Position numbers and translations under genes: made by a program. Under the pieces are notes generated by a model, which was not told the origin of the DNA, searched no databases, and saw only the letters and a program-made list of their open reading frames with translations. DNA of 64,000 bases from Anaerolineae bacterium (GTDB lineage Bacteria > Chloroflexota > Anaerolineae > S140-20): contig JALUTT010000170.1 in assembly GCA_027021705.1 (NCBI GenBank), forward strand, positions 2,429 to 66,428, given 5' to 3'. Shown here piece by piece: positions 1 through 64,000 of this stretch. Every line of letters begins with the position of its first letter. Within the stretch, counting starts at the first letter, position 1.

Positions 1-286
1 AGCCGGGTCTTCTAGCAGGCGGGCCCAAGCTGTGATCCGTTGGGAGGGGACGAAGGGGACCAGGAGGGGTTGCAGCAGCCACAGTGCATGGGCTCCCAGG
101 AACCCCAGCCCTCGCCCCACCTCCCGCAGGAGAGGGAACATACTTCCCAGGCCAGCGCGGTGCAGCCGGGCCAGCCCTGAAGCAAGCTCACGTTCAGCCC
201 CCGCCAGGGGATCCCTTTTCCTTCCCACGATAGTATACCACAATCCGTCCCCATTCCCAATGGGGAAATCGGTCCTGGGTATCTGT

Positions 287-395
287 TCAGCCTACCCTCC
301 CACAGGTCACCGGTCGAGGGCGCTTTCAGCCCCGATGGGCTATTTGAAGCACGGTTTCGCGTCGGAAACGCGCCTAACCTGCGGGAGGGTGAACA
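287..395. repeat. copy 1 of roughly 120-bp MITE/REP-like element with terminal inverted repeats
   Basis: Near-identical to 29825-29935 and to the reverse complements of 37727-37852 and 48625-48745. Terminal inverted repeats ACCCTCCC(A/G)CAGGT / ACCTGCGGGAGGGT. Confidence 0.85.
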
Positions 396-612
396 CGGTC
401 CTGGTAGAAATGTTGGCCCTCTACTGGGCCGTTCTGTGCTCAGTATAGCACGAATTGGCCGGGGAGTAAAGGGAGTTCGTGGACGACTGATTCCCTATCC
501 CCAAGATATGGGCAATCACCAAAGTGGGACGTGTTGCGCGTTGCATATTGTGCTCCACCGGCACAGCCCGGAAGCGCCGGTGCTGGGGCAGCCTTCGCCC
601 GGTTCCGCCGCT

Positions 613-1401
613 TCAAGAAGGTGCAAGCTCTCCGGCGTCTAGCCCGGCCAGGAAGTCGGCCACGGCCTGGGCGACGGCCTGAGGCTGTTCTAGCATCATC
701 ATATGTCCCCCACCTTCGATGGTCACCAGCCGGGCGTTGGGGATGTGGGCCTCCAGATAGCGGGCATATTTGAGCGGCGTTAGCCGGTCCGCCGTTCCTC
801 CCACGACCAGGGTGGGAGCCTGGATCTGGTCCAGCCGATCCATCACGTCGAAGGCGTTGCAAGCGGTGAAGTCCCCCAGGAGCACGGTGGGTGGGGTCTG
901 GGCGGTGATCTCGCCGCCCCGTTGAACCAGGGGCTTCGGCGCATCCGGGCTCCAAGCCATCCGGGTGATCAGGTCCACGGTGGCGAGGAAGTCGGTCTGG
1001 ATGCCCTCTAGGATGGCCGGGAGGACGCGCAGCCGGGCTCCTGTGCCGATCAGAACCAGGCCGGCTACCCTCTCAGGGCGGGTCAGAGCCAGGTGCAAGG
1101 CGATGGCCCCGCCCATCGAGTGACCGCCGATGACGGCCTGGGGCAGCGCGAGGGCGTCCAGCAGCGCTTCCAAGACCTCAGCGTAGCTGGCGATGGAACG
1201 CTCTCCTTCCCCCTCGGACCGCCCATGCCCCGGTAGGTCCAGCGCATAGACCGTCCTTCCGGGCAGACGACGGAGTTGGGCCGGCCAGTGGAGGTGGGAC
1301 CCGCCGGCACCGTGCACTAACATCAGAGGAGGATGGCCGGGTTCCCCCTCCTGGTGCAGGGCGTAGAACAGGGAACGACCATGGATGGTGGCGTAGGGCA
1401 T
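613..1401 (-). CDS. alpha/beta-fold hydrolase
   Basis: 262 aa. GHSMGG nucleophile-elbow motif and an HGAGG oxyanion-hole-like N-terminus. Typical size for this fold. Confidence 0.8.
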   Translation of the reverse strand: MPYATIHGRSLFYALHQEGEPGHPPLMLVHGAGGSHLHWPAQLRRLPGRTVYALDLPGHGRSEGEGERSIASYAEVLEALLDALALPQAVIGGHSMGGAIALHLALTRPERVAGLVLIGTGARLRVLPAILEGIQTDFLATVDLITRMAWSPDAPKPLVQRGGEITAQTPPTVLLGDFTACNAFDVMDRLDQIQAPTLVVGGTADRLTPLKYARYLEAHIPNARLVTIEGGGHMMMLEQPQAVAQAVADFLAGLDAGELAPS

Positions 1402-1624
1402 GCTCTCCCTCCAGGCTTCTCTGGGTTCCGGGCAGCCTCGGCCGCGTCGAATTTATTGTACTCCCGATTCGTGAACCCGTCAATTTTGAGCCGGCTGACC
1501 GGCCAATTGGCCGCCATTTGCCCTAAAGGGCCGACTATGCTAGAATTGACCTCGGTCCTGGGCATCAGGGCGATGGGGGCATGCCCCGAGGCTCAATTCC
1601 CTGTCAGGCAAGGAGGAGGTTGCT

Positions 1625-2110
1625 ATGGAGTTGCTCACGGTGAAGATCGAGAAGCCGGAGGCGATCAACCTCATCTTGGGCCAATCTCACTTCATCAAGA
1701 CGGTCGAGGACATCCACGAGGCCCTGGTGACGGCAGTGCCCGGCATCAAGTTCGGCCTGGCCTTCTGCGAGTCGTCGGGCGAGGCCCTGGTCCGATGGAC
1801 GGGCACCGATGAGGCGATGATCGAGCTGGCCAAGAAGAATGCCCTGGCCCTCTCGGCCGGCCATTGCTTCATCCTCTTCCTGGCGGAAGGCTTCTACCCC
1901 ATCAACGTCCTCAACGCCGTCAAGATGGTCCCCGAGGTCTGCCGCATCTTCTGCGCTACGGCAAACCCGGTCGAGGTGATCCTGGTCGAAACGGAGCAAG
2001 GGCGAGGTATCCTGGGCGTCATTGACGGGGTGAAGACCAAAGGCGTTGAGGACGAGGCGGGGATCGCCTGGCGCAAGGGATTCCTCCGCCAGATCGGGTA
2101 CAAGTTATGA
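1625..2110 (+). CDS. adenosine-specific kinase family protein (PF04008-like)
   Basis: 161 aa. The N-terminus, MELLTVKIEKPE...ILGQSHFIKTVEDIHEAL, and the overall length match my recollection of the small 'adenosine specific kinase' family. Confidence 0.5.
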   Translation: MELLTVKIEKPEAINLILGQSHFIKTVEDIHEALVTAVPGIKFGLAFCESSGEALVRWTGTDEAMIELAKKNALALSAGHCFILFLAEGFYPINVLNAVKMVPEVCRIFCATANPVEVILVETEQGRGILGVIDGVKTKGVEDEAGIAWRKGFLRQIGYKL

Positions 2111-2673
2111 AGGGAGCCATAGATGCGCTCCTCTATCTCCTGCTCCAGGCCAACCGGCTAAAGGTAACCCCTCGAGGGGGCTGGGCGGTCCGGGGGCTGA
2201 CCGACGTGGAGAGCGTTGCCGATCACAGCTTCGGTGTCGCCTTCATCGCCCTGGTGCTGGCGGAGCTTCTGGGAGAGCCGGTGGATCGGGCCAAGCTGCT
2301 CACCATCGCGCTGCTGCACGACCTGCCGGAGAGCGTGCTCACCGACATCCCGACGCCGGCCCTGCGCTATTTCCCGCCGGGGGCCAAGCGGGAGGCGGAG
2401 ATGAGGGCCCTGGCCGAGGTGCTAGAGGGGGTTCCCTTCGCCGATCGTCTCCGTGCCTGGTGGCAGGAGTTCGAGGACCGGACCAGCGTCGAGGGTCGGC
2501 TGGTGCGTGACGCCGACCGGCTGGAACTGCTGCTCCAGACTTACGTCTACGAGCGTACCACGGCCAACCGCTATCTGGAGGAGTTTTGGGCTGGTCAGGA
2601 GGGCCGTCCTTTCGAGTTCCCCATCTCCCAACAGTTCTTTGAGCGGTTGCTGGCCCTGCGCCACGAGCGTTGA
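2107..2673 (+). CDS. HD-domain phosphohydrolase (YfbR-like 5'-deoxynucleotidase)
   Basis: 188 aa. H...HD motif (VADHSFGVAF ... LLHDLPE) with conserved downstream acidic residues. Start overlaps the upstream gene's stop by 4 bp. Confidence 0.75.
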   Translation: MKGAIDALLYLLLQANRLKVTPRGGWAVRGLTDVESVADHSFGVAFIALVLAELLGEPVDRAKLLTIALLHDLPESVLTDIPTPALRYFPPGAKREAEMRALAEVLEGVPFADRLRAWWQEFEDRTSVEGRLVRDADRLELLLQTYVYERTTANRYLEEFWAGQEGRPFEFPISQQFFERLLALRHER

Positions 2674-2692
2674 CCTGTAGCTCGCTTGCACG

Positions 2693-5600
2693 ATGCCACT
2701 TTCCAGGAGGATCCTGAACCGTATGCGTCGCTACCTCCCCCGGTCCTGGGAGGAGCAGCTACAGCCACCCCTGGACCAGGCGGTGCTCGTGCGCTGTCAG
2801 GCACACCTGAAGGCGTTGCTGGAGGTCGTGGTCACCTACCTGCCTCGGGGGCTGGTGCAGGCTCAGTTGGACCGACCAACGCCGGGGCGATCCCAAGGCC
2901 AGTTCCGCGAGGGCACCGTGATGTTCGCCGATGTCTCCGGCTTCACGGCGATGTCGGAGCGGTTCGCCCAGGCTGCCGATGCTCGGGCCGGTGCCGAGGA
3001 GATCACCGAGATCGTCAACCGCTACTTCGAGGCGATGATCGGCATCGCTCAAGCTTATGGCGGTGACCTGTTGAAGTTTGGCGGTGATGCGCTGTTGACC
3101 TTCTACACCGGCCCGGAGGCGGCTCTGCGGGCCTGCCAGGCGGCGCTGGCGATGCAGGAGACGATGGATCGCCAGTTCGCTCAGGTGGAGACCTCGCTGG
3201 GGCCCTTCCCGCTGCGGATGTCTATTGGCCTGGGCAGCGGCGAGGTCTTCCTGGCCAGCCTGGGCTCGGTGGAAGGGATGGAGTATGCCGTGATGGGGCC
3301 GGCCCTGGCCGCGATGGGGGAAGCGGAGAGCCTGGCCCAGGCAGGGATGGTGATCCTAGATCGGGCAACTTGGGAGGCGGCCGGCCCGGCCATCGAAGCC
3401 CACCCCACGGCGGCTCAGGGGTTCTACCACCTGCGGCGGATTCGACGTTCGGTACCCCCCCAGAGCTCCTCTCAGGTGACCCTCTTGCCCCCGCTGGACG
3501 ATCCGGCCAGGGCGATCCACTGGCTGGTGACCCGGCTGGACGCTCTGGCTCCCTACCTACCCGATGAACTCCTCCAGCGGATTCGCCCGGACCCCCGCCA
3601 CATCGAGCCTCTCGATGAGCGACGACCGGTCACCGTCCTCTTCGCCGATCTGCACGGGGTGGAGCGGACGGTTGAACGGATGGGCCGGGACCAGGCCAAC
3701 ATCCTGACCGATTACCTGGACACCTACTTCAATGAGTTGCGAGCCGTCGTCCGGCAGTACGGTGGCGTGGTCAACAAGATCGGCGCAGGACCGGTCGGTC
3801 CCCACCTGATGGCCCTCTTCGGTGCGCCCCGCGCCCATGAGGACGATCCGGAGCGGGCCGTCCGGACGGCGCTGGAGATGCAGGGAGTGGTCGCGACCCT
3901 GCGGGAGCGTTTCCCCGGACTGGCAGACCGGATGGGAGCCATCGGCATCAACAGCGGCAACGTCTTCGCCGCCAACGTCGGCTCTGCTACCCGCCGGGAA
4001 TACACAGTGATGGGCGACGAGGTGAACCTGGCCTTCCGACTGATGACGACCGGCCAGCCGGGGGAGGTCCTCGTCCGCCAGGAGACCACTGCCCAGGAGG
4101 TCCAGCATCGCTTCTTCCTGGAGCCGCTCCCTCCTGTCCGGGTCAAGGGCAAGGCCCAGCCCATCGCCATCTGCCGGGTGACTGGCCTGCGGGAAATTGC
4201 TCCCTTGAGCCGAGACCGGGGGGGGCCTCTGGTCGGTCGAGATGCTGAGATGGACCAGGCCCTCCAGATCGTTGAGAAGGCCCGTCAGGGGGAGGGGCAG
4301 GTCCTTACCATCACCGGTGGGGTGGGGATGGGCAAGTCCCGCTTCGCCGAGGCGGTTATCGCCCACTGCCAGGAGCGGGGGGTGACCGTTCTCTCCGGCA
4401 CTTGCCTCTCCTACGGCCGGGAGATCCCCTACCTACCCTGGGCGGCGATCCTGCGGCTCCTCTTCGGTTTGCGAGAGGGGGAGCCGCCGGAGGTGCGCCG
4501 TCGCAAGCTGTCCACGGCGCTGGCCTCCGCCCGTTTAGAAGAGTGGGGGGCGGTCATCGGAGAGGTGGTCGGTGTCTCCCTGCCGGAGAGTCCCCTGAGC
4601 GCTTCGCTGGACCCCCGGCTGCGTCAGCAACGCTTCTTCGACATCGCGTTGGAACTTCTGCGCCGGACCGCCAGCCGCCGACCCCTGGCCCTCCTGATCG
4701 AGGACGTCCAGTGGATAGACCCGGCCTCCCTGGCTCTGCTCAACTACGTGGCTCGCAACATCGCCCGGGACCCCATCCTGCTGCTCATCGCCCAACGCCC
4801 GGAAGGGGATCTGGACCGGGCCTGGACCCGGCTGCCGCACCATACGGAGATCGTCCTGGGCGAACTCTCCTTGCCGGCGATCTGGCAGTTGGTGGCTGCG
4901 CTGTTGGAGACCGACCGGGTGCCGCCGGCCATCGAGGAGGCGATGTGGGTGCTGGCCCTGGGGGAACGCCCAGCGCCCGATAGTACGCTGGATACCTCCG
5001 CTCTGATCTCCTACTGGGGCACTCCCTTCTTCACCGAGGAGCGGGTGCGGGCCCTCATCGAGGCGGGCATCTGGCAGCGGCGTCCCGACGGCCAGTGGGA
5101 AGTGGCGGTGGATGTGGAACGGGTGGAGTTCCCGGAGACCTTGCAGGGCATCATCCTCAGCCGCATTGACCGCCACCCGGAGCCGGAACGGCGCACGCTG
5201 CGAGTCGCCTCGGTCATCGGACGCATCTTCGCCTACTTGGTGCTGGAAAACGTCTACCCTTATGGAGACCAGAATGGGTCACTGAAGGAGCGGCTCGATC
5301 GCCTCATAGATTTGGGCATCACCCTGCTCTCGCCCGACGACCCGGCGCTGACCTACATCTTCCGCCACGCGCCGGTGCGGGACGTCGCCTACGAGAGCAT
5401 CCCTTCCCGCCATCGCCGCACCCTCCACCGGCTCATCGGGGATTTCCTGGAGGCCACGGGGGCAGGGGAGGAGCAGCCGGGGCTTCTGGCCTACCACTAC
5501 TATCAGGGATGGGATTGGGAGAAAGCGCTGAAGTACGCGCTAGAGGCTGGAAAGCTGGCCCAGCGGGAGTACGCCAACGACACGGCCATCGCTCATTACC

Positions 5601-6910
5601 GCCGGGCCCTGGAGATCGCCGATCGCCTGGAGGGAGACATCCGAGAGGAGCGGCTGATCGCCTGGGAAGGGCTGGGCGACGTGCTCTCCGTCGTGGGGGA
5701 ATACGAGGAAGCGCTCCGCTACTACACCGAGGCCAGGACGACGTTGGAGGCTGCTGAACCCTCGGTGGCCCGGGACCGCCGGCTGGCCGACCTCTACCGA
5801 AAGATCGCCAGCGTCTACACAGCGATCAGCGATTACGAGACCGCCTTCGCCTGGCTGGAAAAAGGGCTCCGCCTGCCGGGTCTGGAGGGCCAAGTGGAGC
5901 AAGCCCGGCTCTACTTGGCTGGGGCCGGGGCCTACCACTTGCAAGGCAAAAACGACCAGGCTTTCACCTGGTGCCAGCAGGCGCTCCAGGTGGCCAAGCC
6001 CCTGAAAGGAAAGGCCGCCCAGCGGGAGATGGCCCATGCCCTCTACCTGCTGGGGGCCATCTCCAACCGCCTGGGGGAGAACCAGCAGGCCATCGCCTAC
6101 TGCGAGCAGAGCCTGGCCCTCTACGAGGCGCTGGAGGATGCCAACGGGATGGCCCAGGCCCACATCAACCTGGCCAGCTCCTTGGTGGAGATGGGGATAT
6201 GGTCCCAGGCTGCCCACCACTATCGGGAGGCGTTGAAGATCAAGCAACGTATCGGCGATGCCTTTGGACAGGGGCTCATCGCCAACAACCTGGGGGAGAT
6301 CCACCGGCTGCAAGGAGACCTGGACCAGGCGGAACGTTTCTACCGACAGAGTCTGGAGACGTGGGAGCGGCTGGGCTCCACCTATGGCATTGCTTTCCTG
6401 CACAACAATCTAGGCGCGGTCTATCACCGGCGCGGTGAACCCGAGAAGGCCCTGGCCTACTTCCAGAAGAGCCTGCGCCTGGCCGAGGAGATCGGTTCCG
6501 AGGATTTCCTGGCCGAGCTCTGCCGCAACCTGGCCTTGGTCCACTTGGAGATGGGCGAGATGGACCGGGCCTGGGACTGCGTTCAACGTTCTCTGGCAGT
6601 GGCGACGGAGCAAGGGATGCGGACCGAGGAGGGAATCACCCGGCGGGTGCTGGGGCAGGTGCTCTGGACCCAGGGGAAGCGACGGGAAGCCCAGGAAGCC
6701 TTGGCCGAGAGTGCTCGCTTGCTGGAGGAAGCGGACAGCCAATACGAACTGGGGCAGACATTGCTAACCTGGGCACACCTTCTGGTCTCAGAAGGGTCAG
6801 AAGCCCAGGCGATCCCCCTGGCCCGCCGGGCCTATCGTCTGTTGGAGAAGGTCGGTGCCCGTCAGGAGGCCCAGGAGGCCCGAGAACTGGCAGAAGGAGC
6901 GAGGGGATGA
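2693..6910 (+). CDS. signal-transduction protein: two tandem class III adenylate/guanylate cyclase domains, AAA ATPase (STAND-like) and C-terminal TPR repeats
   Basis: 1405 aa. Two cyclase-homology motifs (VMFADVSGFTAMSERF and VTVLFADLHGVERTVERMG). Walker A GGVGMGKSRF. Long TPR-like region (AIAHYRRALEIA..., repeated A..Y...L motifs). Confidence 0.8.
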   Translation: MPLSRRILNRMRRYLPRSWEEQLQPPLDQAVLVRCQAHLKALLEVVVTYLPRGLVQAQLDRPTPGRSQGQFREGTVMFADVSGFTAMSERFAQAADARAGAEEITEIVNRYFEAMIGIAQAYGGDLLKFGGDALLTFYTGPEAALRACQAALAMQETMDRQFAQVETSLGPFPLRMSIGLGSGEVFLASLGSVEGMEYAVMGPALAAMGEAESLAQAGMVILDRATWEAAGPAIEAHPTAAQGFYHLRRIRRSVPPQSSSQVTLLPPLDDPARAIHWLVTRLDALAPYLPDELLQRIRPDPRHIEPLDERRPVTVLFADLHGVERTVERMGRDQANILTDYLDTYFNELRAVVRQYGGVVNKIGAGPVGPHLMALFGAPRAHEDDPERAVRTALEMQGVVATLRERFPGLADRMGAIGINSGNVFAANVGSATRREYTVMGDEVNLAFRLMTTGQPGEVLVRQETTAQEVQHRFFLEPLPPVRVKGKAQPIAICRVTGLREIAPLSRDRGGPLVGRDAEMDQALQIVEKARQGEGQVLTITGGVGMGKSRFAEAVIAHCQERGVTVLSGTCLSYGREIPYLPWAAILRLLFGLREGEPPEVRRRKLSTALASARLEEWGAVIGEVVGVSLPESPLSASLDPRLRQQRFFDIALELLRRTASRRPLALLIEDVQWIDPASLALLNYVARNIARDPILLLIAQRPEGDLDRAWTRLPHHTEIVLGELSLPAIWQLVAALLETDRVPPAIEEAMWVLALGERPAPDSTLDTSALISYWGTPFFTEERVRALIEAGIWQRRPDGQWEVAVDVERVEFPETLQGIILSRIDRHPEPERRTLRVASVIGRIFAYLVLENVYPYGDQNGSLKERLDRLIDLGITLLSPDDPALTYIFRHAPVRDVAYESIPSRHRRTLHRLIGDFLEATGAGEEQPGLLAYHYYQGWDWEKALKYALEAGKLAQREYANDTAIAHYRRALEIADRLEGDIREERLIAWEGLGDVLSVVGEYEEALRYYTEARTTLEAAEPSVARDRRLADLYRKIASVYTAISDYETAFAWLEKGLRLPGLEGQVEQARLYLAGAGAYHLQGKNDQAFTWCQQALQVAKPLKGKAAQREMAHALYLLGAISNRLGENQQAIAYCEQSLALYEALEDANGMAQAHINLASSLVEMGIWSQAAHHYREALKIKQRIGDAFGQGLIANNLGEIHRLQGDLDQAERFYRQSLETWERLGSTYGIAFLHNNLGAVYHRRGEPEKALAYFQKSLRLAEEIGSEDFLAELCRNLALVHLEMGEMDRAWDCVQRSLAVATEQGMRTEEGITRRVLGQVLWTQGKRREAQEALAESARLLEEADSQYELGQTLLTWAHLLVSEGSEAQAIPLARRAYRLLEKVGARQEAQEARELAEGARG

Positions 6911-9900
6911 AAGCGAAAGTCGTGGTTCAGTGGAGTCTTCTCCTTATCGTGGGCATCGGGGTGACGGTCCTGTTGCTGGTAGGGATGCAGGCAACCCAGG
7001 CGGCAAGCCTCAATAGCGAGGGGGAAGGGCCGACGGTCCCCTCGCGCCAGGCGGTGACGTCGGGAAGAAGCCAGGTCCAGAGCACGGGAGGGCTGGGAGG
7101 GTATTTCGTGCGACCTGCGGGCAACGCTCTCTCCTGTTTTGCCCCCTTTGTCACCCAGGGCGGTGATTGGGAGACCGATCTGATCATCTACAACGGTATG
7201 GATGTGCGCCTTTCTTTCACCGTGACCCTGTATGATGAAAACGGATCTCCTCTACATTCCCTGGGAGATGTCCTCTCTGGACTGAGCAGCGTGGTCTATC
7301 CGTTGGAGACCTTTTCGGCCACCCTAGGTGTCCCCTTCACGGGGACGGCGAGGGTGGAGGGTGACCAGTCCTTGATGTGCGTCGTCCGGCTGCGTCGAGC
7401 CGACTTCACCCCTGGGGATACGTTGATGCTCTACCAGGGAAGCCCGCAGCCGCCGAGCAGCGTTGCTCTGCTGGCCCCTTTCCTCAACAAAGGACAAGAT
7501 GGCTGGCACAGCCGGCTCATTGTGATGAACACCGATGCCATCACAACGGCCGACGTCGTCGTGGATTTCCTCGACTCGGGAGGGAGTTCGGTTGCCCAGG
7601 AGTTCCTCTCTGTGCCCCCTTTGGGTGCTCGGATCCTGGACCTGGACAGCCTGCCCTCCTTACCGGTCGGCTTCCAGGGGGTGGCCTTCGTATCCTCGAT
7701 GCAGAGCCTTGTCACGGTGGTCGTGAACGAGCGGGATACGGGGGAGGCCGAGGCCCACGGAGGATCCGACTTCCTTTACGCCTGGGCTCCCCTGCTTGGC
7801 CTGGTGAAGGACGATGGCGGGGCATACAGCGAGTACTTCCTCTACAACGGGATCTCCAGGACATTGCTGGTCACAACAACCTTCTTGAACGCGGCTACCG
7901 GTAACAGGGATCAGGTCTTGACCCAGACGCTGGCCCCTTCTGCCACGCTCCCGCAGTCCCTGAACGCCGTCACCGGGCTTCCTGCCGGCTGGAAGGGTAC
8001 TGGGCTTTTCTCTTCCTCGTTCTCTGATTTCTTCCTCCTCACCGGCCTGCGCTACGAACCGACAGGTCTGGCCGCCGGCTACGGAGCAGCCCCGTCCAGT
8101 TGGGGGTCCGATTTCTATCCCGCCGCTGTACCGGCCCTGGTGCGGATGCCTGATACCGCTTCGGAGATCATCCTTTGGAATTCCGCTTCTGCAGCCAATC
8201 CGGTGACAGTGACTTTCTACGATCTAGGAGGGATGACGGTCCACGAAATCACAACGACGTTGGCCCCCAATGGCAGCCTCTCTCTGGACCTGCGTACGAT
8301 GGCGGAGTTGGGTTCCTTTTTCGAGGGTTCGGCCACCATTCAACCGGCTTACGATTTGTACGTCTTGGTCCTGGAACGGTATATCCCTTCTGATGTGTTC
8401 CAGGATGCCTACGAACCCAACGATACCTTTACGACAGCCTACACGATCTCGCTGGGTACCGACTACTACGCCCTGATTGGCCATTCGGAGGACGTGGACT
8501 GGTACGCGGTGGAGATCACCCGGCCCTCGGCCTTGAGCGTGACGCTAGACGAGTTGCCGGCCGATTACGATCTGGCCCTCTTCGCCGACCTCCGGACCGA
8601 CCCACCGGCCACCGATGCCAACACCTTGGGCGACCTGCAGGACTCCGTGGATGTGGACGCGACGGGCGTGATGCGGGCCATCGGGGTGATGCGGGCCATC
8701 GGGGTGATGCGAGCCATTGGGGTGATGCGAGCCATTGGGGTGATGCGAGCCATCGGCGCCGGTCCGGAGACGACGCCGGAGCAGGTCTCCACCCTGGTCT
8801 ACGAGCCGGGGCTCTACTACATCCTGGTCATCAACAACAACGGGGAATGGTCGGGGAAGCCCTATCACCTGCGGGCTCAGGCGGTGCCCTTGAGTCAGAC
8901 GCCGGGCTGCACCTGGGTCCCTACCTACACCCTAACGGCACCGATGACGCCCATCACCGGCACCTACGTGCCCATCTCCGGCCCCTTGACCCTCATCCTG
9001 GTCAACAAGACGCGACTGGATCAGACCTACGGGGTGACAGCAACGGCTCCCCTGAGCCAGGCCCTGAAGCAACTGGCCGACCATCCCTCGGTGCGGGGGC
9101 TAGTCATCCCTGTGGAGCAGGATTCCTGGGTTTCCACTGTCTACAGTGACTGGAATTTCAACTACTGCAGCGTCCAGAAGGCCAACGCCGTGGGCCGGGC
9201 GATCCGGGAGCAGATCATCAGTCCTACATTGGCCGCCTATCCCTCCATCCGCTATCTGGTCCTGGTTGGAGGGGATGAACAGATCCCCTTCTACCGGGTT
9301 CCTGACGAGGCGAAGATCGCCAACGAGCGGGAGTACCGGGACGCGGCCAAGGTCAAGGTAGGGGCGCTCTACGCGGCGCTGGATCAGGGCTTCTTCCTGA
9401 CCGACAACTTCTACGCCGTTCGGCCTGGCTACGAACTGGGCTGGCGGGGGCGCCGGCTGTGGGTGCCCAACCTCGACCTGTCGGTGGGGCGGTTGGTGGA
9501 GACCCCCCAGGAGATCCAGGCGGTCATCAACGCCTACCTGGCTTCCCCGGTGATCAGCGCCACGACCGCCTTGGCGACGGGCTACGACTTCCTGAACGAC
9601 AGCGCTCAGGCTATCAGCAGCACCTTCGGCTCGATGGGCCTCGCCACCCAAGCGTTGGTCGGCGACACTTGGACCCGTAGCGACCTTGTCCAGGCCTGGC
9701 CGGAACGGAGCGGGGGTGTGCCCGACCTGGCTTCCATCAATGCCCACTTCGAGCACTGGCGGAGCCAGCCGGCGGACTACCTGAGCGGGCTTTTCTACGC
9801 CTCCGACATCGCCACAGCCAGCAACCCCTTCAGCGGCACCCTGAGTTGGTCTATGGGCTGTCACGCCGGCCTCAACGTCCCGGATAGCAACAGCACGTTG

Positions 9901-11010
9901 CCCCAGGCCGCTATGGACTTCCCCCAAGCACTGGCCCGTCGGGGTGGATTTTGGCTGGCCAACACCGGCTATGGCTACGGGATGGACGACGACATCGCCC
10001 TCTCTGAGCGGCTAATGTTCTACTTCGCTCAGGAGCTGGGGCGGAGCCAGAAGGTCCCGGTGGGGCTGGCCTTCAGCCGAGCCAAACGGCGCTACCTGGG
10101 CAGCCTGCCCGCCGGTGGGTTCGGGGTCTACGACGAGAAGATCCTCAGCGAAGCCACCCTCTATGGCCTGCCGATGGTCGAGGTCAGCGTGCCCACCCCG
10201 CTGACGCCGGAGACGCGGGACATCTCTTACACCCTCTCCGGACCCCAGTTCGCGGGAGGCCTCTGGATGGTCACCGCCACCATCCGGCCCACGCTGACCC
10301 TGCACACGGTCTCGGGAACGGATCGGTCGGGCTACTTCTTCAGCATCGCCGGGAACACCCAGGGGAACCCCGGACGTCCGCTCCAGCCCCGGGCCACGGT
10401 GCTCATCACCGGCCCAGTAGGTGCGCTTCCCCACGGCACGTTGCTGCTGGCCGGTCGGTACACGGAGATCACCGGTTTCGATCCCTACATCTCCCGCCCG
10501 GTGACCGATGTAGCACTGCCCGAACCCGGCTTTGCCGGACAGGGCTGGTTCCCCGATCAGCCCTTCCTGGTCAACCGCTTTGGTGGCCTAGACCGGCTGG
10601 TCGTCGTGCCGGGTCAGTACAACGGGCGCACCAGCATGGAACGGATTTACACGGAGATGACCCTGGGAGTCTACTACTCGTACTCCAGCGACTTCACGCC
10701 GCCGGCCATCGTCCGGGTGGAGGCCCGTCAGTTCCAGAGCCAGGCGAGCTTCGCCGTCTTCCCGCGCGACGCCAGCGGCATCCACCGGGTGCTCGTCACC
10801 TGGAGCGATGGCAGTGGCTGGCGGAGCTTTGACCTGAACCCTTCGCCCCTGGGCGGCTGGCGGGGCTCCCTGAGCGGTCTCAGCGGCGAGGTCACCTTCT
10901 TTGTCCAGGTGGTGGACAGGGCGGGCAACGTCACCGTCAGCAGCAACAAGGGGGCCTTCTTCGAGCCGGAGAGGAACCGGATCTTTCTGCCGTTGGTGAT
11001 GAAGCAGTAG
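6907..11010 (+). CDS. large secreted multidomain protein: N-terminal signal/TM, beta-rich region, PPC (pre-peptidase C-terminal) domain, C-terminal caspase-fold (C25/gingipain-like) cysteine peptidase domain
   Basis: 1367 aa. ATG overlaps the stop of the cyclase gene (ATGA). Hydrophobic N-terminus. PPC-like motif YEPNDTF...DVDWYAVEI...YDLALF. Putative His/Cys dyad region INAHFEHW...SWSMGCHAG. Contains the 5x GVMRAI tandem repeat. Confidence 0.55.
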   Translation: MKAKVVVQWSLLLIVGIGVTVLLLVGMQATQAASLNSEGEGPTVPSRQAVTSGRSQVQSTGGLGGYFVRPAGNALSCFAPFVTQGGDWETDLIIYNGMDVRLSFTVTLYDENGSPLHSLGDVLSGLSSVVYPLETFSATLGVPFTGTARVEGDQSLMCVVRLRRADFTPGDTLMLYQGSPQPPSSVALLAPFLNKGQDGWHSRLIVMNTDAITTADVVVDFLDSGGSSVAQEFLSVPPLGARILDLDSLPSLPVGFQGVAFVSSMQSLVTVVVNERDTGEAEAHGGSDFLYAWAPLLGLVKDDGGAYSEYFLYNGISRTLLVTTTFLNAATGNRDQVLTQTLAPSATLPQSLNAVTGLPAGWKGTGLFSSSFSDFFLLTGLRYEPTGLAAGYGAAPSSWGSDFYPAAVPALVRMPDTASEIILWNSASAANPVTVTFYDLGGMTVHEITTTLAPNGSLSLDLRTMAELGSFFEGSATIQPAYDLYVLVLERYIPSDVFQDAYEPNDTFTTAYTISLGTDYYALIGHSEDVDWYAVEITRPSALSVTLDELPADYDLALFADLRTDPPATDANTLGDLQDSVDVDATGVMRAIGVMRAIGVMRAIGVMRAIGVMRAIGAGPETTPEQVSTLVYEPGLYYILVINNNGEWSGKPYHLRAQAVPLSQTPGCTWVPTYTLTAPMTPITGTYVPISGPLTLILVNKTRLDQTYGVTATAPLSQALKQLADHPSVRGLVIPVEQDSWVSTVYSDWNFNYCSVQKANAVGRAIREQIISPTLAAYPSIRYLVLVGGDEQIPFYRVPDEAKIANEREYRDAAKVKVGALYAALDQGFFLTDNFYAVRPGYELGWRGRRLWVPNLDLSVGRLVETPQEIQAVINAYLASPVISATTALATGYDFLNDSAQAISSTFGSMGLATQALVGDTWTRSDLVQAWPERSGGVPDLASINAHFEHWRSQPADYLSGLFYASDIATASNPFSGTLSWSMGCHAGLNVPDSNSTLPQAAMDFPQALARRGGFWLANTGYGYGMDDDIALSERLMFYFAQELGRSQKVPVGLAFSRAKRRYLGSLPAGGFGVYDEKILSEATLYGLPMVEVSVPTPLTPETRDISYTLSGPQFAGGLWMVTATIRPTLTLHTVSGTDRSGYFFSIAGNTQGNPGRPLQPRATVLITGPVGALPHGTLLLAGRYTEITGFDPYISRPVTDVALPEPGFAGQGWFPDQPFLVNRFGGLDRLVVVPGQYNGRTSMERIYTEMTLGVYYSYSSDFTPPAIVRVEARQFQSQASFAVFPRDASGIHRVLVTWSDGSGWRSFDLNPSPLGGWRGSLSGLSGEVTFFVQVVDRAGNVTVSSNKGAFFEPERNRIFLPLVMKQ
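8665..8754 (+). repeat. perfect in-frame tandem repeat, 18 bp x5 (encodes GVMRAI x5) inside the PPC-like domain
   Basis: ggcgtgatgcgggccatc repeated five times with only synonymous g/a and c/t changes. Confidence 0.9.
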
Positions 11011-11028
11011 GCCGGAATTGATGGGGGT

Positions 11029-11412
11029 GTGATGATCTGGTGGATCGCCTACAATGGGAGCCGGGGGGAGGTGCTGGTCCCTCGGGTGCGGCGCTGTGCC
11101 AGCTTCCTATGTCGGCTGCGGGGCCTCACCTTCCGCCGGCGACTCCCCTCGGACGAAGGACTCTTGCTGGTGGGGCGGCGGACCGGTCGCTGGGAGACGA
11201 GCATCCATATGTTCTTCGTCTTCTTTCCCATCGCCGTCCTCTGGCTGGATGCCGAGGGGCGGGTGGTGGACAAGCGACTGGCCCGGCCCTTCCGCCCCAT
11301 CTACCTGCCCCGGACGCCGGCCCGCGACGTGCTGGAAGCTTCCCCCGATGTGCTCGACCGCGTTGCACAGGGGGACCGGATTCAATTCGTTCGGCAGGAG
11401 GCAATGCGATGA
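11029..11412 (+). CDS. DUF192 family protein
   Basis: 127 aa. The IHMFFVFFPIAVLWLD core resembles the conserved DUF192/COG1430 motif. Confidence 0.55.
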   Translation: MMIWWIAYNGSRGEVLVPRVRRCASFLCRLRGLTFRRRLPSDEGLLLVGRRTGRWETSIHMFFVFFPIAVLWLDAEGRVVDKRLARPFRPIYLPRTPARDVLEASPDVLDRVAQGDRIQFVRQEAMR

Positions 11413-11786
11413 GTACCCATCAGGTCACGATACCACCCGACCTCGTGGAGCAAATCCGTGAGTTTGTACAAGAGAAGCGGATAAGCGTTGAAGAGTTCGT
11501 GAGCCAGGCTATCCAGGAGCAATTGGAGAGGTTGGCCGATCAGAAGTTGGCAGCGGAAGGGAGGGCATTCGTCGCTATGCATCAGCAGTTGGTCAAACAG
11601 TACCTGGGCCAGTTTGTGGCCATCCACAATGGTCAGGTCGTGGATGCTGACGCCGACTTTGCGGCTTTGCTATTGCGAGTACAAGATCGCTTCGGGAGAG
11701 TACCCGTGCTTATCCGTCAAGTAGGTGCAGCTTCTGTGGTGGAACTGCGTGCCCCCAGTCCTCGCCTGGAGTGGAAGAAGCAATGA
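11409..11786 (+). CDS. small hypothetical protein, N-terminal ribbon-helix-helix-like segment
   Basis: About 125 aa. ATG at 11409 overlaps the DUF192 stop (ATGA). The long ORF 11040-11786 is probably over-extended upstream. Translationally coupled to the downstream protease gene. Confidence 0.45.
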   Translation: MSTHQVTIPPDLVEQIREFVQEKRISVEEFVSQAIQEQLERLADQKLAAEGRAFVAMHQQLVKQYLGQFVAIHNGQVVDADADFAALLLRVQDRFGRVPVLIRQVGAASVVELRAPSPRLEWKKQ

Positions 11787-12169
11787 ACCGCTATCCCTAC
11801 AGCACTGAGTACGTCCCAGCAGCACCTGTGGTGCAAATCCACCTGGGAGCCCCAGGAGAATCCACTATCTTGGGTCCTCTCGAGGCTTTTGTGGATACCG
11901 GCGCTGATGCTACCCTCATCCCGGTGGAATACCTACGGCAAGTTGAAGCCAGAAAAGTCGACTGGGCCGTTTTACGTAGCCAGTGGGGGGAACGCCGTCC
12001 GGTGCCTCTCTACGCTGTAGCAATGCAGATCAACCATCACTACTTTGCTGCTATATGGGTGGTAGGCGATGAGTACAGCGAGGAAGTCGTGCTGGGGCGC
12101 AATGTGTTGAATCAGATCCGCTTACTCCTGGATGGTCCTGCGATGACGCTAGAATTGCTTGAGGGTTGA
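11771..12169 (+). CDS. retropepsin-like aspartic protease (clan AA)
   Basis: VDTGADATLIP catalytic D-T/S-G-A motif. About 130 aa, single-lobe size. The alternative ATG at 11783 overlaps the upstream stop (ATGA). Confidence 0.6.
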   Translation: MEEAMNRYPYSTEYVPAAPVVQIHLGAPGESTILGPLEAFVDTGADATLIPVEYLRQVEARKVDWAVLRSQWGERRPVPLYAVAMQINHHYFAAIWVVGDEYSEEVVLGRNVLNQIRLLLDGPAMTLELLEG

Positions 12170-13676
12170 TGTGAGCTCCAAGGTCCAAAGGCAAAAGGGA
12201 GACTCCCAACAGAAGCCAGGGCGTGGTTCCCGCATCCTCGGAGCCGGGCTCGCCCTACTGCTGGCGACGGCCCTCTTCCTGGCCTCGTCGGTCCTGGCCG
12301 TGGCAGCAGCGGAGTCCTCAGGCATGAGCAACGGGGAGGCCATCACCCTGGCCCTGACCCCCACGCCTACCCCTCAAAGGCCGATCACCTACGTGGTTCG
12401 GCCAGGCGACACGCTCTTCTCCATCGCCCAACGCTATAGCACGACGGTCGAGGCCATCGTCCAGGCCAACGGGCTGACCGACCCCAACCTTTTGGCGGTC
12501 GGTCAAGAACTGGTGATCCCCGCGCCGACAGGGCCGCTCCCGGCCCGGACCACCTGGACCGTCGGGCCGGGGGAGACGCTGGCGGGGATCGCCCGGCGCT
12601 ACGGAATCGCCGTCCAGGAGATCGCCCGGCGAAGCGGGCTGGTCAACCCCGCCCAGCTCTACGTCGGTCAGTCGCTGGCGATCAGCGACGCGGAGATAGA
12701 GCCGCGCCCCGGCGGCCTCTACGTCGTCCGACCCGGGGAGACGCTCCTCTCCATCGCCCTGCGCCACCGCCTCTCTCCCTGGCTGCTGGTCCAGGTCAAC
12801 GGGCTGCCGGGGCTCGAGCCGCTGCTGGCCGGCCAGCCCCTCTACATCCCCGGCCAGGAACCGGTCACGCCCACCCTGCCTTTCCCCTTCCTCACCGCCG
12901 ACCTCAAGCCGGTGCCGGCCGTGCAAGGAGAGACGGTCCGGCTGGCCGTGCGCACGGAGCAGCCGGTGACGCTGACGGGCCGCCTGGGCGACACACCCCT
13001 GACGTTCGCCCGGGAAGGGGACGCCTACTACGCGCTGGCGGGCATCTACGCGATGGCGTCGCCGGGGCTCTACCCCCTGGTGCTCACGGCAACGACGCCC
13101 TTGGGAGAGAAGGGCTGGCTAGAGACGAGGGTGCTGGTGACGGCCGGCGACTACGCCCGGGAGCAGATCATCCTGCCGCCGGACCGCGCTGCCCTCCTGG
13201 ACCCAGAGGTGATCCGGGCGGAGCGGGAGCGGATGCGGGCGCTGGGGGCGATCTTCACGCCCCAACGGTACTGGCAGGGCCGCTTTCAGAAGCCGGTGGA
13301 CAACCCCATCACCTCTCGCTTCGGCACCCGACGCTCCTACAACGGGGGGCCGTACACCAGCTTCCACGGTGGGACCGACTTCTACGGGCTGACGGGGGAT
13401 CCGGTGCGGGCACCGGCGGCGGGGGTTGTCGTCCTGGCCGAGCCGCTCCAGGTGCGGGGGAATGCCATCGTCCTGGACCACGGCTGGGGGGTCTACACGG
13501 GCTACTGGCACCTCTCGGTCATCAGCGTGACGGTGGGGCAGCGGGTGGAGCCGGGGCAGGTGATCGGGGCCATCGGCTCCACGGGGCTCTCCACCGGATC
13601 GCACCTGCACTGGGAGATGTGGGTGAACAACGTAGCCGTCAACGCCCTCCAGTGGACGGAGGAGCCCTTCCCTTAA
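12159..13676 (+). CDS. LysM-repeat peptidoglycan-binding protein with C-terminal M23 metallopeptidase domain
   Basis: Four LysM-like repeats (YVVRPGDTLFSIAQRY..., VGPGETLAGIARRYG..., etc.). C-terminal HxxxD ... HLHWE M23 motifs. Confidence 0.8.
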   Translation: MRVDVSSKVQRQKGDSQQKPGRGSRILGAGLALLLATALFLASSVLAVAAAESSGMSNGEAITLALTPTPTPQRPITYVVRPGDTLFSIAQRYSTTVEAIVQANGLTDPNLLAVGQELVIPAPTGPLPARTTWTVGPGETLAGIARRYGIAVQEIARRSGLVNPAQLYVGQSLAISDAEIEPRPGGLYVVRPGETLLSIALRHRLSPWLLVQVNGLPGLEPLLAGQPLYIPGQEPVTPTLPFPFLTADLKPVPAVQGETVRLAVRTEQPVTLTGRLGDTPLTFAREGDAYYALAGIYAMASPGLYPLVLTATTPLGEKGWLETRVLVTAGDYAREQIILPPDRAALLDPEVIRAERERMRALGAIFTPQRYWQGRFQKPVDNPITSRFGTRRSYNGGPYTSFHGGTDFYGLTGDPVRAPAAGVVVLAEPLQVRGNAIVLDHGWGVYTGYWHLSVISVTVGQRVEPGQVIGAIGSTGLSTGSHLHWEMWVNNVAVNALQWTEEPFP

Positions 13677-14458
13677 GCGCGGAACCCGATGACCGCACCG
13701 AAGCGGCCTGTCCTCCCCCGTTCGGCCCGGTGGGAGTACCACTCCTCGGTGTGGCAGGCAGTGCAGAGGCCGGCCACCTCGATCTCCTCCACGCCACCGG
13801 CCCGCAACTGCCCGACGATGGCGCTCCAAAGGTCTAAGTGGACTCGCCCGCTGGGCTGCTCTCGGAGCACCGGCGGGCCGCTCAGCCCCAAACGGCGCAC
13901 CGGCTCGATGACGTCGGGGCCGACCTCGTAGCAACAGGGGCCGATGGCCGGGCCGACGCCGGCCCACAGGTCCGCCGGCCGCGTGCCGAAGGCCGTGGCC
14001 ATCCGAGCCAGGGCGGCGGGAGCTGCGCCGGCGACCAACCCCCGCCAGCCTACGTGCACCAACCCCACCGCCCGGCGCTCCCGGTCGTAGAGGAGCAGCG
14101 GAGCACAGTCGGCGAAGCGGAGCATCAGGAGCACGCCGGGCCGGTCGGTCACCAACCCGTCCGTTGCCCGCTGCACCGTTCCCCGATCTCCCTCCCCGAC
14201 CACCTGCACGTGGTTGCCGTGCACCTGGTGGGCCGTGGCAACGGCTTCCCGGGGCCAGCCCACCGCCGCCAGCGCCCGCTGGTGGTTGATCCGCACCGCT
14301 TCCAGGTCATCCCCCACCGTATGGCCCAGATTCAGCGTGGCAAAAGGGGAACGGCTCACCCCGCCCAGCCGGGTGAAGACGGCGTGGCTGAGGCCCGGCT
14401 CATCGGCCAGCCCTTCAAAACGGTAGTAGACCAGTCCGTTGCGGCTCACGCGGATCAT
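13673..14458 (-). CDS. pgeF: peptidoglycan editing factor PgeF / YfiH (laccase-domain, purine nucleoside phosphorylase-like)
   Basis: 261 aa. Conserved HQVHGN, CAPLLLYD and HVGWRG motifs of the YfiH/DUF152 family. Confidence 0.8.
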   Translation of the reverse strand: MIRVSRNGLVYYRFEGLADEPGLSHAVFTRLGGVSRSPFATLNLGHTVGDDLEAVRINHQRALAAVGWPREAVATAHQVHGNHVQVVGEGDRGTVQRATDGLVTDRPGVLLMLRFADCAPLLLYDRERRAVGLVHVGWRGLVAGAAPAALARMATAFGTRPADLWAGVGPAIGPCCYEVGPDVIEPVRRLGLSGPPVLREQPSGRVHLDLWSAIVGQLRAGGVEEIEVAGLCTACHTEEWYSHRAERGRTGRFGAVIGFRA

Positions 14459-14494
14459 CGTCTTCTCGGTTCCCTTTGTCCTTGGGGAGAGCGG

Positions 14495-15355
14495 TTAGAG
14501 GACAGGCGCATCGTCGTCGGCGGGTTCGATCAGGTTGTGTTCTCTCAGGATCTGGAGCACCTGATCCCGCGTGGAAGGGGGGGGACGGTGGGGGTGCGGG
14601 GGGGAGTCGGACGTTTCAGGACCCCAACCGTAGCGGGCCTCCAGCGTCCGCCGGATGTCGGCCATCCCTTCCTCGAAGTTGGGATAGGCCAGCCAGGCCA
14701 AGCTCAGGCCGAAGAGGGCACCGGTGATGACGCGCAGGTACCAGGTGCTCTCCCGAACGGGGAGGAAGGGGAGGAGGTAGCTCAGCATCTGGCTGCCCCC
14801 ATCGGCGGCGATGGGGAGAATGCCGATGAGGAAGAAAAGGCGGAGGGAGGGGGGGGCGATCCGTCGGCGATGGCGCAGCAGGGCGAAGAGGAGCCCACCT
14901 AGGAAGAGGGCTCCGTAGATGGCCACGTCCCGCTGGCACAGAGCCACCTTGTAGCCCATAGTCGCGTTGCCCACAAAACGCCGGGCTTCCAGCCAGTCGG
15001 CTGTTCCAACCAGGGCGGCGAATTCGTCTCGGGGGTAGACGACCTGTTGCCCGAAGAGGAACCAGGAGCGGAAGGCGAGTTGGTGGCAGAAGGGGGAGTA
15101 GACAGTGTAGAGGAGACGGGCCGGTCCGCTCCAACCCAGCTTCATCAAGAGGGGGGCTAGGAAGGGCAACCCTACGTAGAGCAGGGCCAGGCTGTTGGCC
15201 AGGGCCAGCCAGTGCCGGGCCAGGCCGTAGATCAACCGTTGTAACGCCAGGACCAGGCGGTATTGGCGATTGGAGAGGGACTTTTCACGTCCCTCCCGCT
15301 GCTGGGGCTGGAGAGAGGGAGCGAGCTTATCCGTCCCCTCGGCCTTGGGTCTCAC
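14495..15355 (-). CDS. DUF2085-like integral membrane protein
   Basis: Multiple TM helices. An FCHQLAFRSW motif resembles the CHQxPxRSF signature of DUF2085. Proline-rich cytoplasmic tail. Confidence 0.4.
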   Translation of the reverse strand: MRPKAEGTDKLAPSLQPQQREGREKSLSNRQYRLVLALQRLIYGLARHWLALANSLALLYVGLPFLAPLLMKLGWSGPARLLYTVYSPFCHQLAFRSWFLFGQQVVYPRDEFAALVGTADWLEARRFVGNATMGYKVALCQRDVAIYGALFLGGLLFALLRHRRRIAPPSLRLFFLIGILPIAADGGSQMLSYLLPFLPVRESTWYLRVITGALFGLSLAWLAYPNFEEGMADIRRTLEARYGWGPETSDSPPHPHRPPPSTRDQVLQILREHNLIEPADDDAPVL

Positions 15356-16941
15356 GCTTCGTCCTCGTCGCTTCCCGGTTCCTCAGCTTCCCGCCGAACC
15401 CGCTCCAGCATGCTCTGCCAGCTTTCGACATCCATGTGTCCATCTTGCACGATAGCCACACCCTTGTCCCGAGCCAGTCGGAGGACGTCGTCGGGCCAGT
15501 CCCGTCCGGCTGCTACCGGGAGAGCCAGGAGCCCCGTCTTGCGCAACACGGCTGCCCGCTCCAAGGCACGTGCTACGTCGGGTTCCTCAACCCGCCACGA
15601 AGCCTCCACGACCAGCACCACCGGTTCCCCTGTTGCCCGGAGTCTCCCACCCCATAGCAGGTCGCTGGCCAGGGCATGGAGATACTCTTCTTCGGAGATG
15701 CGACCGCTGTCCAACGCTTCTTGGAGGCGATCGGCCACGTCATTGGTGACATCTGTGCCGCGTCGCACCCAACGTCCGAAGATGCCGGCGGCACGTTGGC
15801 GGTAAAAGACCTCTCGGGCATCTCCCTTCAGGTCCCTTACATCCTTCTTGAGGATCTTGATCTCCTCCCAGATGCGCTTACGATCCTCGGCAGCTTCGGC
15901 GAAGCCCCGCCGACGCTCCTCGGCAGCTTCGGCGAAGCCCCGGGCCATCTCCTCCCGGATTCGCTTGCGGTCTTCGGCAGCCTCGGCGAAGCCCCGCCGA
16001 CGCTCCTCGGCAGCCTCGGCGAAGCCCCGGGTCATCTCCTCCCGGATTCGCTTGCGGTCTTCGGCAGCCTCGGCGAAGCCTCGGGCCATCTCCTCCCGGA
16101 TCCGCTTGCGGTCTTCGGCAGCCTCGGCGAAGCCTCGGGCCATCTCCTCCCGGATCCGCTTGCGGTCTTCGGCAGCCTCGGCGAAGCCTCGGGCCATCTC
16201 CTCCCGGATCCGCTTGCGGTCTTCGGCAGCCTCGGCGAAGCGCCGCTCCATCTCCTCCCGGATCCGCTTGCGGTCTTCGGCAGCCTCGGCGAAGCGCCGC
16301 TCCATCTCCTCCCAGATCCGCTTGCGCTCCTCAGCGGCCTCGGCGAAGCCCCGCCGACGTTCCTCGGCAGCCTCGGCGAAGCGCCGCTCCATCTCCTCCC
16401 AGATTCGCTTGCGCTCCTCAGCGGCCTCGGCGAACTGCCGGGCCATCTCTTCCCAGATCCGCTTGCGCTCCTCAGCGGCCTCGGCGAAGCCCCGCCGACG
16501 TTCCTCGGCAGCCTCGGTGAAGCGCCGCTCCATCTCCTCCCAGATTCGCTTGCGCTCCTCAGCGGCCTCGGCGAACTGCCGGGCCATCTCTTCCCAGATC
16601 CGCTTGCGCTCCTCGGCAGCTTCGGCGAAGCCCCGCCGGCGCTCTTCAGCGGCTTCGGCGAAGCCTTGCTCCACCCGCTTCGCAAGCCGTTCTAACGCCT
16701 CCTCGGTCTGCCGCTGAGCCTCGGCCAGGGCCTCAAGCGCACGGGGCAGGTTGAGAAAGACCTCCGGGAATAATGCTCGCAGGAGTCGCGCCCGCAGGTC
16801 GGGATTGGCCTCCAGAAGCTGTATCAGGTCATCGAAATCGCTTATGAAGAAGCTCATCTCCTTCAACGGTGTCTTTGCCAAGGGGATCTCCTTGGAAAGG
16901 CGAGGGCGGTGGTCAACGTGAGTATGGAAAGTATACCACAA
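15352..16941 (-). CDS. tandem-repeat coiled-coil protein (unknown function), with a non-repetitive C-terminal globular domain
   Basis: About 15 copies of FAEAAEE(R/D)(K/R)RI(W/R)EEM(A/E)R(Q/R/G) and related 11-aa units. True start probably at MSFFISDFDD (about 16857). Confidence 0.5.
   Translation of the reverse strand: MWYTFHTHVDHRPRLSKEIPLAKTPLKEMSFFISDFDDLIQLLEANPDLRARLLRALFPEVFLNLPRALEALAEAQRQTEEALERLAKRVEQGFAEAAEERRRGFAEAAEERKRIWEEMARQFAEAAEERKRIWEEMERRFTEAAEERRRGFAEAAEERKRIWEEMARQFAEAAEERKRIWEEMERRFAEAAEERRRGFAEAAEERKRIWEEMERRFAEAAEDRKRIREEMERRFAEAAEDRKRIREEMARGFAEAAEDRKRIREEMARGFAEAAEDRKRIREEMARGFAEAAEDRKRIREEMTRGFAEAAEERRRGFAEAAEDRKRIREEMARGFAEAAEERRRGFAEAAEDRKRIWEEIKILKKDVRDLKGDAREVFYRQRAAGIFGRWVRRGTDVTNDVADRLQEALDSGRISEEEYLHALASDLLWGGRLRATGEPVVLVVEASWRVEEPDVARALERAAVLRKTGLLALPVAAGRDWPDDVLRLARDKGVAIVQDGHMDVESWQSMLERVRREAEEPGSDEDEA
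15880..16680 (-). repeat. about 800 bp of near-identical 33/54-bp tandem DNA repeats inside the CDS
   Basis: Repeated ...ctcggcagcctcggcgaagccccg... units. They give rise to long shadow ORFs on the opposite strand. Confidence 0.85.
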
Positions 16942-17067
16942 AAATGGGGAAAGAACACATGGGCAACCTCCGCCTTTGGCCTCTTTCGAGGCCGTGGGGA
17001 GATTGCCCGGTTGTCGGGCAAAGGCTGTTCAGGGGAGAAAGGGGACGCTTCCCACCTGACCAGGGCG

Positions 17068-17712
17068 CTACGGCGTCAAGACTTCCGCCAGGTAGTCGTT
17101 GATCTGAGCCGGGGTCATCGCCCCTACGTGGATGGCTCGGATAATGCCCTCCCGATCCACGAAAATGCTGGTGGGCAGCCCCATCGCCTGGTAACGTGAT
17201 GATACCTCACCCTTGCTATCCAGCAGCGGGGTGAAGGTCAGACCGAACTCCTGGACGAAGCTGCGCACACTGCTGGCCGGTTCGGCCACGCTGACGGCCA
17301 GGACGGTGAACCCTTTCTGATGGTTGGCCTCATAGGCATCCTGGATGGCGGGCATCTCCATCCGGCAGGGGGGGCACCAGGTGGCCCAGAAGTTGATCAA
17401 GACGACCTGACCCCGCAGGTCCGACAGGCGGACCGTCTTCCCATCCAGGGAAGGCAGCGCAAAGTCTGGGGCCGGATTTCCCACCTTCACCGATCCTGTC
17501 GAAGGGGCAACCTCGTTCGGGGCCTTTGTTGGGGAGACTTCGGTGGCACTGCTGCTTCCCAGGATCAGGTATACTCCTCCCGTCGCTAGGAAGAAGGCAA
17601 GGGCTCCCAGGACCAGGAGCATCCGACGGGAACCGGCGCGTCCGTTGGGCTGCACGCTTGTCCGCTTCCGGTGCGATGATCGGGTGGCCTTGTGCTGCTT
17701 CGCCTCTCCCAT
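17068..17712 (-). CDS. TlpA/ResA-family thiol:disulfide oxidoreductase (cytochrome c maturation)
   Basis: WATWCPPC thioredoxin active site. N-terminal membrane anchor. Confidence 0.8.
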   Translation of the reverse strand: MGEAKQHKATRSSHRKRTSVQPNGRAGSRRMLLVLGALAFFLATGGVYLILGSSSATEVSPTKAPNEVAPSTGSVKVGNPAPDFALPSLDGKTVRLSDLRGQVVLINFWATWCPPCRMEMPAIQDAYEANHQKGFTVLAVSVAEPASSVRSFVQEFGLTFTPLLDSKGEVSSRYQAMGLPTSIFVDREGIIRAIHVGAMTPAQINDYLAEVLTP

Positions 17713-17716
17713 CTGC

Positions 17717-18652
17717 TTACCCTCCGAAGAAAGCGATCACCCGCTCCTCCAGGCTGATGACCCAGAACTGTAGATCCACAAGCCACTGCTGGGCGCTGTT
17801 GGGCAGGAGTGACTGCACCGTCCGGCCCTGCACCATCAGCACCCCTAGCCCGATGAAGAGCAGACCGCTGACGATGTTGGTTGTGTGCAGCAGGAGCTCC
17901 CGACGTCCCAGGCGGACGACCCAGCCTTTGCCCCGCAGGATGCGCCAGAAGAGGCTGGTGCGAGGTTGATCCCCGAAGAAGGTGGAGACCAGCATCAAGG
18001 GCAGACCCAGCCCCAGAGCATAGATGAAGAGCAATACGGTGCCCTGCAGGACCGTCTGGGCCGAGGCGGCCAGGGCCAGGATGGAGGCTAGGATAGGACC
18101 AACGCAAGGGGTGAGGGCGAAGCCGAAGGTCAGGCCGAAGAGGAAGGACCCCCCCAAGGTAGCTGAGGGATTGGTAGCGAAGTTGGGGCCGCTGAAGCCC
18201 ATATCCAGCAACGTCATCAGGCCCAGGAGGATGATCACCGCGCCGCTGAGCATCGTCAGGGTCTGTAGGTGCTGGCGCAGAAAGCTGCCGATGAAGGAGG
18301 CCGAAGCGCCCAGGAGGGTGAAGACCAGGGCCAGCCCGACGAAGAAAGCGGTCGTCATCAGGGCGATTCGCCGGCGGTCCGACTGAAAGGTGAAGGCGAA
18401 ATAGGCCGGCAAAATGGGCAGCGTGCAGGGGGAGGTGAAGCTGAGCACGCCGGCGATAAAGGCCAAGATGGTCAAGGCGACGAAGCTGGCATCGCCCAGA
18501 TCGGCTGAGGGGCCCCCCTGCGTTTCGGAAGGAACTGGCCGGCCGAAGAGCAGGGCCACAACGATGAGGATGAAAGCCACCGCTGCCATCGCCAGGATGA
18601 TCCGCTTCAGCCAGGAGAGGTCCGTGAAGGAAGGCCCCGCCGACCTGAACAT
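17717..18652 (-). CDS. ccdA: cytochrome c biogenesis protein CcdA (DsbD-like transmembrane electron transporter)
   Basis: FTSPCTLPILPAYFAF and LTPCVGPIL motifs with the two conserved Cys. Polytopic membrane protein. Confidence 0.8.
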   Translation of the reverse strand: MFRSAGPSFTDLSWLKRIILAMAAVAFILIVVALLFGRPVPSETQGGPSADLGDASFVALTILAFIAGVLSFTSPCTLPILPAYFAFTFQSDRRRIALMTTAFFVGLALVFTLLGASASFIGSFLRQHLQTLTMLSGAVIILLGLMTLLDMGFSGPNFATNPSATLGGSFLFGLTFGFALTPCVGPILASILALAASAQTVLQGTVLLFIYALGLGLPLMLVSTFFGDQPRTSLFWRILRGKGWVVRLGRRELLLHTTNIVSGLLFIGLGVLMVQGRTVQSLLPNSAQQWLVDLQFWVISLEERVIAFFGG

Positions 18653-18653
18653 C

Positions 18654-18800
18654 CTACGACTTTTCCTCCTCGACCAGGCTCTCCAACATCCGCAGCTCTT
18701 TCTCCAGGTTCTTCTGGCGTTGGATCAAGCTGAAGACGTAGAAGAAGGTGAATCCCCAGAAGATCAGATAGGCGACGACCAGGTATCCAAGGGTTCCCAT
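18654..18800 (-). CDS. ccmD: CcmD-like small membrane protein (haem exporter protein D)
   Basis: About 48 aa, MGTLGYLVVAYLIFWGFTFFYVFSLIQRQKNLEKELRMLESL... A single TM followed by a charged helix, which is the typical CcmD layout. Too short for the ORF track. Sits between ccmC and ccdA. Confidence 0.55.
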   Translation of the reverse strand: MGTLGYLVVAYLIFWGFTFFYVFSLIQRQKNLEKELRMLESLVEEEKS

Positions 18801-19020
18801 GGGGTTATCCTCCTTGCGTTGCAGGCCGGCATCGTTGCCACGCTCTGGAATTTAGACGCGGCATCCTTGCCAACCTTACTTCTTTTAGATGCAGAAAAGG
18901 CGACAAGGTTACATCGTTGGGATGCGGGTGAGGGCAAAGAAGTCCCCGGTTGCCTTTTGCAGCACCGGTGGGCATCCGCCCATCGGTGGTCTGTCCATCC
19001 GACAAGGCGGTCAGGCCGGC

Positions 19021-19722
19021 TCAGCGGATCAGAAGACGTTGGCGCAGGTAGGCCACCCGATCGCTCATCTTCTCCAGGCGGATCCGTGCCCGCAGCAGGA
19101 CCAGGTACAGGACGGTGAAGGTCGCGATGGAGAAGAGCAGCGTGTGCAGCATCCGAGGGGTGATCGAGAAGCCACCTTGAGCTCCCGGCGCGTTGGGATT
19201 CAGGATGTCCGGATGGATGGTCCGCCACCAGCGGATGGCCATAAAGCTGAGGGGTACGGTGATGAAGGCGATGATTCCATAAACGGCGGCGAAGCGGGCG
19301 CGCCGACCGGGCTCTTCCAGCGCACCGCGCAGCATGAAGTAGGCCAAGTAGATCAACCACTGGATGGCACTGATGGTCAGACGGGGCTCCCAGGTCCACC
19401 AGGTGTTCCAGACGGGCCGGGCCCACAGGGAGCCGGTGATCAGCACCATCGTAATGAAGAGGGTGCCCACTTCGGCCGAGGAGAGGGCTAGGACATCCCA
19501 GCGCCGCTCCCGGCGGATCAGGTAGGCAATGCTGGCCAACATCGTGACGAAGAAGGCGAAGAAGCCGACCCAGGCGGCGGAGACGTGGAAGTAGAAGATG
19601 CGCTGCACATCTCCCATCGTCCTCTCGCGCGGCGCGTAGAGGAAGACCATCAACAGGGCCAGGGCGACCATCAGGGCCGCCAGGCCAGCGAGCAGGGGTT
19701 CCCAGTTCCTTGAGCGTGACAC
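19021..19722 (-). CDS. ccmC: haem exporter protein CcmC
   Basis: WWD domain (W..WWTWEPRLT) and polytopic membrane topology. Confidence 0.8.
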   Translation of the reverse strand: MSRSRNWEPLLAGLAALMVALALLMVFLYAPRERTMGDVQRIFYFHVSAAWVGFFAFFVTMLASIAYLIRRERRWDVLALSSAEVGTLFITMVLITGSLWARPVWNTWWTWEPRLTISAIQWLIYLAYFMLRGALEEPGRRARFAAVYGIIAFITVPLSFMAIRWWRTIHPDILNPNAPGAQGGFSITPRMLHTLLFSIATFTVLYLVLLRARIRLEKMSDRVAYLRQRLLIR

Positions 19723-19761
19723 GGTTCCCTCCTGGGGTACGTGTTGCGTGGGACGTGTGGG

Positions 19762-20448
19762 TTACTCTTCCACGACGAAGTCGAAGAGCATCGTGCTGAC
19801 TGTGACGATGATGACGTCGTAGACAACGAGCAGACGGAGCCAGTAGGCCACATCAGCGATAGGCAGGGCTTCCAGAAAGCCGCCAGTGGCCCGGACGGCG
19901 GCCATCAGCACGGGGACGGCGGCAGGCAGGAGCAGGATGGGCAACATCACCTCGCGGGCTCGGGTGTTGACGGCCATCGTGGCGAAGAGGGTGCCCACAG
20001 CAGCGTAGCCGGCTGTCCCTAAGAGCAGGGTCAGCAGCACGCCGGCCCGGAAGACGGGCAGGTTGAAGAGGACGGCGAAGACGGGCAGGACAACCGCTTC
20101 CACCAGGGTGATGAAGAAGAAGTTGCCGATGGCCTTGCCCAGGTAGATGGTGCTGCGGTCCATCGGGGCCAGCAACATCCCGTCGAAACAGCGGTTCTGC
20201 TCTTCCTGGGCCATCGAGCGGCTGAGGCCCAGGCTCCCGGCGAAGGCCACGGTGACCCAGAGGACGCCGGGGGCCGTCTGTTGGGCCGTGGCTGCCCGCA
20301 GGTCCAGGGCGAAGCTGAAGATCAGCACCGTCAGCAAGGCGAAGACGAGCATCGAGCTGAGCATCTCTCGGGTGCGCAGCTCGGTGATCACATCTTTGGT
20401 TAGGATGGCGAGGAGGCTGCGGAGGAAATTCAAAGACGCTCGCTCCAA
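19762..20448 (-). CDS. ccmB: haem exporter permease CcmB
   Basis: About 228 aa. Six-TM ABC-2-type permease with a CcmB-like N-terminus (LRSLLAILTKDV..ELRTRE). Confidence 0.75.
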   Translation of the reverse strand: MERASLNFLRSLLAILTKDVITELRTREMLSSMLVFALLTVLIFSFALDLRAATAQQTAPGVLWVTVAFAGSLGLSRSMAQEEQNRCFDGMLLAPMDRSTIYLGKAIGNFFFITLVEAVVLPVFAVLFNLPVFRAGVLLTLLLGTAGYAAVGTLFATMAVNTRAREVMLPILLLPAAVPVLMAAVRATGGFLEALPIADVAYWLRLLVVYDVIIVTVSTMLFDFVVEE

Positions 20449-21317
20449 GTTGTCTTTCGCCAGTGTGATGGTCCCAAATGCTCCACGAGACCCATGTCGC
20501 GAAGGATTTGAAGCTGTTGCCGGACCTTGGCCTGCACATTCCGATTGTTCGGGTAGTGTTGCCGGAAGACGGCTTCCCGGGCGTAGAGGTCCTGATTGGT
20601 GAACTCCCCGTCGGGCAGGTGGGTGTAAACCAACTTTAGCCAGCCGACAAGGTCATGGGCAAGGGGTGAGGGGCGTCGGAGATGCCGTACCTTCTCCCGA
20701 AACGCCCTGGTCAGGTCCCGGTCTGCTCGCCCGCCCTGCCGGGGACTGCGCCTCTTCCTCGTGCAAAGCGCTTCGTACAGCTCCAGGAACTCCTCATCGG
20801 GCTCGACGCGGTGGGGATCGAACTTGAGGCGGTTGTAGACCCCGTAGAGGTCGGAGATGATCTCCGTCTCCAGAGAGGCCTGGATGACCATGTTGACTTC
20901 CACGTTGTCCTCCAACCCCCCTTGGGTCAAATTTGACGACCCCACGATGGCGACGACGTCTGCGTCGTTGCGCATCAGGTAGAGCTTCGGATGGTAAAGG
21001 GATGCGGTACCGGGATCGGTGTAGCAATACAGAGCCAATTGCGAAGCCCGGGACGTCTCGTACAGATGCCACAGTGCTTGGGGCTCGGTGACCGTCGCAT
21101 CCAATCCGACGAGGAACTCTACGGCCCCTCCGGTCTGGAGCACCTTCTGGAGAGGAGGCCACACGCGATCCAGGCCCGATTGGGAGAGAAAGGCCACGGC
21201 GATCCTCACATCGCGGGAGCGTTCAAGAGCGGATTGCAGAACCGAGGCCATCGTCTGTTGAGCGTTGTCGGCGACGGTAATCTGCATCCTGGTGCCGCCT
21301 TTCTGGGAATTCCCCAA
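20430..21317 (-). CDS. PLD-family (single HKD) nuclease-like protein with a distinct C-terminal domain
   Basis: HKD signature YHPKLYLMRNDADVVAIVGSSNLTQGG in the N-terminal half. The C-terminal roughly 140 aa is unrelated and basic/helical. The gene lies between ccmA and ccmB and overlaps the ccmB start by 19 bp. Confidence 0.6.
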   Translation of the reverse strand: MGNSQKGGTRMQITVADNAQQTMASVLQSALERSRDVRIAVAFLSQSGLDRVWPPLQKVLQTGGAVEFLVGLDATVTEPQALWHLYETSRASQLALYCYTDPGTASLYHPKLYLMRNDADVVAIVGSSNLTQGGLEDNVEVNMVIQASLETEIISDLYGVYNRLKFDPHRVEPDEEFLELYEALCTRKRRSPRQGGRADRDLTRAFREKVRHLRRPSPLAHDLVGWLKLVYTHLPDGEFTNQDLYAREAVFRQHYPNNRNVQAKVRQQLQILRDMGLVEHLGPSHWRKTTWSERL

Positions 21318-21347
21318 GCTGGATGACGGAGCTTTGCCGACGGGCGG

Positions 21348-22052
21348 TCACCCCGACACCACCCGCTCATACACACCGGGGAAAGCGTGCGGGTCAATCT
21401 CGCTCCGGGGGGCCTGGTAGACAACCTTGCCCCGGTTCAGGATGACGACCCGATGGCAGCGGTTCAGCGCCCGCTCGATGTTGTGGGTGGTGAGCAGGAC
21501 AGTACGGCCGGCGGCGGCAACTTCCTGTAGGATCCCATCCAGGATGGCCGCTGCCCGCTGGTCTAGCCCTGTGTAGGGCTCGTCGAAGAAGACGAGGCGG
21601 GGTCGGTGCAGGACGGCCCGGGCGATGGCCAGCCGCTGTTGCATCCCCCGCGAGTAGGTGCGCACGGGGTCGTGCCGCCGCGCCGACAGATCCACCATGG
21701 TCAGCATCTCGTCAATCCGCGCGTCCAGCTCCGAATTGTCCAGGCCGTAGAGCCGACCGTAGAAGCGCAGGTTCTCCTCGGCTGTCAGGTGGGGGTAGAG
21801 CAGGGTCTGGTGGGAGATGAGGCCGATCTGACGCCGGACGGCCGGCCCTGCCTTTTGCACATCGTAGCCGGCCACCTGCACCACCCCGGCCGTCGGTTTG
21901 CTCAGCGTGGCCAGGATGCGTAGCAGCGTCGTCTTGCCCGCTCCATTCGGCCCCAGGATGGAGACGAACTCCCCCGGCTCCACGTCCAGGTTCACACCCC
22001 GCAGCGCTGTGTGGACGCCAAAGGCCTTGACCAGTCCCCGCACGTGGATCAT
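21348..22052 (-). CDS. ccmA: ABC transporter ATP-binding protein CcmA (haem exporter)
   Basis: Walker A GPNGAGKTTLLRIL. Signature and Walker B motifs present. Genomic context. Confidence 0.8.
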   Translation of the reverse strand: MIHVRGLVKAFGVHTALRGVNLDVEPGEFVSILGPNGAGKTTLLRILATLSKPTAGVVQVAGYDVQKAGPAVRRQIGLISHQTLLYPHLTAEENLRFYGRLYGLDNSELDARIDEMLTMVDLSARRHDPVRTYSRGMQQRLAIARAVLHRPRLVFFDEPYTGLDQRAAAILDGILQEVAAAGRTVLLTTHNIERALNRCHRVVILNRGKVVYQAPRSEIDPHAFPGVYERVVSG

Positions 22053-23887
22053 CGTGCTTGCATCCGCTCGATCAGCTCCTCCACCAGCTCCGACCGCTCC
22101 CGACGGTACGTCGCTTCGTCCAGTTCGCCGGCCTCATAAGCGTCGTCTAGGTCGGCGATGGCCTCCAGCAGAGCCTGACGGTCGCTGGCGACGCGGACCC
22201 GGGCCAGCGCCTGGCGCGGCGACCATCCCTGCCAGATCAGGTAGGCAGCCACCACTCCCAGGGCCAGACCGATCAGCCCCAGTCCCAGGGCCTGGCGCTC
22301 GGTGGGGCCGGGTCGCCTGCTGGTCTCCCCCGCTGCCGTCGCCGTGGACGGTCGGGGCTTGCCTTTCATCTTCCACGAGACCTCCTGGCCCGGCGTGAGG
22401 GGACCTGTGCTGTAGTTGTAGACCACCTCCCCCTGCATCGGTACCGGCGTTGGCTCTCCCAATTGCTCGCTCTCAACAGTGATCCCCACATCGGGTACCA
22501 ACAGGTTGAGCGAGTTCACCGGATAGAGGAACCGACGGGTGATGACCAGCCCGTCCCGATAGGCTAGCGCATAGGAGAAGAGCAGTTCCGTTGTGCCCTC
22601 GCCAGGAAGCACGGGGGCCGTGTCTATGAACCCCTCGTCGGTCTCCGTGAAACGACCGGCCATCGTGCCCCGCTCGAAGCGCAGGTTGGTGGCTTCATCG
22701 GGCAGGGGGATCTGCAAGGAGCCGACATAGGTTCGGTCGCCTGCGTTGCTGACGATGTAGAGTTCGCCGATGCGCAGCCGGTCGGAGGCGGGGAAGTCGG
22801 CGAAGATGTGGACCCGATCGAAACGGATGGCGTCAGCCTGGTCGGTGGTCTCATACACGGTCAGGGTGACCTCGCCCTCGGGCTTGCTGACGGAGAGCTG
22901 GATAGCATCGCTGCCGTAGTTGACGCCTCGGTATTCCGTCGTGACCACGTAGGCAACTTGAGCTTCGGGGTCCAGGTCGGCGAAGCGGAAGGAACCATCG
23001 CTCTGGACGGTGGTCGAGAGGGTGCCGACCATCTTCACCTGCGGGCCGGCCTCGAAGGCGATGAGGGTGACGGTGATGCCCTGAGGCAGGACAGCCCCTG
23101 TCGTGCCGTTCACCACCTGTCCGGTGATGACGCCAGGACCGCCGGCGAAGGGGTCCTTGCCGGGCACGGCGAGGGCAGGCGGCGTGTAGTCGTAGCTGAA
23201 GGTGCGCAGGTAATCCACCACCTGCCAGCGGGCCTCCTCGTCGAGTTCGTCGGCAAAGGAGGGCATCCCTTTGGTGGGACGTCCCTGGGTCACGGTCTCG
23301 AAGAGCTCCTGTTGGCTCTTCTGGGCCATCATCGCCAGGTCGGTGAAGTCGGGCATTGGGCCGGGGGCTGCTGGCCCGCTCCCGGTGCCATCATCCCCGT
23401 GGCAGGCGGCACATCGGCCTTGGTAGATCCTCCGTCCTGCCTCAATCTGGTCCGAGGGCGTGCTCAACGTGTAGAGGTAGAAGACCAGGTCCCATCGCTC
23501 CTGCTCACTGAGGGGATTGCTGGAGGCTGGGCCAAAGGGGGGCATCGCCGTCCCCTGCCGGCCGTTGGTAATGGTCTCGAACCAACGGGCGGGTGTGGTG
23601 GCCCGAGCCAAGGCGGGATCGGTCAGGTCGGGCATCGGCAGCCCTACCGCCTGGGCCTGGGGACCATCCCCCTGGCCATTCTGACCATGGCAGGGGAGGC
23701 AGCGTTGGGCAAAGATGCTCGCGGCTCGCTCGGGCGAAGGCTGGGAAGGGGGCCCCCCTTCCTGAGCGCGGGTCAGGGTCGGGAGTAGGGCAAGGGCAAA
23801 GGTGAAAGCAAGCCAGCCGGCGATCACCCTGCCGACCTGAAGCTTACCTTCTATCCAACGGGAACGGACTGACTTGTTCACGCTCAA
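22049..23887 (-). CDS. membrane-anchored dihaem cytochrome c with a large beta-rich extracytoplasmic domain
   Basis: Two class I cytochrome c motifs (CLPCHGQNG and CAACHGDDG). A central beta-sandwich-like region. A single TM near the C-terminus followed by an acidic helical tail. Confidence 0.65.
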   Translation of the reverse strand: MSVNKSVRSRWIEGKLQVGRVIAGWLAFTFALALLPTLTRAQEGGPPSQPSPERAASIFAQRCLPCHGQNGQGDGPQAQAVGLPMPDLTDPALARATTPARWFETITNGRQGTAMPPFGPASSNPLSEQERWDLVFYLYTLSTPSDQIEAGRRIYQGRCAACHGDDGTGSGPAAPGPMPDFTDLAMMAQKSQQELFETVTQGRPTKGMPSFADELDEEARWQVVDYLRTFSYDYTPPALAVPGKDPFAGGPGVITGQVVNGTTGAVLPQGITVTLIAFEAGPQVKMVGTLSTTVQSDGSFRFADLDPEAQVAYVVTTEYRGVNYGSDAIQLSVSKPEGEVTLTVYETTDQADAIRFDRVHIFADFPASDRLRIGELYIVSNAGDRTYVGSLQIPLPDEATNLRFERGTMAGRFTETDEGFIDTAPVLPGEGTTELLFSYALAYRDGLVITRRFLYPVNSLNLLVPDVGITVESEQLGEPTPVPMQGEVVYNYSTGPLTPGQEVSWKMKGKPRPSTATAAGETSRRPGPTERQALGLGLIGLALGVVAAYLIWQGWSPRQALARVRVASDRQALLEAIADLDDAYEAGELDEATYRRERSELVEELIERMQAR

Positions 23888-24065
23888 AGGCTATTCCCTT
23901 TCCTTGATGGCAAGCACGAATCCGATTTGCTTCTGGGGTCCCCTCAATGCTCAGGCTGGTGGCAGAAATGGGATGCCCTTGGTGCGAGACCTGCCAAGCC
24001 GGCATTGAGGTCAACGGAGGTTCGCTCCAAGAGGGGCTGCCTTTTCCGAATGGCCTCCTCCGGGC

Positions 24066-24651
24066 CTACTGGGCAGGCGCACCACAGCGGGCGCAGAACC
24101 GGTCATCGGAATCCAGAGGGGAGCCACACTGGGAGCAGACCGGCAGCGGGGTGCCACACCGGGAGCAGAAACGGTCTCCCGGATCCCCTCGATGCCCACA
24201 GGATGGGCAGGCAGGTCCCACCGCTGTTGACGTTTCGACGGTCGGCTCCCGGCCCCCGGAGGATGCCACAGCGGCGGGCTCCGCGACCGGCTGGCCGCGC
24301 TGGCGTCGCAGTGCGGCGACCTGCCGCTCGATCTCGGCCTCCAGCGCTGCCCGCCCATCTCCACCGGTCAGTTCATCAATGCGTTTCAGAATCTCCACCC
24401 CCTGGGCAACGTACTGATCCCGCAGGGGTTTGTAGTCCTCTTCGGCGATCTTGCCGGTCTGGTAGTCGAAATCCAGTTCCCGGATGGCTGTGTAGATCGC
24501 CTCACGCTGCTCGTACAGTTCCTTCAATGGGTTCTCGTCGTCGGTGAGGGGAGCGGGTTCATCGGAGGACTGGAAGAGGGGGCGGAGAATCCAGGCGACG
24601 GTCACCAGCAGCAAGCCGGCTCCAAAAAGCAGGGCTCCAAGGTTCATCGGT
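24066..24651 (-). CDS. single-pass membrane protein with a C-terminal double zinc-ribbon
   Basis: TM LGALLFGAGLLLVTVAWIL. C-terminal CPSCGHRG..FCSRCGTPL..CSQCGSPL..FCARCGAP. Start taken at MNLGALL (the long ORF extends to 24743). Confidence 0.5.
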
Positions 24652-24773
24652 GCGTATTCCGTATTCCGTATTTCGTGTTTCGCATTTCGTGCTTCGTATG
24701 CCGTCCCGCCCTTCACGCTTCCTGGGCTCGTTTGGCGTTTCACGTCTCACAGGCCGCGTGCTGCGGGGGGCGC

Positions 24774-25337
24774 TCACTGGGAGAGCAGGTCTCGGATGGC
24801 CTGATCCAGCTCGCCGGGCCTGAAGGGACCCACTTTGGTCAAGACGATGCGTCCCTCTCGATCTATGATGAAGGTCTCGGGAACGCCGGTGATGCGGTAG
24901 GCGTCAGAGATGCGGCTGCGCAGGTCTGGCCCGTTGGGGTAGGTGATGTTGAACTCCTCCAAGTAGGCCCGGGCCTTGCTCTCCGTGTCCACGTAGTCCA
25001 CACCCAGGACGACGACCCCCTGGTCCCGGTACTTGCGCCACACCATCTCCAGCTCCTCGGCCTCTCGTCGGCATTCGACACACCAGGAGGCCCAGAAGTT
25101 GACGACGACGATCCGTCCGCGCAGTTGGGAGAGGGTGACCTCGCCGCTGGTGAACTCGTTCTCGTAGCCGCTGAAAATGGGCAGCGTGAAGTCGGGGGCC
25201 AGGCCCGACTCCGGCCGGGTCTGGGACTGGCGGACGAGCCCCCAGCCCAGCAGGCCCAGCAGGGCGAAGGTAACGACCCAGACCAGCAGACGACCTACGC
25301 GCAGACCGGTTTTTGGCTGCACCGCTTCTTCTGCCAT
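24774..25337 (-). CDS. TlpA-like thioredoxin-fold thiol:disulfide oxidoreductase
   Basis: FWASWCVECRRE CxxC motif. N-terminal TM. Start taken at MAEEAVQ, since the longer ORF would overlap ccmH by 86 bp. Confidence 0.7.
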   Translation of the reverse strand: MAEEAVQPKTGLRVGRLLVWVVTFALLGLLGWGLVRQSQTRPESGLAPDFTLPIFSGYENEFTSGEVTLSQLRGRIVVVNFWASWCVECRREAEELEMVWRKYRDQGVVVLGVDYVDTESKARAYLEEFNITYPNGPDLRSRISDAYRITGVPETFIIDREGRIVLTKVGPFRPGELDQAIRDLLSQ

Positions 25338-25341
25338 CGCC

Positions 25342-25839
25342 TCACTCCCACTCACGCAGCTCCCGCTCCAGGCGGGCGACGTAATCTTCGGGTAGGTCGC
25401 TGCTGGCCCGTACCGGTGAAGGTTCAACGGGGATGGTCGCGGTAGCCACCGTCCGTCTCCCCATCCAGCGTCGGAAGAGTTGGATCATAATGCCGATGCC
25501 CGCCAGGGTCCCTACCACAGGCAGGATCCAGACCCAGAGGGCGAAACCTGCCTGGCGGGGGAGGGCCCGCACCCGGTCTCCATACCGCTCGGTAAAGTAG
25601 TTGATCACCTCTTGATCACTGTAACCAGCAGCCAGCAGTTCACCGATCTGCTCTCGCCAGTCAGCACAGGCTTGGGTCTCGCACACGTCCAGGGGGGTGT
25701 TCTCGCAGACGGGACAGTAGAGTTGCTTGGCCACACGGTTGATGTCGTCCTTGGTGACCTCGCCGCCTTGGGCATAGACGACGCCAACCAAGAGCAGGCT
25801 GATGAGCGCAAGCCCTATCCATAGCCACCATCTCTTCAT
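25342..25839 (-). CDS. ccmH: cytochrome c-type biogenesis protein CcmH/CycL-like
   Basis: Signal/TM, LYCPVCEN (LRCxxC-type) motif, and a second TM. Lies between ccmF and tlpA. Confidence 0.65.
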   Translation of the reverse strand: MKRWWLWIGLALISLLLVGVVYAQGGEVTKDDINRVAKQLYCPVCENTPLDVCETQACADWREQIGELLAAGYSDQEVINYFTERYGDRVRALPRQAGFALWVWILPVVGTLAGIGIMIQLFRRWMGRRTVATATIPVEPSPVRASSDLPEDYVARLERELREWE

Positions 25840-25886
25840 TGGGGTTACCTCCTCCAGAGGTCGGAGCCTCCGGTGATGCGCCCCTT

Positions 25887-27881
25887 CTAAACCTGTTGGG
25901 GTGCGATGGTCAGGCGCGGCATCACCATCCGTCGCTCCGCCTCAAAATCGGGCCAGCCGGCCACCAAAGTCCCTACCACGAAGATCAGCCCTCCTAGCCA
26001 CAGCCAGTTCACCAACGGGTTGATGTAGACGCGGAAGGTGGCTGTCGCTCCACCACTTTCCCAACCTGTCAGGAGCACGTAGACATCTTCGGCCATCGTG
26101 CTGCGCAAGGCCGGGATCGTCATCGTCTGCTGGGTGTTCTGATAGAACTCCCGCTTGGGGTGGACGGTCTTGAGCAGTTGGTCACCCTGGTAGATCTCCA
26201 CCGTGGCTTCGGTGACTATCAAGTCTCCGGGGCCTGGGTAGGTACGTAGCGTCCGATAGACGGTTCGGAAACCGCCGATCTCCAGCGATTCCCCAGGCCG
26301 CAAGGTCCCCTCGGTATCCTGCTGGAAGAACTCGGTGCCGATGATGCCCAGGGCCATGCAGACGACACCCAGGTGGACGATGTAGCCGCCGTAGCGCCGC
26401 CGATTCCGCCCGGCCAGCCGCCAAAAGGCCACCAGCCAAGGCTCCCCTCGGGCACGGCGCCGGGCGATCACGCCTCGGACGTACTCCCACAGGGTAGTGA
26501 CGCCCACGAAGGTCACGAGGAGGAAGCCCAGCAGTGCCCCCCAGGAGTGCACTCCCCGCAGGAAGAGGCCGATGACAACGACCACGGCGATCAGGAAGGG
26601 CCACCATAAGCTGCGTCCCAGCCGCTGGGCGGCCGTCTTCCGCCAGGCCATCAGCGGGGCGATGCCCATCAGGGCCAACAGCAGGGCGAACTGGGGTGCA
26701 GTCACTCGGTCGAACCATGGGGGACCGACGGTGATCTTCTCGCCCGTCACCAACTCAGAAACCATCGGCGAGATGGTGCCGATGAAGACCGAGAAGGTCA
26801 GGGTTATGAAGAGCATATTGTTGAGCAAAAAGGCCGCTTCCCGCGAGAGCAGGGCGTCCAGCCGGTTCTCCGACTTCAGATCGTCCAACCGCCGCAGCAA
26901 CGTGGCCACCGAGGCCACAGCCGTCACGGCGATGAAGGAGAAGAAGAGGGGGCCAACGGCTGACTGGGCAAAGGAGTGCACGGACGAGATAACGCCGCTA
27001 CGGGTGATGAAGGTGCCGAAGATCACCAATCCGTAGGTGAGAATGATCAACACCATATTCCAGACCTTCAGCATGCCCCGCTTCTCCTGAATCATCACCG
27101 AGTGCAAGAAGGCGGTGCCGGTCAGCCAGGGCATGAAGGCCGCGTTCTCCACCGGGTCCCAGGCCCAATAACCTCCCCAACCCAGCACGTCGTAGGCCCA
27201 TCGCCCGCCCAGCAGCAACCCCAAACTGAGGAAGAGCCAGGCTGCCAGCGTCCAGCGGCGGGTCACCCGGATCCAGTGGGGATCCGTGCGGCGGGTGACC
27301 AGGGCGGCCATAGCGAAGGCATAGGGGATGACGAACCCCACATAGCCTAGATAGAGCGTCGGCGGGTGAGCGACCATTCCCGGATGGCGCAGCAGCGGGT
27401 TCAGCCCTTGACCATCGGGAGGGATGAAGGAGAGCTTTTCGAAGGGGTTGGCCACAAAGGTGGTCAGGCCGACGAAGAAGACCAGGGTGCCTGCGGTCAC
27501 GAAGATGACGTGGGGCAGCAGCTCCCGGTCCTCATCCCACCGCCGAAGCATCACGATGAAGGTGAAGGAAGCCATCAGGAAGGACCAGAAGAGCAGCGAT
27601 CCGTTCTGCCCTCCCCACAAGGCGGTCACCTTCAGGAAGAGGGGCATATCCCGGCTGGAAGTGGTGGCGACGTATTTGAGCTGGAAGTCTCCCACCACCA
27701 GCGCGTAGATGAGAGTGAGGGAAGAGAGGCCGAGGAGGGGGGCCAAGGTCATCGTAGCGTGCCGGGCGCTGTTGACCCACCGCTCCTCTCCCTTGAAGAA
27801 GCCGTACAGGGAAGCGATGGTGGCGTAGACGGCCCCCACCAGAGCCGTCACCATCGCGAGGTAGCCTACGTCAGGAATCAT
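25887..27881 (-). CDS. ccmF: cytochrome c-type biogenesis haem lyase CcmF
   Basis: 664 aa polytopic protein. WWD domain GWGGYWAWDPVENAAFMPWL. Confidence 0.85.
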   Translation of the reverse strand: MIPDVGYLAMVTALVGAVYATIASLYGFFKGEERWVNSARHATMTLAPLLGLSSLTLIYALVVGDFQLKYVATTSSRDMPLFLKVTALWGGQNGSLLFWSFLMASFTFIVMLRRWDEDRELLPHVIFVTAGTLVFFVGLTTFVANPFEKLSFIPPDGQGLNPLLRHPGMVAHPPTLYLGYVGFVIPYAFAMAALVTRRTDPHWIRVTRRWTLAAWLFLSLGLLLGGRWAYDVLGWGGYWAWDPVENAAFMPWLTGTAFLHSVMIQEKRGMLKVWNMVLIILTYGLVIFGTFITRSGVISSVHSFAQSAVGPLFFSFIAVTAVASVATLLRRLDDLKSENRLDALLSREAAFLLNNMLFITLTFSVFIGTISPMVSELVTGEKITVGPPWFDRVTAPQFALLLALMGIAPLMAWRKTAAQRLGRSLWWPFLIAVVVVIGLFLRGVHSWGALLGFLLVTFVGVTTLWEYVRGVIARRRARGEPWLVAFWRLAGRNRRRYGGYIVHLGVVCMALGIIGTEFFQQDTEGTLRPGESLEIGGFRTVYRTLRTYPGPGDLIVTEATVEIYQGDQLLKTVHPKREFYQNTQQTMTIPALRSTMAEDVYVLLTGWESGGATATFRVYINPLVNWLWLGGLIFVVGTLVAGWPDFEAERRMVMPRLTIAPQQV

Positions 27882-27926
27882 TGGATCCTTCTCCTTAAGA
27901 TGTTGTCCCCCACAGCCTTCCCCGTC

Positions 27927-28451
27927 CTACCCTTTACTCTGGGAAGGTATATCTTCTTCGTAACGGGTCGGGCACTTCAGGAGCAGTTCGTCGGCGTAGA
28001 AGATCCCGTCTTCGCCGAGCTTGCCGGTGACGATCGCCTGGGCCTCGTGTTGCATCAAGTCCGGCTTGGGACCGTGATAGCGGACGGTGAGCCGAGGGAC
28101 CTGAGGATCGCTGACTGCCTGGCGGAGGACAACGGCCAACCCACCGGCGGCTTCGATCTCCTTGTTGGAACCCGGGACGTGCGCGATGGTGAACTCCAGA
28201 TCCAGGTTCTGGGCATCGTACACGATGGTGTCCCCGATGACCGCACCGGAGACGCGCACCTGGCGGCCCTGAAGCTCATCACGCCGGGCCAGGAGTTCTT
28301 CGACGGTGAGGAAGTACTCGGCGTGGGCCCCGAAGCTGCTGACGATGAGGTAGGCCACCGCTGCTAGGATGATCAGACCACCCACGTAGAATTTGGCCCG
28401 GGATCTGCCGGCGGTCTGGAGTTCAGTCTTGGGCACAGTCGCTTCCTGCAT
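27927..28451 (-). CDS. ccmE: haem chaperone CcmE, variant with CxxxY haem-binding motif
   Basis: N-terminal TM anchor plus an OB-fold core (VRVSGAV.GDTIVYD). The C-terminal KCPTRY replaces the canonical HxxxY. Confidence 0.7.
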   Translation of the reverse strand: MQEATVPKTELQTAGRSRAKFYVGGLIILAAVAYLIVSSFGAHAEYFLTVEELLARRDELQGRQVRVSGAVIGDTIVYDAQNLDLEFTIAHVPGSNKEIEAAGGLAVVLRQAVSDPQVPRLTVRYHGPKPDLMQHEAQAIVTGKLGEDGIFYADELLLKCPTRYEEDIPSQSKG

Positions 28452-28571
28452 TGAGATCCTCCCACAGTCACTGGAGCAAAGCGTGATCCTTCACGCCTTT
28501 ACGCTTCACGGGTTACCTCGACACGGTTCCTTTGCCCGCGTAGACCTCCGAGGTCCGCCAGAGGTCCGAGT

Positions 28572-29576
28572 CTATGACACCCGCTGGTCCAGGGGCTTGG
28601 CCCGGGTGCCACAACGGGGGCAGAAACGGTCTTCCACGGCGAGAGGCGTGCCGCACTGGTGGCAGAAGCCTCCACCTTGGTCCGAGACGGAGGTCCTCGG
28701 AAGGGCCGGCGCTTTGCGCCGACGTCCTCGCGAGCTCCGTCGTGGCCTCGGAGGTGGGGATGGTGCTGCTGTTGCCATTGTGCGCTGGGTCCACACCCAC
28801 CAGATGCCCCCGACGACGATGAGGATCACGGCGACCCCGATCAGGGCTGCGCCCAGGATGGATCGGACGGAGATGCGCTGAGAGGAGGGGGTGGAAGAGG
28901 ATGGCCCGGCCACCGGCTCACTCTGCACAGGCGGCGGCATCGCTGAGATGGTGAGGCGATCGTCGGGCTTTTGGTAGGCCACGGTGACCTGGAGGGTCTC
29001 ATCGGCCTGCAGGCTCCCAACCTGCCACCGATGGATGGTGACTCCTTCAGGCCCCGGCGCGGCTTCGGGAAAGGGAGGGGTCAGCGTGACATTCGTCGCG
29101 GAGAGGGGCTCCTTGAAGACGAGGACCATCTCCTGGATCGGGTAGTCACCCGGCCAGGTGAAGGTGTAGCGGCGCTCGTCGCCCTGGCGTTCCAGGGGTG
29201 CATAGTACTCGACTTGGAAGGCGGGCTGATCCATCGTAGCGCGGATGAGGAGCCAATCCCCTACCGGTTCGGTTTCGTAAGGTGCGTTGAGGAGCTCTCC
29301 GCGCTCGTTGGCCACGGCCACCGCTGTCGGCCCCCCCGCATCCGCGGGGATCCGCAGTTCCACTGTAATGGGCAGCGTCACCTCGTCCGCCAGTCGGCCC
29401 CGGTAGATGACCAGCATCGAGGACCGATCGTATTCCGGCCACAGCTCAACGATCAGCGAAACCAGGGAGACCGATGGCAACTGCGCCCACGCTAGGGCGG
29501 CTTGGGGGATCAGCATACCCCCGATGAGCAGGAGCGTCAAGATCACGGTCTGTCGTCGCATCACGGACCCGTTCAA
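28572..29576 (-). CDS. signal-peptide / single-TM protein with extracytoplasmic domain and cytoplasmic C-terminal zinc-ribbon
   Basis: N-terminal signal. TM LGAALIGVAVILIVVGGIWWVW near the C-terminus. CHQCGTPL..FCPRCGT ribbon. Confidence 0.45.
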   Translation of the reverse strand: MNGSVMRRQTVILTLLLIGGMLIPQAALAWAQLPSVSLVSLIVELWPEYDRSSMLVIYRGRLADEVTLPITVELRIPADAGGPTAVAVANERGELLNAPYETEPVGDWLLIRATMDQPAFQVEYYAPLERQGDERRYTFTWPGDYPIQEMVLVFKEPLSATNVTLTPPFPEAAPGPEGVTIHRWQVGSLQADETLQVTVAYQKPDDRLTISAMPPPVQSEPVAGPSSSTPSSQRISVRSILGAALIGVAVILIVVGGIWWVWTQRTMATAAPSPPPRPRRSSRGRRRKAPALPRTSVSDQGGGFCHQCGTPLAVEDRFCPRCGTRAKPLDQRVS

Positions 29577-29824
29577 CGTTGAGGGGCCGGCTGGGTGGGG
29601 GATTCATACCACCTAAATTGGCCAATCTGGACCGGCTCCGTTATGTTGGACCTGATTATACCACACAACAGGGAGGGCTTCAACCCGCCATTGTGCGGAT
29701 TTTCTCTTACTCGAAAGGGTAGAAGGTGGTAAGGGAGGGCGGTGTGTGGTACAATATCGGGGACGTCGTTCCGGCGCGAGCGGACCTGCGGCCTTCTGGC
29801 CTATCTGCCGTCGGTCGTATCTAT

Positions 29825-29935
29825 TCAGCCTACCCTCCCGCAGGTCACCGGTCGAGGGCACTTTCAGCCCCGATGGGCTATTTGAAGCACGGTTTCGCGT
29901 CGGAAACGCGCCTAGCCTGCGGGAGGGTGACAGTT
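29825..29935. repeat. copy 2 of MITE/REP-like element (same orientation as copy 1), in the metG leader
   Basis: Direct sequence identity with copy 1 except for a few substitutions. Confidence 0.85.
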
Positions 29936-29986
29936 AGTCGGTCTGGCTGCCGTCGGTTTGTCTGCTGCTCACAAGGGGAGGAGAAG

Positions 29987-31768
29987 ATGGCGCGCAACAT
30001 CCTGGTGGCCGTTGCCTGGCCTTACGCTTCCGCCAACATCCACGTGGGAAACCTGGGGGGCGCTTACCTGCCGGCCGACATCTACGCCCGCTACCACCGA
30101 CTGGCCGGCGACCGGGTCCTGATGGTCTCCGGCTCCGACAGCCACGGCACCCCCATCACCGTGGCCGCCGACCGGGAGGGCGTGCACCCCCGCGATCTCT
30201 TCGAGCGCTACCACCGCCACTTCCTGGACCTCTTCGTGGCGATGGGGTTGAGCTACGACCTCTTCACCCACACCGACACGGAGAACCACCACCGGGTGGC
30301 CCAGGACATCTTCCTGCGGCTGCACGAGAACGGCTTCCTCCTGCGCAAGCGGGAGAAACAGCTCTATTCCACCACCGAGGGCCGCTTCCTGCCCGACCGC
30401 TACGTGGAGGGCACCTGCCCCTTCTGCGGCTACGAGCACGCCCGGGGCGACCAGTGCGAGCACTGCGGTCGGCTGATGGACCCCCTGGAGCTGATCAACC
30501 CCCGCAGCCGCATTGACGGCAGCACCCCCATCGTGCGGGAGACAGAGCACTTCTACCTCAATCTGCCCGCCTTCAGCGAGGCCCTCAAAGCCTGGCTCCA
30601 GGCCGGCAAGGCCCACTGGCGGCCCCAGGTCCTCAACTTCGCCCGCAACATGGTCGAGCAGGGGCTCCAGCCCCGCCCCATCACCCGCGATCTGGACTGG
30701 GGCATCCCGGTTCCCCTCCCCGGCTGGGAGGGCAAGTGCCTCTACGTTTGGTTCGAGGCGGTGATCGGCTACCTCTCCGCCTCCATCGAGTGGGCTCAAC
30801 ACCGGGGGACGCCCGAGGTCTGGAAGGATTGGTGGTACGACCCCGAGGCCCGCACCACCTACTTCATCGGCAAGGACAACATCGTCTTCCACGCCGTCAT
30901 CTGGCCGGCCCAACTGATGGGCACCGTCCGCCTCTACGAGGATGACCCCGACCGGCGTCTCAACCTCCCCTGGCACGTCCCGGCCAACGAGTTCGTCACC
31001 CTGGAGGGGCGGAAGATCTCCGGCAGCCGCAACTGGGCCATCTGGGTGGACGATTACCTGACCCGCTACGACCCCGACCCGCTGCGCTACTACCTGACGG
31101 CCAACGCGCCGGAGACGCGGGACACCGACTTCTCCTGGGCCGACTTCCTGCGCCGCAACAACGACGAACTGGTCGCCACCTGGGGCAACCTGGTCCACCG
31201 CACCCTCAACTTCGCCTACCGGAACTTCGAGGGGCGGATCCCCATCCCCGGCTTGATGGACCAGCGGGACGTGGAGCTGCTGGCGACCATAGACGTCGCC
31301 TTCAAGCCCATCGGCCGGCTCATCGAGGTCGCCCAGTTCAAGGCCGCCCTGAGCGAGGTGATGGCTCTGGCCCGCCAGGTCAACGCCTACTTGGACGAGA
31401 AGAGCCCCTGGTTCCAGATCAAGGAGGACCGGCAGGCGGCCGGCACGACCATCTACGTGGCATTGCGGGCCATTGATTCCCTCAAGGTCCTCTTCTCTCC
31501 CTTCCTCCCCTTCTCCAGCCAGCGGCTCCACGAGATGCTGGGTTATGAGGGGACCATCATCGGCGAGCAGCGGATCGAACTCTACCGGGAGCGGGAGCGG
31601 ACCCACCTGGCCCTGACCTACGACGGCAGCCGGTTGGCGGCGTCGTGGAAGGCCAGCGAACTGCCGGCCGGTCAGCCCCTGGCCAAGCCCAAGCCCCTCT
31701 TCAAGAAGCTGGACGAGTCCATCGTTGAGGAAGAGTTGGCCCGGCTGCGAGCCGGAAGTGCTGGGTAG
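29987..31768 (+). CDS. metG: methionyl-tRNA synthetase
   Basis: Class I aaRS HIGH-like motif (ANIHVGN). CPFCGY..CEHCG zinc knuckles. Anticodon-binding helical C-terminus. Good RBS ggggaggag upstream of the ATG at 29987. Confidence 0.85.
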   Translation: MARNILVAVAWPYASANIHVGNLGGAYLPADIYARYHRLAGDRVLMVSGSDSHGTPITVAADREGVHPRDLFERYHRHFLDLFVAMGLSYDLFTHTDTENHHRVAQDIFLRLHENGFLLRKREKQLYSTTEGRFLPDRYVEGTCPFCGYEHARGDQCEHCGRLMDPLELINPRSRIDGSTPIVRETEHFYLNLPAFSEALKAWLQAGKAHWRPQVLNFARNMVEQGLQPRPITRDLDWGIPVPLPGWEGKCLYVWFEAVIGYLSASIEWAQHRGTPEVWKDWWYDPEARTTYFIGKDNIVFHAVIWPAQLMGTVRLYEDDPDRRLNLPWHVPANEFVTLEGRKISGSRNWAIWVDDYLTRYDPDPLRYYLTANAPETRDTDFSWADFLRRNNDELVATWGNLVHRTLNFAYRNFEGRIPIPGLMDQRDVELLATIDVAFKPIGRLIEVAQFKAALSEVMALARQVNAYLDEKSPWFQIKEDRQAAGTTIYVALRAIDSLKVLFSPFLPFSSQRLHEMLGYEGTIIGEQRIELYRERERTHLALTYDGSRLAASWKASELPAGQPLAKPKPLFKKLDESIVEEELARLRAGSAG

Positions 31769-31780
31769 TCGCTTGGTCAC

Positions 31781-31930
31781 TCGGTCGGGTGGTCGAGTGG
31801 TCGGATGGTCGGGTGGTCCTCAGTCCTTGGTCCTTAGTCCTCGGCCCGCCGCCAGGCCGCTAGGCCGCTAGGCGCTAGGCCGCCAGGTCGCTTGGTCGTA
31901 TGCAGTCTCCACTCCTCAGTCCTCGGTCCT
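31781..31930. repeat. low-complexity intergenic region of short degenerate direct repeats (ggtcg / gtcctcggtcct / aggccgctaggc)
   Basis: Visible as tcgggtggtcgagtggtcggatggtcgggtggtcc and gccaggccgctaggccgctaggcgctaggccgccagg. Confidence 0.7.
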
Positions 31931-33399
31931 CGGTGCCTGATGCCCATCGCGCGGTTGGCGGTCGGTGGCCCGGTGGGGTGCTGCTCCTGATCCTCCTGGC
32001 CTACCTGGTCATCGGCTTCCTCTACGCGGCCAAGACGCCCGCCTGGCAGGTTCCCGACGAGCCGGCCCACTACAACTACATCCGCCACCTGGCGGAGACG
32101 GGCCGCTTCCCCGTCCTGGAGATGGGGGACTACGACCAGGACTACCTGGCCCGCCTCGCCGCCGAGCGCTTCCCCCCGGACCTCCCCATCGAGCCCCTGG
32201 AGTACGAGGACCATCAGCCGCCCCTCTACTACCTCCTGGCCGCGCCCCTCTACCGGCTGGCGGGGGGCAGGCTGCTCCCCTTGCGCCTCCTCTCCCTGCT
32301 GCTGGGGGCCGGCCTGATTCCCCTGGCCTACGCCGTCGCCCACACCCTCTACCCCCACCGCCCGGCCATCGCCCTGGGGACGGCAGCCTTCGTCGCCTTC
32401 CTGCCCCAGCACGTGGCGATGATGGCCGGCGTCAACAACGACGCTCTGGCCGAACTGCTCCTGGCTGCCATCCTCTGGCTGGCCCTGCGGGAGCGGCGGG
32501 GGGAGGGCCGGGGCCGGGGGGAGCGGCTGGGGCTGGGGCTGCTGCTGGGGCTAGGGCTGCTCACCAAGACGACCGTCTACGTTGCCCTGCCCGTCGTCCT
32601 GGCCGCCCTGGCCCTGCGCCGGTGGGGGGATCGCCGGGGGCTGGGGAGGGCGGCGTTCCTGGTGCTGGGGCCGGCCTTCCTGCTGGCCTTCCCCTGGTGG
32701 CTGCGCAACGTCGCCCTCTACGGATGGCCCGACTTCCTGGGGCTGATCCGGCACGACGCCGTCGTCGTCGGTCAGCCCCGCACGGCCGCTTGGATCGCCG
32801 GCCACGGCTTCGGAGGCTGGCTGAGGCGGGGTCTGCTCTTCACCTTCCAGAGCTTCTGGGGGCAGTTCGGCTGGATGGGGGTGGTGATGGACGCCCGGCT
32901 CTATCAGGGGCTGGTCCTCTTCTCGGCGCTGGCCGCCCTGGGGTGGGGGCTGGCGGTCCTGGAGGCGAGGGGCCGGCGACCGACCGCCGGGCCGGGAGGG
33001 GGTGGGCTGCTTGCCTTCGCCGCCGGGCTGACGCTGCTGAGCTACCTGGGGTACAACCTCACCTTCGTCCAGCACCAGGGCCGTTACCTCTTCCCGGCCC
33101 TGGTGCCCATCGCTCTGGCGGTAGCGCTGGGGTGGGAGCGGCTGCTGGAGCCACCGACGGCCCGGCGGGTGGCCGGGGGGCTGGTCCTCCTGCTGTTTCT
33201 GCTGGCCGGCGCGGGCCTCCTGCGGGGGGACCTGCCCCTCTGGCCGATGGGCTGGGTAGGGCTGGCCGCCGTCGGCCTGGGAGGGCTCTCCCTGGCCCCG
33301 GCGGGGCTGCGCCGCCTGACCTTCGCCCTCCCCTACCTCGCCCTCGCCCTCCTCGACCTCTACGCCCTCTTCCGCTTCATCCTGCCGGCGCTGGGCTAG
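31900..33399 (+). CDS. GT-C fold glycosyltransferase-like polytopic membrane protein (ArnT/PMT, family 39/83-like)
   Basis: About 12 predicted TM segments. The first-loop PDEPAHYNY motif resembles the DE catalytic motif of GT-C enzymes. Confidence 0.5.
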   Translation: MQSPLLSPRSSVPDAHRAVGGRWPGGVLLLILLAYLVIGFLYAAKTPAWQVPDEPAHYNYIRHLAETGRFPVLEMGDYDQDYLARLAAERFPPDLPIEPLEYEDHQPPLYYLLAAPLYRLAGGRLLPLRLLSLLLGAGLIPLAYAVAHTLYPHRPAIALGTAAFVAFLPQHVAMMAGVNNDALAELLLAAILWLALRERRGEGRGRGERLGLGLLLGLGLLTKTTVYVALPVVLAALALRRWGDRRGLGRAAFLVLGPAFLLAFPWWLRNVALYGWPDFLGLIRHDAVVVGQPRTAAWIAGHGFGGWLRRGLLFTFQSFWGQFGWMGVVMDARLYQGLVLFSALAALGWGLAVLEARGRRPTAGPGGGGLLAFAAGLTLLSYLGYNLTFVQHQGRYLFPALVPIALAVALGWERLLEPPTARRVAGGLVLLLFLLAGAGLLRGDLPLWPMGWVGLAAVGLGGLSLAPAGLRRLTFALPYLALALLDLYALFRFILPALG

Positions 33400-33496
33400 G
33401 TCCTGCTACCCCTGAATCCCTGAAGCCCCTGAGGATTTGATGAAGGCACTGACGGCCCGGCCGCCCCATCCCAGTGCCCTCAGTCCTTTCAGTTGA

Positions 33497-33664
33497 TTCG
33501 TTTATTCGTTCCCCCATTCGTTGGCTCATCGGTCAACGAATTGCCAACGAATAAACGAATGTGGTCCGACGAATGCGGTCCGTGGCACCCGTTGACTCGT
33601 TGACTCGTTGACTCGCTGACTCGCTGACTCGCTGATTCGTTGATTCGTTCCCCCATTCGTTGAC
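33497..33664. repeat. intergenic composite repeat: 14-bp perfect palindrome arms (ttcgtttattcgtt / aacgaataaacgaa), 8-bp tandem array (gttgactc/gctgactc/gttgattc x7) and a duplicated 19-mer
   Basis: Read directly. Arms at 33497-33510 and 33546-33559. Tandem array at 33591-33649. ttcgttcccccattcgttg occurs at about 33503 and again at about 33645. Confidence 0.8.
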
Positions 33665-33690
33665 CGACTGAGTCGAGGCGCAAGGGAAGG

Positions 33691-35103
33691 TCAGTAAGCG
33701 TTCCGATCCGTAAAGAGCTGAAACAGCGTGCGGACGATGATCTTGAAGTCCAGCCACAAGGACCAGTTCTCGATGTACCAGAGGTCGTATTTGGTCCGCT
33801 CGGCGATGGAGGTGTCCCCCCGCAGCCCGTTGACCTGGGCCCAGCCGGTGAGCCCCGCCTTCTCCCGGTGGCGCTCCATGTAGCGGGGGATGCTGCGCCG
33901 GAACTGGTTGACGTAGACGGGCCGCTCGGGCCGGGGGCCGACCAGGCTCATGTCGCCCAGGAGGACGTTGATCAACTGGGGAAGCTCGTCAATGGACAGC
34001 CGGCGCAGGATGCGCCCCAGCCGCGTGACCCGGGGATCCCCCGGCCGCGTCCAGCCGGGGCCGTCCGCCTCGGCGTCGGCCCGCATCGAGCGGAACTTCA
34101 GCATCATAAAGGGCCGGGCGTCCAGCCCCATCCGCTCCTGGGCGTAGAAGACCGGGCCGGGGGAGTCCAGCTTGATCAGGATGGCCGTCAGCAACATCAG
34201 CGGCGAGAGGAGGACCAGCGCCACGGCGCTGCCCACGATGTCCACCGCCCGCTTGACGGCCAGCCGCCAGCCCCGCAGGGCCACGTCCCGCACGGTGATC
34301 AGGGGCAGCCCCCCCAGGTCGCCGATGGAGACCTGGCTGGCCATGATCTGGAAGAGGTCGGGGAAGACCTTGATGCTGACGGAGCCCCGGTCGCACTGGG
34401 AGAGGAGCATCAGCAGCTCCTGGTGGGTGGCCTCGGGCAGGGCGATGATCACCTCGTTGACGTCGTACTGCTCGATCAACTCGCCCAGCCGGTCGGCGGT
34501 GCCCACCACCGGTGCGCCCACGATCTGGTTCTCCGCCCCGTTGGTGGCGACAACTCCCACCACCTCGTAGCCCAACTGGGGGGACCACCGGATCTTCTGG
34601 AGGATCATCCGGCCCACCTCCCCCGTGCCCACGATAAGCACCCGGTCAGTCCCCCATCCCTGGGCCTGGAAGTGGGCCTTGACCTTGTGGTGGACCAGCC
34701 GCCCCCCGGTCACCAGGACGATGGTCAGCAACCAGGCGTAGAGGATCATCGCCCGCGAGTAGTCCAGCTCCAGGACGCTGTTCTTGAAGACGAAGCTGGT
34801 GATGGCGACCGAGAGGAGGGTGCCGACGGAGACGCCGCCGAAGATCTGGTAGAACTCGTCAATGCGGGAGACGGCCCGGGCCAGGTGGTAGAGGCGGGTG
34901 GCGAAGAAGACGACCAGGATGGTGATCACTTGGATCACCATCATCCCCACGTAGTTGGAGAAGGGGCCGAGGTTGACCGCCTTGCTGGGCCAGTCAATCC
35001 AGAGCCGGAGCCAGTAGGCCAGGTAGAAGGCCAGGGCGGTCATTCCCGCGTCCAGCAGCACCTGGAGGATGGTGAAGAAGGCCCGAACCCGTCGCTTGCT
35101 CAT
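33691..35103 (-). CDS. undecaprenyl-phosphate sugar phosphotransferase (WbaP/exopolysaccharide priming glycosyltransferase family)
   Basis: C-terminal bacterial sugar transferase motif DELPQLINVLLGDMSLVGPRPERP. N-terminal TM segments and a central Rossmann-like domain. Confidence 0.85.
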   Translation of the reverse strand: MSKRRVRAFFTILQVLLDAGMTALAFYLAYWLRLWIDWPSKAVNLGPFSNYVGMMVIQVITILVVFFATRLYHLARAVSRIDEFYQIFGGVSVGTLLSVAITSFVFKNSVLELDYSRAMILYAWLLTIVLVTGGRLVHHKVKAHFQAQGWGTDRVLIVGTGEVGRMILQKIRWSPQLGYEVVGVVATNGAENQIVGAPVVGTADRLGELIEQYDVNEVIIALPEATHQELLMLLSQCDRGSVSIKVFPDLFQIMASQVSIGDLGGLPLITVRDVALRGWRLAVKRAVDIVGSAVALVLLSPLMLLTAILIKLDSPGPVFYAQERMGLDARPFMMLKFRSMRADAEADGPGWTRPGDPRVTRLGRILRRLSIDELPQLINVLLGDMSLVGPRPERPVYVNQFRRSIPRYMERHREKAGLTGWAQVNGLRGDTSIAERTKYDLWYIENWSLWLDFKIIVRTLFQLFTDRNAY

Positions 35104-35115
35104 CTTCCTCCTCCT

Positions 35116-36060
35116 TCAAGGACGCCGGCGCAGGGCCAGCCGCAGCCGCACCCAGCCATCCCGCAGGCCGATGCCCGCCAAGACGAGGAGGTGGAGCCAG
35201 CGGGGGGTGGTGGCGGCGTAGTGCTTCTCGTAGAAGATGCGCATCGCCCGGTTGAACTCGATCTGAGCGCGGGCACTGCGCCGGCTGGAAGCCCGCTTCA
35301 CGTGGTGGACGATCACCTCCGGGTAGTAGTAGACCTTCCACCCCGCCTCTTTGATCCGCTTGGCCCAGTCCAGGTCCTCACCGTACATAAAGAACGCCTC
35401 ATCCAGGAGCCCCACCTGACGGATCGCCTCCCCGCGCACCAGCATACAGGCCCCGACAACGGCGTCCACCTCCGCCGTCTCGTCGGGGTCCAGGTAGGTC
35501 AGGTTGTAGCGCCCAAAACGGCGGCTGCGGGGGAAGAGCTTGCTCAGCCCCGTCATCCGCCAGAAGGAGACCTCCGGCGTGGGGAAGCTGCGCCGGCAGG
35601 CCAGGTCCAGCGAGCCATCCATCCGCAGCAGCTTGGGGCCGACGATGCCCGCCTCGGGGTGCCGGGCCATGAAGTCCAGCAGCCCCTGGAGCGCCCGAGG
35701 GGGAACGACGGTGTCCGGGTTGAGCAGGAGGGCGAAGGAAGGGGGAGGGGTGGGGGCGGGGGGCTCGCCGGGGGCGCGGAAGCCCAGGGCCCGCAGCCCC
35801 AGGTTGTTGGCGTAGGCGTAGCCGCCGTTGACGGGGGAGCGGATGAGGCGCACCTGGGGGAAGGTCTGGGCCACCATCTCGGCGCTGCCGTCCTGGGAGG
35901 CGTTGTCCACAACGCACACCTCAAAGGCGAAATCCCCCTCGCTGGCGAAGAGGGAGGCGAGGCAGTCCCGCAGCAGATCGCGGGTGTTGTAGTTGACGAT
36001 CACAACCCCCAGGTCCGACATAGCGCCCCGTATTCTAACACGGCTGGAGAGGGCGGTCAA
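35116..36060 (-). CDS. family 2 glycosyltransferase
   Basis: VIVNYNTRDLLRDCLASL N-terminus. DxD region. Confidence 0.8.
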   Translation of the reverse strand: MTALSSRVRIRGAMSDLGVVIVNYNTRDLLRDCLASLFASEGDFAFEVCVVDNASQDGSAEMVAQTFPQVRLIRSPVNGGYAYANNLGLRALGFRAPGEPPAPTPPPSFALLLNPDTVVPPRALQGLLDFMARHPEAGIVGPKLLRMDGSLDLACRRSFPTPEVSFWRMTGLSKLFPRSRRFGRYNLTYLDPDETAEVDAVVGACMLVRGEAIRQVGLLDEAFFMYGEDLDWAKRIKEAGWKVYYYPEVIVHHVKRASSRRSARAQIEFNRAMRIFYEKHYAATTPRWLHLLVLAGIGLRDGWVRLRLALRRRP

Positions 36061-36124
36061 CCACTCCCCCTTTACGCCCTCTTTACGTCAATTTTATGCC
36101 GTCCTTATGGTTTCCTTCTTCCTT

Positions 36125-37717
36125 ATGAACTACAATGCGTTTGAACGAGCCCACCGTTGGCTGTTGGACAAGACCCTATCGCAGAAGATGCTCCACCAAT
36201 TCGTTCGACAGAACCGAGCCTTGCTGCGCAAGTTGGTGACCGGCTGGCAGGCCATCGGGGCGGAGGGATTCGCCTGGTATGGACCGAAGGGGGAGAGCCT
36301 CTACGTCGCGGGTGACCTGATGCAGAAGATGCTCCTGCAGGCCACCCTAGCCGGCTTCGGTCGTCTGGTCGTCGCCTTCCCCGACGACCAGCCTCGCCTG
36401 CCGGTCCAGAAGATGCTGGAGGCCCAGGCCAGTATGCTCGAGAGCCTCCTACGCCGGGAGCGGGAGCTGGAGCAGATGACCGCTGAGTTGATGCGCTCCT
36501 ACGACCAGCTCGTCGCCATGTACAATGTTTCCCAGGTCTTTCGGAGCCGACTGGAGCCTGAGGCGGTCCTCCTCTCCCTGTTGGAGCAAGCCGTCCACCT
36601 GACAGGGGCCCGGCGCGGCTGTATCGGGCTGGACCTCGAGGGGAGTGGCGAGGTGCGAGTCCTGACCTATCCGGAGGACCCGCCCGAGGACGAATCTCTG
36701 ATCGCGCGGGTGCTCGCCTACGTGCGTCGGACGGGACGGGTCCTGCTGGCCAACGCGCCGGCCCACTACGCCGACCTGTGGCCGGCCGATCCCGCCCCTT
36801 TCCAGCGCATTGCCGTGGCCCCCATCCGGGTGACCGAGACGGTGGTCGGCTTCCTGGGCCTCTTCGACAAGCCCACCGACTTCGAGGCGGGCGACCAGAA
36901 GCTGCTCTCCGCCCTGGCCGATGAGGGGGGAGCCCTACTGGAGCGGGACCGGCTCTACCGGGAACTGGTGGCCCGGGAGCGTATGCAACGGGAGCTGGAG
37001 ATCGCTGCCCAGATCCAGACCGGCCTCCTGCCCAAGACGGTGCCCCAGGTCCCCGGAGCCGACATCGCCGGTGCTTCCTATCCGGCCACCGAGGTCGGTG
37101 GCGATTTCTACGACTTCTTCACCCTACCCGACGGGGAGGTGGGGTTGGTGCTGGGCGATGTGACCAGCAAAGGGGTGCCTGCTGCCCTCTTCATGGCCGT
37201 CACCCGTGCCCTCCTGCGGGCGGCCGCCCCGATCCACACCTCCCCCCGGGCCGCGCTGGCCTGGGTCAACGCCGACCTCTACGACGACCTGAGCGAGGCC
37301 GGGATGTTCGTCACCCTCTTCCTGGCCCGCTACCGCCCGGCAGAGCGTGAACTGGTCGCCGTCAACGCCGGTCACTCGCCCGTCATCCTCTATCAGGAGG
37401 GCGAAGCACGCCTCTGGGAGGCCGACGGCCCTCCTCTGGGTGTCCTGCCGGAACTGCTGAGTGAGGACCAGACGGTCCCTCTGGCTCCAGGAGACCTCTT
37501 GGTCCTGCTCTCCGACGGCTTCAACGAAGCCCGCAACCCGGCCGGGGAGATGTTGGGCGTTGAACCCCTGTTGGAAACGGTCGTCCTCCACGCCGGTGAG
37601 TCGGCCGCCGAGATTCAGGAAGCCCTCTTGCGACGGGTGGCCGAGCACGCTCAGGGGACGCCGGCCAGCGACGATCGAACCATCGTTGTGCTGAAAAGCG
37701 TCCGGCGCCCTGCGTAG
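36125..37717 (+). CDS. GAF-domain-containing PP2C-type (SpoIIE/RsbU-like) serine phosphatase
   Basis: Central GAF-like region. C-terminal PPM motifs GGDFYDFF and GDVTSKGVPAALFMA. Start taken at the ATG at 36125 to avoid overlapping the convergent gene end. Confidence 0.75.
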   Translation: MNYNAFERAHRWLLDKTLSQKMLHQFVRQNRALLRKLVTGWQAIGAEGFAWYGPKGESLYVAGDLMQKMLLQATLAGFGRLVVAFPDDQPRLPVQKMLEAQASMLESLLRRERELEQMTAELMRSYDQLVAMYNVSQVFRSRLEPEAVLLSLLEQAVHLTGARRGCIGLDLEGSGEVRVLTYPEDPPEDESLIARVLAYVRRTGRVLLANAPAHYADLWPADPAPFQRIAVAPIRVTETVVGFLGLFDKPTDFEAGDQKLLSALADEGGALLERDRLYRELVARERMQRELEIAAQIQTGLLPKTVPQVPGADIAGASYPATEVGGDFYDFFTLPDGEVGLVLGDVTSKGVPAALFMAVTRALLRAAAPIHTSPRAALAWVNADLYDDLSEAGMFVTLFLARYRPAERELVAVNAGHSPVILYQEGEARLWEADGPPLGVLPELLSEDQTVPLAPGDLLVLLSDGFNEARNPAGEMLGVEPLLETVVLHAGESAAEIQEALLRRVAEHAQGTPASDDRTIVVLKSVRRPA

Positions 37718-37726
37718 ATTCCCGGA

Positions 37727-37852
37727 GAGAGTAACTGTTCACCCTCCCGCAGGTTGGGCGCGTTTCCGATGAGAAACCGTGCTTCCAATAGCCCATCGGG
37801 GCTGAAAGCGCCCTCGACCGGTGACCTGCGGGAGGGTGGGCTGAATAGATAC
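37727..37852. repeat. copy 3 of MITE/REP-like element (inverted orientation)
   Basis: Reverse complement of copies 1 and 2. Intergenic between the PP2C phosphatase gene and the response regulator gene. Confidence 0.85.
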
Positions 37853-37863
37853 CGGGGGGAAAG

Positions 37864-38241
37864 GTGATGCCTTACCGAATCCTGGTCATAGACGATGAAC
37901 CCCATATGGCCCGTCTGGCCTCCTACGTGCTCCAGACGGCCGGCTACGAGGTGCTCACCGCCGAGGACGGCAGGGATGGGCTCAAGAAACTGGCTCAGTT
38001 TGAGCCCGATCTGGTGATCTGCGACATCACGATGCCGGAGATGGATGGCTTTGAAGTCGTCAGCACCTTGCGGGCCGATCCCCGCTGGCACCACCTGCCC
38101 GTGATCATGCTGACAGCCCGAGGGCAGGAGCAGGACATGCAGCGGGCCGAGGAGGTGGGGGCCAACAGCTACCTCACCAAACCCTTCAGTTCCCGCCAGC
38201 TTCTGGGCGAAGTACAGCGCTACCTCAACGGGATCGGCTGA
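37864..38241 (+). CDS. single-domain response regulator (CheY-like receiver)
   Basis: ILVIDDE, phospho-acceptor D in DLVICDITMPEMDG, and the conserved T/K positions. Confidence 0.8.
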   Translation: MMPYRILVIDDEPHMARLASYVLQTAGYEVLTAEDGRDGLKKLAQFEPDLVICDITMPEMDGFEVVSTLRADPRWHHLPVIMLTARGQEQDMQRAEEVGANSYLTKPFSSRQLLGEVQRYLNGIG

Positions 38242-38383
38242 GCGTCGCTTGGGGAGCGGCCAGGCTGTCCAGGGCGGCCCATCTGGATCGCCGACCCGGT
38301 CCGACCGCCTGCCCCTACAGCCGGGAACCGTCCAGACCGCCGTCGGTAAACGGTCCGTTTGCCTTACCTTGGAGGGGGGACCT

Positions 38384-41300
38384 ATGGGCTGGCAGTATCC
38401 GCCTCACCTTTTTCCCCTGGTCATAGCAGCCGTCACCTCAGCCTCGCTCGCCCTGCTCAGTTGGCGACGGCGTGCCGTGCCCGGTGCCTGGGCGTTCCTC
38501 GGACTGATGGGGGCCGTAGCTGGATGGTCACTGGGATATGCGCTGGAACTAGCGAGCGCCGACGAGGCAGCCAAGCTCTTCTGGGCCAAGGCCCAGTACC
38601 TGGGCATCGTCCTCGTACCAGCGGCCTGGCTGGTCTTCGCCCTTCAGTACACCGGTCGGGGCAGGGGGGTAACGCGCCGCTTCCTCGCCTTGCTGTCCAT
38701 CGAACCCCTCATCACGTTGGCGTTGGTCTGGACCAACGAAAGTCACGGGCTGATCTGGCGTGAGCTCAGGCTGATCACTTGGGGGAACTTCTCGCTGCTG
38801 GAATCCGTCCACGGGGCGGCCTTCTGGATCCACACCGCCTACTCCTACCTACTGCTCCTGCTGGGCACGATCTTGCTCTTCCGCACCTTCGTCTGCTCCC
38901 CCACCCTCTACCGCCGGCAGGCCGGGGCCATCCTTGTCGGCATGCTGGTCCCCTGGGCTCAGAACGCTCTCTACCTCTCCGGCCTGAACCCCTTCTTCCC
39001 CTATCTGGACCTCACCCCCTTCGCCTTCACCGTCACGGGCTTGGCGGTAGCCTGGGCTCTCTTCCGCTTCCGACTCTTCGACATCGTGCCGGTGGCCCGC
39101 GAGGCGGTGATCGAGAGCATGGAGGAGGGCCTGATCGTCCTAGATCGGCAGAACCGCATCGTGGACATCAACCCGGCCGCCGCCCGGGTCATCGGCTGCA
39201 CCATTTCGGAGGCGATCGGCCGGCCGGCCAATCAGGTGTTGGTCAAGGTCCGGGACCTGGTACAGCGTTACTGGGATGTGATGGAGGCCCACACCGAGAT
39301 CACGATGGAATGGGAGGGACGCTCTTGCTACTACGACCTGCGTATCTCCCCCCTGCGCGATGAGCGGGGTCGCATCACCGGACGGGTTGTGCTTCTACGG
39401 AACATCACCAAGCGCAAGCGGGCCGAGGAGGCGCTGCGGGCCCGGGAGCAGTTTCTCGCCCTCCTGAACGAGATCACCCGGGCCGCCCTGGAGATGCCCG
39501 ACCTACCCACGATGACCCAGGTCCTCGCCGACCGGCTGGGGGAGCTCTTCCACGCCGACGGCTGCTACATCACCCTCTGGGACGAAGAGCGGGAGGTCCC
39601 CATCCCGGCAGCCGCCTACGGAGAGTGGCGGGAGCGCTACCGCTCGGTGACCGTGATGCCCGATGAGACGACGGTGACCGGTTCCGTCCTGGCGGCCGGC
39701 CGCCCGTTGGTCATCGAGGATGTCTTCGACAGCCCCTACCTCAGCCGGCGCATCGCCGAGATCTTCCCCGACCGCTCGCTGTTGGCCCTCCCTCTCATCG
39801 CCCGGGAGCGGAAGCTGGGAGCGGCCCTCATCGCCTTCAACGAGATCCACCACTTCACGCCGGAGGAGATCGGCCGGGGTGAGCAGGTAGCCCAGCAGAT
39901 CGCCCTGGCCCTCGACAAGGCCCTCCTGCTAGAGGAGGTGCAGGCCCAGTGGCGTGAGGCCGAGACCCTGCGCCAAGCAGCCGCAGCCATCACCGAGACC
40001 CTGAGCTTGGACGAACGGCTAGAGCGCATCCTGGTACAACTGGAGCGGGTGGTGCCCTACGACAGCGCTTCCGTCCAACTGCTGCGGGAGGGCTTCCTGG
40101 AGATCGTGGGCGGACGGGGCTTCCCCGACCCGGAAGCGGTCATCGGTCTGAAGTTCCCCATCCCTGGGGACAATCCCAACACCATAGTCGTGCTAGAGCG
40201 CAGGCCCGTCATCCTGCGCGATGCCCGATCCGCCCATCTCCCCTTCCGTCAGCCGCCTCACGACCACATCCGCTCCTGGCTGGGCGTTCCCCTCATCGTC
40301 CACGACCAGGTGATCGGCATTCTGGCTGTGGATGGCGTGGAACCCAACCGTTTCGACGACCGAGACATCCGCCTGGTCATCCCCTTCGCCAACCAGGTGG
40401 CGGTGGCCATCGAGAACGCCCGGCTCTTCGAGGAGACCCGGCGGCTGAAGGTCTTCAACGAGAACATCGTCCAGAGCGTTGCCGAGGCCATCCTCATCGA
40501 GGACGCGCGAGGCGTGCTCACCTTCGCCAATCCGGCAGCCGAGGAGATGTTGGGATACACCCGTGAGGAGCTAATCGGCCTCCACTGGACCGCTCTCACG
40601 TCCGAGGAAGAGCGTGAGAAAGTGCGGCGGGAGAGAGCCCGGCATGCTCTGGGGGCCACAGGCCGTTATGAGACGGTCCTGGTGAACAAGGAAGGTCGGC
40701 GAATCCCTGTCATCGTCAGCGCCCGCCCCTTCTTCGAGGAGGGCCGGTTCGTCGGCGTCCTCTCCGCCCTGACCGACATCACGGAGCGCAAGCAGGCGGA
40801 GATCGAACGGGAAAAGCTCATCGAGGACCTGGATGCCTTCGCTCACACCGTCGCCCACGACCTCAAAGCTCCGCTCTCCCTCATCGTTGGCTTTGCCGAG
40901 GTCCTCTTGGAGGACTACACGGCGATGCCGGCCGAGGAGCGGGAGGAGTTCCTCAGGACCATCGTCCAGGTTGGGCGCAAGATGAGCAACATCGTGGACG
41001 AACTGCTGCTCCTGGCCAGCGTGCGCAGCGCCGAAGTGGAGATGGCGCCTCTGGATATGGCGGCCATTGTGGCCGAGGCCCAACAGCGCCTGACCTACCT
41101 GATCGCCGAGCGCCAAGCCCAGATCATCCTCCCCGAGCACTGGCCGGTGGCCTTGGGCTACGGGCCGTGGGTCGAAGAGGTTTGGGTCAACTACCTCAGC
41201 AACGCCATCAAGTACGGCGGTCAGCCGCCCCGTATCGAGTTGGGGGCGACGGTCCAGCCGGACGGCATGGTCCGGTTCTGGGTGCGCGACAACGGCCCCG

Positions 41301-41536
41301 GCCTCACGCCGGAGGAGCAGGCCCGGCTGTTCACCCCCTTCACCCGTCTCGACCAACTACGTGTCACCGGGCACGGCTTGGGGCTTTCCATCGTGCGGCG
41401 CATCGTGGAGAAGCTGGGCGGAGAGGTAGGGGTCACCAGCGAGGTTGGACAGGGGAGTACCTTCAGCTTTACGCTGGTGGGAGTTCAGGATTGTCCGGTC
41501 TCGATTGTGCCGGTGGATAGGCAGCGAGCTTGGTAG
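38384..41536 (+). CDS. sensor histidine kinase: 7TM N-terminal domain, PAS, GAF x2, PAS, HisKA, HATPase_c
   Basis: About seven TM helices at the N-terminus. H-box FAHTVAHDLKAPL. N, G1 and G2 boxes in the C-terminus. Start taken at MGWQYPP (ATG at 38384). Confidence 0.8.
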   Translation: MGWQYPPHLFPLVIAAVTSASLALLSWRRRAVPGAWAFLGLMGAVAGWSLGYALELASADEAAKLFWAKAQYLGIVLVPAAWLVFALQYTGRGRGVTRRFLALLSIEPLITLALVWTNESHGLIWRELRLITWGNFSLLESVHGAAFWIHTAYSYLLLLLGTILLFRTFVCSPTLYRRQAGAILVGMLVPWAQNALYLSGLNPFFPYLDLTPFAFTVTGLAVAWALFRFRLFDIVPVAREAVIESMEEGLIVLDRQNRIVDINPAAARVIGCTISEAIGRPANQVLVKVRDLVQRYWDVMEAHTEITMEWEGRSCYYDLRISPLRDERGRITGRVVLLRNITKRKRAEEALRAREQFLALLNEITRAALEMPDLPTMTQVLADRLGELFHADGCYITLWDEEREVPIPAAAYGEWRERYRSVTVMPDETTVTGSVLAAGRPLVIEDVFDSPYLSRRIAEIFPDRSLLALPLIARERKLGAALIAFNEIHHFTPEEIGRGEQVAQQIALALDKALLLEEVQAQWREAETLRQAAAAITETLSLDERLERILVQLERVVPYDSASVQLLREGFLEIVGGRGFPDPEAVIGLKFPIPGDNPNTIVVLERRPVILRDARSAHLPFRQPPHDHIRSWLGVPLIVHDQVIGILAVDGVEPNRFDDRDIRLVIPFANQVAVAIENARLFEETRRLKVFNENIVQSVAEAILIEDARGVLTFANPAAEEMLGYTREELIGLHWTALTSEEEREKVRRERARHALGATGRYETVLVNKEGRRIPVIVSARPFFEEGRFVGVLSALTDITERKQAEIEREKLIEDLDAFAHTVAHDLKAPLSLIVGFAEVLLEDYTAMPAEEREEFLRTIVQVGRKMSNIVDELLLLASVRSAEVEMAPLDMAAIVAEAQQRLTYLIAERQAQIILPEHWPVALGYGPWVEEVWVNYLSNAIKYGGQPPRIELGATVQPDGMVRFWVRDNGPGLTPEEQARLFTPFTRLDQLRVTGHGLGLSIVRRIVEKLGGEVGVTSEVGQGSTFSFTLVGVQDCPVSIVPVDRQRAW

Positions 41537-41549
41537 CGAGGAGGGAAAG

Positions 41550-41936
41550 ATGGCCTACATTCTCTCGATGGAAGACGAACCTCACCTCCAGCGGCTCATC
41601 CAGTACACCTTGCAGACGGCGGGGCACCGCGTCGTCGTAGCCGAAGACGGCGAGCAAGGGCTCGCCCTGGTGCGGGAGCAGCCGCCCGACCTGATCCTGC
41701 TGGACCTGCTGATGCCCAAGGTGGATGGCATAACCGTCCTGAAGGTGCTGAAGGCGGATGCCTCGACTGCCCACATCCCCATCCTCATCGTCACCGCCAG
41801 CGCCCAGCGACACGAGGCCGAGCGTGCCATCACCCTGGGGGCCGATGGCTACTTGATCAAACCCTTTCGGGTCACCGATCTGGTTGAGCAAGTTAACCAT
41901 CTGCTGATGGCCATAGGAAGGTTCAGGGAACGATGA
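41550..41936 (+). CDS. single-domain response regulator (receiver)
   Basis: MAYILSMEDEPH..., DLILLDLLMPKVDG. Good spacing after the histidine kinase gene. Confidence 0.8.
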   Translation: MAYILSMEDEPHLQRLIQYTLQTAGHRVVVAEDGEQGLALVREQPPDLILLDLLMPKVDGITVLKVLKADASTAHIPILIVTASAQRHEAERAITLGADGYLIKPFRVTDLVEQVNHLLMAIGRFRER

Positions 41937-44900
41937 CGGTCCAAGAGCGCGTCTACGCCATCGAGGACCTGACCCAGGATCTCACCCAGGAGAAGGTCCG
42001 CTGGTTGATCAACGCCCACTGGGTCGCGATTACCACGGTGGTGGTGGTCACGCTGGTAGCTGGCTGGCTGCAGACCAACCCCCAGATCTGGCTGACTGGT
42101 AGTGTCGCGGCCTTCATCGCCTATCTGGGTAACCTGCTGTTCGCCTTCGTCTACCGCCGGATACCGGAGCGCTTCCTTCCCCGCGCCATCTTCGCCATCC
42201 TGGTGCTGGATGCGACGGTGATGACGGCAGGGCTCCACTACAGCGGCGGCGTGATGAGCCCCTACGTCTACCTCTACATCCTGCCCATCCTGATGGGCGG
42301 CGTCCTCCTCTCCAGCCGGGCCGCCTGGCTGTTGGCCCTCTTGGAAGGAGGACAGATCGCCCTCCTGACGGTGATCGAGCAGTGGGGGCTCTGGTCTCCG
42401 ACCAGCACGCTGGGAGGCCATCACGTCGGCCAGAGTTCGCCGATCCAGGCAGCCGAGGCGATCTTGGCCGTCTGGGGGATGTGCGGGCTCACCGCCTTCA
42501 TCTACACCTACACAGCGAACCGGTTGCATCGTCAGGAGCACCATCTGCTGGGAGCCAACCGGGCGCTCCGAGCTCGTAGCCGGGAGCTGGAAGCGCTCAA
42601 CCAGGTCTCCGACGCCATTCGGGACAGCCTAGATCCCCACGAGGTGATGACGCGGGCCCTACAGGCTGCCCTGGGGGTCACCGGTCTGGATGCCGGCTGG
42701 TTCATCCTGGGGGATGGTCACGAGGTGTGGGAGTTGCCCGTGGCCCATGGGCTGACCGAGCAGATGCTCCAGGCGGAGCGTGACACCCCTCCCACCTCGG
42801 ACTGCATCTGCGTGCGGGCCTTCGATACCGGTCAGATCCAGCACGCCAGCGAGATGCTGGCCTGTCCCCGCCTCGCCTGGGATACCATCGCTGGCAGCGG
42901 CCTACGCCGCCACATCAGTGTCCCCCTCAAGGCCGGCGACCAGGTGCTGGGCGTCCTCAACCTGGCTTCCTCAGACCACCGGCGGGAATTCAGCCCTGAG
43001 GAACTGCGCATGCTGGAGATGATGGGCACCCAGATCGGCGCGGCTCTGACCAATGCCCGTCTCTTCCAGGAGACTCAGCATCGGGCCGAGGAACTGGAGC
43101 GCCTCTATCGGGTTGCTGTGGCGGCCAGCCGGTCCTTGGACCTAGAGACCGTTCTGGAGAGCGCGTTGGACGAGGCGCTCTCCATCCCGGTCCTCGAGAG
43201 CCGGGGAGGGATCTTCCTGCTGGATGAGGACAAGGGGGTGCTCCGACTCACTGCCCACCGGGGTCTCCCTTCCGACTTCGTTGCTGGCGAACAGGAGGTC
43301 CCCCTCGGGGAGTGCCTCTGCGGCCTGGTAGCCTTGACCAAGCAGTCTTGCATCACCAGGGGCGATGATCCCCGCCACACCCGAGTCTGCCCCTTCTCCT
43401 CCTGGAGCCACGTCAGCGTCCCCATCCTCAGCCACAACCGGCTCATCGGCGTCCTCTTCGTCCACGTCCGGCCTGGCTGCACCGTAACGGCCCAGGAGCA
43501 GCGCCTGCTGGAGACCCTTGGGCAGCAGATCGGCCTGGCTGTGGTCAACGCCCGCCTCTACGCGGCGGAGCAGGAACGGCGACGGGTTGCCGAGACGCTG
43601 CGGCAGATGGCCGGGTTGGTCAGTTCCAGCCTCGCCCTGGAGGAGGTCCTGGACCTCGCCCTCCTCGCCCTGCGTCAGATCGTCCCTTACGCCACTGCAT
43701 CCATCATGCTGCGCGAGGATGATGCGATGGTGGTGACGGCGGTGCGGGGCTTCGAGGAACCGGAAAGGGTGCTGGGACGGCGTGTCTCTCTGCAGGAAGG
43801 GACCCTCTCAGCCGACATCGTGCGCTACAAGGAGCCCATCCTCCTCGACGACGTGCGCCAGGACCCCCGCTGGCTCCCCTGGGAGGAGACGGCCCACGTC
43901 CGTGCCTGGTTGGGCGTCCCCCTCATCGTCCAGGACGAGGTGATCGGCCAGCTCTCGCTCGATGGCGATCGTCCAGGGCTGTTCCGGGAGAAACACCTGG
44001 AGGCCCTGACCATCTTCGCCCAGCAGGTGGCCAATGCCATCGAGAACGCCCGGCTCTACGAGGAGGTGCGGACGAAGGAGAAGGAACTGGCCTATCAGAT
44101 TGACCACGCCTCCGATCCCATCTTCAACCTGGATGCCGAGGGGCGGTTCACCCTCTTCAACCGGGCTGCCGAAGCCCTCTCCGGCTACTGGCGGGAGGAG
44201 ATCCTGGGGCGGCCCTACACCGACCTCTTCTGCCCCGATTACCACGATGGGGTGGCCGACCTGCTCGCCAAAACCGGCGGCGAGGGCTCCCGCCCCTACG
44301 AGGTCGAGATCCTCACCAAGGACGGGGAGCGGGTGCCGGTGGAGATCCGCCTGGCTCCCCTCTACCGGGATGGACAAGTGATCGGAGCCCAGGTCATCGC
44401 CCGGGACATCCGAGAGCGGAAGCAGTTGGAGCAGATGCGGGAAGACTTCATTGCCAGCGTCTCCCATGATCTGCGCACGCCGCTGGCCTCTATCACCGGC
44501 TTCACCGAGGTGCTGCTCTCCGAGGCTCCGGGACCCTTGACCGAGGTGCAGCAGGAGTTCCTGGACATCATCGCTGAGAGCGGTGAGCGACTGCTCAAAC
44601 TGGTCAACCAGATCCTGGATGTCTCCAAGCTGGACAGCGGACGCTTCGAACTCCACCCGGCTCCCGTGGACCTGCGGCTGATGGTGAAGAGCCTGGTAGA
44701 TCAGATCCGCCCCTTGGCGACGAAGAAGCAGATCGCCCTGGAGGTGGAGATCGCTTCGGACCTGCCCGTCATCACGGCGGACCCGGACCGGATGGAACGG
44801 GTGCTGGCGAACCTGCTCAGCAACGCCGTCAAATTCACGCCTGAGGGGGGCTCGGTGAGGGTGCGCCTGATGCGCAACGGGGAGGCGATCCGCTGTGAGG

Positions 44901-45133
44901 TTTCGGACACCGGTATCGGCATCCCTTCCGAGGACCTCCCCCATCTCTTTGAGCGCTTCCGTCGCGCCAGCAATGCCCAGAAGAGACGGGTCAAGGGGGC
45001 CGGTCTGGGGCTCTACATCAGCAAGGCCATCGTCGAGGCTCACGGGGGGGAGATCGGCGTGGAAAGCCGGCTGGGGGAGGGAACGACCTTCTGGTTCACC
45101 CTGCCCATCGGCGGGGATGGGGAAAACCGCTAG
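41933..45133 (+). CDS. sensor histidine kinase: polytopic N-terminal membrane domain, GAF x3, PAS, HisKA, HATPase_c
   Basis: H-box SVSHDLRTPL. HATPase motifs (GAGLGLYISKAIVEAHGG). Confidence 0.8.
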   Translation: MTVQERVYAIEDLTQDLTQEKVRWLINAHWVAITTVVVVTLVAGWLQTNPQIWLTGSVAAFIAYLGNLLFAFVYRRIPERFLPRAIFAILVLDATVMTAGLHYSGGVMSPYVYLYILPILMGGVLLSSRAAWLLALLEGGQIALLTVIEQWGLWSPTSTLGGHHVGQSSPIQAAEAILAVWGMCGLTAFIYTYTANRLHRQEHHLLGANRALRARSRELEALNQVSDAIRDSLDPHEVMTRALQAALGVTGLDAGWFILGDGHEVWELPVAHGLTEQMLQAERDTPPTSDCICVRAFDTGQIQHASEMLACPRLAWDTIAGSGLRRHISVPLKAGDQVLGVLNLASSDHRREFSPEELRMLEMMGTQIGAALTNARLFQETQHRAEELERLYRVAVAASRSLDLETVLESALDEALSIPVLESRGGIFLLDEDKGVLRLTAHRGLPSDFVAGEQEVPLGECLCGLVALTKQSCITRGDDPRHTRVCPFSSWSHVSVPILSHNRLIGVLFVHVRPGCTVTAQEQRLLETLGQQIGLAVVNARLYAAEQERRRVAETLRQMAGLVSSSLALEEVLDLALLALRQIVPYATASIMLREDDAMVVTAVRGFEEPERVLGRRVSLQEGTLSADIVRYKEPILLDDVRQDPRWLPWEETAHVRAWLGVPLIVQDEVIGQLSLDGDRPGLFREKHLEALTIFAQQVANAIENARLYEEVRTKEKELAYQIDHASDPIFNLDAEGRFTLFNRAAEALSGYWREEILGRPYTDLFCPDYHDGVADLLAKTGGEGSRPYEVEILTKDGERVPVEIRLAPLYRDGQVIGAQVIARDIRERKQLEQMREDFIASVSHDLRTPLASITGFTEVLLSEAPGPLTEVQQEFLDIIAESGERLLKLVNQILDVSKLDSGRFELHPAPVDLRLMVKSLVDQIRPLATKKQIALEVEIASDLPVITADPDRMERVLANLLSNAVKFTPEGGSVRVRLMRNGEAIRCEVSDTGIGIPSEDLPHLFERFRRASNAQKRRVKGAGLGLYISKAIVEAHGGEIGVESRLGEGTTFWFTLPIGGDGENR

Positions 45134-45239
45134 GGTGAAAGCTGCCCGATAGCGACTGGGGGTGATGGTTTTCCGGCGAAGCGGTGTATAATCCCATGCA
45201 AGGGATCCCTGCGCACCGATAGCCATTCGGATTGGACCT

Positions 45240-45818
45240 GTGGACGAAACGGACCTGATTGCGCGTGCTGTCCAGGGGGACGAGGAGGCCCTGGCGGCTC
45301 TCTACAACCGTCACGCCCCAGCCCTCTACCGGCTGGCCTACGGCCTCTTGGGAGATGCGGAGGATGCCGAGGAGGTGGTCCAGGACGCCCTCGCCTACGC
45401 CCTGCGCCGGCTGGACCACTACGATCCCACTCGATCCGCCTTCACGACCTGGCTGCACACCATCACCGTCAGTCGCTGTCGGAACAAGCGCCGTCGCCGC
45501 TGGTTGCCCAGCCTGCGGCTCGCCGACTGGCTGGAGAGGGGCCGAGACCTGCCTGACCCCGATGCCGACCTGGAGGCCGTGGTAGTGGCCGACGAGGAGG
45601 CCCGCCAAGTCTGGGAAGCGGTGCAGCAACTCAGCCCCGTCGTGCGGGAAGTGGTCGTCCTCCGCTACTGGGGCGGTCACACCATCCCGGAGATCGCCCG
45701 CATCGTCGGCTGCCCGCCGGCCACCGCCCAATCCCGGCTGCGGCTGGCTCACGAGCAACTGCGCCGCCACCTGCACCCCCTTTCGACCTCTTGGAGCCCA
45801 GCGGAGGAGGCGGGATGA
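45240..45818 (+). CDS. ECF-type RNA polymerase sigma factor
   Basis: Sigma-70 region 2 (DAEDAEEVVQDALAYALRRLDHYD) and region 4 HTH (HTIPEIARIVGCPPATAQSRL). Start may be a GTG. Confidence 0.8.
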   Translation: MDETDLIARAVQGDEEALAALYNRHAPALYRLAYGLLGDAEDAEEVVQDALAYALRRLDHYDPTRSAFTTWLHTITVSRCRNKRRRRWLPSLRLADWLERGRDLPDPDADLEAVVVADEEARQVWEAVQQLSPVVREVVVLRYWGGHTIPEIARIVGCPPATAQSRLRLAHEQLRRHLHPLSTSWSPAEEAG

Positions 45819-48562
45819 AGAAGCACCTCACGGCCCAGCAACTCAGTGACCTGGCGGAGGGATTGGTCTCCCCTGATCACCGGGTCACCCTGGAGGCCCA
45901 CCTGGCTTCCTGCTCCCACTGTCGGGAGGCCCTGGCCGCCCACCAGGCCCTGGTCGAGCAGCTGCGCCGGGGGCTTCCCGCCTATCTGGAGCGGACTCCC
46001 TTGCCTCCCACCCTGCGCTGGGACACGGTGCGCCATCAGCTCCTGAAAGCTGCCTCCCCCAGGTTCGAACTTCAGAGGAGGATCGTGATGTGGAGACGAA
46101 TGCGCGCGGCTGTCGGTAGCCTCGTTGCCTTAACCTTGTTGCTGGGGATGATCCTCGTCCTGAGCGCCATCTTCCGCCCGATGAGCACCACCCTCGCACC
46201 CGGCGAGGAGGGCGCCCCTCCAGGAGCGGTGCTCGAAATGAGCGGCGTCCTGCCCTCTAGTGCGGGGCTCTTCGGTCCTCGATCCGTCACCTTCACAGTG
46301 CGGGCTGCACTGCCGACGGTGCCCGAGAGCGTCCCCCTCTACCGGATGGAGCCCGTCCTGCGGGAGATCACCCCCGACGTACTCCGCCTCTGGGCCGGTC
46401 GCCTGGGGATGGGACCGGTGCAGATCTACCGGGGCGATCTCCCAATGGCCGGGCCCAACAGCCTCACCGGCTTCGACGAAAGGTGGAGATCCCTCACCCT
46501 GGGCGCTGAGGGGACCTTGGTCTTCCAGCGACGCGGTTTCCGGTCGAGTGAGATGACGGGGCTGGCGACTCCTCCCCAAGAAGGGGTGGAAGAGTCCGAA
46601 GCCAGGAGGGTGGCGACCGCCTTCATCACGCCGTTGATCCCCTACTTGGTCACCGTGGAGGGGACGGACTCTCCCCCGTCCGTGGGCTTCTCCCTCACCC
46701 CGCGGGAGGATCTCTCTCCCGCCGACACAGGCGTGTGGGCCTATCAGGTCGAGATCACCTTGGATGGCGTCCCCTTCGCCTCTGAAGCCCCCGGAAACAT
46801 CGTGCTGGTGGGGGCGGATGGCGAGGTGATCACCGCCTTCCTCACCCCGGTTCGCCTCACCCCGGCCGGCAAGCAGGTCGCCCTGCGGCCCATCGAGGAG
46901 ACGCTGCAGGCTTTCCTGCAGGGCGATGCCTCACTGCTGGATGGCAGTAGTTGGCGCGAGAAGCTTCCCTCCGACGCCATGCCTCGTTTCTTCCAACGCC
47001 CCCTCTCCTTCCAAGAGGGAGAGAGGGTCGCCGTGAGCGGATGGGTCCAGCGGCTCTCAGGGGTGGAGGGTGCGCCAGACCTGGTGTTGCTCCACACTGT
47101 CACCAATGGGGGGACTTTCGTCCTGGAGGGAGGGGATCCAGCGCTTTCGTCGGAGAGCGGTCCGGTCCGGGTGGAGGGGACGGTGAGCCGTACCGACGTC
47201 CCTGACGTGTGGCGACTCCGGGTGGAGCGGGTGATGCCGATGGCACCCGAGGAGAAGGGCAGTTGGGATGGGGTGGTGGAGCGGCGGGAAGACGGCCTCT
47301 GGTTGAAGACCTTGGAGGGGCAGCAGTTCCGCCTGCCCGATCCACCGGAAGGGCTGCCCGACGGTGCCCGGGTGTCGGTGATGGGGATGCCGGCCCTGGA
47401 TGACCCCCAGCGTCTGGAGTGGAGCCTCATTGTCCTCCTGCCCGAGGCGGAACTTCCGCCAAGGCGGGCGGTGCAGGTGGAAGCGCCCCCTCCCCCGCCT
47501 CCGCCGTCCCTGCCCACGCCGGCCCCCCTTCCGACGGCCATGGCTACGGAGACCCTCGAAGGGCCGGTGGTCAGCGCTCCTGTCTCCCCCACCGCGCCGC
47601 TGGCGCCATCGCCGGTGGCAGTCCAATCCAGCGAGGTCGTCGTCGTGCCGGTGGTTCCCCTGGCCCCCGGAGCCCCCTCTCCGGAGCCTCCCCCGTGGTG
47701 GGAGCACCAGCCGGGCGACGTGGTGACAGTGGTGGGGCTCCTATCTGTGAACGGCTTTCGCGAACCCGACGGTACCATCCAGGCCTGGGCCAACCTGACC
47801 ATCGAAGGTCCCACGGAGGATGTTCCGAACTTCTTCCTGCCCCTGGCGGGCGAGGACCTGGAGGCCCTAGCCCCTTGGGATGGGCTACACGTGCGGGTGC
47901 GGGGACAAATCCTCACCGAGGAGGAGGCCACGGAGAAGTTGGGCGAGCCCATCCCCGGCTCCGCTGGTCAAGTCCTCTGGATCGAGGAGGCCGAGCCGGC
48001 GTGGCCGGAGGAGACGAAGGACGTCTACACCGGCCCGCTGCGCATCGAGGAGGTGGAGGGCCGAGAGGTGGCCCTGCTGGAGGACACGCTCACTGGCCAG
48101 ACCTTTGCCCTGGCCGGCGGGGAAGGCGACTTGGACCTCTACCGCCGCTACGCAGGGCTGGAGGAGCCCATCGCCATCATCGGCATCCGGGTCCCTCAAG
48201 AGCAGGTAGGAGGCTACCCGGTCCTGCGGATGGCGCGGCTGGGCACCGGCGAGGGGGCGGTGGAGGACCTGCGGCGGCGGTTGACCGATCCATTCGGTCC
48301 ACCCATACCGGCGCCGTCCGGCCCCACCGAGGTGATCATCGAAGAAGTGAAGCTGGCCTACATAGTGCAGAGATTTCATCCAGATCCCTCCAGGGAAGGG
48401 GAACCGGTGGCCTTGCTCACCAAGCCCTTCTACCTCCTCATTGGCCGCTCCCCTGATGGACGGTATCGGGTGACGGTCCGGCTGCGGGCGACGGAGGAGG
48501 CCATTCCTTCGGAAACGCCATCGGTCTTCTTCCTGACGCCCACCACGGTCCCTGGGCCGTAG
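45815..48562 (+). CDS. anti-sigma factor (zf-HC2 N-terminus, single TM, very large extracytoplasmic domain, Pro-rich linker)
   Basis: HLASCSHCREALAAH zinc-finger-like anti-sigma motif. TM AVGSLVALTLLLGMILVLSAIF. ATG overlaps the sigma factor stop (ATGA). Confidence 0.65.
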   Translation: MKKHLTAQQLSDLAEGLVSPDHRVTLEAHLASCSHCREALAAHQALVEQLRRGLPAYLERTPLPPTLRWDTVRHQLLKAASPRFELQRRIVMWRRMRAAVGSLVALTLLLGMILVLSAIFRPMSTTLAPGEEGAPPGAVLEMSGVLPSSAGLFGPRSVTFTVRAALPTVPESVPLYRMEPVLREITPDVLRLWAGRLGMGPVQIYRGDLPMAGPNSLTGFDERWRSLTLGAEGTLVFQRRGFRSSEMTGLATPPQEGVEESEARRVATAFITPLIPYLVTVEGTDSPPSVGFSLTPREDLSPADTGVWAYQVEITLDGVPFASEAPGNIVLVGADGEVITAFLTPVRLTPAGKQVALRPIEETLQAFLQGDASLLDGSSWREKLPSDAMPRFFQRPLSFQEGERVAVSGWVQRLSGVEGAPDLVLLHTVTNGGTFVLEGGDPALSSESGPVRVEGTVSRTDVPDVWRLRVERVMPMAPEEKGSWDGVVERREDGLWLKTLEGQQFRLPDPPEGLPDGARVSVMGMPALDDPQRLEWSLIVLLPEAELPPRRAVQVEAPPPPPPPSLPTPAPLPTAMATETLEGPVVSAPVSPTAPLAPSPVAVQSSEVVVVPVVPLAPGAPSPEPPPWWEHQPGDVVTVVGLLSVNGFREPDGTIQAWANLTIEGPTEDVPNFFLPLAGEDLEALAPWDGLHVRVRGQILTEEEATEKLGEPIPGSAGQVLWIEEAEPAWPEETKDVYTGPLRIEEVEGREVALLEDTLTGQTFALAGGEGDLDLYRRYAGLEEPIAIIGIRVPQEQVGGYPVLRMARLGTGEGAVEDLRRRLTDPFGPPIPAPSGPTEVIIEEVKLAYIVQRFHPDPSREGEPVALLTKPFYLLIGRSPDGRYRVTVRLRATEEAIPSETPSVFFLTPTTVPGP

Positions 48563-48624
48563 CGTGCGGTAGTAGGAGGGCCTTCCCAGCCGCTGGCGGC
48601 CGAGGAAAGCCACCCTACCTCATT

Positions 48625-48745
48625 AGTAACTGTTCACCCTCCCGCAGGTTAGGCGCGTTTTCGACGCGAAACCGTGCTTCCAATAGCCCATCGGGGCTGA
48701 AAGCGCCCTCGACCGGTGACCTGCGGGAGGGTGGGCTGGACAGCA
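48625..48745. repeat. copy 4 of MITE/REP-like element (inverted orientation)
   Basis: Reverse complement of copies 1 and 2. Immediately downstream of the anti-sigma factor gene. Confidence 0.85.
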
Positions 48746-48905
48746 GCCCGTTTTTAAAACGGACTGCTGTCAGGGGATTGAACGGAGAGGAGTGCTCCCG
48801 TAGAGGGCGATCCAGCCGGTCCGAATCCCCTTGGTCAGAATCCCCTTGATGGAGTACCAGTCCCTCCCCCCGGTGATGACCCATATCTTTGGAGATAGGG
48901 AGACG

Positions 48906-48982
48906 AGCCGTCCACGAATGGGGCACGAGTACACGAATTAAGGACCACCTCATTCGTGCATTTGTGAGAAATTCGTGGACGG
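48906..48982. promoter_or_regulatory. nested inverted repeats with four CACGAAT/ATTCGTG half-sites (candidate operator array or RNA structure)
   Basis: gccgtccacgaat ... cacgaat ... attcgtg ... attcgtggacggc. Outer 13-bp arms are perfect. Confidence 0.45.
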
Positions 48983-49036
48983 CCTGCTACGGACCACCCT
49001 CTCGCTCGCTTGGGGGTAATCACCGGCCTCCCCGAC

Positions 49037-49065
49037 TTGACAAAATCGCCCTTTTCGGCTATAGT
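49037..49065 (+). promoter_or_regulatory. consensus sigma-70-type promoter (TTGACA-17-TATAGT)
   Basis: ttgaca at 49037-49042, a 17-nt spacer, then tatagt at 49060-49065. Confidence 0.55.
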
Positions 49066-49356
49066 TCCGGCGCTTCGGGCTGTCCTCTGTCTACTTCCTC
49101 AAGAGCGAGTCGAGCTGTCGAATCCTTCTTTGCTGCACTACTTCCACCGGATAGGCCCTCCGGCTGGTCAGGTAGGTTGCGGAATTCCCCTGAGGAGAGA
49201 AAAGGCGCGCAAGGGTCTCTTCTGCCATCGCGTGCTGGAGGTGTCCGGTGGCTAGAGGGTAGCCCTGGCTAGACCGACAGGCTACACCCACCATAAGCTT
49301 GTCCGGGGGCGTGAGCTCACTCCTGCCGGACAGGTCCAATCTCAGGAGGTGCGCCT

Positions 49357-49866
49357 TTGGTCAGAGCGTTAACAAACAAAAGGATGGGACTGGTGCTTCT
49401 GGTGCTGGCCTTGTGGGCAGCGGCCGGCTGTGCCCAAGTGGAGGTGGTGGAGCGCTCCTCTTCCTCGCAGGGTGCCAACGGCCTCTTAAACCAGTCGGTG
49501 GTGCTGCACAACTTGGCCGTCCAATCCATTGCTTTTGAGCCTCCCCTGGATGAGATCGGCCAGGCGGCCTTGCGCCATGGTGTGGACTTACAGGTCCGCA
49601 TCATCAACACGGGCCTGACCCAGGAGCGCGATGTGCGGGTAGAGGTCCAGCTCAGCCTGGCCAGCGGCGAATCATTGGGGAGTCAGGAGGCACCCATCGA
49701 GCTCCTCAAGCCGGGCCAATCCCGGACGGTCCGCTTCCGGGTCAACGGGATCCTGCCCCAATACCCCCACTACGTCCTCACCGTCCGGGTTGCCCCCTCG
49801 CCAGGCGAGCAATTCACACAAGACAATGAAAAGGTCTACGACCTCTACGTGGAGACGAAGCCCTAG
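49357..49866 (+). CDS. putative lipoprotein with CARDB-like beta-sandwich domain
   Basis: TTG start 7 nt after AGGAGG. Signal peptide with lipobox LWAAAGC. Alternative ATG at 49384. Confidence 0.4.
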   Translation: MVRALTNKRMGLVLLVLALWAAAGCAQVEVVERSSSSQGANGLLNQSVVLHNLAVQSIAFEPPLDEIGQAALRHGVDLQVRIINTGLTQERDVRVEVQLSLASGESLGSQEAPIELLKPGQSRTVRFRVNGILPQYPHYVLTVRVAPSPGEQFTQDNEKVYDLYVETKP

Positions 49867-49906
49867 CGCCGCTGCACCAAACCGGTCTGGACGTTTCAGA
49901 AAAGAC

Positions 49907-49930
49907 CGCCTCAGGCATTGCCTGAGGCGG
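49907..49930. terminator. bidirectional hairpin terminator between convergent genes
   Basis: ccgcctcagg-cattg-cctgaggcgg, a perfect 10-bp stem flanked by A-rich and T-containing tracts. Confidence 0.5.
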
Positions 49931-50040
49931 CTATTGTCCTTCCTGCGTCCAGCCTCATCTCTTCCCAGAGTTCGAGGCCTTCGCGATGAAAGCCTCCTTT
50001 GGCACTTTTCCTCATCCTCTACACGTTCTGGCAACCCCCT

Positions 50041-50271
50041 CTAACGGCGGGGCGAGCAGGTGGCACAGGCGGCCGATGGTGTGCAACCGCCACATCCGCC
50101 GCTGCCGGCGACCGCCCGTCCCTCGGCGTGGGCGGCAAAGAGGGAGATCATTCGATGAGTCTCCCGGGAGCCGCAGGACGGGCAGGGAAGCGGTGCATCG
50201 GCCTGAGACTTGGGGCGTAAGGTCTCGAAACGGGTCCGGCAATTCTCACAGAAGTACTCATAGATTGGCAT
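50041..50271 (-). CDS. FmdB-family zinc-ribbon protein
   Basis: MPIYEYFCENC...CPSCGS architecture characteristic of the FmdB/Zn-ribbon_8 family. Confidence 0.6.
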   Translation of the reverse strand: MPIYEYFCENCRTRFETLRPKSQADAPLPCPSCGSRETHRMISLFAAHAEGRAVAGSGGCGGCTPSAACATCSPRR

Positions 50272-50345
50272 CTTCCTCCCTCCTGAGAAACCACCCGGCA
50301 GGCCGGCAGGGCCAGCCTCCGCGCCAGCCGGTGGACTCAGTGTGC

Positions 50346-51524
50346 TCAGATCAATCCCATCTCTCTTCCAACCCTCTCGAAAACGTCCAGCACGAAGTCC
50401 AACTGTTCGTCGGTATGGGTCGCCATGTAGCTGGTGCGCAGGAGGGATTTGTTGGGGGGGACGCCCGGCGGGATGACGGCGTTGACGTAGACCCCTTCCT
50501 CGTAGAGGCGCTTCCAGGTCATCAGGGTGCGCATATCGTCGCCGATGATGATGGGGATGATGGGCGTCTGGCTTTCGCCCACGTTGTAACCCATCGCCCG
50601 GTAAGCCTGGCGCATCCGGTCGCCGATGGCGTTGACCCGCTCGATTCGCTCCGGCTCTTCCTGCATCACCTCCAGGGCGGCCAGCACAGCGGCCACATTG
50701 GAGGGAGGCATGCTGGCGCTGAAGATGAGGGAGCGGGCGTGGTGTTGGATGTAGTGGATCACCGCTTCATCCCCGGCGATGAAGCCGCCCAGCGAGGCGA
50801 AAGACTTGCTGAAGGTGCCCATGATCAGGTCCACATCCTCGGTGACACCAAAGTGAGCCGCCGTGCCACGCCCACCTCCCAGCACCCCGATGGAGTGGGC
50901 ATCGTCCACCATCAGCCGGGCGTTGTACTTCTTGCCCAGGGCGATGATCTCCGGCAAGGGGGCCAGATCCCCTCCCATGCTGTAGACCCCGTCCACGACG
51001 ATCAGCTTGCCCGCCTCGTGGGGCAGGGAGGAGAGCACCCGTTCCAGATCCGCCATATCGTTGTGGCGGAAGCGCTTCATCGTCCCCATCGCCAGCCGAC
51101 AGCCGTCAATGATGCTGGCATGGTCTTCCTTATCGGTGATCACGTACTCGCCCTTGCCCACCAGGGCGGAGATAGTGCCCAGGTTGACCTGGAAGCCGGT
51201 GCTGAAGACCAGGGCGGCCTCCTTGTTTACGTACTCGGCCAGGCGGCGCTCCAGCTCCCGATGCATCTCCAGCGTACCGTTGAGGAAGCGAGAGCCGGTG
51301 CAACTGGTCCCAAATTGCTCCACCGCTCGAATGGCCGCCTGACGGACCTTGGGGTGGGTGGTCAACCCCAGGTAGTTGTTGGAACCGATCATCACCAGGC
51401 GGTGATCTCCATCGTAGACCACCGTTCCCTCGCTCTCGGAGAAGGGGATGAAGTAGGGGTAGAGGCCGGCCGCTTGGGCCATTCGGGCCTCGGTGAACTG
51501 ATGGCATTTGTCGAACAGGTCCAT
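50346..51524 (-). CDS. PLP-dependent alpha-oxoamine synthase (8-amino-7-oxononanoate synthase / 2-amino-3-ketobutyrate CoA ligase / serine palmitoyltransferase family)
   Basis: 392 aa. GSNNYLGL, a PLP-Lys region (GTFSKSFAS) and family-typical spacing. Confidence 0.75.
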   Translation of the reverse strand: MDLFDKCHQFTEARMAQAAGLYPYFIPFSESEGTVVYDGDHRLVMIGSNNYLGLTTHPKVRQAAIRAVEQFGTSCTGSRFLNGTLEMHRELERRLAEYVNKEAALVFSTGFQVNLGTISALVGKGEYVITDKEDHASIIDGCRLAMGTMKRFRHNDMADLERVLSSLPHEAGKLIVVDGVYSMGGDLAPLPEIIALGKKYNARLMVDDAHSIGVLGGGRGTAAHFGVTEDVDLIMGTFSKSFASLGGFIAGDEAVIHYIQHHARSLIFSASMPPSNVAAVLAALEVMQEEPERIERVNAIGDRMRQAYRAMGYNVGESQTPIIPIIIGDDMRTLMTWKRLYEEGVYVNAVIPPGVPPNKSLLRTSYMATHTDEQLDFVLDVFERVGREMGLI

Positions 51525-51621
51525 CGGGAGCTCCCTCCTTACACTGGTCGCCGGTGGCAGATAACCCGACCGGTGCGCCCTGGGGACGCCCTGCTATCCG
51601 ACCAGGGATTGTACTGAGGTT

Positions 51622-51635
51622 TTGACGTTTGTCAA
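51622..51635. promoter_or_regulatory. FNR/FixK-type box TTGAC-N4-GTCAA (TTGA-N6-TCAA)
   Basis: Perfect palindrome ttgacgtttgtcaa in the divergent intergenic region. Confidence 0.5.
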
Positions 51636-51836
51636 GGTGGGGAGCAACGCGGTAGCGGAGTGGTGAGGCGGCGGGGCGATGAGGCAACGGGGCAGTGAAC
51701 CGGTGGGGGAGGAGGAAATGAGGCAACGAGGGATGAGGAAAGAGGTAAGGCGGCTTTCCCTAGCTGCCCGAAACTTGGGGGGGATCGCCGGAGAGAACAA
51801 CGAGGCGACGAGGGATGAGGCGATTAGGGGAGAGCG

Positions 51837-52832
51837 ATGGAGCAACAAGCGATGAAGGTGTCGGCGGGGCGTGGGGAACCGGGGGATTCCCGGGAGCCCG
51901 GTGCGGAGGCCGCCATTGTCCTGGAAGGGCTGCGCAAAGTCTACGGGCGCAAGGTGGCCGTCAGCCGCCTCACGCTCCGGGTGGAGCGGGGGGAGGTCTT
52001 CGGCTTTCTGGGGCCGAATGGAGCTGGGAAGACGACGGCGATCAAGATGATGCTGGGGCTGGTGCACCCCACGGCCGGTCGGGGCTGGCTGCTGGGCCGG
52101 CCCCTGGGCGACTGGCGGGTCCGGGAGCGGATCGGCTTCCTGCCTGAGGACTTCCGCTTTCACCCGTGGTTACGGGCTGCCGAGTTCCTCGACGTCCACG
52201 GTCAGCTCTACGGCATGCCGGCCCAGGAGCGGCGACGGCGTATCCCGGAGCTGCTGGAACTGGTCGGGCTGGCCGACGAAGCCCGCACCCGTCTGGCCCA
52301 CTTCTCCAAGGGTATGTTGCAGCGGATCGGCCTGGCCCAGGCCTTGCTCAACCGCCCCGATCTGGTCTTCCTCGACGAGCCGACCTCAGGGTTAGACCCC
52401 CTGGGGCGGCTGTTGGTGCGCGACGTGATCCGCCATCTGCGTGAAGAGGGGACCACCGTCTTCCTCAACTCCCACCTCCTGAGCGAGGTCGAGGTGACCT
52501 GCGATCGAGTGGGCTTCATCAAGGCGGGAGAACTGGTCCGCGTCGCCGACCTGCGCCGTCTGGTGGAGGGCGAGACCGAAGTGGAGCTGCGGGTTGGCGA
52601 GGGGGAGGCGACACCCGCCCTCCTGGAGGGGCTGCGCCGCCTGGGGGCCTGGAAGGTCCAGGCTCACGACCGCCGGGTGACGATGACGGTGGACCGGGAG
52701 GAGAAGTTGCCGGAGATCGCCCGCTGGGTCCTCAGCCAGGGCGTCCACCTCTACGCTCTGACACCTCGCCGCCTCTCACTGGAAGACCTCTTCGTCCGCA
52801 TCGTCCAGGATCAACAGGAGGGAGCGCGATGA
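51837..52832 (+). CDS. ABC transporter ATP-binding protein (ABC-2/DrrA-like)
   Basis: Walker A GPNGAGKTT, signature LSKGMLQR and Walker B LVFLDEP. C-terminal extension. Confidence 0.8.
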   Translation: MEQQAMKVSAGRGEPGDSREPGAEAAIVLEGLRKVYGRKVAVSRLTLRVERGEVFGFLGPNGAGKTTAIKMMLGLVHPTAGRGWLLGRPLGDWRVRERIGFLPEDFRFHPWLRAAEFLDVHGQLYGMPAQERRRRIPELLELVGLADEARTRLAHFSKGMLQRIGLAQALLNRPDLVFLDEPTSGLDPLGRLLVRDVIRHLREEGTTVFLNSHLLSEVEVTCDRVGFIKAGELVRVADLRRLVEGETEVELRVGEGEATPALLEGLRRLGAWKVQAHDRRVTMTVDREEKLPEIARWVLSQGVHLYALTPRRLSLEDLFVRIVQDQQEGAR

Positions 52833-53683
52833 AGCTCTGGGGCATTGCCCGGTTCACCTTTCGGGAGGCCCGTCGTCGCCGGCTCCTCTGGGTGGGGCTG
52901 GGGCTGGGCATCCTCTTCTTGGGCCTCTTCGCCCTGGGGTTCTCGCTCATCTATCGGGAGATGCAGGCGGATATTGGACGCAGCCCGACCGCCCAGGCGA
53001 TGGTCGAGTTCGCCGTGGGCCAGTTCGAGATGGCTGCTCTCTTCGTCATCAACTTCCTCATCGTCCTGACGGCCATCCTGACAACTATCACCGCGCTGCC
53101 GAGCGAGATCAACTCCCACACCATCTACGCCGTGGTCACCAAGCCGGTGCGCCGTTGGGAGGTGTTGCTGGGCAAGTGGCTGGGCCACGCGATGATGCTG
53201 ACCGCCTACGTGCTGTTGCTGGCCGGCGGCGTGATGCTCATCGTCTACGTCATCGCGGGCTACGTGCCCCGCCATCCCATCCGTGGCCTGGCCCTCCTGG
53301 TCCTGGAGGGATTGGTGCTGACCAGCCTGACCTTCCTCGGCGGGACACGTCTCTCCAGCTTGGTCAACGGCGTCGTCGTCTTCATGCTCTACGGTCTCGC
53401 CTTCATCGGTGGGTGGGTGGAGCAGTTTGGTAGTCTGCTGGGCAACCAGACGGCGGTGCAGCTGGGCCACCTGCCGGCCATCGTGATGCCCAGCGAAGCT
53501 CTCTGGCGGCTGGCCTCTCACATGATGAGCCCGCCGCCTCCGTTGGGGGTGGGCTTCACGCCGGGCGGGTCCCTCTTCGCCTTTGGACGACCACCGGCGG
53601 CCTCTACAGCCCGCTACGGGTTGATCTACGTTGTCGTCGTACTTTTCTTGGCCATCCTCTCCTTTCGCCGACGGGACCTGTGA
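52829..53683 (+). CDS. ABC-2 family transporter permease
   Basis: Six predicted TM helices. Start overlaps the ATPase stop (ATGA). Confidence 0.6.
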   Translation: MKLWGIARFTFREARRRRLLWVGLGLGILFLGLFALGFSLIYREMQADIGRSPTAQAMVEFAVGQFEMAALFVINFLIVLTAILTTITALPSEINSHTIYAVVTKPVRRWEVLLGKWLGHAMMLTAYVLLLAGGVMLIVYVIAGYVPRHPIRGLALLVLEGLVLTSLTFLGGTRLSSLVNGVVVFMLYGLAFIGGWVEQFGSLLGNQTAVQLGHLPAIVMPSEALWRLASHMMSPPPPLGVGFTPGGSLFAFGRPPAASTARYGLIYVVVVLFLAILSFRRRDL

Positions 53684-54049
53684 GACCAGAGCCCCGCGCC
53701 CTGGTATTTCCCCCCACGCTCCCCTTCCCATTTCCCCCAACGCACTCTCTCCGAGATCCCCACAACTTAGGATATGTTGCCATAGGGCTCAGTGCTCAAG
53801 CAAGACCCAGATTCCCGGGGTCTCCGCGCGGCGATCCTCCCTTTGGGATGCCCCCGACGAGGCGAGCACGTTGCCTCTCAGAGAGCCCTGTGTTCCGCCA
53901 GCCATAGCGTGGCCTGTGGAGAGGTGGTGAGCGGTCGGGCGGTTGGCGAATGGGGTGGAAACCCACCAATCTTCCCTTGTCTCCCCTGTAGATACGATGG
54001 ATATGGGGGTAGACCCCCACTGGATAATGGGTAATTCTACCCACAAAAA

Positions 54050-54086
54050 GTGACATCCATCACAATGCAGTGGTGACATCCCTCAC
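54050..54086 (+). promoter_or_regulatory. two tandem CRP/FNR-family boxes (GTGACATCCATCAC and GTGACATCCCTCAC) at class-II position relative to a TATACT -10
   Basis: GTGA-N6-TCAC at 54050-54063 and 54073-54086. tatact at 54110-54115. No -35 at proper spacing. Confidence 0.55.
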
Positions 54087-54167
54087 TATCCCTTGGTCCG
54101 GCTATCCTCTATACTGGGCCTTGAGGCGCCACCCCAGGCCCGTTACCTGTAGCAGGAGGAGCGTGTT

Positions 54168-55412
54168 ATGAGACGTCAGGGGCTGTTCATCCTTGGGGCG
54201 TTGTTGTTGATGGCGCTCCTGGTCGTAGCCTGTGCCGGCCCTCAGGGACCCGAGGGACCGCCCGGTCCGGCAGGACCGCCGGGGCCGGAAGGGCCTCAGG
54301 GTCCTCCAGGCCCCCAAGGCCCTCCAGGGCCTCAAGGACCGCCAGGGCCACAGGGACCACCAGGAGAGGCCGCCGCTGCCGAATACGTCGGGAGCGACGT
54401 TTGCGCTTCGTGCCATGAGGAGATTTATGATGTCTTTATAAAGTCGGGCCACGCCTGGAAGCTGAATCCGGTCGTGGACGGCAAGCCCCCGGAGTACCCC
54501 TTCACCGAGGTCCCAGAGCCGCCGGAAGGCTACACCTGGGATGACATCGCTTACGTCATCGGGGGCTACAACTGGAAAGCCCGGTTTATTGACAAAAACG
54601 GTTACATCATCACCGGCCCCGACGAGAATGCCACGACCCAGTACAACTTCGCCAATCCCGAGGTGGGCAAGGAGGCCGGCTGGGTGGCCTACCATCCCGG
54701 CCAGGAGAAGCCCTACAATTGCGGGCCCTGCCACACCACCGGTTACAAGCCGGAGGGCCACCAGGACGGCCTGGAAGGGATCGTCGGCACCTGGGCGGAG
54801 CCGGGCATCAAGTGCGAGCGGTGCCATGGCCCAGGCAGCCTGCACGTTGCCAACCCCTATACCGTGCGCATGGTCGTGGACCGCGATTCCGAGCAGTGTG
54901 GTGAATGCCATCTGCGGGGCTCGCCCGAAGCGGTCAACGCCAAAGGTGGCTTCATCCAGCACCACGAGCAATACGAGGAGCTCTTCCAGAGCAAGCATAT
55001 CACCCTGCGGTGCGTGATCTGCCACGACCCCCACGCCGGAGTGGTGCAACTGCGCAAAGCGGGCGAGCAGACCACACGCACCCAGTGTGAGAACTGTCAC
55101 TTCCAGGAGGCCAAGTACCAGAACTCCGAGGTACACAAGGCCGTGGGGGTGACCTGTATTGACTGCCATATGCCGCGCATCGTCAAGAGTGCCTGGGGAG
55201 ACGCCGAGAAGTTCACGGGGGACATCCGCACCCATATGATGGCCATTGACCCGGATCAGATCGAGCAGTTCACCGAAGATGGCAAGACGGCGCTGTCGCA
55301 GATCGGGCTGAACTTCGCCTGCCGCCATTGCCACGTCGAAGGGGGGAAGGCGACCCCGAAGACCGACGATGAACTGCGCGAGAGGGCAACAGGCTATCAC
55401 GCCCGGCCTTAG
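54168..55412 (+). CDS. octahaem c-type cytochrome lipoprotein with N-terminal collagen-like (Gly-Pro-X)15 tether
   Basis: Lipobox LLVVAC. 15 consecutive G-P-X triplets. Eight CxxCH motifs (CASCH, CGPCH, CERCH, CGECH, CVICH, CENCH, CIDCH, CRHCH). Confidence 0.8.
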
Positions 55413-55526
55413 ACCGACCGATCCGGATCGTTGCCAAGAGCACGTCTGCGGGCCGGGGACTGCCTCCCGGCCCGCATTCCCATCTGGGCTCGCCGTCCAG
55501 CAGCGCAGGATAGTGGGTGGATAACA

Positions 55527-56639
55527 ATGAAGCGGTTTGCCGTGCTCCCAGGTCTGGTGGGGCTGGTTCTGGTGAGCCTCGCCCTCGTAGCCGCCCCCAC
55601 AGCGGCTCAGCCGGCCCGGCCCACCCCGTCGGTCCCGAATGTGGGTGATGAGACCTGCCTGGCCTGTCACGACACACCGGGGTTGCAGATCACGCTCCCC
55701 TCGGGTGAGCCCCTCTACCTGACCGTGGACCGGGTGATCTACAAGACCTCGACCCACGGGCGGCTGGGCTATGCCTGCGTCCAGTGCCACACGGATATTG
55801 GCGAGTTCCCTCATCCGCCCCTACAGGTGACCAGCCGGCGGGAATTCACGTTGAAGCTGTACCGGTCCTGTGCTCGGTGCCACGAGGACAAGTACGAGGC
55901 CACCCTGGACAGCGTTCACCAGGCTGCCCTGGCTGCAGGCCACCCGGAGGCTGCCGTCTGCACCGACTGTCACGGGGCCCACAACATCGGGCCACCGGAC
56001 AAACCGCGCAGCCACATCTCCCGAACCTGCCGCCGTTGCCATTCCCAGATCTATGACCTGTATGAGAAGAGCGTCCACGGCGCGGCGCTGATTGACGAAG
56101 GGAACCCTGATGTCCCCTCTTGCACCGACTGTCACGGGGTGCACAGCGTCGAAGGGCCCTCCACCAGCCCGTTTCGCCTCTTCTCACCACAGATCTGTGC
56201 CCGCTGCCACGCCGATCCGAAGCTGATGGGGCGCTATGGCATCAGTACCGACGTCTTCGACACCTACGTCGCCGACTTCCACGGCACCACCGTCATCCTC
56301 TTCGAGGCCATTGCCCCGGATCAGGAGACCAACAAGCCGGTCTGCATTGACTGTCATGGCGTGCACGACATCCAGACGACGGACGATCCGGAGAGCCGGG
56401 TCATTAAGGAAAACCTGCTTGCCACCTGCCGGAAGTGCCATCCTGATGCCACGGCCAACTTCCCTACCGCCTGGCTCAGCCACTACCGGCCCAGTCCCGA
56501 GCACGCACCGCTGGTCTACTTCGTCAACCTGTTCTACGAGATCCTGATCCCCACGGTGATCGGGGCAATGGTGATCTTCAACGCTACCGACATCTACCGA
56601 CGGGTTGTCTGCCGCCTTCGGGAGCGCCGCCATGGGTGA
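55527..56639 (+). CDS. nonahaem c-type cytochrome with signal peptide and C-terminal TM anchor
   Basis: Nine CxxCH motifs. Signal MKRFAVLPGLVGLVLVSLALVAAP. C-terminal hydrophobic helix ILIPTVIGAMVIF. Confidence 0.75.
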   Translation: MKRFAVLPGLVGLVLVSLALVAAPTAAQPARPTPSVPNVGDETCLACHDTPGLQITLPSGEPLYLTVDRVIYKTSTHGRLGYACVQCHTDIGEFPHPPLQVTSRREFTLKLYRSCARCHEDKYEATLDSVHQAALAAGHPEAAVCTDCHGAHNIGPPDKPRSHISRTCRRCHSQIYDLYEKSVHGAALIDEGNPDVPSCTDCHGVHSVEGPSTSPFRLFSPQICARCHADPKLMGRYGISTDVFDTYVADFHGTTVILFEAIAPDQETNKPVCIDCHGVHDIQTTDDPESRVIKENLLATCRKCHPDATANFPTAWLSHYRPSPEHAPLVYFVNLFYEILIPTVIGAMVIFNATDIYRRVVCRLRERRHG

Positions 56640-57786
56640 GGTTCGTAAGTACCTGCGTTTCCCCCTCTCCTACCGCCTCGAGCACGGGCTGCTTATGCTC
56701 AGCTTCACGGTCCTGGCCATCACCGGCCTGGTCCAGAAGTACGCCGGCACCGGCCTTGCCGAAGGGGTCGTGGCCTTGATGGGGGGCATCGAGCGCGTGC
56801 GCATCACGCATCGGGTCGCCGCCATCGTCCTGATGATCGAGACGGTCTACCACGTGGGGGCTGTGGGCTATCGCCTCTTCGTACACCGCGCCCGCCCCAC
56901 AATCCTCCTGACGTTGGACGATGGGCGCATCGCGCTCCAAATGCTGCTGTACAACCTAGGCCTGCGGAAGGAACGCCCCCTTCAAGGTCGCTACACAGTA
57001 GAAGAGAAGATCGAGTACTGGGCCGTGGTCTGGGGAACGCTGATTATGGCGGTCACAGGGTTTATGATGTGGAACCCCATCGCCACCACACGCCTCTTGC
57101 CTGGGGAGTTCGTCCCGGCGGCCAAGGCGGCCCACGGCAACGAAGCCCTTCTGGCCGTGCTGGCCATCCTCGTCTGGCACGTCTACCACGTGCACCTCCG
57201 CCACTTCAACAAGAGCATCTTCACCGGCTACCTCACCGAAGAGGAGATGCGGGAAGAGCATCCCCTGGAGCTGACCACGGTGGAGACGAGGGCCGCTGTG
57301 GAGAGCCCCAGGGTACTGGCCCGGAGGCGCTGGGCCTTCTTCTCCATCTACGGCACGCTGGCAGCCGCCATGTTGGTGGGCATCTACCTCTTCGTCACTT
57401 TCGAGGAGACGGCCATCACGACGGTACCGCCGCCGGAACAGGTGGTGATCTACGCACCGCTGACGCCGACGCCTCTGCCGACGCCGTTGCCTACCCCCAC
57501 GCCGCTGCCTCAAGTGGCCGCCTCCTGGAAGGGGGGGGTGGCCATGCTGCTCCAGGAGCGGTGTGGCAACTGCCACAACAGCACGGCCAGGTTGGGTGGC
57601 CTGGACCTCAGCAGCTACGAAGGAGTCCTGGTGGGCGGTGCCAGCGGCCCGGTCATCGTTCCGGGTGATCCCGCAGCCAGCCTGCTGGTGGTCCGGCAGG
57701 CGGCGGGGGACCATCCTGGCCAGCTCAGTGGTGAAGAGCTGGCCCTGATCCGCCAGTGGATTCAGGCGGGTGCACCAGAACAGTGA
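56632..57786 (+). CDS. membrane b-type cytochrome (cytochrome b561 / hydrogenase-cytb-like 4-5 TM) fused to C-terminal PSCyt1-type c-haem domain
   Basis: Conserved His in TM helices (HRVAAIV..., HGNEALLAV..WHVYHVH). C-terminal CGNCH...GGLDLSSYEGVLVGGASGPVIVPGDPAASLLV. 8-bp overlap with the upstream gene. Confidence 0.65.
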   Translation: MGEVRKYLRFPLSYRLEHGLLMLSFTVLAITGLVQKYAGTGLAEGVVALMGGIERVRITHRVAAIVLMIETVYHVGAVGYRLFVHRARPTILLTLDDGRIALQMLLYNLGLRKERPLQGRYTVEEKIEYWAVVWGTLIMAVTGFMMWNPIATTRLLPGEFVPAAKAAHGNEALLAVLAILVWHVYHVHLRHFNKSIFTGYLTEEEMREEHPLELTTVETRAAVESPRVLARRRWAFFSIYGTLAAAMLVGIYLFVTFEETAITTVPPPEQVVIYAPLTPTPLPTPLPTPTPLPQVAASWKGGVAMLLQERCGNCHNSTARLGGLDLSSYEGVLVGGASGPVIVPGDPAASLLVVRQAAGDHPGQLSGEELALIRQWIQAGAPEQ

Positions 57787-57822
57787 GGGCGATGGGGAGT
57801 CGAGGACGAGAGGAGAAGGACG

Positions 57823-59520
57823 ATGGGTCGTATCCGGCAGGTGTTACGCAGCCTCTTCTTCCCCCCGCCAGGGACCCGGCTATGGCGGTGGCTATTGCCC
57901 TACGCCATCCTGGGCGTGATGACCCTGGTGGTGCTGATCCTCGGCGCGTATAGCTGGGAGTACACCAACTCTCCGGAGTTCTGTGGCACAGCCTGCCACA
58001 CCATGCCTCCCGAGTACACCGCCTACCTGGTCTCACCCCACGCCCGGGTGAAGTGCGTCGAGTGCCACATCGGACGCAGCTTCATCGCCACCCAGATTTC
58101 ACGCAAGGCTGGGGACATTGAGCACATCGTCTCCTTGGCTTTCCGGCGCTACGAGTTCCCCATCTACGTCAGGACGATGCGGCCGGCGCGGGAGAGCTGC
58201 GAACGCTGTCACTACCCGGAGAAGTTCTCCGACGACAGCCTGCGCGAGATCAAGCGCTTCCGCGACGACCGGGACAACACGCCCTACAGCATCTACCTCA
58301 CGCTGAAGACGGGCGGTGGCAGCAAGCGCCAAGGACTGGGAAGGGGCATCCACTGGCACATCGAGAACCCCGTCTACTACCTGGCCCTGGACCCCGATGA
58401 GCAGGTGATCCCCTACGTGCGGGTGGTGGGCGACGATGGGTCCGTCACCGAGTATGTGGATGTCGAGGCCGACATCAACCCGGCGGAGATAGACCCGGCC
58501 GACCTGAAGGAGATGGACTGCATCACTTGTCACAACCGCATCACCCACCTGATCCGCCCGCCTGACGATATTGTAGACCAACTGATGGCGCGCCGAGTGA
58601 TCTCGCCGGAGATCCCGGAGATCCACCGCAAGGCCGTCGAGGCGCTCAGCACCCGTTACGACTCCATCGAGATAGCGATGAACGCCATTGCTGGCCTGAT
58701 GGGCTACTATCAGACCTACTACCCGGATTTCTACGCGGCCAACCGGGATCAGATTGAGGCGGCCATTGCGGCCCTGCAGGAGGCCTACCGACAGAGCGTC
58801 TTCCCGGAGCAGAAGGCCGATTGGACCACCCACGTCAACGAGATTGGTCACAAGTACTCACCCGGCTGTTTCCGTTGCCACGACGGCAAGCACTTGAACG
58901 CGCAACAAGAGGCCATCCGGCTGGAGTGCAACCTCTGTCACTCGATCCCCGTGGTGGTCGGCCCCAACGACTTCGTCGCCAGGATCGAGATCAGTCGGGG
59001 GCCGGAGCCTAAGTCCCACCTGCACGCCAACTGGATTGGCCTGCACCGCGACATCTTCGACGACACCTGCGCCAACTGCCATACCACCGAGGACCCCGGA
59101 GGGACCAGCAACGTCTCCTTCTGCTCCAACAGCGCCTGTCACGGTACGGTGTGGGAGTACGCTGGCCTGGATGCGCCGGAACTGCGCAAGATCCTGGCCC
59201 AGCAGATCCCCCAGATTGCCCCGACCCCGACCCCCATCCCCGAAGGCATCGCCCTTACCTACGCCGATACCATCGGGCCGCTGCTCCGGGACCGCTGTGG
59301 CACCTGCCACGGGGAGAAGGGGATCCAGGGGCTCAACCTGACCACCTACGAAGGGCTGCTGAAGGGTGGGGCCGGCGGGCCAGCCATCGTGCCCGGCGAC
59401 CCGGACAAGAGCTTGCTCGTTCAGGAGCAGCGGGGGGAGCAACCCCACTTCGGTCAGCTGACCGACCAAGAGCTGGAATTGGTCATCCAATGGATCGAGG
59501 CTGGTGCACCGAAGGACTAA
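57823..59520 (+). CDS. NapC/NirT/NrfH-like membrane-anchored multihaem cytochrome c with C-terminal PSCyt1 domain
   Basis: N-terminal TM plus CGTACH / CVECH tetrahaem quinol-dehydrogenase-like arrangement. Further CxxCH motifs (CERCH, CITCH, CFRCH, CNLCH, CANCH). C-terminal CGTCHGEKGIQGLNLTTYEGLLKGGAGGPAIVPGDPDKSLLV. Confidence 0.7.
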   Translation: MGRIRQVLRSLFFPPPGTRLWRWLLPYAILGVMTLVVLILGAYSWEYTNSPEFCGTACHTMPPEYTAYLVSPHARVKCVECHIGRSFIATQISRKAGDIEHIVSLAFRRYEFPIYVRTMRPARESCERCHYPEKFSDDSLREIKRFRDDRDNTPYSIYLTLKTGGGSKRQGLGRGIHWHIENPVYYLALDPDEQVIPYVRVVGDDGSVTEYVDVEADINPAEIDPADLKEMDCITCHNRITHLIRPPDDIVDQLMARRVISPEIPEIHRKAVEALSTRYDSIEIAMNAIAGLMGYYQTYYPDFYAANRDQIEAAIAALQEAYRQSVFPEQKADWTTHVNEIGHKYSPGCFRCHDGKHLNAQQEAIRLECNLCHSIPVVVGPNDFVARIEISRGPEPKSHLHANWIGLHRDIFDDTCANCHTTEDPGGTSNVSFCSNSACHGTVWEYAGLDAPELRKILAQQIPQIAPTPTPIPEGIALTYADTIGPLLRDRCGTCHGEKGIQGLNLTTYEGLLKGGAGGPAIVPGDPDKSLLVQEQRGEQPHFGQLTDQELELVIQWIEAGAPKD

Positions 59521-59549
59521 CCTCCTTCTCCGTCTCCCGGTCGGTGGTC

Positions 59550-59587
59550 GGACCGGGCACCGGAGGGTGCCCGGTCCCTCTTTTGGG
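59550..59587 (+). terminator. rho-independent terminator of the cytochrome operon
   Basis: ggaccgggcacc-ggag-ggtgcccggtcc followed by ctcttttgg. Confidence 0.7.
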
Positions 59588-59737
59588 GCGAGTGACCGGG
59601 CGATCCCCCCCCCGGGTCGGTGGTCTAGGGGCGCTCTGCCGCGCCGTCGAAGGGTCCTGTGCTTCCGGGTGTCCTGGGGGACAGGGAGATACCGGTGCGA
59701 AAAGAGCCTCTCTCTAAAATTTTTGGGGTTGGACAAC

Positions 59738-59766
59738 TTGACAACTTCGACCTCATGGACTACAAT
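59738..59766 (+). promoter_or_regulatory. consensus sigma-70 promoter of the tRNA cluster (TTGACA-17-TACAAT) with an upstream A/T-rich tract
   Basis: ttgaca at 59738-59743, a 17-nt spacer, then tacaat at 59761-59766. tRNA-Phe begins at 59779. Confidence 0.7.
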
Positions 59767-59778
59767 TAAGGGCGAAGC

Positions 59779-59852
59779 GCCGAGGTAGCTCAGCCTGGTA
59801 GAGCACTTGACTGAAAATCAAGGAGTCCCCAGTTCAAATCTGGGCCTCGGCA
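59779..59852 (+). tRNA. tRNA-Phe (GAA)
   Basis: Manual cloverleaf folding. Acceptor GCCGAGG/CCTCGGC. Anticodon loop CTGAAAA. T-loop GGTTCAAATCC. Confidence 0.8.
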
Positions 59853-59860
59853 TTGTGCCA

Positions 59861-59934
<74 letters not shown>

Positions 59935-59957
59935 TGATCTCCCTCCGGGGAGCCACT

Positions 59958-60028
59958 GGCGGCGTCGCCAAGGGGTAAGGCAAGGGTCTGCAAAACCCTC
60001 ATCGCCGGTTCGAATCCGGCCGCCGCCT
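59958..60028 (+). tRNA. tRNA-Cys (GCA)
   Basis: Acceptor GGCGGCG/CGCCGCC. Anticodon loop CTGCAAA. T-loop GGTTCGAATCC. Confidence 0.8.
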
Positions 60029-60093
60029 CTGAGGGAATGCAACGGGAGGGGTCAAGGCCGGTAGCGATTTGCTATCGGCTTTCGTTGTTGTGT

Positions 60094-60175
60094 GGGGCGG
60101 TGGCGGAACGGTAGACGCATCGGTCTTAAAAACCGAGGGGCTCGGCCCGTGTGGGTTCGAATCCCACCCGCCCTA
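60094..60175 (+). tRNA. tRNA-Leu (TAA), long variable arm
   Basis: D-arm TGGCGGAACGGTAGACGC. Anticodon loop CTTAAAA. Variable arm GGGGCTCGGCCCGTG. T-loop GGTTCGAATCC. The 5' end is approximate. Confidence 0.7.
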
Positions 60176-60284
60176 CTTCCCCCGCTCCTCTTGCGAGGCC
60201 CTCCCCTTGTGACCCGCCCTCCCTCAAACCAAGTGGAACTGGCAAGGGCAACCGACCGGGGTTGCCTTTGCTTTAGGAGGCAAC

Positions 60285-61826
60285 GTGACCCTTCTGGCCG
60301 TGCTTTACAGCATCGCCGGCGTCTGGCTGGCCCTCTACGGGCTGAACGCCCTGGTTTTGGCCCTGCTTTACCTGAGAGCGAGGCCTACGTCTTTCCTCCG
60401 AGAGGAATCCTCCGTCCCCCGGCTCCCTTCCGATCCCCCACCGGTGACCATCCAGTTGCCCATCTACAACGAGCGCCACGTGGTCGTCCGACTGATAGAC
60501 GCCGTCGCGGCCCTGGACTACCCGCGCGACCGCCTCCAGGTCCAGGTGCTGGACGATTCCGACGACGAAACGACGGCACTGGCCGCCCGACGGATCGCCT
60601 ACCACCAGAGCCGGGGCGTCAGAATCGAACTGGTACGGCGGCCCGACCGGTCCGGTTACAAGGCCGGCGCGCTGGCCTACGGCCTCACCCGGGCCTGGGG
60701 GGAGTTCATCGCCGTCTTCGACGCCGATTTCGTCCCGCCCCCTGACTTTCTGAAGCGCACCCTCCCCTACTTCCTGCAAGACCCCCGCTTGGGGATGGTT
60801 CAGGCCCGGTGGGACCACCTGAACGCCGAGTACTCCCCTCTCACCCGTGCCCAGGCGCTGGCCCTGGATGGCCATTTCATCGTAGAGCAGACGGCCCGCA
60901 ACCGCCACGGGCTGCTGATGAACTTCAACGGCACTGCCGGCGTCTGGCGACGGCGTTGCATTGAGGAGAGCGGGGGGTGGCAGACAGACACCCTCTCGGA
61001 GGACCTGGACTTGAGCTATCGGGCTCAGTTGGCTGGCTGGCGCTGCCTCTACCTGCCCTGGGTGGCCGTTCCTGCCGAACTGCCGCCCCAACTGGCGGCC
61101 CTCAAACGGCAGCAGTTCCGATGGGCCAAAGGGTCCATCCAGTGCCTGCTCAAACTGACCCCCTCTCTCCTCACTTCCCGGCTCACCCTGTCTCAGAAGA
61201 TCGGGGCGATGCTGCATCTGAGTAGCTACCTGGCCCATCCGCTGATGCTGTTGTTGTTGCTGACGGCGCTTCCCCTCTTCCGATACGCCGGAGAGGTTCG
61301 CCTGCCGATGGCGATGGCCTACCTGGGCTTCGCCAGCCTTGGTCCGCCGCTGGTCTACGCCCTTGCCCAGGTGGCCCTGCACCGGGACTGGCCCCGTCGT
61401 CTGGCCTACTTTCCCCTGTTGGCCCTGCTGGGGACCGGCATCGCGCTGAACAACACCCAGGCCGCCCTCCAGGCCCTGCTCCGACGCCCCAGCGGGTTCG
61501 CCCGCACGCCCAAGTTCCGCCTGGAGGGAGGGCAAGGCCGTTGGGAGCGCAGCGACTACCGGCTCTCCGTGGACTGGACGGTGGTGGGGGAGGTGTTGTT
61601 GAGCCTCTACGCGCTGCTGACGATGGCGGTCGCCTGGCGGAGCGGTAACGGGTACGCACTGCCCTTCCTGGCCCTCTACGCGGTAGGCTTCGGCCTCACC
61701 GCTTGGCTGGGGGTCTGGCAGGGGTGGGTCGTCCCGGCCCGTTCCCGCCGTCGCTTTCCTACCGTTCCCTCGCTCACTTATGGGTGTCCGCCGGGACAGG
61801 ATCACCAGGAGTTGTCCGGGCGATAG
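60285..61826 (+). CDS. processive family-2 glycosyltransferase (cellulose-synthase-like, QxxRW type)
   Basis: DDSDD / D.D motifs. QQFRWAKGS (QxxRW). N- and C-terminal TM helices. Confidence 0.75.
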   Translation: MTLLAVLYSIAGVWLALYGLNALVLALLYLRARPTSFLREESSVPRLPSDPPPVTIQLPIYNERHVVVRLIDAVAALDYPRDRLQVQVLDDSDDETTALAARRIAYHQSRGVRIELVRRPDRSGYKAGALAYGLTRAWGEFIAVFDADFVPPPDFLKRTLPYFLQDPRLGMVQARWDHLNAEYSPLTRAQALALDGHFIVEQTARNRHGLLMNFNGTAGVWRRRCIEESGGWQTDTLSEDLDLSYRAQLAGWRCLYLPWVAVPAELPPQLAALKRQQFRWAKGSIQCLLKLTPSLLTSRLTLSQKIGAMLHLSSYLAHPLMLLLLLTALPLFRYAGEVRLPMAMAYLGFASLGPPLVYALAQVALHRDWPRRLAYFPLLALLGTGIALNNTQAALQALLRRPSGFARTPKFRLEGGQGRWERSDYRLSVDWTVVGEVLLSLYALLTMAVAWRSGNGYALPFLALYAVGFGLTAWLGVWQGWVVPARSRRRFPTVPSLTYGCPPGQDHQELSGR

Positions 61827-61885
61827 AACTGTGCTACAATGAAACGGGTCGCTTACGAATTGCAGAATGAAGGAGGGAAACACCT

Positions 61886-62782
61886 ATGGGCAACAACGGA
61901 CGCGGAAGAGGCTCAATGGAACTGCGGGGGTTGATGCCCACGCCAGAGGAGCGTTGGGCCTTGATGCGCAGTTACTTGGAGCTGGGGGAGAGCGACCTGG
62001 AGGCTATGGCTGCAACGGTGGAGCCTCTCTTTCGACGCGGGCCCGACCTGGTGAAGGAGAACTATGACTACCTGGCCCGCTTCCCGGAGACGGCGGCGGT
62101 GCTGGGCTGGGAGGACGGCATTGACGAAGAGCACCTGGAGGAACGACGTCGCTTCTTCACCATCTGGCTGGCTCGGTTGCTGGGGCTGGACCTGAGCGAC
62201 GATATGGCCCGTTACATGTTCTACGCCGGTAAGGTCCACGCCGGCCACGGCCCCCGCCGCATCCACGTCCCCGACATCTTCGTCACCGGGGCCGTCAGCC
62301 GGGTGCAGGCCGACTTCGCCGCCACCATCCAGGCCCACATCTCCGACGCCGGTCTGATCGCCCGAGCCCTGGCCGGCTGGAACAAAGTGCTGACCATGCA
62401 CCTGGACATGATGCTGATGGGCTACCAAGTGGCGCGGGCGGTGGATGAAGGCCCCAACCCGGTGCGGGTTACCCTCTTCGGACGGTTGCGCTCCCTCGTC
62501 GGCCGCCAGGAGATGGTCATCCGCACCGGCCCGAACGCCCGGGTGGCCGACGTGCTACGCAAGTTCTTCAACTACTACCCGGAGGCCCGCCACGAGGCCC
62601 TAGAGGCCCATCCCGAGCCCCTGGAGGAAGGAGAGTCGCTCTGGCTGGAGCTGACGGAAGTCTACGTGCCCCGCAAGTCGTGGCGGGTGCTGCGCAACGG
62701 GCGCGACCTGAACTACAACGGCGGTTTTGAGGCCCCCGTCGAGGCGGGAGATGAAGTCGCCCTCTTCCCACCAGGACGCTGA
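61886..62782 (+). CDS. protoglobin-domain protein fused to a C-terminal MoaD/ThiS-like beta-grasp domain
   Basis: N-terminal roughly 190 aa match the protoglobin pattern (ENYDYLARFPETAAVLGWEDG...ERRRRFFTIWL...YMFYAGKVHAGHG). C-terminal VRVTLFGRLR...VLRNGRDL...AGDEVALFPPGR is MoaD-like but lacks the terminal GG. Confidence 0.5.
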   Translation: MGNNGRGRGSMELRGLMPTPEERWALMRSYLELGESDLEAMAATVEPLFRRGPDLVKENYDYLARFPETAAVLGWEDGIDEEHLEERRRFFTIWLARLLGLDLSDDMARYMFYAGKVHAGHGPRRIHVPDIFVTGAVSRVQADFAATIQAHISDAGLIARALAGWNKVLTMHLDMMLMGYQVARAVDEGPNPVRVTLFGRLRSLVGRQEMVIRTGPNARVADVLRKFFNYYPEARHEALEAHPEPLEEGESLWLELTEVYVPRKSWRVLRNGRDLNYNGGFEAPVEAGDEVALFPPGR

Positions 62783-62849
62783 GGAAGGGGGTGCAAATCT
62801 TTGATCCACCCTTCCAGCGTGGGGAGGTCCTGGCCCCGTTGCGCTAGCG

Positions 62850-63120
62850 CATCCCGCCCTTGCGGGAAGAACGTCCTTTGAAGCAGGTCGTGCTGTTTGG
62901 CGCTTATGCGAAGGGGACGTAATCGCTGTCCGTGAAGTTGAACTCCCGAACGTTTGTGAAGGGGAGCCCCGCGAAGACGCCTACGCCCTGGTCAAACAGA
63001 CCTTGGGCATCCGTCGCCTGGAGCTTCACGTCTACGCGGAAGGGGAGTATGAGCAGCTCAGGCCGACCATCGCCCGGATGATCAGGGTGGTATCCCGCTG
63101 CCGGAGAGCACCGAAGGGGC
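62850..63120 (+). pseudogene. frameshifted remnant of a nucleotidyltransferase (MNT-type antitoxin-like) gene
   Basis: One frame reads KQVVLFGAYAKGT then stops (taa). The -1 frame continues DVIAVREVEL..., resembling LFGSYARG...DIDLAV of minimal nucleotidyltransferases. Confidence 0.3.
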
Positions 63121-63181
63121 AGCGGATCCGTAGGCGCTCCGGGGCCCACCGTTGGACGGCCTCGTGCCTGGGGACCCTGCG

Positions 63182-64000
63182 GTGACTTCTGCGGAAGAGG
63201 ACAGACGCCAGATCGTCCGGGCGGCAACGGTGGTGATGACCGCCTTCATCCTCAGTCGGCTCTTGGGGCTGGTCCGGCAGCGGGTGATCGGCCTCTACTT
63301 CGGCACCAGCGCCGACCTGGACGCCTACCTGGCTGCCTTCCGCATCCCTGATCTCATCTTTCAATTGATGGCCGGCGGAGCCCTCGGCTCCGCCTTCATC
63401 CCCACTTTCACCGGCTACCTGGCCCGAGGTGACCGGCCCGGAGCTTGGCGGCTGGCCAGCGCCGTCATCAACTTGCTGCTGGTCACGCTGACGGGGTCCG
63501 CCCTCCTGGCCGGCCTGACCGCCCCCTGGCTAGTCGCTACCCTCATCGCCCCCGGCTTTCCCCCGGCCCAACAGCAGCTCACCGTCGCGCTGATGCGGGT
63601 GATGCTCCTCTCGACCATCGTCTTCGGCGTCAGCGGTGTGGTGATGGGGGCGCTGAACGCCTACCAGCACTTCCTGTTGCCGGCCGTGGCTCCGATGCTC
63701 TACAACCTGGGGATCATCGGGGGGGCGGTCCTCCTCTCGCCCACGCAGGGGGTGATGGGGCTGGCGGTGGGGGTGGTGGTCGGCGCGGCGCTCCACCTCT
63801 TGGTCCAGGTGCCGAGTCTCCTCCGCTTCCAGGCTCGCTACACTCCTCTGCTCACCCTGCGGGACCCCGGTGTGCAAGAGGTGCTCCGGCTGATGGCCCC
63901 TCGGGTGCTGGGGCTGGCCGTCGTCCAGGTCAACTTTCTGGTCAATACCAACCTGGCTTCCCGGCTGGGGGAGGGGCCGCTGTCAGCCCTCAACTACGCT
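63182..64000 (+). CDS. murJ: lipid II flippase MurJ (3' partial, runs off the window)
   Basis: GTG start. AFILSRLLGLVRQRVIGLYFGTSADLDAYLAAFRIPDLIFQLMAGGALGSAFIP is the canonical MurJ/MviN N-terminus. Confidence 0.8.
   Translation, partial: MTSAEEDRRQIVRAATVVMTAFILSRLLGLVRQRVIGLYFGTSADLDAYLAAFRIPDLIFQLMAGGALGSAFIPTFTGYLARGDRPGAWRLASAVINLLLVTLTGSALLAGLTAPWLVATLIAPGFPPAQQQLTVALMRVMLLSTIVFGVSGVVMGALNAYQHFLLPAVAPMLYNLGIIGGAVLLSPTQGVMGLAVGVVVGAALHLLVQVPSLLRFQARYTPLLTLRDPGVQEVLRLMAPRVLGLAVVQVNFLVNTNLASRLGEGPLSALNYA

Follow-up and report, generated by a model that had tools for sequence, protein, structure and literature searches.

It is fairly probable that four consecutive genes from an uncultured member of the Anaerolineae (Chloroflexota), here called A, B, C and D, form one operon encoding a chain that carries electrons from menaquinol to the cell surface, with the product of gene A as the terminal oxidoreductase. 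The genes lie at positions 54168-59520 of the window, that is, of the whole 64,000-nucleotide stretch of DNA that was analysed, and they would give a phylum long suspected of electron export a candidate route that can be tested experimentally. The features on which this reading is built are the following.

54050..54089, forward strand: two direct repeats, GTGACATCC(A/C)TCAC(A/T)AT, one from 54050 and one from 54073 (offset 23 nt), immediately 5' of the -10-like hexamer
54110..54115, forward strand: candidate -10-like hexamer TATACT
54168..55412, forward strand: gene A, octahaem c-type cytochrome lipoprotein, 414 aa (open reading frame, motifs, OcwA match)
54168-54233, forward strand: signal peptide of A with lipobox VVAC22 (Cys22)
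54237..54371, forward strand: collagen-like (Gly-X-Y)15 stalk of A, residues 24-68 (Pfam Collagen)
54372-55409, forward strand: haem domain of A (8 CxxCH)
55527..56639, forward strand: gene B, nonahaem c-type cytochrome, 370 aa (true start ATG 55527; 9 CxxCH)
56632..57786, forward strand: gene C, dihaem-b (FdnI/HydC, PF01292) cytochrome with PSCyt1, 384 aa (Pfam, topology)
about 57562-57783, forward strand: C-terminal PSCyt1 monohaem c domain of C, after a Pro/Thr-rich linker
57823..59520, forward strand: gene D, ImcH-family NapC/NirT-type quinol:cytochrome oxidoreductase, 565 aa (Pfam, motif spacing, homologues)
about 59260-59517, forward strand: C-terminal PSCyt1 domain of D
59550..59587, forward strand: intrinsic terminator-like hairpin of 12 bp (10 G-C) with a T-rich tail, at the operon end

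The four genes are co-oriented, with a gap of 114 nt between A and B, an overlap of 8 nt between B and C and a gap of 36 nt between C and D, and a strong terminator stands 3' of D. Translations and Pfam searches agree with an earlier note, made from the sequence alone, in describing a four-gene multihaem module here. The terminator which the note put at about 59550 is confirmed as well, its hairpin spanning 59550-59577 and being followed by a T-run. The promoter which that note placed at about 54110 was not confirmed: TATACT stands there by itself, and a consensus scan, which did recover a tRNA promoter at 59738, found no two-hexamer sigma-70-type site at this place. The direct repeats are a possible binding site for a regulator; in relatives, HisKA_3/GerE two-component genes are located immediately 5' of the A homologue. 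Downstream of the terminator a tRNA cluster follows with its own promoter (59738). The four proteins contain 25 CxxCH motifs within about 1730 residues, a density far beyond chance. The earlier motif tally was accurate, but D also carries CX3CH and CX4CH motifs and therefore has more haem sites than were noted; with D counted as a nine-haem protein, the predicted total of the operon is about 27 c-type and 2 b-type haems. The same window also encodes a complete Ccm system for haem attachment.

The sequence of A places it in the clade of OcwA and OmhA. Its match to OcwA (6i5b) reaches E 3e-19 as a single sequence and 8e-20 as a profile, and a Foldseek search with the A model, which is of moderate confidence (pLDDT 65, pTM 0.60), returned OcwA, OmhA and then MccA as the only significant folds. 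The cysteines of A are the 16 of the haem motifs and the lipid-bearing one, so that an MccA-like Cu site is impossible. Collagen had been correctly recognised in the stalk (Pfam Collagen scores 33.3 bits, cut-off 27.2). The run of 15 triplets described earlier is present, although it comprises 14 Gly-Pro-X triplets and a last triplet GEA, and a single Ala separates Cys22 from the first Gly. Loss of the stalk in orthologues, named beforehand as evidence against the proposal, was not borne out: GXY runs occur in 112/120, 118/119 and 19/20 members of three homologue sets, and about 230 of 239 A-family members retain a stalk, of 7-27 triplets and with mostly Pro at position X. If a triple helix forms, the stalk would measure about 13 nm (45 residues x 0.286 nm); A would be a trimer with 24 haems if this hydroxyproline-free stalk of 15 triplets is triple-helical.

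Gene D was described earlier as a NapC-like protein fused to PSCyt1, and Pfam bears this out (Cytochrom_NNT, i.e. NapC/NirT, E 1.8e-9; PSCyt1 E 1.2e-7). The protein has one transmembrane helix (TMH), an N-terminus that matches NapC/NirT and NrfH, the latter most closely, and seven CxxCH motifs together with a CX3CH at residue 54, which lies 12 residues past the TMH, and a CX4CH at residue 434. As the last two are invariant in 26 homologues, D probably binds nine haems. Judged by motif layout and homologues it is an ImcH-family protein. Its motifs at 54/78/126/233/349/369/416 are spaced by 24/48/107/116/20/47 residues, compared with 24/49/106/117/20/38 in ImcH of Geobacter sulfurreducens (GSU3259; positions 132/156/205/311/428/448/486), and proteins of about 500 aa with three TMHs and CX3CH as the first motif are matched at E 1e-65 to 1e-85. 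A truncated homologue of D from Anaerolinea thermophila was listed as ImcH in 2018 (PMC6295460). The structural model of D (pLDDT 54) was too poor to be used.

The signal peptide of protein B is cleavable, and a TMH at residues 332-350 anchors its C-terminus. In C, the b-type part matches PF01292, TIGR01583 and FdnI (1kqf_C), and the fusion of a five-helix b-type cytochrome to PSCyt1 proposed earlier was upheld by Pfam (Ni_hydr_CYTB E 1.5e-12, PSCyt1 E 5.5e-10) and by helix prediction, which gives five hydrophobic helices. Compared by architecture, B and C show the CbcL/CbcBA layout, with nine haems and six TMHs on two polypeptides. The PSCyt1 domains of C and D, rightly called planctomycete-type as Pfam indicates, are 54% identical over 82 residues. 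The domain contains no Met and one conserved His, hence its haem is probably bis-His ligated and of low potential.

These assignments support the earlier notion of a quinol-linked multihaem electron-transfer module. It can be proposed that D and B+C are two membrane modules trading electrons with the menaquinone pool, each bearing a PSCyt1 domain on a Pro-rich linker at the outer side of the membrane, where the fifth TMH of C would place it. PSCyt1 would then act as a tethered mobile carrier, taking the part that soluble periplasmic cytochromes play in diderms. Electrons would reach A, a compact octahaem cytochrome held by its lipid anchor and distanced from the membrane by the stalk, for which they would have to span some 13 nm between membrane-bound B or D and the A head. 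A could pass them to acceptors without membrane access, for instance oxides of Fe or Mn, humics, electrodes or partner cells; the order and direction of transfer, an extracellular acceptor of this kind, and a metal in preference to an N- or S-oxide, are what we infer. The envelope of the host is presumably monoderm. Anaerolineales have many multihaem cytochromes and no porin-cytochrome complexes, and extracellular electron transfer is known from Ardenticatena, which is presumed to be monoderm. OcwA serves a monoderm as terminal reductase at the cell surface and also reduces nitrite and hydroxylamine.

The genomes of at least 595 species contain a homologue of D. B and C are neighbours in all 28 full-flank loci that carry the pair, and A adjoins D or B-C in every one of the 16 A-bearing genome loci and in 4/4 independently picked A contigs. 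The four genes had been expected to be conserved together; this holds in part, through the B-C pairing and the position of A beside D or B-C, and the order A-B-C-D, seen again in three loci (L013, L019, L024), is one among several arrangements. Such modular synteny, with D standing without A, B or C nearby in 13/44 full-flank loci, A-D occurring without B-C, and B-C with or without A, could mean that A+D and B+C are separate modules with their own pathways which became chance neighbours in a cytochrome island. Extra modules are also common in relatives (a multihaem cytochrome-NrfC-NrfD triad, a second B-C pair, two-component regulators). The tight co-oriented spacing, the single strong terminator past D and the recurrence of the gene order nevertheless make this quite improbable, and the near relationship of the PSCyt1 domains in C and D suggests that both have a partner in common.

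If the four genes do serve one chain, the same hardware might run in reverse and take up electrons from Fe(II), minerals, cathodes or partner cells and deliver them either to the quinone pool or to a Rieske/cytochrome b complex. CbcL/MtoC-type proteins are known in both oxidisers of Fe(II) and reducers, the PSCyt1 of D resembles a FoxE domain (E 4e-7), and Ardenticatena maritima shows both cathodic and anodic extracellular electron transfer. A Rieske/cytochrome b complex adjoins D in 13/44 loci, which could reflect a connection with aerobic or high-potential chains, or else an inward flow of electrons; in the window itself, genes for such a complex are absent. All ImcH homologues reported to date come from reducers, and the low potentials suggested by a probable bis-His PSCyt1 fit outward flow, so inward flow is considered a doubtful reading. 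It is likewise unlikely, if somewhat easier to defend, that A is an Nrf-type enzyme for a soluble substrate (nitrite, hydroxylamine, NO, sulfite or tetrathionate) or for detoxification, that D is its NrfH-like partner and B-C a separate quinol module. The A-D pair recurs in the manner of nrfHA, with a NapC/NirT quinol dehydrogenase gene beside a gene of the NrfA/c554/MccA superfamily, and NrfH is the closest match to the D N-terminus; members of the c554/MccA/OcwA/OmhA clade show in vitro N-oxide activity, and the conserved His265/266 pair of A recalls the distal His pairs of OcwA. Against this, A contains neither CXXCK, the catalytic haem motif, nor CX15CH nor MccA-like Cu-site cysteines, its scores with the NCBIfam Nrf (NrfA, NrfB and NrfH included), Otr and Mcc models are far under the cut-offs, D has 9 haem sites where NrfH has 4, the closest folds to A are two surface metal reductases, and a stalk of such length is hard to square with a tight membrane complex of the NrfH-NrfA type. 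Canonical Nrf, Nap and ACIII systems are excluded, since the operon lacks a CXXCK motif as well as genes for NrfD, FeS proteins or a molybdoenzyme, the last being absent from the 64-kb window as well.

As regards known systems, the earlier wording of an undescribed complex with different parts was overstated, because the logic and most of the parts of the proposed surface-directed chain are those of Geobacter and Thermincola and not new families. ImcH is an inner-membrane NapC/NirT-related heptahaem menaquinol oxidase, and D shares with it the N-terminus, the CX3CH right after the last TMH and the near-identical spacing of the first seven motifs. The two differ in that D has one TMH and not three, as do homologues from Anaerolinea thermophila and Intrasporangium, and bears the additional CX4CH and PSCyt1 on a Pro-rich linker; imcH is monocistronic, whereas D shares its operon with the gene of a lipoprotein cytochrome. 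CbcL (GSU0274) and CbcBA (GSU0593-0594) of Geobacter are cytochrome bc menaquinol oxidoreductases for low-potential acceptors. In architecture B+C resemble CbcL in nine outer c-haem motifs, an FdnI/HydC dihaem b part and six similarly spaced TMHs, and CbcBA in the division into two polypeptides, of which the c subunit has its anchor in a C-terminal TMH. CbcL, however, is fused and has its first five haem motifs closer together than B, CbcA has 7 haems and B has 9, and C alone continues past its last TMH into PSCyt1. Linker-tethered PSCyt1 domains on both quinol modules do look new.

OcwA (Thermincola potens, 6I5B) and OmhA (Carboxydothermus ferrireducens, 6QVM), which act as terminal reductases on the surface of metal-reducing monoderms, have the folds closest to that of A and share with it the N-terminal c554-like tetrahaem module with a beta-sheet insert (E about 1e-19) and the predicted site at the outside of a monoderm envelope. 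A is more compact: its 346 residues bear 8 haems, where the other two have 9 in about 484 and 11 in about 658. Its moderate-confidence model has no visible long C-terminal three-helix bundle. A is also a lipoprotein with a collagen-like stalk, while the accessible part of the OcwA description mentions neither feature. With Scl1/Scl2, BclA and Lcl the stalk has in common uninterrupted Gly-X-Y repeats rich in Pro at X and a Pfam Collagen score above threshold, and A weakly matches the Scl and Lcl models of NCBIfam and, equally weakly as a profile against the PDB, BclA. In the A family, though, the stalks are far shorter and N-terminally lipid-anchored, and where those proteins present an adhesin or exosporium domain the head of A is a multihaem cytochrome, a combination with a collagen-like stalk that does look new.

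The stretch between 54168 and 59520 holds four open reading frames in the same orientation, all with GC3 of coding type, and the four-gene multihaem module proposed in the earlier note proved to be real, its description calling for small corrections only. Pfam matches across the operon comprise Collagen (above threshold), Ni_hydr_CYTB, Cytochrom_NNT and two PSCyt1 domains. The genes and their downstream neighbourhood are arranged as follows:

54168-55412, forward strand: gene A, octahaem lipoprotein with a collagen-like stalk, 414 aa
from ATG 55527, forward strand: gene B, nonahaem anchored cytochrome, 370 aa; start as called publicly on a metagenome contig of identical sequence
56632-57786, forward strand: gene C, cytochrome b-PSCyt1 fusion, 384 aa; start at ATG 56632 according to the gene caller, 8-nt overlap with B
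57823-59520, forward strand: gene D, ImcH-family (by motif layout) NapC/NirT-type cytochrome ending in PSCyt1, 565 aa
59550, 3' of D: terminator-like hairpin of 12 bp, G+C-rich, with a T tail
59738-60176, forward strand: tRNA cluster Phe-Gly-Cys-Leu, downstream of the hairpin and with its own promoter

When the invariant CX3CH and CX4CH sites of D are added to the CxxCH motifs, about 27 c-type haem sites are predicted for the operon, and two b haems are expected for C. The hairpin bears out the terminator that had been placed at 59550. The promoter suggested at about 54110 fared less well: a -10-like TATACT is present at 54110, but a scan for the sigma-70 promoter consensus upstream of A returned no match and a full promoter is therefore not supported by it. 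The tRNA cluster carries a near-consensus promoter (TTGACA-17-TACAAT, 59738-59766), so sigma-70-like promoters are recognisable in the source organism. Two 17-nt direct repeats, GTGACATCC(A/C)TCAC(A/T)AT, spaced 23 nt apart, closely precede TATACT (window 54050-54089) and are a possible response-regulator site; in relatives, HisKA_3/GerE two-component genes are found immediately upstream of the A homologue. The Rfam scan of the window at the gathering threshold gave the four tRNAs and nothing else. In larger clusters of relatives a short conserved ORF (65-66 aa) runs into the start of the first B-like gene (4966-5163 in locus L083, 1527-1727 in locus L084), and no counterpart of it was found in the 114-nt spacer between A and B in the window.

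Gene D encodes one N-terminal transmembrane helix (TMH; residues 24-42) followed by the seven CxxCH motifs counted in the earlier note, to which two sites have to be added: CGTACH at residue 54, starting 12 residues past the helix, and CSNSACH at residue 434, both invariant in 26 homologues. Residues 28-102 match PF03264 (E 1.8e-9), and D is also matched by the NrfH model TIGR03153 (E 1.6e-16) and by NrfH 2j7a_C (E 3.4e-9), which is the NapC/NirT/NrfH homology after a membrane anchor that is expected of ImcH. This family is defined by NapC/NirT homology and seven haems, the first of them a CX3CH next to the membrane helices, and its homologues carry 5-9 typical CX2CH motifs after the CX3CH; in D the CX3CH likewise stands beside the transmembrane domain. 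The haem motifs of D (54/78/126/233/349/369/416) are spaced by 24/48/107/116/20/47 residues, against 24/49/106/117/20/38 in GSU3259 (132/156/205/311/428/448/486; Table S3 of Zhong & Shi, PMC6295460). The Anaerolinea thermophila "ImcH homolog" of the same table (PMC6295460), a protein of 374 aa with one TMH (21-43) and motifs at 52/75/124/231/347/367, is the counterpart of the first two thirds of D. Three N-terminal helices, as in ImcH, were not found in D, although homologues with one TMH were accepted by Zhong & Shi too (Anaerolinea thermophila and Intrasporangium calvum; PMC6295460). In an exhaustive HMMER search D aligned at 35-42% identity (E 1e-65 to 1e-85) with many proteins of about 500 aa having three TMHs and a CX3CH plus 5-6 CxxCH, all at ImcH positions. 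The GSU3259 accession is absent from the 90% clusters of the ImcH-like representatives, so the homology of D to ImcH rests on layout and on proteins alike in architecture; by these D is assigned to the ImcH family, from which it differs in its single TMH, the additional CX4CH site and the PSCyt1 domain. The AlphaFold2 model of D, built with 26 homologues, had a mean pLDDT of 53.6, with haem regions below 50.

Gene B encodes a cleavable signal peptide, nine CxxCH motifs, a C-terminal hydrophobic helix and then a basic tail, whereas C consists of five hydrophobic helices with histidines in TM1, TM2 and TM4, a Pro/Thr-rich linker and one CxxCH. The b domain of C (PF01292, E 1.5e-12; TIGR01583, E 5e-11; 1kqf_C, E 1.4e-3) is assigned by these matches to the FdnI/HydC family, that is, the dihaem cytochrome b type of CbcL and CbcBA, while B would supply the P-side multihaem c domain, which has nine haems in CbcL and seven in CbcA. 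In CbcL (GSU0274) nine motifs are followed by TMHs at 285, 351, 399, 477, 511 and 589. The last haem motif is separated from the TMH by 31 residues in B and 28 in CbcL, and the helices of C stand at relative positions 0/46/112/155/223 as compared with 0/48/126/160/238 for TMH2-6 of CbcL, so that B and C together give 1+5 = 6 helices with CbcL-like spacing. The single fused six-TMH polypeptide of CbcL is not found here, B and C being separate genes; CbcBA has been described as two polypeptides in which a C-terminal helix anchors the c subunit. Likened to CbcL/CbcBA by architecture alone, B+C is a split form of the CbcL layout.

FdnI-type subunits have both termini in the cytoplasm. The five helices of C add one to this topology, which would put its PSCyt1 domain outside, where haem attachment occurs. 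The PSCyt1 domains (PF07635) recognised in C and D by the first reading are confirmed at 40.1 and 32.7 bits against a gathering cut-off of 22, each with CxxCH at the domain start, and the two copies are 54% identical. Both lack methionine and keep one conserved histidine (H542 in D, invariant among homologues; H361 in C), hence a bis-His, low-potential haem is likely.

Gene A encodes a hydrophobic signal, a lipobox (V-V-A-C22), the stalk and a 346-residue domain with eight CxxCH motifs. Residues 57-255 match OcwA of Thermincola potens (6I5B; phmmer E 3e-19, profile E 8e-20), and Foldseek on a model of moderate confidence (pLDDT 65, pTM 0.60) returned OcwA, OmhA and MccA as the sole significant PDB matches (prob 1.00, TMq about 0.50), so that A resembles OcwA in both sequence and predicted fold. 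OcwA and OmhA are cell-surface terminal reductases of monoderm metal reducers, having nine and eleven haems respectively and a C-terminal three-helix bundle. In contrast to them, A is smaller and has eight CxxCH, a number kept in 113/120 and 116/119 of its relatives, and its model contains no helix of more than 10 residues that could correspond to the long C-terminal bundle. On sequence and modelled fold A is placed in the c554/MccA/OcwA/OmhA clade, and its lipobox and stalk hint at a place outside the cytoplasm and away from the membrane. Among its relatives three variants of 716, 714 and 724 aa (P0123, P0126, P0158; one from a Zixibacteria MAG) are tandem-duplicated, with 16 haems and no collagen stalk, and two of 509 aa (P0504, P0518) bear an additional C-terminal class-I cytochrome c domain. 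A link is conceivable with ARMA_0580 of Ardenticatena maritima, a surface-immunostained protein of 430 aa with seven CXXCH that migrates at 74 kDa although 48 kDa is predicted; the search with an Ardenticatenaceae homologue of A gave no match named for A. maritima, and the relation is kept as an unverified lead.

The stalk had been read as 15 uninterrupted Gly-Pro-X triplets directly after the lipid-anchored cysteine. The run of 15 Gly-X-Y triplets (residues 24-68) is uninterrupted indeed, but it is composed of 14 Gly-Pro-X and GEA, with one Ala between Cys22 and the first triplet, and it scores 33.3 bits with PF01391 (cut-off 27.2). The region was found to be kept in orthologues: of the closest 120 relatives of A, 112 have 9-27 uninterrupted triplets, usually starting 0-4 residues past the cysteine, and 113 a lipobox; 118/119 members of a second subfamily (Ardenticatenaceae/Promineifilaceae type, heads 45-50% identical) have 7-10, and 19/20 orthologues taken from species genomes have a run. 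Stalk-less forms are rare, namely the 16-haem tandem duplicates (three of 120) and a few Ala/Pro-linker forms. Pro predominates at position X and Y is filled by Ala, Glu, Pro or Gln, and both drift among orthologues while Gly is kept at every third position, which is the signature expected from selection for a triple helix and not from low-complexity drift. Collagen advances 0.286 nm per residue; the 45-residue stalk would accordingly span about 13 nm as a collagen helix. No paper joining collagen-like repeats to multihaem cytochromes was found in the literature searched.

In relatives the genes are combined in various ways. In the 44 genome loci where D is flanked by 6 kb or more on both sides, B and C occur together near D in 28, A in 8, all of A, B and C in 5 and none of them in 13; Rieske/cytochrome b genes are near D in 13/44, HisKA_3-type kinases in 20/44 and NrfD-type genes in 21/44. 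The co-conservation of the four genes is therefore partial: the complete set is found in 5/44 loci only, but B and C are never separate in these full-flank loci and A adjoins B-C or D in 16/16 A-bearing loci. Four A homologues selected independently, solely by the length of their contigs, were immediately followed by D in three cases and by B-C in one, and the order A-B-C-D is seen again in L013, L019 and L024. Larger islands contain B-C twice, together with a two-component system, ccm genes and a bc complex. Given these varied combinations around D, A and B-C, the system is a modular toolkit of which the window shows one compact arrangement.

Two further gene groups recur beside D. A triad of an approximately 310-aa c554-like multihaem cytochrome, an NrfC-like protein of 4Fe-4S type and a membrane protein resembling NrfD (L084, 1-1403; L085, 13885-16847; L087, 11183-14148; L088, 11205-14150; L014, 2530-5592) may provide the toolkit with a third module that interacts with quinones; tblastn with an NrfD-family query found no match in the window. 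In several relatives a Rieske/cytochrome b/multi-cytochrome-c complex lies directly downstream of the D and B-C genes or between them (L083, 11865-15171; L046, 7215-10522; L004, from 12059; L011, from 11765).

The reading with the best support is that the operon encodes an electron chain from menaquinol to the cell surface. D and B+C would act as two alternative quinol oxidoreductases, comparable to Geobacter, where ImcH serves high-potential and CbcL low-potential acceptors. Each quinol module bears a PSCyt1 domain on a flexible Pro-rich linker, and these tethered domains would pass electrons to A, being natural carriers in a cell without a free periplasmic cytochrome pool; the chain would end in the lipid-anchored, stalked A as terminal oxidoreductase. 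Chloroflexota are commonly taken to be monoderm, and no porin-cytochrome complexes have been reported in Anaerolineales genomes, which fits a stalk spanning the wall and not an outer-membrane porin. The same parts could also carry electrons inward, as may be argued from the CbcL/MtoC-type proteins of Fe(II) oxidisers and from the bc complexes neighbouring in relatives, and this direction is retained as a less probable rival.

A reductase of soluble substrates resembling Nrf would account for the pairing of A with D and for the N-oxide side activities known in the family of A, yet the missing catalytic signatures and the stalk make it less likely. That independent modules are merely juxtaposed is made less probable by the operon structure in the window and by the PSCyt1 module common to C and D. 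Regarding the surface-directed chain, a bolder version, judged less likely than not, is that the 7-27 triplets form a genuine triple helix that trimerises A into a 24-haem head on a tunable, semi-rigid spacer of about 6-23 nm through the monoderm wall, fed by the linker-tethered PSCyt1 domains of ImcH-type and CbcL-type quinol oxidases. If true, it would be both a previously undescribed structural solution to wall crossing in extracellular electron transfer and the main electron-export route of Anaerolineae, and a real triple helix would give a new way of setting redox proteins at a defined distance from the membrane, of interest to envelope biology and bioelectronic protein design.

Several established identities were weighed and discarded. 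CXXCK is missing from all four proteins, and the NrfA (NF008339, 13.7 bits against 595) and NrfH (60.6 against 134) models stay below their cut-offs; FeS (NrfC/ActB) and NrfD-like subunits are absent from the four genes. The operon is thus neither a canonical Nrf nor an ACIII/NrfCD-type one, in line with the earlier note. MccA sulfite reductase is excluded as A has no CX15CH haem 8 and no Cu-binding cysteines, all 17 of its cysteines being assigned (16 in CxxCH and the lipid cysteine). An Mtr/Pcc conduit would include an outer-membrane beta-barrel porin, whereas the operon has four cytochrome genes only, and a canonical Nap or Tor identity was ruled out on defining features.

Elsewhere in the window a complete System I cytochrome c maturation cluster (17717-28451, reverse strand; CcdA/DsbD_TM, CcmC, CcmB, CcmA, thioredoxin-like CcmG, CcmF, CcmE) lies about 26 kb upstream of the operon; in L083 and L085 the ccm genes are right beside the cytochrome cluster. 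It includes a protein of 612 aa, containing two class-I cytochrome c domains, directly upstream of ccmA (22049-23887, reverse strand) and, between ccmB and ccmA and overlapping the ccmB start, a 295-aa ORF (20430-21317, reverse strand) with a PLD-like nuclease and a DpnI C-terminal HTH domain, apparently a restriction-type nuclease that was inserted into the ccm operon. A 298-aa protein (61886-62782, forward strand) joins, by precomputed Pfam, a protoglobin to a ThiS/MoaD-like ubiquitin-fold domain, an unusual combination for a putative sensor or carrier. A 1367-aa ORF (6907-11010, forward strand) had no Pfam match at E<=1e-5, and one of 923 aa (45791-48562, forward strand) a weak DUF5818 match only.

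Identical DNA is present on metagenome contig ERZ27262676, and its closest relatives with a name are MAGs of Anaerolineae and Anaerolineales. A database clustered at 90% gave more than 5,400 homologues of D, of which the top 120 are without exception full-length, at 63-90% identity; relatives of D are encoded by at least 595 species-level genomes, and 535 clusters formed at 50% identity match it at E<1e-30. The A family counts more than 2,000 sequences (over 2,400 homologues in the search). Anaerolineae are among the most abundant bacteria of sediments, aquifers, anaerobic digesters and anode biofilms; extracellular or interspecies electron transfer has long been suspected in them, by an undefined pathway for which the operon offers a concrete, widely conserved candidate chain, directly testable since each step has a characterised Geobacter or Thermincola analogue.

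The first reading of the conduit as undescribed and built of different parts overstates the case. All four proteins belong to families that exist already, the Anaerolinea ImcH homologue was catalogued in 2018 (PMC6295460), and both in its logic and in most of its parts the chain follows the inner-membrane system of Geobacter and the surface system of Thermincola. Three things appear to be new: a multihaem lipoprotein has a conserved collagen-like stalk, both quinol modules are extended by PSCyt1, and components of ImcH, CbcL and OcwA type are brought together in one Chloroflexota operon.
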